In this document: positions 1 to 32,478 of the stretch, in pieces
Layout of the letters: each line of letters starts with the position of its first letter
Position numbering within the stretch: the first letter of the stretch is position 1
Assembly (NCBI GenBank): GCA_041492115.1
Contig: JBGPWJ010000002.1
Coordinates: 1-32,478 of the forward strand
DNA from: Gammaproteobacteria bacterium
GTDB taxonomy: Bacteria; Pseudomonadota; Gammaproteobacteria; JBBQDK01
Direction of reading: 5' to 3'
Length of the DNA: 32,478 nt
Program-made: the position numbers and the translations under genes
Notes under the pieces: generated by a model
The model's input: the letters and a program-made list of their open reading frames with translations, nothing else
Told to the model about the DNA's origin: nothing
The model's database searches: none

Positions 1-623
1 CCATCGGTGTCGACTTTTCCCACTTGCTGCTCTGTCAGCCAGCTTGATCCCTTCATGATTCTGCCATCGACATCCACGCTACCTACTTTGGTTTCGTCAA
101 GCCAATTCGAGCCGGAGTAGATGTCACCTTTACCAACTGCAAGGTGCATCATGTCAGACTCCTCTGAATCCGATTCCTCTATTATTGGCATTGGCCTCGG
201 TGTAACTGTTTGCGCTATGCGTACGTTTTGTTCCCCAAATATTGCACTGAGCAACCACAGAATGCCTCCTAACATCAGGAGGCCGAGAACGAACATGGCA
301 ACCGCGAACGCAGCATAAGCCAGCACCACCAGGGCTGCTACGAAATAAAGATACAGAGCTGTTCGGGCCCCGCAGCGTGCATATTCATCCTGAATGCTGT
401 TACTCCACTCCGAAAGTTTGACCAAGGCGGCGAGTACCGGAAAAATGAAATATGTACTGATTGCCCCACGCTTGATCGCCGCTTTTTCCTTCTGAGCTAA
501 AACCCAATTGTCAAAACGAGCGCCGCAGGAAAGCACTACCGATGGCTTGAGCCTCCATACCACTCCCCCGACGAGCAGTGGGGACAGGAAAAGCAGTATG
601 CCTCCTAGGAATTCGGTATTCAT
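1..623 (-). CDS. Membrane protein, 3' end cut by the window edge (at least 207 aa). It has N-terminal TM helices, an acidic linker and C-terminal ~21-aa tandem repeats
   Basis: Absent from the ORF track because there is no stop inside the window. I walked the frame codon by codon: ATG is the reverse complement of 621-623, AAGGAG is the reverse complement of 632-637 (8 nt upstream), and there is no stop down to position 3. The translation starts MNTEFLGGILLFLSPLLVGGVVW and ends ...GDIYSGSNWLDETKVGSVDVDGRIMKGSSWLTEQQVGKVDTD. Confidence 0.65.
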   Translation of the reverse strand, partial: MNTEFLGGILLFLSPLLVGGVVWRLKPSVVLSCGARFDNWVLAQKEKAAIKRGAISTYFIFPVLAALVKLSEWSNSIQDEYARCGARTALYLYFVAALVVLAYAAFAVAMFVLGLLMLGGILWLLSAIFGEQNVRIAQTVTPRPMPIIEESDSEESDMMHLAVGKGDIYSGSNWLDETKVGSVDVDGRIMKGSSWLTEQQVGKVDTD

Positions 624-699
624 ATAGAGAGCTCCTTATGTTGGTGGCACACCTTATGAAGAACGGTGGGTCAACCGTGCACAGCATTTAATAGACGAG

Positions 700-1155
700 C
701 TAGCCGAGATGTCGGCTCACTTCTATCTGAGCTGCCTGTCGTTCCAGCTCATCCACCACGGCGCTATGTACACATATTTTATTCACTGGGTTCAGATATG
801 TTCCCAAAGATTTGGCGACTACGATAGCAGCAGGTAATCCGATTATCGTCAGAGACAGACAAACTACCTGTAAAACACCCAGTATCGCAAGGATGATTCC
901 AAATGGGAGGTACAGAAGCATTACGATAGTAGAGTATGTTTCCCATGACGGATTATTATCCATTTTGAGTTTTGATTTGCTCACCATGGCGTGACCAAAT
1001 GGAAAGAAAAGGAATTTACCAAACTCCATTAACCCCAAACCAACGGGGGACGCAACTACTGTTGCAGTGAGAAGAAGCCCAAAGGCATACACAATAATGG
1101 CGCTGATGAAACCGAGGAAAGGAATGTGCCAAAGAATATTGCCAAGTGTTTTCAT
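700..1155 (-). CDS. yccF: YccF-family (DUF307) inner membrane protein
   Basis: A 151-aa ORF with a strong RBS (AGGAGG upstream of the ATG). Hydrophobic pattern and motifs (NILW.IPF.G, IIGLP.AIV..K) match my recollection of E. coli YccF. Confidence 0.75.
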   Translation of the reverse strand: MKTLGNILWHIPFLGFISAIIVYAFGLLLTATVVASPVGLGLMEFGKFLFFPFGHAMVSKSKLKMDNNPSWETYSTIVMLLYLPFGIILAILGVLQVVCLSLTIIGLPAAIVVAKSLGTYLNPVNKICVHSAVVDELERQAAQIEVSRHLG

Positions 1156-1584
1156 AAGTACCTCCTGTTAAATGGTTTTATTACTGATCCGACTTGAATG
1201 CGGAATATGGGTAGCCATTTCTTTGAGAATATAAAACGAGTAATTATTTTAGACGCAAATATTACTAAATCTACACTAGACTGCCGCATACCAACACTCT
1301 TCCTTTTTTTCTTCATCCTTCTAGATCCAGTTTGAAAAATCGACATCGTAGCGGGCAAGAGCATTTGCACGCTCTCTGCTTTGCGAGAGCCCAAAGAGCG
1401 AAGCGAGAGTGATGATTTTCATGATAAGCCGAATAACAGTGTCGTCCATGAGAAACCATAATAACCATCCTTGAGAATCCCTGAGTCCTTGTGACGTATT
1501 ACGATTCTGGGGGCCATATTTTCCTCGTAATCTGATTTGGTCGAAGTTATTTGGACGATGCACAAATGGGCTCACGTCAATGAA

Positions 1585-2349
1585 TTAAAGTATGGGCTTG
1601 TTTTTCCTGGCCTCCTCGATTTTTTGTCTTTCCCTGGAATCCCTAACGTTGTATGGATGCTTGGGGTCACGTAGCGCTAATGCAAAATCAGTGATGGTGA
1701 CCGAGAGACCGCCGGCTATATCCCTGCTTTCGCCGGAAGCTCCCCATATCCCGGCGCTAATCTCTTTGCCACAATCCTTTGATAGATAAAATTGATTGAT
1801 AGAGCCGGCATCTACATCAACCCATTCGCCAGACTTGTTATTCGGTGCACTTCGGCAGGCTGTTAAATTGTCGGGACTTCCATCGGATTTCCACGCCCAA
1901 TCAAAATAATCAATGCTCATCCATCCACTGGTTATTGAAATCTGACCATACTTGACGATAAGTTCTTTACGAAGATCTTCTCGCAGCGGTCTTTTTCCCT
2001 TAGGAAAAGCAACTGTGCGGCCGACAAACCATACTTTTGGATCGGTTTCTGTAAATTCGAGGACGAACATTTCGGCGGGCTGATTAGCTTTGATGATCAG
2101 CGCATTCCAGTTATTGTCGCGGAGTTCTGAAATCTTTATCTGTGGATTGATCTTGATAAGCTGTGCTCGGGCATCTTGAGGCGACATGCCAATTCTGAGC
2201 CCGGCGATGTCATCTGTAGGTGACGATTGTGATGTACTAGGGCTATCATTTCTGTGTTCAGCAGATGACTGTGGCTTGTCTGTATTTCCGCATGCCACTA
2301 AAGAGATGCAATATACTAGTGTCAGTAACTGCGTGTTCATTTTATTCAT
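1585..2349 (-). CDS. Lipoprotein of unknown function
   Basis: A 254-aa ORF with a signal peptide and lipobox (LVYCISLVA|C) followed by a Ser/Pro-rich linker. I recognise no family. It lies in the AT-rich patch. Confidence 0.65.
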   Translation of the reverse strand: MNKMNTQLLTLVYCISLVACGNTDKPQSSAEHRNDSPSTSQSSPTDDIAGLRIGMSPQDARAQLIKINPQIKISELRDNNWNALIIKANQPAEMFVLEFTETDPKVWFVGRTVAFPKGKRPLREDLRKELIVKYGQISITSGWMSIDYFDWAWKSDGSPDNLTACRSAPNNKSGEWVDVDAGSINQFYLSKDCGKEISAGIWGASGESRDIAGGLSVTITDFALALRDPKHPYNVRDSRERQKIEEARKNKPIL

Positions 2350-2382
2350 TATGAGTTCTCCCTATCGGTAAGGTTCCACACA

Positions 2383-2477
2383 TTACACAGTAGTCAGTTG
2401 ATTAGGCTACACGTATCACTTGTTTTTTCCAGGCACCAAGAGTGTTTTTGTAGTCTGAATTACTGACTACTGTGTAA
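2383..2477. repeat. 16-bp perfect inverted repeat (2383-2398 and 2462-2477) with a 63-nt spacer
   Basis: TTACACAGTAGTCAGT at 2383-2398 is the exact reverse complement of 2462-2477. It sits in non-coding DNA at the transition from the AT-rich patch to the GC-rich core. Confidence 0.6.
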
Positions 2478-2705
2478 CTGTGTGTCAATCAATAGCGTGA
2501 GGACATTCTGATAATTGAGGCGCATTCCTTGCGGTATCGATCGACCTTGCAGGAGTGCTGGTCTGGTGGGTTCGAGGGAAACCGTACTGAGAGTGTGATC
2601 TCGGCCCAGATCACTTGCAATAGGAAATGACATTCATGCAAACATATAAGAACTGCCTAATGAAGATGGACAGAGTATTGGTGCTGCGCGATGACGAGAA
2701 CGTAA

Positions 2706-2729
2706 GCTGCGACTGACCGATTTGGGTCG
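2706..2729 (-). repeat. Degenerate inverted copy (copy C) of the short dispersed repeat also seen at 23423, 26262 and 27682
   Basis: The reverse complement CGACCCAAATCGGTCAGTCGCAGC matches CGACCCGAAGCGGCCAGTCGCGAC (26261-26284) at 19 of 24 positions by hand alignment. Confidence 0.45.
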
Positions 2730-2754
2730 AAGTTTGCCGGTCGGACACTGCCTG

Positions 2755-3678
2755 TCAGATCAACTTTGGGCTACTAGAAATAATGATATCGGCGAACAGC
2801 GCCGGCTCCGACAGCCGTTCCAGAAACCAGCCCAGCGCTTTGCCGATGTCCTGGTTGCGCCACGCCAGTTGTAGGACTGCCATTGGCGGCGGGTTCTCGG
2901 TGCGCTTGGCGATCAAGCGTCCCTGCGCGAGATCCTCCGCCACCAGGTAGCGCGGCACATAACCGACGCCAAGACCGTGACGATGCGCCGCGCACTTGGC
3001 GCTCATGGTCGGGACGGTGAGCACATCCTGACCGGAGAGAATGGCGGAAGTGATCGGCGGCAGCGTGCGCGAGCTGTCCGCGGCGGCCACCACGCGGTGG
3101 CGCTGGATTTCCTGTTCGCGCAGCGGCTCGGGTTCGGCCGCAAACGGATGATCGGGCGCGACCACGAAAACGAACTCCATCGATCCCAGCGGGCGGCTGG
3201 TATAGCCGCCGCCGGCCGGGCCTTCGCCGGTCGCGCCGATAACCAGATCGGCGCGGCCGGACATCAGCGCATCCCAGGTACCGCTCAGCAGTTCGGTGCC
3301 GAGATGTAGTGCGGTACCGCAATCCTCCCGGTAAAAGTCCGTACAGAGCGGATACACGCGTACCAGCGGAATGAGATCTCCCACCGCGATCTTGAGTTCA
3401 CTCTCCCAGCCCTCGGCGACGCGCCGTACGGCTGATTCCAGCTGCCCGGCGGCCTGCAACAAGTGTCGTCCGTCACGCAGCAGCTTCTCACCGGCCGGCG
3501 TCAGCTTGGCGCGGTGGCCGCTGCGATCGAACAGCGCCACGTCCAGATCCTGTTCCAGTTTCTGCAAGGTGTAGGTGACGGCGGAAGGCACCCGGTGCAG
3601 TTCCTCGGCGGCCGCGGCGAAGCTGCCGCGCCGGTCGATGGCATCGAGAACCGCCAGTGCGTCAAGCGTCAAGCGCAT
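2755..3678 (-). CDS. LysR-family transcriptional regulator
   Basis: A 307-aa ORF with an N-terminal HTH (LDALAVLDAIDRRGSFAAAAEELHRVPSAVTYTLQKLEQDL) and a LysR substrate-binding-type C-terminal part. Confidence 0.9.
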   Translation of the reverse strand: MRLTLDALAVLDAIDRRGSFAAAAEELHRVPSAVTYTLQKLEQDLDVALFDRSGHRAKLTPAGEKLLRDGRHLLQAAGQLESAVRRVAEGWESELKIAVGDLIPLVRVYPLCTDFYREDCGTALHLGTELLSGTWDALMSGRADLVIGATGEGPAGGGYTSRPLGSMEFVFVVAPDHPFAAEPEPLREQEIQRHRVVAAADSSRTLPPITSAILSGQDVLTVPTMSAKCAAHRHGLGVGYVPRYLVAEDLAQGRLIAKRTENPPPMAVLQLAWRNQDIGKALGWFLERLSEPALFADIIISSSPKLI

Positions 3679-4074
3679 CGGTGCTGCTCCTGAAAAAATG
3701 CCTGTGTTTAGGGGTTAATGTTCGTCTGCTGCCAGACTATAACACCGCCTGCGTGCGGCATCCGGTGGGTATCACAGCCGAGCGGAATACCCTCGGTTGG
3801 GCACGCTTGGCAGCAATATTGCTTGGTTAAATCCGTCTCCAGGAAGGAGCCGTTGAGCACTTCTTAAGGGGTTAAGTTAAGGCAACAGTTTATGTGACGT
3901 GCGCAACAGACTGACGGATATGGGTGAGGGTATTCTCGTAGCGTTATTTCCCTGCTAGACTGCTCTCAGGTTCAGAGGAGGAATCGGGTCCCGGATAACG
4001 GCGGTACTCATCGAGCGGGGAATTGGTGAGGTTCGGACACTATAACGATAGGCTGACCTGATGAGAGGTGAATT

Positions 4075-5043
4075 ATGCGTATAACCTGGACTGTCCTTTG
4101 TGCGACTGGCATCGCCCTGGCGCTGTGCATCAACCCGGCCTATTCCGCCACACAGGCTTCGCATCATCACCGTCACCATCATAAATACAGCGCCGGCCAT
4201 CATCGCGCCAGCATCTCATTGGGTGTCACCCCCGACGGCAAACCGCAGCTGATCTCCGCCTCGGCGCTGGTCATCGATCAGCAGGCCGGCAATACCGTCT
4301 ACCAAAAAAATTCCGACACGCCGAGACCGATCGCCTCGATCACCAAGCTGATGACCGCGATGGTGGTGTTGGATGCCAATCAATCAATGAACGATATGTT
4401 GACCATCAGCGATGCCGATATCGATCGCCTGCGCAACAGTTCCTCGCGGCTGACGCCGGGTACGACCTTGTCGCGGCGTGAACTGCTGCAGTTGTCGCTG
4501 ATGTCATCCGAGAATCGCGCCACCTCGGCCTTATCGCGTTACTATCCCGGCGGCAAGCCGGCCTGTGTCGTCGCCATGAACAAGAAGGCGAGTCTGCTGG
4601 GCATGAAACGTAGCGGCTTTGCCGATCCCACCGGCCTGGACGGGAATAACATGGCCACCGCCGAGGATCTCGCCCGGATGGTCAAGGCGGCGGACAACTA
4701 TGCGCTGATCAAGCAGATCACCACCACCTCATCATATCTGCTCGACGCGGCGCACCGCGCGCCGATGGAATTCCGCAACACCAACGCGTTGGTGAAGAAC
4801 CAGGACAGCAATGACTGGCGCATCGGCCTCAGCAAGACCGGTTATATCAACGAAGCCGGGCACTGCCTAGTGATGATGGCGCAGATCGTCAACCGACCGA
4901 TGATCATCGTGCTGCTCAATGCGCAGGGCAAACACTCCGGCGTCGGCGACGCCAACCGCATCAAGAAATGGCTGGAAACCATCAGCTACGGGCGTAACAG
5001 CAATCCCCGCACCGTCGCATTGGTTGCCGCCAACGCGAGTTAA
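4075..5043 (+). CDS. pbpG: D-alanyl-D-alanine endopeptidase, PBP7-like (peptidase S11)
   Basis: Has a signal peptide and the SxxK (ASITK), SxN (SENR) and KTG (KTGY) motifs. Long stretches resemble E. coli PbpG from memory (RPIASITKLMTAMVVLDA, LMSSENRA, GHCLVM). Confidence 0.85.
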   Translation: MRITWTVLCATGIALALCINPAYSATQASHHHRHHHKYSAGHHRASISLGVTPDGKPQLISASALVIDQQAGNTVYQKNSDTPRPIASITKLMTAMVVLDANQSMNDMLTISDADIDRLRNSSSRLTPGTTLSRRELLQLSLMSSENRATSALSRYYPGGKPACVVAMNKKASLLGMKRSGFADPTGLDGNNMATAEDLARMVKAADNYALIKQITTTSSYLLDAAHRAPMEFRNTNALVKNQDSNDWRIGLSKTGYINEAGHCLVMMAQIVNRPMIIVLLNAQGKHSGVGDANRIKKWLETISYGRNSNPRTVALVAANAS

Positions 5044-5567
5044 TTGCCGCTTGTGCCGGGCGTGCGTCTGAAGGCATAGCTCGCCGCGAGTTCCTCCGCA
5101 GTGGCGGAGCGTATCGCCACCACTTCCAGAATGAACTTCACTGTCCGTCCCGCCAGGGCGTGATTGCCATCCACGGTGATCATGCCGCCCTCGACCTTGA
5201 GCACACGAAACATCACCACCTTGCCGTCCTCGGCCTGAGCTTCCACCTGCGCGCCAACTTGTTGCGCCTGCCCGGGCAGTTCCGTCGCTGGGCGCGTCAT
5301 GAGCAAGCGCGGGTCGTGCGCACCGTAGCCTTCCTCCGGACTCAGCGTAACTTCGACGTGACTGTCCACCGTCAGGCCCTCCAGTGCCTGTTCGACCTTG
5401 GCGGGCGCACCGCCGTAACCGCCGTGCAGATAGGTCAGATCGGTGCGGTATTCGATCAGCGCACCGGTCGTGGCATCGAGCACCGCCGATTTAAGCGTGA
5501 CGACCTTGTCCTTGGCGATGCGCGTGTACTGGGGTTTGCGGACGAAATGCAGGGGCTGTTCTGTCAT
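5040..5567 (-). CDS. FKBP-type peptidyl-prolyl cis-trans isomerase (SlyD/FkpB-like, without a His-rich tail)
   Basis: A 175-aa ORF. The motifs YLHG, LEGL, PEEGYG, VDGNHALAG and VAIRSATAEE match the SlyD-type FKBP plus IF-insert pattern. Confidence 0.8.
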   Translation of the reverse strand: MTEQPLHFVRKPQYTRIAKDKVVTLKSAVLDATTGALIEYRTDLTYLHGGYGGAPAKVEQALEGLTVDSHVEVTLSPEEGYGAHDPRLLMTRPATELPGQAQQVGAQVEAQAEDGKVVMFRVLKVEGGMITVDGNHALAGRTVKFILEVVAIRSATAEELAASYAFRRTPGTSGN

Positions 5568-5640
5568 GGTTGTTACGCATGTTGAGTGTCAGGCTCTGGA
5601 GAACCGCAGCGGGTGCTCCCTAGCATAGTGGTTTTATGTC

Positions 5641-6378
5641 ATGCTTCACAACATCAAGCCACTGCGCGGAACCCGAACCATGACGCTGAAATTCAGTGAT
5701 GCCCCCGGCGCTTTCGAGCGGCAGTTGCAGCGCCAGCACGACAACCCGTTGTTCCCCGTGACGACGCGCGCCGTCACGCAAGATCAAATTCAAGCCGCGC
5801 GGCGCCGTGACCAGGAAGAGCAACGCGACTTTCAGGCGGCGCTGCGCGCCACGCTGCGCGAAGCATTGGACATGCCGCCGCAGGTGGAGAGCGACGTGCT
5901 GCTCAAGCTTAAAGAGCGCCTGGATCAGCTCTACGATCAGTGCGCCGGCCTGCCCGGTGATCACGACCGTGAGAAGCAGAGCCTGACGCGCATGATCGGT
6001 GTCATCATGAAAGCGGTCTGGGCCGGGGCCGGCGATGACTCGCGCGCCCATTCCGAACTGGAGCAGGAAGAACACGCGCGCACCCTGCATCACGAGTTGT
6101 TGCAGCAACCCCTGGTCGCCACTCTGCTGCGACCCGATTCACCGATCGCCGAAGACGCACTCATTCCCACGCTGCTCAGCGAGACCGAGGACGCCGTGCG
6201 CACGGTGCTACAGCTGTTCGATGCGACGCAGTTGCAGACCTTGTATCAGCAGGGGCGCGACCTGCTGGATCAACTCGGGTCCGCCGGCCAGAATTTACCC
6301 GATGCCCGGCGGCGACTGGACCTGATGGAAGAGTCCGCGCGTCGTGCCGGCCTGATCGATCCAAGCGTTGCTCCTTAG
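5641..6378 (+). CDS. Hypothetical protein (acidic, helical)
   Basis: A 245-aa ORF with GC-typical codon usage and no recognised motif. An alternative ATG lies at 5680 (MTLKFSD). Confidence 0.55.
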   Translation: MLHNIKPLRGTRTMTLKFSDAPGAFERQLQRQHDNPLFPVTTRAVTQDQIQAARRRDQEEQRDFQAALRATLREALDMPPQVESDVLLKLKERLDQLYDQCAGLPGDHDREKQSLTRMIGVIMKAVWAGAGDDSRAHSELEQEEHARTLHHELLQQPLVATLLRPDSPIAEDALIPTLLSETEDAVRTVLQLFDATQLQTLYQQGRDLLDQLGSAGQNLPDARRRLDLMEESARRAGLIDPSVAP

Positions 6379-6379
6379 T

Positions 6380-6456
6380 GCGACTAACAGAATTAATTTC
6401 GCGCCGCCCTGTCACTCCCTCTCCCTTCGGGAGAGGGGACTTATTCTGTTAGTCGC
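6380..6456. repeat. REP-like element, copy 1: a GC hairpin nested inside a 14-bp outer inverted repeat
   Basis: The outer arms GCGACTAACAGAAT (6380-6393) and ATTCTGTTAGTCGC (6443-6456) are perfect complements. The inner hairpin CCCTCTCCC/GGGAGAGGG lies within 6414-6442. The element sits between convergent genes, directly after the stop at 6376-6378. Confidence 0.75.
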
Positions 6457-6494
6457 TCTTAGACTTCCTGCCCGTCCTGTTCCGACACTGCGCT

Positions 6495-7961
6495 TCACGA
6501 CGAACAACTCACTGCAATCGCGCCCGCCCAATCCGGCGGTGCGGCGGCGTAGCTGTGGTTCTCCGGTTGCTCATCGTACGGATGTTGCAGTACCGCCAGC
6601 AGCCGGTCGATCTCGCTGTAATCGCGCGCCTGGGCGCGGCGGATGGCGGTCTCGGCCAGGTAATTGCGCAGCACGTATTTCGGATTGACACGGTTCATGC
6701 GCGCGCGGCGCTCATTATCATCGCTGTGCTCGGCGGCCAGTCGCGCGCGATAGTCCGCGGCCCAACTGTCGAAGGCCGCGCGCTCCAGGAACTGATCGCG
6801 CAGCACTGCATTGCGCGCGCCCGGACTGGAATCGAAATCGCCCAGGGCGCGGAACAGCAAGGTGTAATCGACGTGGTTGGCGTGCATCGCGTGCAGCAGC
6901 GTGTGAGCCAGTGCCTCATCGGCGGGATGCGCAGCGCGCAGTCCCAGTTTGGCGCGCAGTTCCGCCAGATAGTGCGCGGCGAATATTGATTCATACTCCG
7001 CCAGCAGTTCAGTGCAGCGCGCGGCCGGTATCAGCGGTGTCAATGCCTGCGCCAGCCGGCCGAGATTCCACAGCCCGACGCCCGGTTGCTGATCGAAGGC
7101 ATAACGGCCATGGTGATCGGAGTGGTTGCAGACGAAGCCCGGATCATAGCTGTCGAGAAAGCCGAACGGACCGTAATCCAAGGTCAGTCCCAGGATCGAC
7201 ATATTGTCGGTATTCATCACGCCATGCGCGAAGCCCACCGCCTGCCACTGCGCCATCAGCCGTGCCGTGCGCTGGATGACAGCGTCGAGCAGCAGCGCGT
7301 AGCGGTCCTCGGCCTCAACCAGTTCCGGGTAGTGTGCGCTGATGACGAAATCCGCGAGTCGCTTGATCTCGTCGAACTGGCGCCGGTGATAAAACACCTC
7401 AAAGCTACCGAAGCGCACATGTGAGGGCGCCATGCGCAGCAGCACGGCGCCGGTTTCAATGGTTTCGCGATACACCTCCTCATCGCTGCCGACGATACAC
7501 AGCGCACGCGTGGTCGGAATGCCCAGGCCGTGCATGGCTTCGCTGCACAGGTATTCGCGGATCGTCGAACGCAGCACGGCGCGGCCATCGCCGGCGCGCG
7601 AGTAGGGCGTCGTCCCCGCGCCTTTGAGTTGCAGTTCCCAGCGTTCGCCCGCGCTGTTGCGCACCGCGCCGAGCAGAATGGCGCGGCCGTCGCCGAGCTG
7701 CGGAACGAAGTGGCCGAACTGATGGCCCGCGTAGAGCATGGACAGCGGCTCGCTGCCGCTCAGCAGGCGATTGCCGGCCAGATACTCCGCGAAGTCAACG
7801 CGCTGTGCTTCGGTCGGATCGAGATCGATGAGCTGCGCCGCCGCGGCATTGAAGCTGACGAGATACGGTGCGGGCAGCGCTGTCGGCGCGACGCGCGAAT
7901 AGAACGCCTCCGGCAGACGCGCAAAGTGGTTGTCGAAGGTGAGGGATTCGAGTGTCTGCAT
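6495..7961 (-). CDS. selO: Protein adenylyltransferase SelO (YdiU/UPF0061)
   Basis: A 488-aa ORF. The N-terminus (LTFDNHFARLPEAFY) and the length are typical of SelO, as are YAGHQFG, LGDGRA and MNTDNMSILG. Confidence 0.9.
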   Translation of the reverse strand: MQTLESLTFDNHFARLPEAFYSRVAPTALPAPYLVSFNAAAAQLIDLDPTEAQRVDFAEYLAGNRLLSGSEPLSMLYAGHQFGHFVPQLGDGRAILLGAVRNSAGERWELQLKGAGTTPYSRAGDGRAVLRSTIREYLCSEAMHGLGIPTTRALCIVGSDEEVYRETIETGAVLLRMAPSHVRFGSFEVFYHRRQFDEIKRLADFVISAHYPELVEAEDRYALLLDAVIQRTARLMAQWQAVGFAHGVMNTDNMSILGLTLDYGPFGFLDSYDPGFVCNHSDHHGRYAFDQQPGVGLWNLGRLAQALTPLIPAARCTELLAEYESIFAAHYLAELRAKLGLRAAHPADEALAHTLLHAMHANHVDYTLLFRALGDFDSSPGARNAVLRDQFLERAAFDSWAADYRARLAAEHSDDNERRARMNRVNPKYVLRNYLAETAIRRAQARDYSEIDRLLAVLQHPYDEQPENHSYAAAPPDWAGAIAVSCSS

Positions 7962-8186
7962 TACGGATTGTTAACCTGGGTGTTGCATGGATGGGACGCA
8001 AAGAACACTGAATCACTGCCGCTCCTTGAACATTTCAAGCACCTGCGCGGCAATATTCATGTGAAACCCTCTCGGCACTCGGCACCAGTTCTCTTCACAG
8101 CCAAAGTCCGTATATAATCACGTCAGCAAAATAACACGCCATGCTTTATAGCCGTTCACAGCGCGCGGCACAACACGAGAGTTGGT

Positions 8187-8789
8187 ATGGATAATCTCAA
8201 TAGCCTGCTGGCACGCCCTGATACCGTCTTGTGGGGTGCCGTGCTGACCTCACTGCTGCTGGTCGCGGTGCTGATTATGCTGGCGTGGCGCCGGCACACC
8301 AAACGCCATCAGGTGTCGCGCTTGCTGCGCAGCCTTGGCGGCATTTATGTGCACGATCTGATTATCCCGGACGGCGTGGGCGGCACCATCCAGACCGATT
8401 TCCTGGTGCTGTTGCGCGGCGGGGTGCTGGTGCTGGACGTGAAGAATTACCGCGGCGCGCTGTTCGGCGCCGAGAATGCGCCGCTCTGGTCGCAGATGGT
8501 GAGGGCACGCAGTTTCAAGTTCACCAACCCGCTGCCGGAAAATACCCTGCGTGTGCAGTCGCTGAAGTTGCTCCTGCCCAACGTGCCGGTGATCGGGCGC
8601 GTGGTGTTCACGCGCGAGGGCCGTTTCCCGCGTGACATGCCGGTGGGCGTGTCCATGCTCGATACCCTGGCCGAGGATCTCGGCGCATTCGCCGGCCCCG
8701 CATCGTTGCAGTACCTGGAGGCCTGGAAACGGCTCAAGGCGGGTGAGCACATTTCCTCGGTGGACGGAGCGGTGGCGGAGTCGGGTTAA
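8187..8789 (+). CDS. NERD-domain protein with an N-terminal TM anchor
   Basis: A 200-aa ORF with a TM helix (VLWGAVLTSLLLVAVLIMLAW). The NERD-like core reads DFLVLLRGGVLVLDVKNYRG...W......F.NPL. Confidence 0.7.
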   Translation: MDNLNSLLARPDTVLWGAVLTSLLLVAVLIMLAWRRHTKRHQVSRLLRSLGGIYVHDLIIPDGVGGTIQTDFLVLLRGGVLVLDVKNYRGALFGAENAPLWSQMVRARSFKFTNPLPENTLRVQSLKLLLPNVPVIGRVVFTREGRFPRDMPVGVSMLDTLAEDLGAFAGPASLQYLEAWKRLKAGEHISSVDGAVAESG

Positions 8790-8838
8790 GCGCAGCGACG
8801 TGCGTAGGGAGCTCTGAATAAGCACTCATTGAAAAAGG

Positions 8839-8867
8839 AAGTCCCCTCTCCCGATGGGAGAGGGAGT
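8839..8867 (+). repeat. REP-like hairpin, copy 2
   Basis: AAGTCCCCTCTCCCGATGGGAGAGGGAGT forms a 9-bp stem (8844-8852 with 8856-8864) and a 3-nt loop. It matches the reverse complement of copy 1 at 28 of 29 positions. Confidence 0.75.
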
Positions 8868-8891
8868 TGTTATCTTAGTTCCGCCCCATTG

Positions 8892-9317
8892 ATGAGCACT
8901 GAGGCACCCATGACCGCCTGTCCCTTATGCGAGACAGAATCCGAGAATGTATTGTGGCGCGATGCGCGCTGCCGCGTGATCTTGATCGACGATTCGGATT
9001 ACGCCGGCTTCTGTCGTGTGATTTGGCAGGCGCATGTCAAAGAGATGACCGATCTCGCTGCCGCCGATCAGTCCCATCTGTTCGCGGTGGTGCTGGCTGT
9101 CGAGGCGCAACTGCGCGAACTCATGCAACCGGCCAAGATCAATCTCGCCTCATTCGGCAACCAGGTGCCGCATCTGCATTGGCACGTGATCCCGCGTTTC
9201 GCCGACGACGCGCACTTCCCCGATCCGGTCTGGGCGGCGCGCAAACGCAAAGCCGCGCCGCGCGATATCGATGTCTACCGCTTGGCGCTGGGTCTTGCTG
9301 CGAAGCTGTCAGGCTAA
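8892..9317 (+). CDS. HIT-family (histidine triad) protein
   Basis: Has the HxHxHxx motif (PHLHWHVIPR) and the N-terminal CPLCE typical of HIT proteins. The ORF-track TTG start at 8829 would read through the REP hairpin, so I prefer the ATG at 8892 (or 8910). Confidence 0.8.
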   Translation: MSTEAPMTACPLCETESENVLWRDARCRVILIDDSDYAGFCRVIWQAHVKEMTDLAAADQSHLFAVVLAVEAQLRELMQPAKINLASFGNQVPHLHWHVIPRFADDAHFPDPVWAARKRKAAPRDIDVYRLALGLAAKLSG

Positions 9318-9328
9318 GGTTCCAATGA

Positions 9329-9349
9329 CGCCGCTTCAATGAAGTGGCG
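9329..9349. terminator. Candidate hairpin between the convergent HIT and DUF1641 genes
   Basis: CGCCGCTT-caatg-AAGTGGCG forms an 8-bp stem that includes one G-U pair. There is no clear U-tract on either strand. Confidence 0.3.
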
Positions 9350-9368
9350 CAGATTGATCTCTATAAGA

Positions 9369-9932
9369 TCAGCACCCCTTGCTGCAGCGCTGTTGCAATT
9401 CCTTGCCCACCGCCATGAAGAAATGCATGACTTTATGGTTGTCACGATCAGTGATCATCTTCCACAAACCGCGCAGCCCGGCAGGTGGCGGGTTGCGCTC
9501 GACGGAATGCGCCGCTTCCTGTACTCCTTCGAGCATGGCCTCCACGGTTTCCAGGCGCGTCAGTATGTTGATCAGACGTGCCGCGCCGTTGCGGTTGACC
9601 TGATCGAGCAGGGTCATGCCGCCGCTGACCATCTCGGTGAGCCGGCCGACCATTTCATCGGTGAGCGAATCCTGCGCCGAGCCGATCAGGCGCGCCATCT
9701 GCGCGACCCGTTCGAGATCGCCGTTCTGTGCCATCTGGGCCAGCACCGGAATGGCTTTGTCGAGACCCGAGCGATTGATCTGATCGAGCAGCGTCATGCC
9801 ATTGCTTATGGTCTCGCTGAGTCGCCCGATCATCTCGTCGGTGAGTGCGTCACAGGCGCCCTGACCAAGCCTCTGCATTGCGGTGGCCGAATCAAGTGGT
9901 GTGACTGTCGCTGTGTTGTCTGATGTTGTCAT
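9369..9932 (-). CDS. DUF1641-domain protein
   Basis: A 187-aa ORF with an internally repeated helical unit (LTDEM.GRL.E....GMTLLDQ.NR.G). The C-terminal GLRGLWKMITD...FFMAVGKEL fits the DUF1641 pattern. It starts 11 nt downstream of the flavoprotein gene, a pairing I recall as common. Confidence 0.65.
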   Translation of the reverse strand: MTTSDNTATVTPLDSATAMQRLGQGACDALTDEMIGRLSETISNGMTLLDQINRSGLDKAIPVLAQMAQNGDLERVAQMARLIGSAQDSLTDEMVGRLTEMVSGGMTLLDQVNRNGAARLINILTRLETVEAMLEGVQEAAHSVERNPPPAGLRGLWKMITDRDNHKVMHFFMAVGKELQQRCSKGC

Positions 9933-9943
9933 AACTCATCCCC

Positions 9944-11080
9944 TTACAGTAAGCCGCGCACGCTGTTCCAATATAATTTGTTATAGGCCAGTTTGAACCA
10001 GTGAATAACCTTGGTGGGCGGCATCGGGTTCGGCGGGTTCTTGTAATCGAAGGCCGCGTAGGTCGCCCGGTCCTTGCCGGCCTCGATGAAGCAGAACACC
10101 TTGCCTTCGTATTCGCGCACCATGTGGCCGTGCGTTACCAAGGCCGCGAGGTTGTCGCCCATGGCTTCGGCTTCGTAATGCGCGGTGGAACCGGCCTTGC
10201 TGATCGGAATATTGGTGGTGTCGCCGAGCACGAAGACGTTGTTGCGTCCCTCCATCTGCAAGGTCGCGCGATTGGTGGGGATCCAACCACCGCCGCCGAG
10301 CTTGTTGGCCTCTATGACCTCCATGCCCTTATGCGGCGGCACGGCGATCAGTAAATCGTAATCGACGACCGTGCCTTCCTCGCTCAGTACCTGTTTCTTG
10401 GCGCCGTCGACTTGCTTGGCGTTGAACAGTGTTTCGTATTTGATGCCCATGCGGTCGAACTCACCCACAGCCCATTTCGCGACGTTCTCCAGCGAATGGA
10501 TGCGGCCGATCGGATAGGTGTAGTAGAACTCCACTTTGTCGAGGATGCCGCGGTCCTTGAAGAAGTCGTACATCATGAAAGTGACCTCCAGCGGCACCAT
10601 CGGGCATTTGTGCGGCACGCCGGTCACGATGGCGATCCTGCCGCCCTGGAATTCAGTAAGCGCCTTGAGTGTTTTGATTGCGGCCTCTTCGGTGTAGACA
10701 TGGTGGGCGTTCTCCAGCAGTCCCGGCACGGCCGCCAGATCGGGGCGCGAGCCGGTGCAGATCGCCATGTAATCGTAGTCGTAGGTTGTGCCGCTCTTGG
10801 TCTTGACCTGGTTGTTGTCAAGATTGAACTGCTCGACCGGATCAACATGAAATTCGATGGACGGTTCCAGCAGGCCGGCCTGGTCCACGTACAATTCACT
10901 CGGCGCCATCTTGCCGAACGCGACATACAACAGACCCGGCTGATACATGTGTTTGTCGGACGCCGAGAGCATGATGATGCGCAGCTTGCCGGCCTTGATT
11001 TCGCCGCTGAGGCGGCGCGCCAGATTGTTGCCGAGAATCGTACCGGCGGTGCCGCCGCCTACAATGAGAATTTTCTTCAT
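9944..11080 (-). CDS. FAD-dependent pyridine nucleotide-disulfide oxidoreductase, sulfide:quinone oxidoreductase-like
   Basis: I prefer the start MKKILIVGGGTAGT (ATG is the reverse complement of 11078-11080, with AGGAG upstream). The 11215 start in the ORF track would overlap tusA. It has a Rossmann GGGxxG motif, an HKCPMVPLE motif and GDTTNIPISKAGS. Confidence 0.85.
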   Translation of the reverse strand: MKKILIVGGGTAGTILGNNLARRLSGEIKAGKLRIIMLSASDKHMYQPGLLYVAFGKMAPSELYVDQAGLLEPSIEFHVDPVEQFNLDNNQVKTKSGTTYDYDYMAICTGSRPDLAAVPGLLENAHHVYTEEAAIKTLKALTEFQGGRIAIVTGVPHKCPMVPLEVTFMMYDFFKDRGILDKVEFYYTYPIGRIHSLENVAKWAVGEFDRMGIKYETLFNAKQVDGAKKQVLSEEGTVVDYDLLIAVPPHKGMEVIEANKLGGGGWIPTNRATLQMEGRNNVFVLGDTTNIPISKAGSTAHYEAEAMGDNLAALVTHGHMVREYEGKVFCFIEAGKDRATYAAFDYKNPPNPMPPTKVIHWFKLAYNKLYWNSVRGLL

Positions 11081-11130
11081 GATGTGACTCCTGGGTATCG
11101 CGTGGTCAGATTCATTTGCATGCCGAACCG

Positions 11131-11361
11131 CTATTTCATCTTGCGGACACGGACGTGGTACACACCGCCTGCTTCGGTCGTGCTCACCATGGCGTGCCCG
11201 ACTTTGTTGATCCACTCGGGGATGTCGTTCGCGGAACCCTTGTCAGTGGACAGAACTTCCAGTTCATCGCCGACGGCGGCCTGTTTCATGGCCGCGATCA
11301 GTTCCATCAGCGGGCCAGGACAGAAGGAACCGCGCGCATCGATCGTCTTAGAATCACTCAT
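11131..11361 (-). CDS. tusA: TusA/SirA-family sulfur carrier protein
   Basis: A 76-aa ORF with the DARGSFCPGP (CPxP) active-site motif near the N-terminus. Confidence 0.85.
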   Translation of the reverse strand: MSDSKTIDARGSFCPGPLMELIAAMKQAAVGDELEVLSTDKGSANDIPEWINKVGHAMVSTTEAGGVYHVRVRKMK

Positions 11362-11388
11362 CTCGTCTTATCCTCTCGACCTGATACA

Positions 11389-11778
11389 TCAGAATGTCAG
11401 CACGTGACTGCCGCCGATCCCGTCCAGAAACTTGGTCAGTCCCATGGGCTTTTCCAAGTGAGGATCGAGATCGTTCTCCGACACGCCCAGCACATCCATC
11501 GCCATGGAACAGGGATAAAGATGTGCGTCGCCCAGATCCACCGCCTGTTTGAAAAGGTCGGTGAAGTTGGGAACGTTTTTCGCGTTCATCAGCTTGCCCA
11601 TTTCGCCCTCCGCGGGCGCCTGCAGATCACGGCCCTTGATGAAGTAGGTCAAGGCGTTCATGGACAGAAACACCGAAACCTCGGTGTTGGTCACCGCCGC
11701 GACGGCGGCTATCATGCCCGCCATCTGGAGTTTTTCGCGGGTTCCCGAGGTGAGGATCAAATGCAGTTTGTCAGACAT
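11389..11778 (-). CDS. DsrE/DsrF-like family protein
   Basis: A 129-aa ORF. The N-terminal beta strand LHLILTSG, a conserved Cys context (YPCSMAM) and the size and position next to tusA are typical of DsrE2/E3-type proteins. Confidence 0.75.
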   Translation of the reverse strand: MSDKLHLILTSGTREKLQMAGMIAAVAAVTNTEVSVFLSMNALTYFIKGRDLQAPAEGEMGKLMNAKNVPNFTDLFKQAVDLGDAHLYPCSMAMDVLGVSENDLDPHLEKPMGLTKFLDGIGGSHVLTF

Positions 11779-11797
11779 TGTGTTAGCCGCCTGTTGC

Positions 11798-11815
11798 GGG
11801 GTAGCCGGCTACCCC
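11798..11815. promoter_or_regulatory. Perfect 18-bp palindrome GGGGTAGCCGGCTACCCC in the leader of the sulfur operon
   Basis: Read directly from the sequence. It lies 20-37 nt upstream of the ATG at 11778 (minus strand). It could be an operator or a 5'-UTR hairpin. Confidence 0.4.
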
Positions 11816-12213
11816 AGGATGCACTTTTCTATATAGCATAGTTGAAGAATGTTCAGATTGTGGCCTGAACCTACCAGTATAGAGCATGCTGGTATTTATA
11901 GGTGGCGGTGGCTATCTGTCCCTTGCCGGCATAGGTGCCATCTGAGCCAAATCGGGGGTTGGAATTGCCGTCTGAGACAATGCATTCTTGCCCGAGAGCA
12001 GGCCCTCCGCCACGCTTGCGTGGCCGCGACCGCGCCTATCAGGTTTTATGCCTGCCGGCCGAAAACACTCAAGGAAGTTCCAATGTATTGCGCCGTCACC
12101 CGGCGGCGCTCCCGCATGGGCAATGCTGAACACAGGGTTGAGGAAAGCGTGGTTCCCTGGCATAAAACGCGCCGCTGTGCTATCAAGCAGTCACCATCTG
12201 GGGGTCTACACTT

Positions 12214-12915
12214 ATGAGGCGGGGTAATCCGGATACTGGCCTGCGCACGATCCGCCGCGATCGTCCCGGTGTCCTGTTGTTACTGGCTTTCGGTGTGCTG
12301 TGTTCTGCGCAGTTGCCGGCGGCCGGGGTGACGGGTCAGGTGGTTGACAGCGCCGGTCTGCCGGTCGAGGACGCGGTCATCAGCCTGACGCCGCGCGACG
12401 CTGTGTCTCCGGCCGCCGCTGTGACTGCCCCCGCCGCGGTCATGGACCAGTGGGGCAAGCAGTTCACACCTTACGTTTTGCCGGTGCGGGTCGGCACCAG
12501 GGTGTCATTCCCCAATCGCGACAACATCAAACACCATGTCTATTCCTTCTCTCCGGCGAAACGCTTTGAGCTGAAGCTGTATTCATCCGGCACGGCGCAA
12601 CCGGTGCTGTTCGACAAACCCGGCATCGTGGCCTTGGGGTGCAACATTCATGACTGGATGATCGCTTACATCGATGTACTGGCGACGCCGTATTTCGCCA
12701 AGACCGATGCGCAGGGGCACGCCGGCATCGACGCGTTGCCCGACGGTGTCTACCACGTCGAGGTGTGGCACCCGCGTCTGCGCGGCAGCGTTACAGATTT
12801 CTCCCGAGACATCACATTGAGCGGCGCAAAACCGGTGGCACTGCAATTTACGCTGCCACTGAAGCGCGAGCAGCACCGCGCGCCGCCGCGCTATTATGAA
12901 GGTGGAGGTTATTGA
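12214..12915 (+). CDS. Exported cupredoxin-like protein flanked by CarboxypepD_reg-like beta segments (a type often annotated as methylamine utilization protein)
   Basis: Has a signal peptide (VLLLLAFGVLCSAQLPAAG). The pattern HHVYSF ... GCNIHDWM gives a His/Cys/His/Met set with C-x2-H-x2-M spacing. Confidence 0.65.
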   Translation: MRRGNPDTGLRTIRRDRPGVLLLLAFGVLCSAQLPAAGVTGQVVDSAGLPVEDAVISLTPRDAVSPAAAVTAPAAVMDQWGKQFTPYVLPVRVGTRVSFPNRDNIKHHVYSFSPAKRFELKLYSSGTAQPVLFDKPGIVALGCNIHDWMIAYIDVLATPYFAKTDAQGHAGIDALPDGVYHVEVWHPRLRGSVTDFSRDITLSGAKPVALQFTLPLKREQHRAPPRYYEGGGY

Positions 12916-15313
12916 GGTGTTCCGGCGCTTTCAGACCAAGCTGGTGTTGTTCTATATCACCCTGTTCGCAGCGGTGCAGGTCATCACGCTGCTGACGGTC
13001 TACACCATCACGACACACAATGTGTACACGCAGATTCAGGACCAACTGCGCTACGCCAGTCGCATCTTCAAACTACAGATCGAGGATCGCTCGCACAAGC
13101 ATGCCCAGGCCGCGCGCATTCTGGCGGCCGACTTCGGCTTTCGCGATGCGGTGACCTCGGCTGATCCGGCCACCATGCAATCCGCGATCGGCAATCTGGG
13201 CGCGCGCATCAAGGCCGATCGCGTACTGCTGGTGTCGCTCAACAACCAGACCGTCGCTGATACACAGCATCCGCACATGCCGGCCGGTGTGTTCGCCTAT
13301 TCCAGTCTGATCGCCACCGCCGAGGAACATGACGAGGCCGTCGCCATGGTGGTGATGGACGGCGCGATCTACGAGATGGTGGTGGTGCCGGTACTGGCGC
13401 CGACGCCGGTCGCCTGGCTCGTCATCGGCGCGCGAATCGATGATGCTTTGACCGCCGATCTCAAGGCGCTGTCGCCTCTCGAGCTGGATCTGTCGTTTGC
13501 GCACCGCGCGGGCGCTGACTGGCAACTGGCCGCAACTACGCTGGGTGCGGAACGCCGGCAGACGCTCTCCGGGTATCTGCGCGGCGCAAAGTTTGTCGCC
13601 GATCAACCCGGTGCCACAGAGCTCGGCCTGGATAATTATATGGCGCTGGTCACACCACTCGCTTCGCCGGATCATGGTGCACCGGTGGTCGCTGTATTGC
13701 AGTACGCGCTCGCCACCGGGCTGCGTCCGTATCAGCCACTGCTGTTGTGGTTGCTGGTGTTGACCGGCGCCGGTCTACTGGTGTCGCTGGTCGGTGGCAT
13801 GTTGATCGCACGCGGCGTGACCAAACCGGTGCGTATTCTGGCCGAGGCCGCGCGGCGCCTGGAGCAGGGCGATTACACACAGACGGTGCAGCTTGCCCGG
13901 CGTGATGAACTGGGACAACTGGCCGCGGCCTTCAATCACATGACGGCGCGCATCGCGGAACGCGAGGAACGCATTCGTCATCAGGCGCAGCACGATGCGG
14001 TGACCGGCCTGCCCAACCGCACGCTGTTCGAGCAGAGCGTACGCGAGACGATCGCGACGCTGGCGCGCGATTCGGCCGGCTGTTCCGTGGTGCTGGTCTA
14101 TATCGACCGCTTCGCCGATATCCGCAATACCCTCGGTCACGAGGTGAGCGATCGGCTGATCCGGCACGTTGGCGATCGCCTGCGCGCGGTAATCAAGCAG
14201 ACCGACACGCTGGCGCGTCTCGCCACCGACGAGTTCGTGCTGCTGACGCTGGGCACGGAAGAGGACGCCATGCGCGTCATCGTCGAGCGTCTGCTCGGCG
14301 TCTTCGAGGCGCCATTCAGTATCGATGGCGTAACCATCGACGTCAACGCCCACCTTGGCGTTGCCTGTTATCCGGTGCATGGCGAGGACGCCGATACCTT
14401 GTTGAAACGCGCTGACGTGGCCATTTCTAGCGCGCGGCGTTCATTGCGCCGTTACGCCGTCTACGATGCGCAGAACGATATCTTCACCCGTCGCCGTCTG
14501 TCGCTGATGAGCGAATTGCGCCAGGGTCTGGAGCGCAACGAACTGCAATTGTATTACCAGCCGCTCATCGATCTGGCCAGCGATCGCGCCACTCACGTCG
14601 AGGCGCTGGTACGCTGGCAGCATCCGACCAACGGTTTTCTGCCGCCCGATGACTTCATCCCGCTGGCGGAACAGAGTGGTAACATTCAGCGACTCACCGC
14701 TTGGTGTTTGGAGCGTGCCATCGAACAGTGCAGCGCCTGGCGTCAGGCCGGCATCGCGCTGACCGTGGCGGTGAATCTGTCGGCGCGCGATCTGCCCAAC
14801 CGCCGACTGCCGGGGCTGATCGCCGAGTTGCTGCATCGCAATGACGCGCAGCCGCACTGGCTGACGCTGGAGATCACCGAGAGTGCGCTGATGCAGGAGC
14901 CGGAGCAGGCGCTGCAGGTGCTGCGCAGCCTGAAGGACATGGGGATGCGTCTGGCGATCGATGATTTCGGGACCGGCTACTCGTCGATGGCCTATCTGAA
15001 GAAGCTGCCGGTCGATGAACTGAAGATCGACAAATCCTTCGTGCTCGGACTGGCGAGCAGCGCGGAGGACGAAATAATCGTGCGTTCCATCATCGATCTC
15101 GGCCATAATCTCGGCTTGAAGGTCACCGCCGAAGGTGTCGAGGACGAGGCCGCACTGGAGATTCTGCGCCGTTATGGTTGCGATAAAACACAAGGCTATC
15201 TGTTTAGTCGTCCCCAGCCGGTTCTGTTGCTGGACCGCTGGCTGGCTGCCGCCAACCGGGATGGCGTCATGACGACGGTACAGAACGCGTCGATCAGCAA
15301 ACACGCCGGCTGA
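12896..15313 (+). CDS. Inner-membrane signalling protein with a periplasmic sensor domain, HAMP, a degenerate GGDEF and an EAL domain (c-di-GMP phosphodiesterase type)
   Basis: Two TM helices bracket a periplasmic region of about 260 aa. The HAMP segment reads RGVTKPVRILAEAARRLEQGDY. The GGDEF domain carries ATDEF in place of GG[DE]EF. The EAL domain has EALVRW, NLS, EITE, DDFGTGYSS, KIDKSF, EGVE and QGY. An alternative GTG start at 12917 has GGAGG 8 nt upstream. Confidence 0.9.
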   Translation: MKVEVIEVFRRFQTKLVLFYITLFAAVQVITLLTVYTITTHNVYTQIQDQLRYASRIFKLQIEDRSHKHAQAARILAADFGFRDAVTSADPATMQSAIGNLGARIKADRVLLVSLNNQTVADTQHPHMPAGVFAYSSLIATAEEHDEAVAMVVMDGAIYEMVVVPVLAPTPVAWLVIGARIDDALTADLKALSPLELDLSFAHRAGADWQLAATTLGAERRQTLSGYLRGAKFVADQPGATELGLDNYMALVTPLASPDHGAPVVAVLQYALATGLRPYQPLLLWLLVLTGAGLLVSLVGGMLIARGVTKPVRILAEAARRLEQGDYTQTVQLARRDELGQLAAAFNHMTARIAEREERIRHQAQHDAVTGLPNRTLFEQSVRETIATLARDSAGCSVVLVYIDRFADIRNTLGHEVSDRLIRHVGDRLRAVIKQTDTLARLATDEFVLLTLGTEEDAMRVIVERLLGVFEAPFSIDGVTIDVNAHLGVACYPVHGEDADTLLKRADVAISSARRSLRRYAVYDAQNDIFTRRRLSLMSELRQGLERNELQLYYQPLIDLASDRATHVEALVRWQHPTNGFLPPDDFIPLAEQSGNIQRLTAWCLERAIEQCSAWRQAGIALTVAVNLSARDLPNRRLPGLIAELLHRNDAQPHWLTLEITESALMQEPEQALQVLRSLKDMGMRLAIDDFGTGYSSMAYLKKLPVDELKIDKSFVLGLASSAEDEIIVRSIIDLGHNLGLKVTAEGVEDEAALEILRRYGCDKTQGYLFSRPQPVLLLDRWLAAANRDGVMTTVQNASISKHAG

Positions 15314-15321
15314 CGGAAGAT

Positions 15322-16548
15322 ATGCACATGATCAAGGGGCTCTGCAAGGCGGCACTGATTTTGGCACTCTGCAGCGCGCAGGCCGACGACAGTTATCCGG
15401 ACATCACACTCGGCGGGCTGCTCGATCTGCGCGCCGCGCGCACCGACGACACCACAAGCTGGCTCGATCACGGCCTGGGCAAGACGCGCTACGGGGGCAC
15501 CGCCGGCGACAGTCGTGTGCTCGGCCGCGTCGCCGAGGCGGCACTGTTGATCACCTCGCATCTTAACTGGTCGACCTCGGGACAACTCTACATCAAGTAC
15601 GATGCCGACCAGCACCAGCCGCTGGATATCGTCGAAGGCTTTGTCGACTACCATCCGGTGTCCACCACCGCGTACCGCTTCACAGGTCGCGTCGGTGCAT
15701 TCTTCCCGCCGGTCTCGTTAGAAAACACCGGCCCGGCCTGGACCAGTCCCTACAGCATCACGCCGTCCGCCATCAACACCTGGATCGGCGAAGAGGTGCG
15801 TACGCTGGGCGGCGAAGGCACTTTGCACTGGTTGGGCGAGGAACAACGGGCGAGCGCCAGCTTGGCCGTCTATAAAGCCAACGATCCCACCGGCAGTCTG
15901 ATCGCCTGGCGCGGCTGGGCGCTGCATGACTTCAAGCCGGGCCTGCATGATCGCATGCCGCTGGCACATACCGAAATCTTCGATGACTTTCCACGCCAGG
16001 CGCCGTGGGTGGCACCGTTTCGCGAGATCGACGGGCATTGGGGTTATTACGGCGCGTTGGCCTACGAGCGACCCGGCAAATATACGCTGCGCGCAATGCA
16101 CTACGACAATCGCGCCAATCCCGATGCCTTCAATGGCACGCAATGGGCCTGGCATACGCGTTTCTCCAGCGTCGGCATGAAATTCCTGTTGCCGCACGAC
16201 GTCGATATGATCGCCCAGTATCTGTTCGGCGACACCTATATGCGCGGCCGCCGCGCGGTCGTGGATACGGATTTCTCGTCCTGGTTCGTGCTGCTCAGCA
16301 AGCGCATCGATCAACACCGCTTCACGCTGCGCTATGATTTGTTCGGCGTGCAGGACAATGCCGGTGTTGAGTACAACGATCACGGCCATGCCTGGACACT
16401 GGCCTACGCGCTGGAGGTGAACGACAAGCAGCGCCTGATACTGGAACTGCTGTCTATCAACAGCAAGCATCCGCAGCGCGACGACCTGGGCCTGCCGGCG
16501 GTCGCTCGCGAACATCTCCTGCAGGCGAGTTATCGCATCTTCTTCTGA
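15322..16548 (+). CDS. Putative outer-membrane beta-barrel protein
   Basis: Has a signal peptide (ALILALCSAQA|DD), many Tyr/Trp/Gly-rich alternating segments and a C-terminal ...ASYRIFF with terminal Phe. It starts 8 nt after the EAL gene. Confidence 0.55.
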   Translation: MHMIKGLCKAALILALCSAQADDSYPDITLGGLLDLRAARTDDTTSWLDHGLGKTRYGGTAGDSRVLGRVAEAALLITSHLNWSTSGQLYIKYDADQHQPLDIVEGFVDYHPVSTTAYRFTGRVGAFFPPVSLENTGPAWTSPYSITPSAINTWIGEEVRTLGGEGTLHWLGEEQRASASLAVYKANDPTGSLIAWRGWALHDFKPGLHDRMPLAHTEIFDDFPRQAPWVAPFREIDGHWGYYGALAYERPGKYTLRAMHYDNRANPDAFNGTQWAWHTRFSSVGMKFLLPHDVDMIAQYLFGDTYMRGRRAVVDTDFSSWFVLLSKRIDQHRFTLRYDLFGVQDNAGVEYNDHGHAWTLAYALEVNDKQRLILELLSINSKHPQRDDLGLPAVAREHLLQASYRIFF

Positions 16549-16639
16549 ACACTGTGTCGTGTTAAGGCAGCGCGCTGCGCGGGGATGATATTTCCACAGG
16601 CCACCGTGACAGCCGCCTTCCCTGGCCTTATCATGCGGC

Positions 16640-18139
16640 ATGCCTGTGAATCCTTCCGCCAATCTCATCGCCGCTGTCGATCTCGGTTCGAACAGCTTCC
16701 ACATGATCGTGGCACGGGTCAGCAATGGTCAGCTGCACATCATCGATCGACTGCGCGAGACCGTGCGGCTTGGATCCGGCCTGGACAAGCGCCACCAGCT
16801 CAGTGTGGCGGCGCAAAACCGCGCACTGGCCTGTCTGCGCCGCTTCGGTCAGCGGCTGCGCGCCATGACGCCCGGCAATGTGCGCTGCGTCGGCACCAAT
16901 GCCTTGCGCCAAGCGCGCAATGCCGAGGACTTCCTGGCGCGCGCGCAGCGTGCGCTCGGTCAGCCCATCGAGGTGATCGCCGGCCGCGAAGAAGCGCGCC
17001 TGATTTATCTAGGCGTGGCGCACAGCGGTCCGGAGACGCGCGGCAAACGTCTGGTGCTGGATATCGGCGGCGGCAGCACCGAGCTGATCGTTGGCAAAGG
17101 TTTCGAATCGCTGCACCGCGAGAGTCTGTACATGGGTTGCGTGAGCATGAGTGGCGCGCACTTCGCCAACGGTGTGATCAAGCGCGCCACGTTCGCGGCC
17201 GCCGAACTCGCGGCGCATCAGGAATTGCAGCCGGTGCAGGAAAATCTGCTGAATGCCGGCTGGAAGACCGCCATCGGCGCTTCCGGCACACTACTCGCCG
17301 TACGCGATGTGCTGCGCGCGCAGGGTTGGAGCGCGGCCGGTATCACGCTGCGCGGTCTGAAGCGACTGCGCAAGGCACTGCTCGATGCCGGCCATATCGA
17401 CAAGCTCAAGCTCAGCGGACTCAGCGCCGACCGCGCGCCGGTGTTCCCCGGCGGCGTGGCGATCCTGATCGCCATCTTCGAAGCCTTCGGGCTGAAGAAA
17501 GTCGCGGTCTCCGAGGGCGCGCTGCGCGAAGGTCTGCTCTATGACCTGCTCGGCCGCATCCGCCGCGAAGACGTGCGCGAGCGCACCATCCAGGCCTTAT
17601 GCACACGCTATCAGGTGGACCCGACGCATGCCGAGCGGGTGCGCAAGACCGCGCTCAGTGCGCTCGATGCCGTGTTGAAAGCCTGGGGACTGAAATCCGA
17701 TGAGCAGCGCAATCGTCTGGGCTGGGCCGCGCGTCTGCACGAGATCGGTCTGTCGCTGGCGCACACGCGCTTTCACAAGACTGGCGCCTATCTGATCGCC
17801 AACTCCGATCTACCGGGTTTCTCATTGCAGGAACAGAAACTGCTTGCGATGCTGGTGCGCGGACATCGGCGCAAGTATCCCAGCGCTGCCTTGCAGGTGC
17901 TGCCGCGCGCTTCGCAGCGCGCGGTGAAATATCTCTGCGTGCTGCTGCGACTGGCCGTGCTGCTGCACCGCGCCCGCGCCAACCAGGCGCCACCGCGCTT
18001 GAAGATCGCCGCCGGCACCAATCAGTTGCGCCTGCGCTTTCCCGTCAACTGGCTGGAGCGCCACCCGCTCACCGCCGCCGACCTCGTCCAGGAAGCCGCG
18101 TATCTCAAGGCGGCGAAGATCAAGCTCAAGTTTGCCTGA
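16640..18139 (+). CDS. ppx: Exopolyphosphatase / guanosine pentaphosphate phosphohydrolase (Ppx/GppA family)
   Basis: A 499-aa ORF. The N-terminal AAVDLGSNSFHM, then DIGGGSTE and an HD-like C-terminal domain, are typical of Ppx/GppA. Confidence 0.9.
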   Translation: MPVNPSANLIAAVDLGSNSFHMIVARVSNGQLHIIDRLRETVRLGSGLDKRHQLSVAAQNRALACLRRFGQRLRAMTPGNVRCVGTNALRQARNAEDFLARAQRALGQPIEVIAGREEARLIYLGVAHSGPETRGKRLVLDIGGGSTELIVGKGFESLHRESLYMGCVSMSGAHFANGVIKRATFAAAELAAHQELQPVQENLLNAGWKTAIGASGTLLAVRDVLRAQGWSAAGITLRGLKRLRKALLDAGHIDKLKLSGLSADRAPVFPGGVAILIAIFEAFGLKKVAVSEGALREGLLYDLLGRIRREDVRERTIQALCTRYQVDPTHAERVRKTALSALDAVLKAWGLKSDEQRNRLGWAARLHEIGLSLAHTRFHKTGAYLIANSDLPGFSLQEQKLLAMLVRGHRRKYPSAALQVLPRASQRAVKYLCVLLRLAVLLHRARANQAPPRLKIAAGTNQLRLRFPVNWLERHPLTAADLVQEAAYLKAAKIKLKFA

Positions 18140-18172
18140 GAACTGACAGCGCCTTGGTGATTTTCTCAGCGG

Positions 18173-18889
18173 CTACTTCGTGAGCAACGGCTTCTGCGGA
18201 GTAGCCTCGAGGTATTTCAGTATCGCCGCTTCCACCGTGGCGTAATCCTGGTTGAAGTGATGGCCGCCGGGCATGCGCAGCGTGCGCACGTTGCTTCCCT
18301 TGAGTACCGGGCAGAGCGCCTCGGCTTCCTGCTCGGCGCCGTAGACGCACAGTAACGGCAGGCGGATGCGCGCCGCTTCGCTGGTCACATCCAATGCGCC
18401 GGGGCGGTGGACTTCGGTGAACCAGTCGTTGACCTTGATCTCGACGTTGGCGTATTTCGCGGGCGCCAGCAGCGCCACCAGTGTCACGCGTGCTTGCAGA
18501 TCGGGTGGCAGGCGGTTGATGAGAAACGGCAGCCAGGACGCGCCGAACGAGTAGCCGACCAGCAGCAGCCGGTGCTTTTGCCATGCACTCAGATAGTGGC
18601 GCAGCACCTCGTTGACATCGCGCGACACTTCATCGGGTTGACGAATCTGCCAGAAGTACTTCAAGCAGTCGAAACCGAGTGTGGAGATGCCTTTCTTCTG
18701 GAAGGCGTTGCCAAAGTCGCGGTCAAGATCGGCCCAGCCGCCGTCGCCGGAGAGAATGATCGCGAGCACGTCGTTGCCGGCATCAACGGCGCGCAATTCG
18801 ACCACAGGCGTATCGTGATGAGCGGCCGTTGCCGGCGGGGCAGCGGGACAGATTGGCGTCAACAGCGCGCCGATCAGTGTCATGAGCAT
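18173..18889 (-). CDS. VirJ/AcvB-type alpha/beta hydrolase (exported)
   Basis: AIILSGDGGWADLD, CLKYFW and the GYSFGA nucleophile elbow match the VirJ family. I prefer the start at MLMTLIGALLTPICPAAP (18889), which gives a signal peptide. The 19102 start adds an implausible 71-aa extension. Confidence 0.65.
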   Translation of the reverse strand: MLMTLIGALLTPICPAAPPATAAHHDTPVVELRAVDAGNDVLAIILSGDGGWADLDRDFGNAFQKKGISTLGFDCLKYFWQIRQPDEVSRDVNEVLRHYLSAWQKHRLLLVGYSFGASWLPFLINRLPPDLQARVTLVALLAPAKYANVEIKVNDWFTEVHRPGALDVTSEAARIRLPLLCVYGAEQEAEALCPVLKGSNVRTLRMPGGHHFNQDYATVEAAILKYLEATPQKPLLTK

Positions 18890-19140
18890 GGAGAAGATCG
18901 GTTGCGTCTTCACTTGCCAGGCCCGCGTGGCGGGGTGGGGCGCCAGACGGTTGCGCTGCGGACGGCGACAAGGGAGCAGGGGATTCTGGCAAATGATGAG
19001 CATGGCGCTGATTATAATGTGGGATGTGTGGGGGAGTGAATTAATTACCAATTGTCGTGAAACCCGCCGCGCTGCGGTTGATCTGTTCTTGTCGTAGGGC
19101 ATATGCTAGGCGCCTGCTCAATCAGCTGTGAGGATGTGCC

Positions 19141-19392
19141 ATGCCCTATACGCCGGAACTTATTGATGAACTGAAGATGCTGAGTCACTACAACCTGGCC
19201 AATATCGATGAGGGCTTGAAGGCCCATCACACGGCGAATTCCGCCATGATCGCCGCGATGCGACGCTTGTATGACAAAGGTCTGGTGACTCACGAAGATG
19301 GCGGCTATCTCACCGACCTGGGCCGCGAGGCGGCCGAACATGCGCAGGCCGCCTTGACCATCCTCACCTCCGAACGCGCGCTTGCACAATAG
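19141..19392 (+). CDS. Small conserved hypothetical protein (possibly TIGR02647-like; family name recalled with low certainty)
   Basis: An 83-aa ORF with GAGGA upstream of the ATG and GC-typical codon usage. Confidence 0.55.
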   Translation: MPYTPELIDELKMLSHYNLANIDEGLKAHHTANSAMIAAMRRLYDKGLVTHEDGGYLTDLGREAAEHAQAALTILTSERALAQ

Positions 19393-19437
19393 CAACACAC
19401 CGTGCCATTCGTTTATCCGTAAAGTCATGGAGACTGC

Positions 19438-20352
19438 ATGAAAGCCAATAATATCCTGGAGACGATAGGCAACACCCCGCACGTCCGCATCAACCGCCTG
19501 TTCCCGGCCGCTGTTCAGGTCTGGATGAAATTGGAGCGGGCCAATCCCGGCTGTAGCATCAAGGACCGTATCGGTCTGGCGATGATCGTCGATGCGGAGC
19601 AGCAGGGCCTGATCAACAAGGACACCGTCATTATCGAGCCGACCTCCGGCAACACCGGCATCGGCCTGGCGATGGTGGCCGCGACCCGCGGTTACCGCCT
19701 GATTCTCACCATGCCGGAATCCATGTCGCTGGAGCGGCGCCGTTATCTCGCCGCGCTGGGCGCCGAGCTGGTGTTGACGCCGCGTGAGAAGGGCATGGGC
19801 GGTGCCATGGAGCGGGCCAAGGAGTTGCTGGTCGAGCACAAGAACAGCTGGATGCCGGCGCAGTTCAGCAATCCGGCGAATGTCGCCATACACCGCGACA
19901 CCACCGCGCGTGAAATCATCGCGGACTTTCCGGAAGGCCTCGATTATCTCATCACCGGTGTCGGTACCGGCGGTCATATCACTGGTTGCGCCGAGGCCTT
20001 GAAAAAAGTGTTTCCCAAGTTGCAGGTGTTTGCTGTCGAACCGGCCGGTTCACCGGTGTTGAGCGGCGGCGTGAAGGGCCTGCATCCGCTGCAAGGCATA
20101 GGCGCGGGTTTTGTGCCCGAGATTCTCAGGATGGATCTGCTCGATGGGGTGATCAAAGTCGAACACAAGGACGCTTTCGATTTCGCCAAGCGCTGCGTGC
20201 GCGAGGAGGGCATCTTCATCGGCATCTCATCGGGCGCTTCCCTGGCGGCGGTCAACACAAAAATAAATGAGATACCCGCGGGCAGCCGCGTGCTGACCTT
20301 CTGTTACGACAGCGGCGAGCGTTATCTGTCGGTGGATGGACTGTTCCTCTAG
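19438..20352 (+). CDS. cysK: Cysteine synthase A (O-acetylserine sulfhydrylase)
   Basis: A 304-aa ORF with the PLP-lysine motif (NPGCSIKDR), the [10 protein letters not shown] loop and GTGGHITG. Confidence 0.92.
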
Positions 20353-20481
20353 AACTATCAGTTGATCGTATAAATACAAACGCCATCTTGGATTCATAGG
20401 CGATTGTTGCCAGGCGGACAGTCCAGGCAGTTGGACTATTTCTCGAACGGCTACATTCGTCCCGGAAGAGGCCGTTGAAGC

Positions 20482-20528
20482 CTGGGTTGAACGAAGCGAA
20501 ACCCGGGTTTCGCTGTTGCTCAACCCAG
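20482..20528. repeat. 47-nt imperfect palindrome between the convergent cysK and ATPase genes (terminator-like)
   Basis: CTGGGTTGAACGAAGCGAAACCC (20482-20504) faces GGGTTTCGCTGTTGCTCAACCCAG (20505-20528). Each arm can also fold on itself (GGGTT...AACCC). Confidence 0.6.
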
Positions 20529-20636
20529 ACCACGGCTGCTCAGATGCGCACGTGCCGAATGACAAACTTCGACCCTGAGCCGCCCTTCTATTTTCCTGAA
20601 AGGAGACGTTCGCCAAGATAGAAGCGCATGATTTTC

Positions 20637-23180
20637 TCAGTGACGCCGTATAACTTTGTAAAACTCGAACCACATCACGCTGCCCAGTCCGGCGACAAAA
20701 CTAAGCACGAGTTGGTAAGGTGATACACGGGCAAAGTGGAACACCTCGCGCAGGAAGGGCAGAGTCAGCGCCAGTATGAGGAAACTGCATGCACCGCCTG
20801 TTACCCACCACAACGCTGGGTTGTGGTTGTTAAATGTTTGCAGGATGGTGTGTTGTAAGGAGCGGTTAGTCAGGATCAGACCGAGGTTGCCGATGACCAG
20901 CGTGGAGAAAGTCAGTGCGCGCGCTTCTGTTTCCGATGAGCCATGGCTCAGTGTGAAGCCCAGCACCGTGAGCGTGGCGAGCAGCACGAATACGCCTTGC
21001 AGCAGGCTGAGCTGGAAAATGTGTTTTCCGAACAGCGGTTCCTGCCGACCGCGCGGCGGGCGATGCATGACACCGCGTTCTGCCGGTTCAGCCTCGAAGG
21101 CGATGGAGCAAGCGGGGTTGATAATCATTTCTAGAAACACGATGTGTACCGGGGCGAACACAGGCGGCCAGCCGAGCAGCAACGGGATCAGCGCCAATCC
21201 GGCGATGGGGATGTGCACCGCGAAAATGTAGGCCATCGCCTTGCGCAGGTTGTCGAAGATGCCGCGCCCGATGCGCACGGTGCGCACGATGGAGGCGAAG
21301 TCGTCATCCAGCAGTACCAGCGCCGCCGCCTCGCGCGCCACGTCGGTACCGCGTGCGCCCATGGCGATGCCAATATGTGCGGCTTTCAGTGCGGGAGCGT
21401 CGTTTACCCCGTCACCGGTCATCGCCACCACTTCGCCATTGTCTTTGAGCGCGATAACCAGCCGCAGTTTCTGTTCCGGTACCATGCGCGCGAAAATGTT
21501 GCTGTGGCGGATGCGCTCGTGAAGCGTCACATCGTCCATCTGACTGAGTTCTGAGCCGCTGATGACGCCGCCGCTCCCTGCATTCAGCCCGATCTGTTCC
21601 GAAATCGCCACAGCAGTAGCGGGATAATCGCCGGTAATCATCACCACGCGGATGCCTGCTGTGGCGCATTCCTTAAGCGCCGGAATGACCGTTGGGCGCA
21701 CCGGGTCAGCCAAGCCGATCAGGCCGAGAAATTCGAAATCGAAATCATGCTGGATGTCAGGCCATACACTGCCGCGATAGCTGGCTTTGGCCACCCCCAG
21801 CACGCGCATGCCTTGCGTGGCGAGGGAGTCGACCTGAACGGCCAGCGCCGCCAGTTGTGCCTCATTCAGATGACACAGGTCGGCCACTGCCTCCGGTGCG
21901 CCTTTGGCCGCCACCACGTATTTATCGCGATCACGCGCCTTCCACACATGTGACAGCGCGAGCAGTTTCGGGGACAGCGAATATTCATGTGCCAATATCC
22001 AGTCGCGGTGCAGGTGTTCGGTGTCTGCAAGGTAATGCGCGCCGAGTACGTGGATCGCTTTTTCCATCGGGTCGAATGGTTCGATCTCGCTGGACAGGAT
22101 GCCGAACTCGACGAGTTCGTGGAATGCTTCTGGCAGCGGCGCAGGTGATGCATCTACCATGAATGAAACACTAGTCGCGATCAACTGCTGTACCACCATG
22201 CGGTTTTGCGTGAGCGTGCCGGTCTTGTCCACGCACAGCACCGTGGCCGAGCCCAGCGCTTCCACCGTGGGCACGCGGCGTGTTAGCACCCGATGCTTGG
22301 AAATGCGCCATGCACCCATCGCCATGAATATGGCCAGCACTACCGGGTACTCTTCCGGCAGGATGGACATCGCCAACGTGATGCTTGACAGCAGCCCGTG
22401 CAGCCAATCGCCACGGGCGATGCCATAGATCACCAGCAGAAGCAGGCTTAACAGCACGCCGACAACAGCAAGCTTGCGCACCAGATTGCCGATTTCCTTT
22501 TGCAATGGTGTGGTTTCGGTTCTCTGTTCCTGCAAGACTTTGCCGACCTTGCCAATCTCGGTACGCGCTCCGGTTCCCAGCACCTGCGCCCTGCCGCGTC
22601 CTTGCACCACCAGTGTGCCGGAATAGACGAAGGGCAGATCGTCGCCGCCAGGCGGTTGCAACTCTTCGGCATCCACCTGTGCAACCTTGCGCACAGCCAC
22701 AGATTCACCGGTGAGAAGCGATTCATCTGCCGCAAAGTCGTTGCAGGTAATCAGTGTCGCGTCCGCCGGGACGCGGTCGCCTTCAGACAGGATCAGGATG
22801 TCGCCGCGCACTACCTCGCGCCCGGCAATGCGCCGTTCGACACCGTCGCGCAGTACCAGTGCACGAGGGCTGGTAAGATCGCGCAAGGCTTCGAGCACGC
22901 GCTCCGTCTTGTATTCCTGATAGATGGTGATGCCCATCACCATGAACACAAAGCCCAGCAGCACCAGTGCATCGCTGACATCACCCAGCAGCAGGTAGAT
23001 TGCGCCCGCCACCACTAGCAGCAGGAACATTGGCTCGCGCAGCACTTCCAGCGCGATTACCTGAATGTTGCGCTGACCTGCAGTAGGCAGTTCGTTCGCG
23101 CCCTCAGCTCGCAGCCGCGCCTGTGCTTCGGCTTTGGACAGGCCATGCATATCATCACGATCGGAAGTTGGTTGGCTCAC
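20637..23180 (-). CDS. Cation-transporting P-type ATPase (P2 type, Ca2+/Mg2+-like)
   Basis: Has the TGES motif (LTGESVAV), the phosphorylation site DKTGTLT, TGDGVNDAPALK, the PEEYP TM4 motif and about 10 TM helices. Start is uncertain: the GTG at 23180 has AGGAAAGG 8 nt upstream. Alternatives are the TTG at 23213 (ORF track) or the ATG at 23150. Confidence 0.9.
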   Translation of the reverse strand: MSQPTSDRDDMHGLSKAEAQARLRAEGANELPTAGQRNIQVIALEVLREPMFLLLVVAGAIYLLLGDVSDALVLLGFVFMVMGITIYQEYKTERVLEALRDLTSPRALVLRDGVERRIAGREVVRGDILILSEGDRVPADATLITCNDFAADESLLTGESVAVRKVAQVDAEELQPPGGDDLPFVYSGTLVVQGRGRAQVLGTGARTEIGKVGKVLQEQRTETTPLQKEIGNLVRKLAVVGVLLSLLLLVIYGIARGDWLHGLLSSITLAMSILPEEYPVVLAIFMAMGAWRISKHRVLTRRVPTVEALGSATVLCVDKTGTLTQNRMVVQQLIATSVSFMVDASPAPLPEAFHELVEFGILSSEIEPFDPMEKAIHVLGAHYLADTEHLHRDWILAHEYSLSPKLLALSHVWKARDRDKYVVAAKGAPEAVADLCHLNEAQLAALAVQVDSLATQGMRVLGVAKASYRGSVWPDIQHDFDFEFLGLIGLADPVRPTVIPALKECATAGIRVVMITGDYPATAVAISEQIGLNAGSGGVISGSELSQMDDVTLHERIRHSNIFARMVPEQKLRLVIALKDNGEVVAMTGDGVNDAPALKAAHIGIAMGARGTDVAREAAALVLLDDDFASIVRTVRIGRGIFDNLRKAMAYIFAVHIPIAGLALIPLLLGWPPVFAPVHIVFLEMIINPACSIAFEAEPAERGVMHRPPRGRQEPLFGKHIFQLSLLQGVFVLLATLTVLGFTLSHGSSETEARALTFSTLVIGNLGLILTNRSLQHTILQTFNNHNPALWWVTGGACSFLILALTLPFLREVFHFARVSPYQLVLSFVAGLGSVMWFEFYKVIRRH

Positions 23181-23422
23181 ATATACAGCCTTTCCTTTAC
23201 GGATGGCGCGCAATCAGATTACAGCAGCGCAACTATACTTCAAAAGGAATTTAGTGATTCAACCATTCTGTAATAGGGCTGCCAATTGAATGGCGGCTAT
23301 TGGCCTTGGGTTGTCTGTCAGATCCCCAGTTCGAGCACGCCATCAATGACCGAAGTTGAATGGGAAGCCGACACAGCGTATGCAGGCACTTCTGTCTCAA
23401 CCAGACCCAGGCTAATGGAATG

Positions 23423-23480
23423 GACCCGGAGCCGTCACTCGCGACGAGGCACTGAATTTCCAGAAAGCGGTCATTGACGG
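23423..23480 (+). repeat. Dispersed short repeat, copy A
   Basis: GACCCGGAGCCGTCACTCGCGACGAGGCACTGAATTTCCAGAAAGCGGTCATTGACGG aligns with 26262-26320 at about 45 of 58 positions by hand. Weaker similarity extends upstream to about 23286. Confidence 0.55.
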
Positions 23481-23727
23481 ATTTATGGATACTGGCAATT
23501 CAACAAGGAATGCGACCATGAGGTCATTAGGACCGCGAGTATGTGGTGATTACACTTATCCCGCTGTTCAGATTTCCGGGGCCGGCTCTTCGCAGCTTGG
23601 CTCGATCGTCTTCAGAAAAACCTTTAACCATTCTGTATTTAGTTCCTATTGATTATTGTCAATGAATCATTAGGCGCGCTATGGCATATGTACGCATACC
23701 TTTTTCAGGCATGCAGCATTGTTCAGG

Positions 23728-23847
23728 TCAACATCCAACATTGAGGATCTGTTAGATAACCACCGGATTATCAATGCAGGCTATCTCCTTCATCACAACG
23801 CCGCAGTGACTGCACGTTTCAATGTCGAGATTTTAGCCAAGGAGGTG
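23728..23847 (-). pseudogene. Remnant of the C-terminal end of an IS91-family-like transposase (two in-frame stops)
   Basis: The minus-strand frame reads HLLG*NLDIETCSHCGVVMKEIACIDNPVVI*QILNVGC*. This resembles the conserved tail ..LLKRVF.ID...CP.CGG..K.IA.I..P.VI.KIL.HLGL that I recall from IS91-type transposases. No upstream transposase body remains. Confidence 0.45.
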
Positions 23848-24027
23848 ATTCTTTCACGATTATCCTTTGCTTGAAACCGATAATTATCATGCGTCGCCGT
23901 TCTCAAGGATAGATGAGACGACAGCAAGGAAATATCTCGTCGTGAAGTTATTTGTAACCTTTCTTCGTTGCCTCGTCTAAATATAAATTGCAGTAATAAT
24001 TAGTTTTACTTATGGAGTACACATACC

Positions 24028-25764
24028 ATGCGCAGGAACACGTATCTCAAGGCAATGCTGGCTCTCACTCTTTTAATCGGCTCACTGTCGCTTCTTTCTG
24101 GTTGCGGAGGCGGCGCCGGTGGCAGTGCGACAACTCCTGCTACAAGTGGCGGAATGATCAGCGGTACGGCGGTCAAGGGACCGGTTAGTGGAGGGACGGT
24201 AACGGTATTTGCCGTCACTAACGGGACCATAGGCACCCAACTGGCTAGCGGAACGACGGACTCACAGGGCAATTTTCATATTTCGATCGGCACCTATTCA
24301 GGTCCGGTAATGCTGCAATTGAGTGGCGGAACGTTCATGGATGAAGCAACCGGTGCAACAAAAACCCTGTCTCCCGGCGATGTGATGACTGCGGTCACGC
24401 CCCCGGTCACGAGCGGCGCAACCGTAACCAACATTCAGGTAACACCGCTCACCTCCATGGCCCAAGCCATGGCTAGCAACATGGCGGGTGGCATGACCGG
24501 AACGAACATCGCTGCGGCGAACACGTCCGTGGGCAATTACTTTATGGTGAACGACATCCTGCATACGCAGCCCATGAACCCGCTGACATCCGGTTCGAGC
24601 GGCACGGCAACCCAGGATATGGAAAACTACGGGATGGCCATAGCGGCCATGTCTCAGTCGGCAAAGGACATGGGAATGACCTCCTCGTCCAGCATGGTCA
24701 CCGCCATGATGAACGACGCATCGGACGGCGTCATGAACGGCATGATGGGAAATTCGCCGGTCGTGATGGGCGGGATGATGGCCGGCAGTTCCATGATGAC
24801 CACAACGGCGGGAACGAGTGGACTTGCGATGGAAATGGCGACCTTCATCTCGTCCCCCATGAATAAATCAGGGGTGACCGCGCAGGACATGCAGGCACTC
24901 ATGAGCCAGTTGACTGCCTCGTCGACTGGTACCATTCAGAATGGAGGAGGAACACCGGTAAACGGGATGGTCAGTGGTTCGGTATTCAACGGAACGATGA
25001 ACAACACGACGGTCATGGCCTACGCGGTGACTGGCGGAACGATGGGTGCGCAGCTGGCCAGCGGACCCACGAACAGTGTGGGCAGCTTCAGCCTGTCCCT
25101 CGGTGCCTATTCCGGTCCTGTCATGCTCAAGATGCTCGGCGGTTCGTATGATGACTTGGCAACCAGCACGACCATGACCATGTTAACAGGCGATGTTATG
25201 ACCGCCGTCGTTCCGAGCATTGCGAACGGAGCCACGGTAACGGGCATTGAGATGACACCCCTTACGTCCATGGCCCAGGCACGGGCCCAGGTAATGACGG
25301 GCGGCATGACAGATGCCAACATCACAGCAGCCAACACGGCGGTGGGTAATTACTTCATGGTCTCCGACATCCTCCATACAGCACCGATGAACGCGGCCGT
25401 ATCTGGATCCGGCAGCACTGCAACTACGAGCATGAAGAACTACGGCATAACGATTGCCGCCATGTCTCAGTACGCGCTTACCATCAGCATGACCGATCCG
25501 GCGGCGCTGATCACGGACATGATGCAGGATGCATCCGACGGTATCATGAACGGCAAGATGGGTGGCACGTCTATCACCATGGCCGGCATGGGCGGTGGAA
25601 TGATGGGCGGTGGCGGCACCATGATGCAGTCCACGGCTGGTACGAGCGGGCTGGCGACAGCGATGGCAACGTTTATGGGGTCAGCAATGAACAAATCAGG
25701 ACTTATGGCTACCGACATGCAATTGCTCATGAGCCAGTTGAGTTCATCCAACGGACCTATTTGA
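24028..25764 (+). CDS. Met-rich, internally duplicated lipoprotein of unknown function
   Basis: Has a signal peptide plus lipobox (SLSLLSG|C) and GGAG upstream of the ATG. It is 578 aa, of which I counted 67 Met. Two halves of about 260 aa align end to end. Confidence 0.8.
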   Translation: MRRNTYLKAMLALTLLIGSLSLLSGCGGGAGGSATTPATSGGMISGTAVKGPVSGGTVTVFAVTNGTIGTQLASGTTDSQGNFHISIGTYSGPVMLQLSGGTFMDEATGATKTLSPGDVMTAVTPPVTSGATVTNIQVTPLTSMAQAMASNMAGGMTGTNIAAANTSVGNYFMVNDILHTQPMNPLTSGSSGTATQDMENYGMAIAAMSQSAKDMGMTSSSSMVTAMMNDASDGVMNGMMGNSPVVMGGMMAGSSMMTTTAGTSGLAMEMATFISSPMNKSGVTAQDMQALMSQLTASSTGTIQNGGGTPVNGMVSGSVFNGTMNNTTVMAYAVTGGTMGAQLASGPTNSVGSFSLSLGAYSGPVMLKMLGGSYDDLATSTTMTMLTGDVMTAVVPSIANGATVTGIEMTPLTSMAQARAQVMTGGMTDANITAANTAVGNYFMVSDILHTAPMNAAVSGSGSTATTSMKNYGITIAAMSQYALTISMTDPAALITDMMQDASDGIMNGKMGGTSITMAGMGGGMMGGGGTMMQSTAGTSGLATAMATFMGSAMNKSGLMATDMQLLMSQLSSSNGPI

Positions 25765-26261
25765 TATAGAGAGAATCCAATTATTTCGACCATAGGGATC
25801 CCGGCCAATATGTTGCGGGAATGGGTATGAAGACGCCCACATTCACGTACATATCGATTAGACAACTGGTGGGGTGGCGGTGACTGTCGAGTGGCGCATA
25901 GCCAGCATTGGCGATAGTCCGGTGTAGTAAGGAGCCGAGAAGCCGCCCGCCAGTTTCACTAATTAGTCTCTCGACGTAAAAATTCAGTAACCGTCGGGCG
26001 GCGCGCCCAGGTCTCCGGCTAGGGAGTAATTTTGACCCTTTGAAGTTCCGCTATCATAATCATTAAGATAGAATTTCATCATAGCCTCTATACACATGGG
26101 TTTCTTGAATAACTTGTTAGGTTATCGCTCATTGGTTTAGTCTTGCGCGGCGGCATGTGCCAACGGGCAGAGTGCGGCGCCAGACTGCACAAGAACTTGT
26201 TAATGGCCATTCTGGAGTGAAGAGCCGACAAATTTCACACCCACATCCATCAGGCGGTACC

Positions 26262-26320
26262 GACCCGAAGCGGCCAGTCGCGACGGGGTGCAGAATTTCC
26301 GAAACCGGTCATCATAAGGT
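26262..26320 (+). repeat. Dispersed short repeat, copy B
   Basis: See copy A. It shares TCGCGA, then 20-23 nt, then CGGTCAT with copies A and D. Confidence 0.55.
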
Positions 26321-26685
26321 TGCGGGTAATTGGCCTATTGTGCCCAACTCAAGTCAAAATCCCACTTGTATGGCTGCTCAGATTATTAGGCCGTTCTATG
26401 CGCAGATGCTCTGCTCGCAATGACGTTCAGCTCACATTCAGGTCCTCAGGCTAAAATGTTGCTCAACGGTACAGCGGCGAGAGAAATCTGAGGCGCATCG
26501 ATCGCCACTTAAGAGTCATAGAGCTGGCCCCGTTTGTTTGAGCAGTCTTGCCCTGTTGGATAAGTAATGGAACGGTCGCCTCTACCTTGCACGGTATCGA
26601 AGTGCCACAGCGGAAGGCCGCGCGCCTCCATGACGCATCTTGTGGCGTCGGAATGATGGAGAGTCGAGACATCAAGGAGGCCCTT

Positions 26686-27081
26686 ATGTACAAACCGAGA
26701 TGGTGGTCGGCATTATTGTTGGGAATGTTCCTGGTGGGCATGAGCGGCGTGTCCATGGGGGACCGCGGGCACGGCGGGCACGGCGGGCATGGTCATGTGG
26801 GCGTCGGAATTATCGTCGACCCCTTCTGGTTTGGTCCCGGGTATTACCCCAGTCCTTACTACTATCCTCCCTATTACTATCCCCCATCGGTGGTGACGGT
26901 TCCTGACAGCCCCACGGAATACATTGAGCGCGAGGACAGTGTGGCGCCAGCGCCCCAGGCGTCAGCTTACTGGTATTACTGCGCCGATCCGCAAGGCTAT
27001 TACCCCTATGTGAAGCAGTGCCCGGGAGGCTGGCAGGCCGTCGCCCCACAGCCAGACACCGTGCCGCGCGAGGAGAGATAA
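26686..27081 (+). CDS. Small secreted protein with an HGG repeat, a Tyr/Pro-rich segment and a C-terminal YWYYC..P.GYYPYV..CP.GW motif
   Basis: The ATG at 26686 has AAGGAGG at 26674-26680. The signal peptide is WWSALLLGMFLVGMSGVSMG. The longer ORF-track start at 26548 lacks an RBS. Confidence 0.7.
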   Translation: MYKPRWWSALLLGMFLVGMSGVSMGDRGHGGHGGHGHVGVGIIVDPFWFGPGYYPSPYYYPPYYYPPSVVTVPDSPTEYIEREDSVAPAPQASAYWYYCADPQGYYPYVKQCPGGWQAVAPQPDTVPREER

Positions 27082-27083
27082 AC

Positions 27084-27623
27084 GTGAACCTATCGACAAA
27101 GATTTCAGCGCTTGCCTTGCCGTTGCTGATCGCCGCCTGCGTCACGATGCCGAGCGGCCCCAGCATGATGGTGTTGCCTGGTACCGGGAAGAGCTTCGAC
27201 CAATTTCACGCCGATGATATGGAATGCCGGCACTACGCCCTCGAAAGCGTTGGCGGCGTAACGCCCAGCCAGGCTGCCAGCGATAGCGGGGTGAAGAGTG
27301 CCGTGGTCGGCACGCTGGTGGGCGCTGCTGCGGGTGCAGCCATCGGTGGGCACGAAGGTGCTGGGGTGGGTGCTGGCACCGGACTCCTGGTGGGCGGTCT
27401 GGCAGGAACTGAATCCGCGCAGGCCTCGGGTTACGGCGTGCAACGCCGTTATGACATCGGCTACGTACAGTGCATGTACGCCAAAGGCCACAAGGTTCCC
27501 GTTTCCGGCCGTACCTACAGGCAATCACGCCCGGCATCCTACCCGCCACCGCCGCCCCCCGGCATACCGCGTCCCCCGGCAGGAACACCGCCTCCTCCTC
27601 CCCCCGACGTATCTTCGCCTTAG
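27084..27623 (+). CDS. Glycine-zipper lipoprotein with a poly-proline C-terminal tail
   Basis: The GTG at 27084 has AGGAGAG at 27071-27077. Features are the lipobox LLIAA|C, the Gly zipper GTLVGAAAGAAIGGHEGAGVGAGTGLLVGGLAG, the conserved RRYDIGYVQCMYAKGHKVP, and the tail PPPPPPGIPRPPAGTPPPPPP. Confidence 0.7.
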   Translation: MNLSTKISALALPLLIAACVTMPSGPSMMVLPGTGKSFDQFHADDMECRHYALESVGGVTPSQAASDSGVKSAVVGTLVGAAAGAAIGGHEGAGVGAGTGLLVGGLAGTESAQASGYGVQRRYDIGYVQCMYAKGHKVPVSGRTYRQSRPASYPPPPPPGIPRPPAGTPPPPPPDVSSP

Positions 27624-27681
27624 CCGGAATATTCGCAACCCGGCGCGGTGTTGCGCGATGGCGCCCGCGCCTTTCCAGTGG

Positions 27682-27720
27682 CTGTCGCGAATGACCGGAA
27701 CCGCCGAAGTCGGTCATTCG
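27682..27720 (+). repeat. Dispersed short repeat, copy D, containing a 10-bp perfect stem
   Basis: CTGTCGCGAATGACCGGAACCGCCGAAGTCGGTCATTCG has the same TCGCGA ... CGGTCAT spacing (26 nt, against 28-29 in A and B). CGAATGACCG (27688-27697) pairs with CGGTCATTCG (27711-27720). Confidence 0.45.
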
Positions 27721-27937
27721 TCGTAAAGGCAACTCCGGCAGATTCTCACTGAATTCGGAGCTTCCGCGATGATTGTAAAATATGTTCTTAGTTATGGTGT
27801 TTCCGATAGACTGTATTCTTGCTGATCGCAGCAAATACCCACTGCCCCGCTTACGAGGGGGAGACGGAGTTCCTCTGGAACTCATCGGGCGGGACTGTCG
27901 GGCAGCTGAATAACCCATCAAAAAATGAATCCACTGT

Positions 27938-28558
27938 GTGCTGACACATTATCTTGATCTCGCCAGTCCCTACCTGCACCAATACGGCTATTTCGCCGTG
28001 TTCGGCATGGTGCTGGTGGAGGGTTTCGGCATGCCTGCGCCGGGGCAGACCATGATCATCGCCGGCGGATTGCTTGCTGCCCGCGGCGACATGCACATCG
28101 CGGTGCTGGTGATGGTCGCGTGGACGGCCGCGGTGCTTGGCGACAATATCGGCTACGCCATCGGCCGGTATGGCGGACGCAAACTGGTGTTGCGGCACGG
28201 CGGTCGTGCAGGATTACGGGCCGCGCATCTCGAACACGTGGAGCGATTCTTTGCCCGCTACGGCGGCGGCATCGTCATTGTCGCCCGGTTCCTGGAAGTG
28301 CTGCGCCAGCTCAATGGTGTGGTTGCCGGTTTCGGCGGCATGTCATGGTCCCGGTTCCTGGTTTTCAACGCGCTCGGCGCGGCATTGTGGGTCGGTGTCT
28401 GGGGTTATGGCGTTTACCGTCTCGGGCAGCACATGGAGCAGGTGCTGGTCTGGCTGAAACTGATCGAGCCTTACCTGATCGGCGTTGGCGTGCTTGCCGT
28501 GCTCGGCCTCCTGGTTTATCTGCTGCGACGCGGTAATGGTGCTGCGCCGGTGTCGTGA
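27938..28558 (+). CDS. dedA: DedA-family (SNARE-associated) membrane protein
   Basis: A 206-aa ORF with a GTG start. YGYFAVFGMVLVEGFGMPAPGQT, LGDNIGYAIGRYGGRKL and ARF...R match the DedA signature. Confidence 0.85.
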   Translation: MLTHYLDLASPYLHQYGYFAVFGMVLVEGFGMPAPGQTMIIAGGLLAARGDMHIAVLVMVAWTAAVLGDNIGYAIGRYGGRKLVLRHGGRAGLRAAHLEHVERFFARYGGGIVIVARFLEVLRQLNGVVAGFGGMSWSRFLVFNALGAALWVGVWGYGVYRLGQHMEQVLVWLKLIEPYLIGVGVLAVLGLLVYLLRRGNGAAPVS

Positions 28559-28788
28559 TCCTGCGCAGCACTTTCGAATGGATCATAGGAAGCTTCATGC
28601 GCTATCAGGTCGTGCCGCGGCACTCCACAACGGCGTAATAACTGTTAACATGTCGCGCAGAAAGGCAATACGCTGATCCTGCCCGGCAACCTCGCCGACC
28701 TTGGCGGCATGATCGCCACGGCCATGAGTGTGGTGAAGACCCAGGGCGCGGTGCAAAGATAATCGCGTTCCGCGCAGTGGACAGGACA

Positions 28789-30054
28789 ATGAACGGGAGA
28801 GGTGTGCGGGGATTGGTTGTGCTGCTGCTGTGCCTGCTGAGCAAGGCGCTGTGGGCGGTGCAGCCCGAGACGCAGGAGGTGTTCGACCGCTACAAGGACA
28901 GTATCGTCCAGATCCGCATCCTCGAAGCATCGACCGGCGCGCGGGCGGTACTGGGTTCCGGTTTTCTGGTCAGCGACGACGGCCGCATCGTCACCAACTA
29001 CCACGTCATCTCCGATCTGATTCAAAAGCCCGGTCAGTACCGCGCCGAGATCGTGCACCCGAACGGCAAGATCGGCGCGCTGCGCGTGCTCAACTTCGAT
29101 GTTGTGCATGATCTCGCGCTGGTGCGCACCGATGTGGCGGTGTCCAATCATCTCGGTCTGAACAGTGGGCCGATCATGAAGGGGTTCCGTGTGTATGCGC
29201 TCGGCTCGCCGCTGGATCTGGGCATGACCATCGTTGAAGGCACCTACAGCGGCCTGCTTCAGGAATCACTGTACGAGAAGATTCATTTCACCGGCTCCAT
29301 CAACGCGGGCATGAGCGGCGGTCCGGCCCTGCTGGCGGACGGCAGAGTCATCGGCGTGAATGTCGCCACTGCCGGCAATCAGGTCAGCTTCCTGGTGCCG
29401 GCGGCGTATGTGAGCAAGCTGATCGAAGGCACACCGGCCGATACGCACGCCGCGCCCGGATTGGCGCAGGTCCGCGCGGAGTTGCTGCGCAATCAGGACA
29501 GCTACATGTCGCGGCTGCTGGCCGCGCCGCTGCCGACCGCCGTCATGGGGCATTACCGCGTGCCGGGCAAGATCGGGCCCTACATCAAGTGCTGGGGCGA
29601 TTCCAACCGCCAGCATGACAACCTGTTCGTGACGGTCATCCAGCAGTGCGCCACGGATGATGATCTCTATCTTTCGCGTACCCAGAATACCGGCATTGTC
29701 AGTTACAAATATGATCTGATCAGTTCCGATCAGCTCAACCGCTTCCGCTTCTACATGCTCTACGAAAAATATTTCAGCAAGCCCTACAATCCCATCATGG
29801 CGGGTAAGGAAGACGTCAGCAAATACCTCTGTCACACCGACTTCGTCGCCAACAAGGGCGTTCGGCTCAAGGCTGTGCTGTGTCTGCGCCGCTATCTGAA
29901 AATGGACGGCCTGTACGACGTCGAACTCAAGGTGGCGACGCTCGACAGCAACACGGAAGGTCTGCAGGCTTCCGTTGCGCTGGCCGGCGTCAGTTTCGAC
30001 AACGCCCTGCGCTTCACACGCGCCTATCTGGATGCCATCGCATGGACGAACTGA
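28789..30054 (+). CDS. Secreted trypsin-like serine protease (S1 fold) with a C-terminal domain of about 200 aa of unknown type
   Basis: Has a signal peptide (LVVLLLCLLSKALWA). The catalytic triad contexts are TNYHV (His), HDLALV (Asp) and GMSGGP (Ser). No PDZ domain is recognisable. The C-terminal part contains 4 Cys. The ATG at 28789 is preferred over the GTG at 28777. Confidence 0.85.
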   Translation: MNGRGVRGLVVLLLCLLSKALWAVQPETQEVFDRYKDSIVQIRILEASTGARAVLGSGFLVSDDGRIVTNYHVISDLIQKPGQYRAEIVHPNGKIGALRVLNFDVVHDLALVRTDVAVSNHLGLNSGPIMKGFRVYALGSPLDLGMTIVEGTYSGLLQESLYEKIHFTGSINAGMSGGPALLADGRVIGVNVATAGNQVSFLVPAAYVSKLIEGTPADTHAAPGLAQVRAELLRNQDSYMSRLLAAPLPTAVMGHYRVPGKIGPYIKCWGDSNRQHDNLFVTVIQQCATDDDLYLSRTQNTGIVSYKYDLISSDQLNRFRFYMLYEKYFSKPYNPIMAGKEDVSKYLCHTDFVANKGVRLKAVLCLRRYLKMDGLYDVELKVATLDSNTEGLQASVALAGVSFDNALRFTRAYLDAIAWTN

Positions 30055-31013
30055 TCGTCGTCGAGGTGCTCGATCGCGCCGGCCGGGTGACCGAGCGGGT
30101 CCGTCTTACGTCGTTCCCGGCCTGCATCGGCCGCGCCTATGACTGCGCCGTCATCATCGATGACCTGTATGTCTCGCCGCACCATCTGGCCATCGAACGC
30201 GATGCCGAGGGAAAGTTGTGCGTGGTCGATACGCAGAGTGACAACGGCATCTATCTGTCGGCCGACGGTCGGCGCGTCGCGCGTACTGCGCTGGCAGACG
30301 AAACAGGCTTGCGCATCGGCCATACGCAGCTGCGCCTGCGCCGCGCCGGTTACGCCGTGACCATGACGCTGATCGATCAGCGCAACGGCGACGCGAGCGG
30401 CCGTTCCATCAATCGCGGTCGGGTCCTCGCGGCACTGCTGCTGGTGAGCGCCGTCGCCCTGTTCGTGCAGATGAGCTGGAATACCTACACGCAACCAAAG
30501 CCGGCACAGCTGCTGTTCTATGTGTTCGTGACGATCATCATGGTGCTGACATGGGCCGGCGGCTGGGCCCTAGCGAGTCGCGTATTCGCGCACCGCCCGG
30601 CCTTCTTCGCGCATGGCGTGATCGCCACACTGGCGCTGCTGGCGTGGATGGTCTACGACATTCTCCTCGAATACTACCGATTCGCGCTGGCGGCGGAACT
30701 GTCGGCGGATATTCTCAATTACGCCGGCGCGTTCGCGCTGTTGTCGGCACTGTTCGCCGCGCATCTGCGTTTCAGTTCGGCGCACCGGCCGCGCCCGCGT
30801 CTGCTGATAAGCAGTGCGATTGCCGGCATCCTGATCGGCCTGGGTCTGCTGACGCATTATGTCGCCGGCATGGAATTCACGGCGCTGCCGGAATTCGATG
30901 GCATATTGAAACCACCGGCCTTCAGAATCAGTTCCAGCCACAACCTGGACCGCTTCTTCACCGACGCGCGGGAACTGCAGAGCATGCTCGCGCAGCTCAA
31001 GGCAGACGATTAG
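30042..31013 (+). CDS. FHA-domain protein with about 5 C-terminal TM helices
   Basis: The start MDELIVVEVLDRAGRV overlaps the protease stop by 13 nt (ATGGACGAACTGA). The FHA core reads FPACIGRAYDCAVIIDDLYVSPHHLAI...SDNGIYL. Hydrophobic helices run from about aa 125 onward. The 29880 start in the ORF track is an Arg-rich artefact inside the protease gene. Confidence 0.8.
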   Translation: MDELIVVEVLDRAGRVTERVRLTSFPACIGRAYDCAVIIDDLYVSPHHLAIERDAEGKLCVVDTQSDNGIYLSADGRRVARTALADETGLRIGHTQLRLRRAGYAVTMTLIDQRNGDASGRSINRGRVLAALLLVSAVALFVQMSWNTYTQPKPAQLLFYVFVTIIMVLTWAGGWALASRVFAHRPAFFAHGVIATLALLAWMVYDILLEYYRFALAAELSADILNYAGAFALLSALFAAHLRFSSAHRPRPRLLISSAIAGILIGLGLLTHYVAGMEFTALPEFDGILKPPAFRISSSHNLDRFFTDARELQSMLAQLKADD

Positions 31014-31021
31014 CTGCTGCC

Positions 31022-31456
31022 TCAGCCGCCGGCTAGCTGCCGCAGACACTCCAGATAACGCGCCTCGTCCGGCGCCTGTCCGCTGCGTTGGGCCTGCCAC
31101 AAGGCCTCGCCGAGGCATTCCATCATGCGATGCTCGGCCTCGTGGGCATCCTGCACGCGCGCCATCAATGCCCCGAAGGCCTCGGTAATTCCGGCGGGAC
31201 GATCCGTGGCGAGTTGCTCACGGATGGCGAGGTGCATGCCCATGTGCAGAAACGGATTGGTCTGGCCCATCTCGGGCGTGAAGTCGCGCGCCAGAGCGGC
31301 ATCGTGATCCGCGAGCAGGGCGTGATATTCAGGGTGCAGACCGATGACCGCGATCAGTTGCTGCTCCAACGCTGCGAGCGGCAGGCCCTGCTGATGTTTG
31401 TTCCAGGCCGTGTAATAAACGCGGCGGATCTCATCACGATTCTGACCGTACAGCAT
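31022..31456 (-). CDS. DUF1841-family protein
   Basis: MLYGQNRDEIRRVYYTAWNKH...HPEYHALL...NPFLHMGMHLAIREQL fits my recollection of DUF1841 proteins of about 140 aa. I therefore trimmed the ORF-track start (31570) to the ATG at 31456. Confidence 0.7.
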   Translation of the reverse strand: MLYGQNRDEIRRVYYTAWNKHQQGLPLAALEQQLIAVIGLHPEYHALLADHDAALARDFTPEMGQTNPFLHMGMHLAIREQLATDRPAGITEAFGALMARVQDAHEAEHRMMECLGEALWQAQRSGQAPDEARYLECLRQLAGG

Positions 31457-31620
31457 AGTGACACTTGCAGGGTGACCAGCCGTGAGCATAACCCGGCACA
31501 CGCCGGCAGGGCCAGCACCGTTGTCCTCTTGATAACACTTGGCTTCTCGATTAGGCTCGGTTAAGGGCATGCCTTTCTGATGCTGACGAAAGTAGCCCGG
31601 GTGAAGCCTTGAATTGATTC

Positions 31621-31669
31621 CCCCTCACCCTGGCCCTCTCCCGTCGGGAGAGGGGACTCTCCTTTTCAA
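31621..31669 (-). repeat. REP-like hairpin, copy 3 (inverted relative to copy 2)
   Basis: The reverse complement TTGAAAAGGAGAGTCCCCTCTCCCGACGGGAGAGGG matches copy 2 with its flank (8829-8864) at 32 of 36 positions. The stem is 31634-31642 with 31646-31654. Confidence 0.75.
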
Positions 31670-31701
31670 TGCGGCTTAACCCGCAGCCTATCAGAGCACC
31701 C

Positions 31702-32331
31702 ATGGATTACACTGAATACACAAAATTTCTGATCGGCCTGCTGGCCATCGTCAACCCGTTCGGCGCCATACCTATTTTCGTCGCGCTGACGTCTGATGTG
31801 CAGGATGATGAGCGCAAACGCATCACTCGGATCATCGTGGTTGCGGTCACGACGATCCTGCTGGTGTCGCTGATGTTCGGTGAGAGAGTGCTGCTCTTCT
31901 TCGGTATCACCATCAACTCATTCACGGTTGGTGGCGGGATACTTATCATGCTGATGGCGGTCTCCATGGTGCAGGCGCGCATCAGTCCGGTGTCGCACAC
32001 CAAGGAGGAGGCGCGCGAAAGCGAATCCAAGACATCCGTGGCCGTGGTGCCACTGGCTATGCCGCTGCTGGCCGGGCCGGGCGCCATCAGCACGGTGATT
32101 CTCTATGCGCACAAGGATGCGGGCGTGAGTCATTATCTGATGATGGGGATCGATATCCTGATTCTGGCGGGCGTGCTGTGGACGGTGTTGCAACTCGTCC
32201 CGTGGATATCCCGGCATGTCAGCCAGACCGGCATCAATATCTTCACGCGCATCATGGGGCTTATATTGATGGCGATTGCCATTGAGTTCATCGCCAATGG
32301 CATGAAAGGATTGTTTCCGGCGCTGGGGTGA
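31702..32331 (+). CDS. marC: MarC-family (UPF0056/NAAT) integral membrane protein
   Basis: The N-terminal FLIGLLAIVNPFGAIPIFVALT motif and six predicted TM helices fit the family. The ATG at 31702 is preferred over 31669. Confidence 0.85.
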   Translation: MDYTEYTKFLIGLLAIVNPFGAIPIFVALTSDVQDDERKRITRIIVVAVTTILLVSLMFGERVLLFFGITINSFTVGGGILIMLMAVSMVQARISPVSHTKEEARESESKTSVAVVPLAMPLLAGPGAISTVILYAHKDAGVSHYLMMGIDILILAGVLWTVLQLVPWISRHVSQTGINIFTRIMGLILMAIAIEFIANGMKGLFPALG

Positions 32332-32371
32332 TGAAAGGCTCACGGGGCATGGATTATCCGGACATCTACCT

Positions 32372-32478
32372 ATGTACAAGGGTGAGCGACTCAACGGCAT
32401 CAGCCACCTGATCGGCGCGGCCGGTGCGCTCGCCGGTCTGGCGGTGCTCGTGGTGCTGGCGGCGCGTCAGGGCGACCC
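32372..32478 (+). CDS. Hemolysin III / PAQR-family membrane protein, 5' fragment (runs off the window)
   Basis: MYKGERLNGISHLIGAAGALAGLAVLVVLAARQGD has the E..N..SH..G motif followed by the first TM helix, typical of YqfA/Hly-III proteins. Only 35 codons are visible. Confidence 0.55.
   Translation, partial: MYKGERLNGISHLIGAAGALAGLAVLVVLAARQGD

Follow-up and report, generated by a model that had tools for sequence, protein, structure and literature searches.

The window (the whole stretch of DNA analysed, 32,478 nucleotides) contains three adjacent genes, here called A, B and C, which encode a predicted periplasmic blue-copper protein, a predicted inner-membrane sensor phosphodiesterase and a predicted outer-membrane barrel, respectively. 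The reading frames and their upstream region are as follows:

11779..12213, + strand: upstream intergenic region of 435 nt, common to divergent DsrE/TusA/SQR-like genes
12214-12915, + strand: gene A, 233 aa (ORF list)
12896-15313, + strand: gene B, long form, 805 aa, ATG 12896 (ORF list)
12917-15313, + strand: gene B, probable form, 798 aa, GTG 12917
15322-16548, + strand: gene C, 408 aa (ORF list)

The ORF list bore out the sequence-only reading of three co-directional, tightly packed genes, including their coordinates and spacing. Genes A and B overlap by 20 nt if B begins at ATG 12896, or are 1 nt apart if it begins at GTG 12917; the GTG appears the more likely start, because it has a Shine-Dalgarno sequence (GGTGGAGG) upstream and because homologs of B can be aligned only from query residue 8-11 onward. 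B and C are separated by 8 nt, or by 14 nt should C begin at ATG 15328, the equivalent of the start of the 406-residue copy of C in the database (P0001). A scan of positions 11600-16800 gave a single terminator-like site, on the - strand inside C, and none on the + strand inside or after the trio; it also gave a promoter-like site ahead of ppx, the next gene after the trio. The promoter of the trio is presumably located in the upstream intergenic region, which matched no Rfam family; one weak promoter-like site was noted at 11688-11715.

Gene A is predicted, from its sequence and its structural model, to encode an exported type-1 copper cupredoxin of the periplasm, with these features:

about aa 1-36: signal peptide
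aa about 37-62 plus 158-217: CarboxypepD_reg-type Ig-like domain, split around the cupredoxin domain
about aa 63-157: cupredoxin domain, nested in the Ig-like domain
12532-12534, + strand: copper ligand H107
12640-12642, + strand: copper ligand C143
12649-12651, + strand: copper ligand H146
12658-12660, + strand: copper ligand M149

The Ig-like domain matches Pfam CarboxypepD_reg at 35.7 bits (cut-off 32.3), and a construct that splices aa 35-62 to aa 162-217 covers positions 2-81 of the 82 in the profile (1.8e-11). The best Foldseek matches to the AlphaFold model (pLDDT 83) are amicyanin, pseudoazurin and plastocyanin (PDB 1aac, 1paz, 2plt and others; E about 2e-5, target-normalised TM about 0.6-0.7), which share the cupredoxin fold and the His-Cys-His-Met ligands, and the sequence aligns with the blue copper protein 5fc9 at E 5e-4. 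All 186 aligned homologs have the same four ligands, which align with those of 5fc9 and 9cck, and the C-x2-H-x2-M loop is spaced as in amicyanin; mean column identity outside the ligand loops is 57%. In the source annotations, A goes by the names "methylamine utilization protein" and "plastocyanin".

Gene B is predicted from its sequence to encode an inner-membrane phosphodiesterase that degrades cyclic diguanylate (c-di-GMP). Its domains, numbered according to the 805-residue ORF, are ordered as follows:

12938-13009, + strand: first transmembrane segment (TM1), read from the sequence
13010..13738, + strand: dCache_3-type periplasmic sensor domain, aa about 39-281, between TM1 and TM2
13739-13810, + strand: second transmembrane segment (TM2), read from the sequence
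13802..13954, + strand: HAMP domain, aa 303-353 (Pfam HAMP, 57 bits)
13985..14443, + strand: degenerate GGDEF domain, aa 364-516, with ATDEF at 14222-14236
14513..15214, + strand: intact EAL domain, aa 540-773 (Pfam EAL, 262.9 bits)

The periplasmic domain matches Pfam dCache_3 over aa 46-221 at 44.7 bits (cut-off 25.7), and CHASE4 weakly. It belongs to a family of 1628 clusters (50% identity) at E<=1e-3. It contains no cysteine, so B is not itself a thiol redox sensor. The GGDEF motif is degenerate in 51 of 51 homologs of B from loci seeded on C, and no RxxD I-site was seen in the GGDEF domain of B; the EAL catalytic motifs (EAL, N, E-x-T-E, DDFGTGYSS, KIDKSF, EGVE and QGY) are present in B and kept across the 51 homologs. 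The earlier description of B as having a degenerate GGDEF and an intact EAL domain thus stands, and domain matches, AlphaFold and Foldseek agree with the identities and predicted localisations it had given to all three proteins.

Gene C encodes a protein that matched no sequence in Pfam, NCBIfam or the PDB, porins included. Its features are:

aa 1-21: signal peptide, cleavage after AQA
15457-15498, + strand: loop L1, conserved
15700..15795, + strand: loop L3, aa 127-158, FFPPVSLENTGPAWTSPYSITPSAINTWIGEE
15880-15921, + strand: loop L4, conserved
16531-16545, + strand: C-terminal beta-signal YRIFF

The AlphaFold model (pLDDT 82.7, pTM 0.82) is a 16-strand barrel, matched by Foldseek to the porins VhChiP, OmpT, OprP/OprO and Omp32 (E 1e-13 to 1e-11, TM 0.5-0.6), with which it shares the strand number and a long L3. 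The invariant columns of the family (alignment A1) were mapped onto the predicted strands, with the topology inferred from the N- and C-termini being periplasmic; they lie mainly in L1, L3 and L4, in the lumen and the extracellular loops of the model. L3, the most conserved stretch of the family, is probably a constriction loop in this model, its conserved acidic residues (E134, E157 and E158) and the conserved arginines on barrel strands resembling a porin eyelet. C differs from the porins in being most conserved in L1, L3 and L4 and in being encoded within a sensor operon. The periplasmic turns are only 2-7 residues long in the model, and neither a periplasmic domain nor a lipobox was seen in the model or the sequence. 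Because the turns are short and the conserved residues luminal or extracellular, C looks like a channel rather than a periplasmic sequestering partner of the YfiB kind.

Co-conservation of the trio, on which the sequence-only reading had been staked in advance, was clearly found. When 80 genome loci seeded on C were surveyed, A, a B-type sensor and C occurred together within 7 kb in 58, and 43 of these have the exact order A>B>C on one strand; the permuted orders C-A-B, b-C-A and A-C-b were also found. The trio is present in several phyla, in taxa that include Rhodospirillaceae, Kordiimonas, Motiliproteus, Methylococcales, Cellvibrio, Marinimicrobia, Desulfobacterota, Acidobacteriota, Victivallales and Krumholzibacteria, and its flanking genes vary from locus to locus. 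The arrangement is not due to chance, since it recurs in so many loci of unrelated taxa. As judged from these sequences, the trio is an uncharacterised signalling cassette retained together across many bacterial phyla; a literature search found no account of it.

The conserved core of the cassette is the pair of A and the sensor, and C is a frequent accessory. Look-ups were seeded either on A or on the sensor domain, and all informative ones show A adjacent to the sensor, as do all plasmid and chromid records inspected; stop-to-start gaps are mostly -4 to +30 nt. Many such pairs lack C, and C is found alone in other contexts, so the module does not depend on it in every case. Other lineages have no barrel, or an unrelated probable barrel (DUF3034) with an exported truncated haemoglobin, which in Caballeronia, Burkholderia and Novosphingobium is of group 1 and lies between the DUF3034 gene and A; thus the trans-envelope layout recurs with a protein non-homologous to C. 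At another locus (L080), a sulfite-oxidase-like Mo enzyme follows A and C. These redox-protein neighbours count towards a redox reading of the module. The pairwise distances of A, the periplasmic domain of B and C are mutually correlated (Pearson 0.84-0.92) more than they are with those of the EAL domain of B (0.56-0.57), but the Spearman contrast is much smaller (0.66-0.80 versus 0.63-0.67), and the Pearson contrast may simply be due to the slower evolution of the EAL domain.

The output of the sensor is exchangeable. B-type periplasmic domains with HAMP are fused to HisKA-HATPase, Guanylate_cyc, GGDEF alone or GGDEF-EAL, and A is adjacent whether the output is a histidine kinase, a class III nucleotidyl cyclase or an active GGDEF enzyme. 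A and the periplasmic domain therefore constitute an input unit, and the module, which also drives kinases and cyclases, is an input device that is not specific to c-di-GMP. The earlier proposal of a three-gene c-di-GMP module consequently holds for the conservation of the trio, but not for its core, which is the pair, nor for its specificity.

On comparison with known systems, the logic of the trio is best read as nearer to NspS-MbaA or PruR-DcpA than to YfiBNR or LapD-LapG. In Vibrio cholerae, the periplasmic binding protein NspS is thought to set the activity of the membrane GGDEF-EAL enzyme MbaA by binding its periplasmic domain; as here, a small exported protein is encoded beside an enzyme with a periplasmic domain between two transmembrane segments, HAMP, GGDEF (degenerate in B) and EAL. 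The likeness is one of architecture: NspS has the substrate-binding-protein fold and binds polyamines, whereas A is a cupredoxin of the type-1 copper kind that carries an Ig-like domain, and NspS-MbaA is not known to have a dedicated outer-membrane partner. Separate metalloproteins also report gas or redox signals to neighbour-encoded enzymes in the H-NOX systems with GGDEF-EAL enzymes and in HbpS-SenS of Streptomyces, but H-NOX (cytoplasmic) and HbpS (extracellular) are haem co-sensors, whereas the metal centre of A would be type-1 copper in the periplasm. In PruR-DcpA of Agrobacterium tumefaciens, a periplasmic protein reported to bind a pterin cofactor controls a dual GGDEF-EAL enzyme encoded beside it, and the pair is conserved among Proteobacteria (PMC11194511, PMC4488946). 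The trio differs from PruR-DcpA in having a copper protein as the partner, a dCache_3-type sensor domain and an additional outer-membrane barrel, and its input pair serves kinases and cyclases as well. In Sinorhizobium meliloti, the outer-membrane-associated protein NsrA is needed for signal perception upstream of the inner-membrane adenylate cyclases CyaD1, CyaD2 and CyaK, which carry a CHASE2 receptor domain (PMC7529298). NsrA is likened to C by role, the receptor domain here being dCache_3-type rather than CHASE2. To our knowledge, no cupredoxin partner of the NsrA system has been described.

The best explanation of the whole, which is put forward tentatively and with rather more doubt than confidence, is that A, B and C form one operon for a trans-envelope input module of c-di-GMP turnover, in which the state of the copper centre of A gates B and C is a channel. 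A is probably the periplasmic partner of the B sensor, and as a co-sensor would bind its dCache_3-type domain. The signal would be the state of the copper centre, most likely its Cu(I)/Cu(II) redox state as set by periplasmic electron donors and acceptors, and B would pass it on by way of TM2 and HAMP, altering c-di-GMP hydrolysis by the EAL domain; the degenerate GGDEF domain would be regulatory at most. C, as a porin-like channel with a conserved constriction, would govern the periplasmic entry of the relevant solute, whether oxidant, reductant or metal. The structure of a type-1 copper site differs little from one redox state to the other, and it is therefore not obvious how A would give a conformational signal that can be read; a flip of a ligand histidine is known in reduced amicyanin, but is only an analogy for A. 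Blue copper proteins are unusual in anaerobes, and the presence of the trio in lineages labelled as such (Desulfobacterales and Marinimicrobia) counts against a copper-redox signal.

A sensor of copper availability seems unlikely by comparison: C would admit copper, converting apo-A to holo-A, and B would read occupancy instead of redox state, so that the supply of copper in the periplasm would be coupled to c-di-GMP, cAMP or two-component outputs. The complete and invariant ligand set of A suits this proposal, as do the dedicated barrel with its acidic L3 residues and several variants (L022, L025, L031, L032, L042 and L053) in Methylococcales, a group in which copper governs the physiology. 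A TonB-dependent receptor gene is divergent from A in about 12 Rhodospirillaceae-type loci, but no copper-specific model matched the receptor above its cut-off. Moreover, type-1 sites are electron-transfer centres, the periplasmic copper sensors CusS and CopS/CinS use sites of other kinds, and the neighbouring haemoglobin and Mo-enzyme genes suggest redox chemistry.

To a similarly low degree of likelihood, the dCache_3 domain of B would itself bind a small molecule entering through C, A being an auxiliary that bears no signal and might, for example, change the redox state of the ligand or keep the sensor dimer stable. Cache domains usually bind their ligands directly, C resembles a specific channel, and the periplasmic family of B has conserved motif positions (D72, F75, S89, R97, P158, P162 and W167 of alignment A3). 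However, no ligand can be named, and A is retained beside the sensor whatever the output, with or without C, as is typical of binding partners.

The sequence-only reading had drawn a parallel to YfiBNR and LapD-LapG, while holding the parts to be unrelated to those systems. The parts are indeed unrelated: NCBIfam models of LapD (190.5, cut-off 1020), YfiN (118.5, cut-off 325, HAMP-GGDEF only) and HmsP match only the HAMP-GGDEF-EAL portion of B, far below their cut-offs. Of the parallel, one part per envelope layer survives, but the channel-like character of C and the improbability of inside-out signalling tell against the rest. In YfiBNR (TpbB) of Pseudomonas aeruginosa, a c-di-GMP enzyme is controlled by an operon of three genes whose products occupy one envelope layer each, YfiN being the cyclase, YfiR a periplasmic repressor and YfiB an OmpA/Pal-like lipoprotein with a periplasmic domain (PMC2837407, PMC3375315). 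Similar sequestration, in which A represses or activates B until C captures A under envelope stress and releases B, would fit the compact operon, but is very unlikely for a 16-strand barrel with almost no periplasmic surface and its conserved residues elsewhere, and for A-sensor pairs that lack C in many lineages; A is unrelated to YfiR, as are B and C to their counterparts.

That A is an ordinary electron carrier, which happens to be encoded next to a sensor and a porin and has no part in signalling, is more improbable still. Its source annotations and its top structural match, amicyanin, favour such a role, but no methylamine dehydrogenase or other respiratory partner gene was found among the window ORFs scanned, and A differs from free copper carriers in being nested in an Ig-like domain, far more conserved, and always beside a membrane sensor rather than a dehydrogenase or reductase, an adjacency that holds across phyla and outputs and includes overlaps of stop and start codons.

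In Pseudomonas fluorescens, LapD, a receptor for c-di-GMP without catalytic activity, binds its periplasmic partner and signals inside-out to the protease LapG (PMC3032553, PMC4359373). Although B has the same order of periplasmic domain, HAMP, GGDEF and EAL (PMC3032553), its capture of A upon binding cytoplasmic c-di-GMP is scarcely credible, because B keeps its catalytic EAL residues; in addition, the LapD model leaves the periplasmic domain of B uncovered, A is not a protease, and elsewhere this input domain is coupled to kinases and cyclases, whose signalling runs from outside to inside.

The three genes are co-directional on the + strand of the window and tightly packed, as the sequence-only reading had them:

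12214-12915, + strand: A, exported cupredoxin (233 aa)
12896-15313, + strand: B, membrane sensor with GGDEF and EAL domains (805 aa)
15322-16548, + strand: C, predicted porin-like outer-membrane barrel (408 aa)

Its spacings also hold in the ORF listing: A and B overlap by 20 nt if B begins at ATG 12896, or lie 1 nt apart if it begins at GTG 12917, and B and C are separated by 8 nt. GTG 12917 is the better start of B, because a GGTGGAGG Shine-Dalgarno sequence precedes it and because the B homologs found by exhaustive search align only from query residue 8-11 onward; residues of B are numbered here from the ATG. The + strand showed no terminator-like site either inside the trio or beyond it, the sole such site of the scanned stretch being on the - strand inside C, and the next gene 3' of the trio, ppx, is preceded by a promoter-like site. 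A search of the window and of the 435-nt leader of the trio found no riboswitch or other Rfam family.

From its fold and ligand set, A is predicted to be a type-1 blue copper protein. An N-terminal signal peptide lies before the first strand. The AlphaFold model (pLDDT 83) has a cupredoxin beta-sandwich, the top 50 Foldseek matches of which are amicyanin, pseudoazurin and plastocyanin (probability 1.00, TMt 0.5-0.73), and phmmer aligns aa 73-154 with blue copper proteins of the PDB (5fc9, E 5e-4); amicyanin and two NirK enzymes, the latter through their cupredoxin domains, are matched as well. The His...Cys-xn-His-xn-Met ligand set is complete: H107, C143, H146 and M149 align to known ligand positions and stay the same in every one of the 186 aligned homologs, with a short amicyanin-like C-x2-H-x2-M ligand loop. 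The only Pfam match is a CarboxypepD_reg half-domain (PF13620; aa 158-214, 35.7 bits against a cut-off of 32.3); splicing aa 35-62 to aa 162-217 gives a full-length, better-scoring match (44.7 bits, profile positions 2-81 of 82), which makes the cupredoxin an insert within an Ig-like domain. The family comprises more than 6000 database clusters (90% identity), and relatives of A are named 'plastocyanin' or 'methylamine utilization protein'; no methylamine dehydrogenase or mau genes were found among the scanned ORFs of the window or in the related loci examined. Papers on Burkholderia pseudomallei (BPSS0404) and Xanthomonas arboricola (WDL40_08210) also mention a 'methylamine utilization protein', linked to the A family by name only.

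B consists of TM1, a periplasmic domain of ~240 aa (aa 39-281), TM2, HAMP, GGDEF and EAL domains. Between the two TM segments, aa 46-221 match dCache_3 (PF14827; 44.7 bits against a cut-off of 25.7), as do 56 of 64 representatives of this sensor-domain family; the periplasmic domain also has a weak CHASE4 match, conserved motifs (D72-R97 and P158-W167) and zero cysteines, and a PDB sequence search with it found nothing. The GGDEF domain (118.7 bits, Pfam) reads ATDEF where an active cyclase has GG[DE]EF, and the motif is degenerate in all 51 B homologs from loci retrieved with C. The catalytic motifs of the EAL domain (262.9 bits, Pfam), namely EAL, N, ExxE, the DDFGTGYSS loop 6, K, EGVE and Q, are all present and are conserved across the 51 homologs. 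Since the GGDEF motif is always degenerate in these homologs while every EAL catalytic motif is conserved, B is predicted to be a dedicated phosphodiesterase. Among NCBIfam models, those for LapD, YfiN, HmsP and DibA score far under their cut-offs and align with nothing beyond the cytoplasmic part of B.

The AlphaFold model of C (pLDDT 82.7, pTM 0.82) has porin architecture, a 16-strand antiparallel barrel, and the protein begins with a signal peptide and ends in an aromatic beta-signal, YRIFF. Its Foldseek matches are porins (E 1e-13 to 1e-9, TM 0.5-0.69), the best being VhChiP, OmpT, OprP/OprO and Omp32 (E 1e-13 to 1e-11, TM 0.5-0.6). By sequence it could be placed in no described porin family, with no Pfam or NCBIfam match at E<=0.01 and no match of the family profile to PDB sequences at E<=1, and it has more than 1500 'hypothetical' homologs. 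Given that both termini are periplasmic, the periplasmic-side connections of the model are 2-7 residues long; invariant residues are mostly in the long loops L1, L3 and L4, the conserved loop motifs being SWxxxGLGKTRYG, FFPPxSLENxxxAWTSPYxIxxSAINxWxGEE and NDPxGxLxxWRGW. Conserved acidic residues of L3 and conserved arginines of the barrel strands may form the equivalent of a porin eyelet, and in the model C looks like a specific channel with nearly no periplasmic surface. Cyc2-type fused cytochrome-porins, which pass electrons to a periplasmic cupredoxin, have an N-terminal CxxCH haem motif joined to the barrel, whereas C has cysteines in its signal peptide only and lacks CxxCH.

Species-representative genomes searched with a profile of C yielded 80 loci, the ORFs of which were then searched with the window proteins. 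The best C among them is 47% identical, the top-scoring locus being from a Thiotrichaceae MAG (L069), and the organism of the window is therefore without a close representative among such genomes. In 58 of the 80 loci, A, a sensor with a B-type periplasmic domain and C lie within 7 kb, 43 loci having the exact order A, B, C on one strand; most of the loci outside the 58 are cut by contig ends, and C is alone in eight. The taxa represented are Alpha- and Gammaproteobacteria, Marinimicrobia, Desulfobacterota, Acidobacteriota, Victivallales and Krumholzibacteria; cultured carriers of the trio include Motiliproteus coralliicola C34 (L027), Kordiimonas gwangyangensis DSM 19435 (L038), K. lacus S3-22 (L051) and K. 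aestuarii JCM 17742 (L033). Some loci have permuted orders (C-A-B, sensor-C-A, A-C-sensor), the genes flanking the loci are unrelated, and the distance from the A stop to the B start is mostly -4 to +30 nt.

In several of the C-seeded loci, HisKA-HATPase or a class III nucleotidyl cyclase takes the place of GGDEF-EAL behind the B-type periplasmic domain and HAMP. Exhaustive search placed the periplasmic-domain family at 1628 clusters (50% identity), and the outputs among 64 representatives, chosen deliberately across lengths, are GGDEF-EAL (17), GGDEF alone (12), cyclase (18) and histidine kinase (17, some hybrid). Four of the six look-ups seeded on A showed a sensor-cyclase with A next, the two overlapping by 4 nt and C absent; one showed an A-B-C trio and the remaining one a locus interrupted by a contig end. 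Those seeded on the sensor domain gave A with a hybrid kinase, A with GGDEF/EAL without C, and a kinase with C. A and the sensor domain form the invariant core, the output domain can be exchanged, and C is a frequent accessory. The distance matrices of A, the periplasmic domain of B and C are mutually correlated (Pearson 0.84-0.92), and each is less so with that of the EAL domain (0.56-0.57), a contrast that is suggestive only, as the Spearman values lie close together and unequal rates could account for it.

Two other neighbours were considered and set aside. Single-linkage ORF clustering pointed to a TonB-dependent receptor in 55 loci, but a direct phmmer check found it next to A in only ~12, the cluster having probably been inflated by spurious ORFs drawn in through single linkage; the receptor is divergent from A (upstream, - strand) in L001, L003, L004, L007, L010, L013, L014, L017, L019, L026 and L047, matched no substrate-specific model above cut-off, and belongs to Rhodospirillaceae-type loci, being absent from the window. 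An AI-2E family transporter is directly 3' of C in 29 of the 80 loci but is lineage-restricted and likewise absent from the window, and hence no component of the core. Three loci (L004, L009, L014) have two tandem C paralogs after B. B and C read as one 1240-aa ORF in L024 (376-4098), possibly through stop-codon loss, misassembly or fusion, and both are split into fragments in L019, which could be pseudogenes or MAG errors.

Several variant cassettes were found:

L089, 4689-8992 (also L091, L092, L093, L094): DUF3034 protein, group 1 truncated haemoglobin, A, B, in that order
L080, 6100-9506: A, C, sulfite-oxidase-like molybdoenzyme (Oxidored_molyb and Mo-co_dimer)
L096, 466-7260: 242-aa signal-peptide protein (...RIYLTY), A, hybrid histidine kinase with B-type sensor domain, REC-PAS-GGDEF-EAL protein

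The chromids that carry the haemoglobin cassettes belong to Caballeronia, Burkholderia sp. PAMC 26561 and Novosphingobium. Their DUF3034 protein, which has a signal peptide and the C-terminus ...LQAGF, is probably another outer-membrane barrel, with no detectable homology to C (hhalign probability 0.3); their truncated haemoglobin also has a signal peptide, and the GGDEF motif of their B is intact. In the literature searched, DUF3034 receives only passing mentions. On a Comamonas plasmid, the order is DUF4394-A-B. L080, from a Steroidobacteraceae MAG, has no B-type sensor nearby, which suggests that A can also pair with a periplasmic redox enzyme, and the 242-aa protein of L096 is possibly a third kind of small outer-membrane barrel. 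Two themes recur among the variants: an outer-membrane partner, a part taken by non-homologous proteins, and redox proteins of the periplasm.

A small exported partner that is invariably present, and whose translation is coupled to that of a sensor with interchangeable outputs, is the hallmark of an accessory co-sensor; known examples include NspS-MbaA, PruR-DcpA, TorT-TorS and LuxP-LuxQ. A would bind the periplasmic domain of B, the signal would be the state of the type-1 copper centre of A, most plausibly its redox state, and C would be a channel conditioning access of the relevant solute. The domain identities and the co-conservation are observed; every step of the mechanism past them is what we infer. 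That A is a true co-sensor of B we consider fairly probable, the chances that C is a channel serving the pathway are about even, and the full proposal, with redox as the signal sensed through A, is advanced more tentatively. The main alternative is that copper occupancy of A, instead of redox, is the signal. Redox is favoured because type-1 copper sites are electron-transfer centres, because the copper ligand set of A is invariant, because variant operons bring an exported haemoglobin or a molybdoenzyme, and because the periplasmic domain of B, being without cysteine, cannot sense redox via thiols. In amicyanin, with its C-x2-H-x2-M loop, the exposed ligand histidine is documented to flip in a redox- and pH-linked manner, and by analogy such a flip is a possible readable change in A.

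The sequence-only reading had judged the parts unrelated to YfiBNR and LapD/LapG while seeing a parallel in their logic; the parts are indeed unrelated, and neither mechanism appears likely here. B scores 190.5 bits against the 1020 cut-off of the LapD model (NF045673; match at aa 270-775 only) and 118.5 bits against the 325 of the YfiN model (NF007423; aa 283-509 only). YfiBNR includes YfiR where this trio has a cupredoxin, and YfiB is an OmpA/Pal-like lipoprotein, whereas C has neither a Pfam OmpA domain nor a lipobox and is a predicted 16-strand barrel; YfiB-like sequestration by C is opposed by the want of a periplasmic surface in its model. LapD combines a LapD-type periplasmic domain with a catalytically inactive EAL domain, and LapD-like inside-out signalling by B is made unlikely by its intact EAL catalytic motifs and by the existence of kinase and cyclase variants.

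Gating of a membrane signalling enzyme by a periplasmic accessory protein is already known. No description of the present module was found in the literature on cupredoxin, blue copper or 'methylamine utilization protein' together with c-di-GMP, GGDEF, histidine kinase or sensor; per the literature searched, a blue copper protein as the accessory, the size and breadth of the family, and the dedicated porin-like barrel are new. We propose, with less than even confidence, that proteins of the A family are periplasmic type-1 copper proteins for signal perception rather than respiration, dedicated redox or copper co-sensors of dCache_3 receptors that feed c-di-GMP, cAMP/cGMP and two-component pathways, often with their own outer-membrane channel. 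If so, A would be the first cupredoxin shown as a signalling partner, as far as the literature searched shows, and the module would be a widespread bacterial way of reading periplasmic redox state. Among c-di-GMP enzymes, histidine kinases and cyclases, most periplasmic sensor domains lack an assigned signal; here a whole receptor family appears to have its input supplied by a partner metalloprotein, and the copper state of a small soluble protein is a concrete and cheap experimental handle. Should the redox co-sensor idea hold, cupredoxins would gain a signalling role besides electron transport, biofilm and motility decisions of many environmental bacteria, sulfur oxidisers and methanotrophs among them, would be tied to the redox or copper status of the periplasm, and the porin-like barrel and its non-homologous substitutes would be outer-membrane proteins serving a signalling pathway. 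The misleading 'methylamine utilization protein' or 'plastocyanin' annotation of some database proteins matching A is also corrected.

The remainder of the window contains the following features:

700-1155, - strand: YccF-like gene
1585-2349, - strand: 254-aa ORF without Pfam match
6495-7961, - strand: SelO protein adenylyltransferase gene
8187-8789, + strand: NERD-domain gene
9944-11778, - strand: sulfur-trafficking cluster, divergent from the trio
within 9944-11778, - strand: Pyr_redox_2 flavoprotein (SQR/FCSD-like)
11131-11361, - strand: TusA
11389-11778, - strand: DsrE-like protein
16640-18139: Ppx/GppA
18173-19102, - strand: VirJ
20637-23213, - strand: P-type cation ATPase
24028-25764: 578-aa ORF without Pfam match
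28777-30054: Trypsin_2 gene
29880-31013: FHA gene

As listed, the flavoprotein starts at a GTG and overlaps TusA, and its true start is probably the methionine of MKKILIVGGG near 11080. Upstream of the sulfur cluster lie the SelO and NERD-domain genes, with no evident link to the trio. On the contig of P0006, a database homolog 67% identical to C, genes for Trypsin_2, an FHA/YscD-like protein and an HflX-like GTPase lie within ~1 kb 3' of the trio; in the window, the Trypsin_2 and FHA genes are ~12 kb further on, with Ppx/GppA, VirJ, the P-type ATPase and the 578-aa ORF between, and 16640-28700 looks like a block insertion or rearrangement relative to that contig. GC content dips to 0.44-0.50 at 1-3000, where the YccF-like gene and the 254-aa ORF are located, and to 0.48 at 23001-24000, against ~0.61 elsewhere in the window.

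Follow-up and report, generated by a model that had tools for sequence, protein, structure and literature searches.

The open reading frame at 24028..25764 (+) of the analysed stretch of DNA (32,478 nucleotides, hereafter the window) encodes a 578-aa predicted lipoprotein whose exceptional Met content is a trait of one clade within a very large, unnamed family of lipoprotein modules. Because this family recurs inside copper and silver resistance clusters, a new kind of Cu/Ag-binding envelope protein is the most likely reading; that the protein binds Cu(I)/Ag(I) in the envelope is a claim we hold with about even confidence, and we infer the metal binding as well as any physiological role.

Met accounts for 67 of the 578 residues (11.6%), against a mean of 2.46% over the thirteen Pfam-supported genes of the window; at a background of 2.5%, a binomial model gives 67 or more Met with a probability of 8e-25. 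The protein has no Trp, three His and 35 charged residues (D+E+K+R, 6.1%). Its N-terminus (MRRNTYLKAMLALTLLIGSLSLLSGC, with LSGC at aa 23-26) is that of a lipoprotein, and the block LLIGSLSLL(F/S)GCGGG around the lipobox is kept in homologues. The single Cys (Cys26) lies within the lipobox, leaving the mature chain Cys-free, and is predicted to be its lipidated first residue. On recounting, both this composition (67 Met, a lone lipobox Cys, no Trp, three His, few charged residues) and the signal peptide with lipobox come out exactly as described in the initial annotation. The emphasis it placed on MM, MxM and MxxM runs is not sustained: their counts (7, 3 and 4, against 7.5 +/- 2.4 in shuffled sequences) do not rise above composition, and MxM and MxxM even fall below the shuffle expectation. 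The sole enriched spacing is MxxxM (14 against 7.4 +/- 2.4 in shuffles). The GC content of the gene is 57.3% (59.5% for the window) and its GC3 is close to that of one neighbour; neither measure gives a clear signal of horizontal transfer. The features of the protein are as follows.

24028..24105, + strand: lipoprotein signal peptide (aa 1-25) and lipobox L-S-G-C (aa 23-26, at 24094-24105), from translation, motif and homologue block.
24145..24441, + strand: module 1 beta-sandwich, transthyretin/CarboxypepD_reg-like (aa 40-138), from AF2, Foldseek and sub-threshold Pfam matches.
24439..24933, + strand: module 1 helical domain (aa 138-302), from the AF2 model.
24553-24579, + strand: DILHTQPMN motif, within the module 1 helical domain.
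24715-24822, + strand: module 1 Gly/Met-rich segment (aa 230-265), within the helical domain.
24958..25254, + strand: module 2 beta-sandwich (aa 311-409), an internal repeat 59% identical to module 1, placed by profile coordinates.
25252..25761, + strand: module 2 helical domain (aa 409-578), an internal repeat with 24 Met columns shared with module 1.
25528-25650, + strand: module 2 Gly/Met-rich segment (aa 501-541), within the helical domain.

An alignment of the first half (aa 43-298) with the second (aa 313-575) covers both from one end to the other and gives 59% identity (E = 4e-107), in agreement with the whole-length alignment noted at the outset, and the protein yields two full-length matches to the module profile (487 and 506 bits). 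At the DNA level the identity is 64% over 263 aligned codons. Different codons are used for 75 of the 156 residues that are identical between the halves, and TPLTSMAQA (at aa 139 and aa 410) differs at 5 of 9 codons, an exact match to the earlier count. Met stands in the same column of both halves 24 times, so the initial annotation was right that Met richness has been kept in both copies. This bears on the idea that the Met residues have no specific function, being either neutral or nutritional (a sulfur/Met reserve) in a structural surface lipoprotein like the Met-poor relatives described below. Leu, Ile and Val can each be turned into Met by single-base changes that are structurally tolerated, and the fold is modelled with equal confidence when Met-poor relatives supply the alignment. 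Nonetheless, the same columns hold Met in both repeats despite a DNA divergence of 36%, the trait is maintained across phyla, and the distribution of Met content is bimodal without intermediates. Moreover, Met is metabolically costly, the gene is probably under stress-type regulation, and drift would not give a 10-fold enrichment beside neighbours with 2.5% Met. We therefore regard an absence of specific function as highly improbable.

In the AF2 models the protein is predicted to be folded (pLDDT 77-95 across models). The module 1 sandwich has nine strands (pLDDT about 80-92), and the helical domain is modelled with six helices and short strands at a pLDDT of 94.7 and a pTM of 0.89, using an alignment that included Met-poor relatives; with this deeper alignment the whole helical domain is modelled as folded, Gly/Met segment included. 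The initial annotation had treated the Met/Gly/Ser-rich part as loop-like, but most conserved Met residues occupy sites that hold Leu, Ile, Val or Phe in relatives. When the whole module was searched with Foldseek only the beta-sandwich was matched (transthyretins and the beta domain of rhamnogalacturonan lyase, E about 1e-3; TM about 0.45 for the transthyretins, normalised to the target), consistent with the beta-rich Ig/CarboxypepD_reg-like start that had been proposed for each half. Pfam and NCBIfam gave sub-threshold matches only, among them TTR-52 (15.2 bits, cut-off 24.9) and bMG3; three homologues have a precomputed PF13620 assignment, and a Met-poor relative contains this domain too. 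The helical domain alone has no PDB match by Foldseek (best E = 6, TM 0.18). Colicin M, the sole PDB match by sequence profile, was discarded as being at chance level (E = 0.36).

Family membership was defined in this analysis by the module profile A1 (265 positions), with which a search of 1.84 billion representatives returned 2954 relatives. At least 873 close homologues are built of one, two or three modules, and Met makes up 8.7-13.3% in all 120 homologues among the matches listed. The protein is a member by its full-length profile matches and by the motifs TPLT..A, YG..A..S and DxSDGxxxG, so that the absence of a recognisable family, as first claimed, holds for Pfam, NCBIfam and the PDB only: the family is very large, though unnamed. 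Met-poor members carry the module at the N-terminus of thousands of lipoproteins, where it is fused to fn3, Ig and InlB-repeat domains. In a plasmid collection only distant, Met-poor relatives were found. A literature search found no paper on the family, and none on DUF6502 (encoded beside one homologue, see below).

The Met content of the modules is either about 1% or 7-13%, with none between 4 and 7%; it averages 1.2% in Met-poor modules against 10.2% in the Met-rich clade, and the rise is compensated by losses of L (-4.5 points), E (-2.0), D (-1.7), V (-1.4), I (-1.3) and F (-1.2). Met is conserved in at least 70% of 278 modules at 23 columns, and at the conserved Met columns the Met-poor relatives, taken together, hold L (32%), I (12%), V (11%) and F (7%). 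Because relatives have Leu, Ile, Val or Phe at these positions, Met richness is, judged from the alignments, a derived and clade-specific recoding of hydrophobic positions. False homology driven by composition can be dismissed, as searches with the Met-rich profile retrieve proteins poor in Met at E = 1e-30 to 1e-60; motifs common to both groups are TPLT..A, YG..A..S, DxSDGxxxG and N.SG. The Gly/Met-rich segment is longer in the clade than in its relatives, and a clade-enriched His (aa 179) is 36-68% conserved. The initial annotation had held that homologues of ordinary Met content would refute its idea. Such homologues are present among the distant relatives (about 1% Met) and absent from the close clade; they refine rather than refute that idea, since Met richness is the derived trait of one clade.

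The same recoding might be read as the making of a Met-lined surface for a non-metal ligand. The protein would then take up unfolded proteins, lipids or further hydrophobic ligands as a chaperone or carrier under envelope stress, and Met-poor relatives would serve a similar purpose by means of ordinary hydrophobic side chains. In the SRP54 M domain and in calmodulin, flexible Met side chains form a plastic hydrophobic binding surface. Replacement of Leu, Ile, Val and Phe at hydrophobic sites would fit, as would the enrichment of MxxxM only, a spacing that places Met on one helix face, and the ECF control discussed below is in line with an envelope-stress function. Given that the module heads thousands of surface-type lipoproteins with fn3, Ig and InlB-repeat domains, its ancestral role was probably structural or ligand-binding rather than metal-related. 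However, such a surface leaves unexplained both the repeated cop/cus linkage in many lineages and the proteins with Met/His/Gly tails that are co-regulated with the gene; there is no candidate ligand, and no structural relative supports a binding groove. We consider this explanation quite unlikely.

The cop/cus linkage speaks for Cu(I)/Ag(I) binding. Counting copA, cusCBA, cusF, cusRS and multicopper oxidase genes, a Cu/Ag gene lies within 3 kb of the homologue in 15 of 72 non-redundant loci, within 6 kb in 20 (a proportion to be read against a background rate near random genes that is an estimate only) and within 10 kb in 22; the remaining 50 of the 72, among which the window, have none within 10 kb. 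The linkage is seen in at least six lineages (Nitrospirota, Gallionellaceae, Thiobacillaceae, Comamonadaceae-type Burkholderiales, Anaeromyxobacter and deltaproteobacterial MAGs). Neighbours above the NCBIfam/Pfam cut-offs include the copper P-type ATPase (TIGR01511), CusA/CzcA (TIGR00914), CusF (PF11604), Cu-oxidase_2/_3, the heavy-metal sensor kinase (TIGR01386) and the heavy-metal response regulator (TIGR01387); matches resembling CusB and CueO do not reach the NCBIfam cut-offs. Several arrangements are operon-like: cusC-cusB-cusA-cusF-target-...-small Met-rich protein-copA in locus L041, and target-x-cusCBA-x-copA in L053. In L085 the order is copA-x-DUF6502-target, and the gene overlaps that of a multicopper oxidase by 4 nt; in L076 and L042 it adjoins a multicopper oxidase or YHS protein, together with cusSR; in L022 and L026 copA is directly upstream. 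Secreted proteins of 100-190 aa with 14-26% Met are close by in 8-9 loci. In the one measured control, none of nine presumed Met-poor loci has a copper gene; these were picked by a motif typical of Met-poor members, span at most 8 kb each, and are presumed to belong to the family.

The Cu(I)/Ag(I) role suggested in the initial annotation therefore gains real support from context (20 of 72 loci, operon-like arrangements), though not from the window itself, where no copper gene lies within 8 kb of the reading frame. The neighbouring P-type ATPase in the window is P2-type, not copper-type. Its adjacency was rejected as shared synteny and is probably coincidental, because the ATPases of the window and of loci L064 and L066 are only 33-35% identical; compared with its closest relatives the window has no synteny beyond the gene and its promoter. 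By similarity the window's copy belongs to the Nitrospirota lineage. As a guide to the taxonomy of the window itself, the SelO gene points two ways, its best matches being split between Gallionella (68%) and Nitrospira/Nitrospirota (62-64%). A search for CusR/HprR boxes in the proteobacterial loci found none directly upstream of the gene and two distant matches only. Depleted MxM/MxxM, scarce His and the lack of a nearby CusR box count against a copper reading.

Upstream of the gene three elements were recognised.

23879..23888, + strand: perfect palindrome GATAATTATC, about 150 nt before the start codon, read from the sequence and conserved in the alignment of Nitrospirota orthologues.
23953..23980, + strand: ECF-sigma-type promoter by motif match, with -35 TGTAACC (23953-23959), a 14-nt spacer and -10 CGTCTAA (23974-23980).
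24014..24017, + strand: Shine-Dalgarno-like GGAG, 10 nt before the ATG, read from the sequence.

The palindrome is a possible regulator-binding site, and the block ATGGAGGA at the Shine-Dalgarno site is conserved in orthologue loci. The pattern GTAACY-N13-18-CGTCT matches once in the window, with 0.06 matches expected by chance. In at least 17 Nitrospirota loci the motif precedes the start codon of the orthologue by 50-75 nt (the spacer of the window promoter being 1 nt shorter than in the others), and in L014, L020, L064 and L066 it stands before the adjacent ECF sigma gene as well; L084 likewise has an ECF sigma gene next to the target. From this recurrence we infer ECF-type promoter activity. 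An ECF sigma/anti-sigma pair is encoded within about 1.2 kb in nine loci, and no ECF sigma gene of this kind in the window. The sigma factor is a generic ECF (best match SigW-like, below cut-off), and the anti-sigma factor spans the membrane once, has a CBM48-like domain in the periplasm and gives no match to NrsF/DUF1109. Genes behind the same motif encode, among others, a small His/Met/Gly-repeat protein (L014) and c33-type proteins whose tails read, for example, GHGMGMGRGMGM; a protein of the adjacent ECF operon ends in MDHGGMGMDHGSGMGPGMGG. Such tails are similar to the Met/His repeats found in CopA/CopB of Pseudomonas syringae. In the window, scans for Rfam families and tRNAs returned nothing, with no riboswitch in the 815-bp upstream gap, and a scan for sigma-70 promoters and terminators gave no more sites than shuffled sequences.

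Regulation of this type raises the question whether the protein is a sacrificial oxidant sink, the chief rival to metal binding, in which Met would scavenge HOCl, chloramines, peroxynitrite or copper-generated oxidants and Msr enzymes would perhaps re-reduce the sulfoxide. MrpX (Azospira) and BcrX (Brucella) are small periplasmic Met-sink peptides under SigF/BcrS control. The -35 TGTAACC is identical to that of the BcrS-dependent bcrX and bcrS promoters, the nine loci with a sigma/anti-sigma pair near the gene point in the same direction, and the nearby secreted proteins with 14-26% Met have many charged residues, as does MrpX (20% Met, 44% charged). The copper linkage is compatible with a sink as well, since copper stress is reported to be linked to periplasmic Met oxidation in E. 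coli (PMC9302797). Against this, MsrA/MsrB is encoded near the gene in only 1 of 72 loci, 5 kb away (queries validated by their own matches), and tblastn with MsrP gave no match, and hence no msrPQ operon as known for MrpX/BcrX, in 86 loci and the window, the query being without a positive control match. The anti-sigma factor with its CBM48-like domain is not of the NrsF/DUF1109 type, and compared with the SigF/BcrS promoter (GTAACC-N16-CGAA) the -35 agrees whereas the -10 CGTCTAA differs from the GCGAA type. Furthermore, the protein is large, folded and 6% charged, unlike MrpX, and a bulk scavenger needs no position-specific conservation of 23 Met per module. The MsrPQ-recycled sink offered earlier thus finds little support, although the SigF/BcrS-like -35 keeps it in play; altogether we find an oxidant sink unlikely.

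Returning to Cu(I)/Ag(I) binding, the following course of events can be proposed. The protein would be exported by Sec and lipidated on Cys26, yielding an envelope lipoprotein in which a transthyretin-like beta-sandwich and, after it, a six-helix domain occur twice in tandem. In each module about 23 positions, which are Leu, Ile, Val or Phe in ordinary relatives, would have been recoded to Met, and the resulting thioether clusters would bind Cu(I) and/or Ag(I), both soft monovalent ions, at a periplasmic or surface location. There the protein might buffer or sequester ions alongside CopA, CusCBA/CusF and multicopper oxidases. In the Nitrospirota lineage the ECF-sigma promoter would drive the gene, making it part of a small envelope-stress regulon with other Met/Gly/His-rich secreted proteins. 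Met thioethers are the usual periplasmic ligands of Cu(I)/Ag(I), as in CusF, CopC, CusB and the CueO insert. Since most of the conserved Met positions are hydrophobic in relatives, where they are presumably buried, Met may in the folded state not be free for metal.

If Cu(I)/Ag(I) is indeed bound, the clade would be a widespread, unannotated addition to bacterial copper and silver resistance, and cus/cop clusters would gain a lipid-anchored partner that is now annotated as 'hypothetical'. Its carriers are environmentally important (soil and sediment Nitrospirota, iron-oxidising Gallionellaceae, Thiobacillaceae, Anaeromyxobacter and many Burkholderiales), and the ECF promoter motif marks out, in uncultured Nitrospirota, a small regulon of Met-rich envelope proteins that is open to test. 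Cultured carriers include Anaeromyxobacter oryzae Red232 (NZ_AP025591.1, about 563.2-565.8 kb as converted from locus L027), A. terrae SG22 and A. soli SG29. The origin of the trait is also unusual, Met having risen ten-fold as core-type Leu, Ile, Val and Phe were swapped within a conserved fold: kept in both repeats and across phyla, the change is a natural experiment on how far Met can replace aliphatic residues, and on how a structural module may come to handle metals or oxidants. The parent module, with thousands of members and a confident AlphaFold model, is a worthwhile structural target, because its helical domain has neither a Pfam model nor a PDB relative.

Among known systems, CusF, CopC and PcoC are alike in being exported envelope proteins with Met thioether ligands that are encoded in cus/cop clusters; in L041 the gene even directly follows that of a genuine CusF homologue within cusCBAF. 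There is, however, no relationship in sequence or fold: each of those proteins is a single small beta-barrel whose one or two defined sites combine 2-4 Met with His or Trp, whereas ours, a lipoprotein of 578 aa, has 67 Met, lacks Trp, is nearly devoid of His and includes a Met-rich domain that is helical; it has no Pfam match to CusF (PF11604) even at E <= 10. SilE/PcoE share a high Met content, multiple potential sites, an envelope location and their status as stress-induced accessory genes of Cu/Ag clusters. These proteins of about 140 aa are intrinsically disordered and charged, with HxxM/MxxH motifs, in contrast to a protein that is predicted to be folded, lipid-anchored, nearly uncharged and His-poor; they are closer in likeness to the small neighbouring proteins with 14-26% Met. 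MrpX/BcrX are likewise Met-rich and exported, with an ECF promoter with TGTAACC as -35 and adjoining ECF sigma/anti-sigma genes. Nonetheless, MrpX is small and soluble (20% Met, 44% charged) and shares its operon with yedYZ/msrPQ, whereas the 578 aa found here (11.6% Met, 6.1% charged) form a large folded lipoprotein without linked msrPQ and with a different anti-sigma factor and -10. The Met-rich Cu(I) loops inserted in multicopper oxidases (CueO, PcoA/CopA of Pseudomonas) resemble the stretches MGGMMAGSSMM and MAGMGGGMMGGGGTMM, although the protein is not of the cupredoxin fold and has no His-rich copper centres: it has only three His and no Cu-oxidase domain by Pfam.

Csp1/Csp3 offer a conceptual parallel only, in that core-facing helical positions are filled by a metal-ligating residue rather than by aliphatic ones. 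These are Cys-lined four-helix bundles; the present protein uses Met, is not a simple four-helix bundle, has no Cys in its mature chain, and neither sequence nor fold finds a match in the PDB that would indicate homology. By analogy one could speculate on Csp-like multi-ion storage, that is, a high-capacity Cu(I)/Ag(I) store in which the hydrophobic interior of a hitherto undescribed helical fold, recoded from Leu/Ile/Val to Met, would hold many ions in thioether clusters inside or between domains, a Met counterpart of the Cys-lined Csp that is deployed at the membrane under an ECF envelope-stress regulon consisting entirely of Met-rich proteins. We deem this extended version unlikely. True homology links the protein to the unnamed lipoprotein module family, with which it shares the lipobox followed by a Gly-rich linker; here the Met-rich clade stands apart in consisting of one to three modules only, without the C-terminal adhesin-like domains of its Met-poor relatives.

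The open reading frame at 24028-25764 (+ strand) was confirmed, with a product of 578 residues. A recount gave the composition reported in the initial annotation: 67 Met (11.6%), one Cys, no Trp, three His and few charged residues (35, or 6.1%). Gly, Thr, Met, Ala and Ser together account for 63% of the protein. Met averages 2.46% in 13 Pfam-supported genes elsewhere in the window, and at a rate of 2.5% the probability of finding at least 67 Met among 578 residues is ~8e-25. As had been described, the N-terminus MRRNTYLKAMLALTLLIGSLSLLSGC is a standard (predicted) lipoprotein signal with lipobox LSGC, and the sole Cys is the lipobox residue Cys26. The two halves (module 1, aa 43-298; module 2, aa 313-575) align end to end at 59% identity (E = 4e-107). 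Since they are 64% identical in DNA and use different codons at 75 of 156 identical residues, the duplication is judged old, as proposed earlier; the TPLTSMAQA block indeed differs in 5 of 9 codons. Met has also been kept in both copies: 24 times the same alignment column holds Met in both halves. The MM, MxM and MxxM runs pointed out before did not withstand comparison with shuffled sequences: none exceeds the shuffled frequency, and MxM and MxxM are depleted. The only enriched spacing is MxxxM (14 against 7.4 +/- 2.4 in shuffles).

The protein had been said to belong to no recognisable family. This holds in so far as nothing scored above threshold in Pfam, NCBIfam or a PDB-sequence profile search, but the protein has many relatives: at least 873 homologues, all unnamed, were found among 5.8 billion clustered proteins. 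These come in two-module (~580 aa, 70-83% identical) and three-module (~800-930 aa) forms, and one-module forms are present in genome contigs. All 120 homologues listed contain 8.7-13.3% Met. An alignment of 278 modules has 23 columns in which Met is conserved at 70% or more; the exceptions in these columns are Ile, Leu or Val 72% of the time. Carriers include Nitrospirota MAGs (soils, sediments), several cultured Anaeromyxobacter species, Syntrophus-like MAGs, Gallionellaceae, Thiobacillaceae and many Burkholderiales (e.g. Polaromonas, Rhodoferax, Ramlibacter, Aquabacterium).

In the AlphaFold model of module 1 (pLDDT 77, pTM 0.80) a beta-sandwich of nine strands leads into a helical domain. 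With Foldseek against the PDB the sandwich alone was matched, to transthyretins and the rhamnogalacturonan lyase beta domain (E ~1e-3). The helical domain was modelled separately on an alignment that included Met-poor relatives, giving six helices plus a short stretch of beta structure (pLDDT 94.7, pTM 0.89) with the Gly/Met-rich stretch confidently placed. As this high-confidence model has no counterpart in the PDB (Foldseek; best E-value 6, best TM-score 0.18), it is a predicted fold without a solved relative.

A profile built from 21 modules was run against 1.84 billion representative proteins and found 2954 relatives at E <= 1e-3 (1658 at E <= 1e-10), most of them lipoproteins sharing a C-G-G-G start and ranging from ~300 to 2460 aa. 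The module heads P0134, P0151 and P0179 (relatives from this library) and ~2900 other proteins; in nine relatives scanned with Pfam it is followed by fn3, Ig-like or InlB B-repeat domains. Pfam has no model for its helical domain, despite the pLDDT 95 model. Met content is bimodal: among full-length modules of the 150 representatives listed it is below 4% in 125, 7-13% in 22 and 4-7% in none. Homologues with ordinary Met content, a point raised by the initial annotation, thus exist among distant relatives (modules with 0-3.5% Met) and are found nowhere in the close clade. In Met-poor relatives the columns where Met is conserved hold, when pooled, 32% Leu, 12% Ile, 11% Val, 7% Phe and 6% Met. 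Compared with Met-poor modules, the Met-rich ones are higher in Met (by 9.0 points) and Gly (4.1) and lower in Leu (4.5), Glu (2.0), Asp (1.7), Val (1.4), Ile (1.3) and Phe (1.2). The motifs TPLT..A, YG..A..S, DxSDGxxxG and N.SG are common to both groups, which shows that the two are truly homologous and not just alike in composition. Met richness is thus a derived trait: in one clade of an older structural module, hydrophobic positions have been recoded to Met and a Gly/Met segment has lengthened. DxSDGxxxG, conserved family-wide, might be a calcium-binding loop.

The window's own neighbourhood is uninformative on the copper question. It comprises:

Upstream of the Met-rich gene, divergent: P2-type cation ATPase (Cation_ATPase_N/C)
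Farther out, beyond this ATPase: CysK, VirJ, Ppx
Downstream of the Met-rich gene: small secreted proteins, VTT-domain protein, trypsin-like protease, FHA protein
26686-27081, +: predicted secreted protein, GHGGHGGHGH downstream of its signal peptide
27018-27623, +: glycine-zipper (YMGG-like) protein, lipobox-like LIAAC, proline-rich C-terminal tail PPPPPPGIPRPPAGTPPPPPPD
28777-31013, +: trypsin-like serine protease gene overlapping the start of the FHA-domain protein gene

The 815-bp gap between the divergent ATPase and Met-rich genes (23214-24027; 45% GC against 59% for the window) contains no credible gene and no Rfam match. The protein at 26686-27081, without Pfam or NCBIfam match, has a Tyr/Pro-rich middle YYPSPYYYPPYYYPP and a C-terminal motif YWYYC...YYPYVKQCPGGW; its His/Gly run could bind metal. 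The protease and the FHA-domain protein (Pfam FHA and Yop-YscD_cpl matches) are a possible signalling pair.

For 72 non-redundant loci with a Met-rich member (L-numbers below), ORFs were called and neighbours clustered. Of these loci, 15 have a Cu/Ag homeostasis gene no more than 3 kb away; the number rises to 20 for 6 kb and to 22 for 10 kb. At least six lineages show the linkage. The share of a typical genome that falls within 6 kb of such genes is put at about 1%, a background that is an estimate and not a count. The sole control consists of nine loci (up to 8 kb each) of putative Met-poor members, picked by a motif typical of these; none has a copper gene. NCBIfam and Pfam checks on representatives placed above cut-off a copper-translocating P1B ATPase, a CusA/CzcA RND pump, a heavy-metal sensor kinase and response regulator, CusF, a YHS protein and a multicopper oxidase (Cu-oxidase_2/_3); CusB with a fused CusF-like domain and a CueO-like oxidase fell below the NCBIfam cut-offs. 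The arrangements are often operon-like:

L041: cusC-cusB-cusA-cusF-Met-rich gene-...-small Met-rich protein-copA
L053: Met-rich gene-x-cusCBA-x-copA
L085: copA-x-DUF6502-Met-rich gene, which overlaps a multicopper oxidase gene by 4 nt
L076: DUF6502-Met-rich gene-x-MCO-cusSR
L042: DUF6502-Met-rich gene-YHS protein-small Met-rich protein-cusSR...copA
L022, L026: copA directly upstream of the Met-rich gene

Two further neighbours recur:

DUF6502 gene: L042 8999-9841; L058 8996-9829; L076 8981-9814; L085 7945-8835; also L068, L069, L072, L015 and L053 (divergent)
Small secreted Met-rich proteins: L018 11900-12334; L023 8526-8951; L026 6200-6625; L006 3613-4047; L014 10034-10435; L041 11470-12051; L042 11471-12007

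The DUF6502 gene occurs in nine betaproteobacterial loci, 42-44 bp upstream in six and at 29, 137 (divergent) and 949 bp in three more. Its protein has an HTH-like stretch, and no mention of the family was found in the literature. The small secreted proteins (130-190 aa, 15-26% Met, many charged residues, some His) match nothing in Pfam or NCBIfam and are similar in style to SilE/PcoE or MrpX. Their genes adjoin the Met-rich lipoprotein gene, often with copA nearby.

Among Nitrospirota loci the 220 nt 5' of the start codon are strikingly conserved and include TGTAACC, a 14-15 nt spacer and CGTCTAA, the layout of a predicted ECF-sigma promoter:

Window 23953-23980: ECF-type promoter motif, single match in the window (0.06 expected)
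Secreted proteins near an ECF sigma gene: L020 8670-9170 (-); L019 11914-12447; L039 1607-2038 (-); L020 14365-15057; L084 13520-14455

In at least 17 loci this motif is found 50-75 nt 5' of the orthologue's start codon. Nine loci have an ECF sigma gene no farther than ~1.7 kb from the Met-rich gene (there is none in the window); in eight of them it is accompanied by an anti-sigma-like gene whose product has a periplasmic domain resembling CBM48, and in L014, L020, L064 and L066 the sigma gene is itself preceded by the motif. TGTAACC-N15-CGTCT also directly precedes three genes (L019, L020 8670-9170, L039) whose proteins have an N-terminal signal-like hydrophobic stretch, and the motif precedes a small His/Met/Gly-repeat protein in L014. 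Most secreted proteins near the sigma gene end in Met/Gly/His-rich tails (GHGMGMGRGMGM, MDHGGMGMDHGSGMGPGMGG, GGMMDGQGSGGMGGSGSGMGGMGG), those of L019 and L020 8670-9170 being of the GHGMGMGRGMGM kind and the L039 copy having none; this suggests a regulon of Met-rich envelope proteins. In Brucella, BcrS promoters, which drive the Met-rich peptide BcrX, share the -35 element but differ in the -10 element, and the anti-sigma factor here is not of the NrsF type. A perfect 10-bp palindrome GATAATTATC (window 23879-23888; ~150 nt 5' of the start codon, ~65 nt 5' of the ECF -35), conserved in most Nitrospirota orthologue loci, might bind a second regulator.

The best-supported reading, to which we give about even weight for and against, is an envelope lipoprotein that binds or buffers Cu(I)/Ag(I), given the association across lineages, Met thioether chemistry and the nature of the co-regulated proteins. 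Against it, most loci, the window included, have no linked copper gene within 10 kb, many Met are probably buried, MxM and MxxM are depleted and His is scarce. The main rival, an MrpX-type sacrificial oxidant sink, would fit the ECF promoter and the Met-rich, charged small neighbours; we consider it unlikely, as msr linkage is missing (MsrA/MsrB in one locus, 5 kb away; MsrP in none) and Met conservation is position-specific. The two roles are not exclusive, since copper stress itself oxidises periplasmic Met, according to PMC9302797. A Met-lined surface for a non-metal ligand is quite doubtful, and a peculiarity without function, less likely than such a surface, is highly improbable.

Within the Cu(I)/Ag(I) reading, a Met-lined multi-ion store, by analogy with the Cys-lined Csp proteins, is conceivable though rather unlikely. 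Periplasmic proteins that are rich in Met and handle metals are already known as a kind, within which this family is new and unannotated. Its origin is unusual, with core-type residues turned into Met in a parent module that has no solved structure, and neither by sequence nor by fold is the family related to CusF, CopC, SilE/PcoE, MrpX or Csp.
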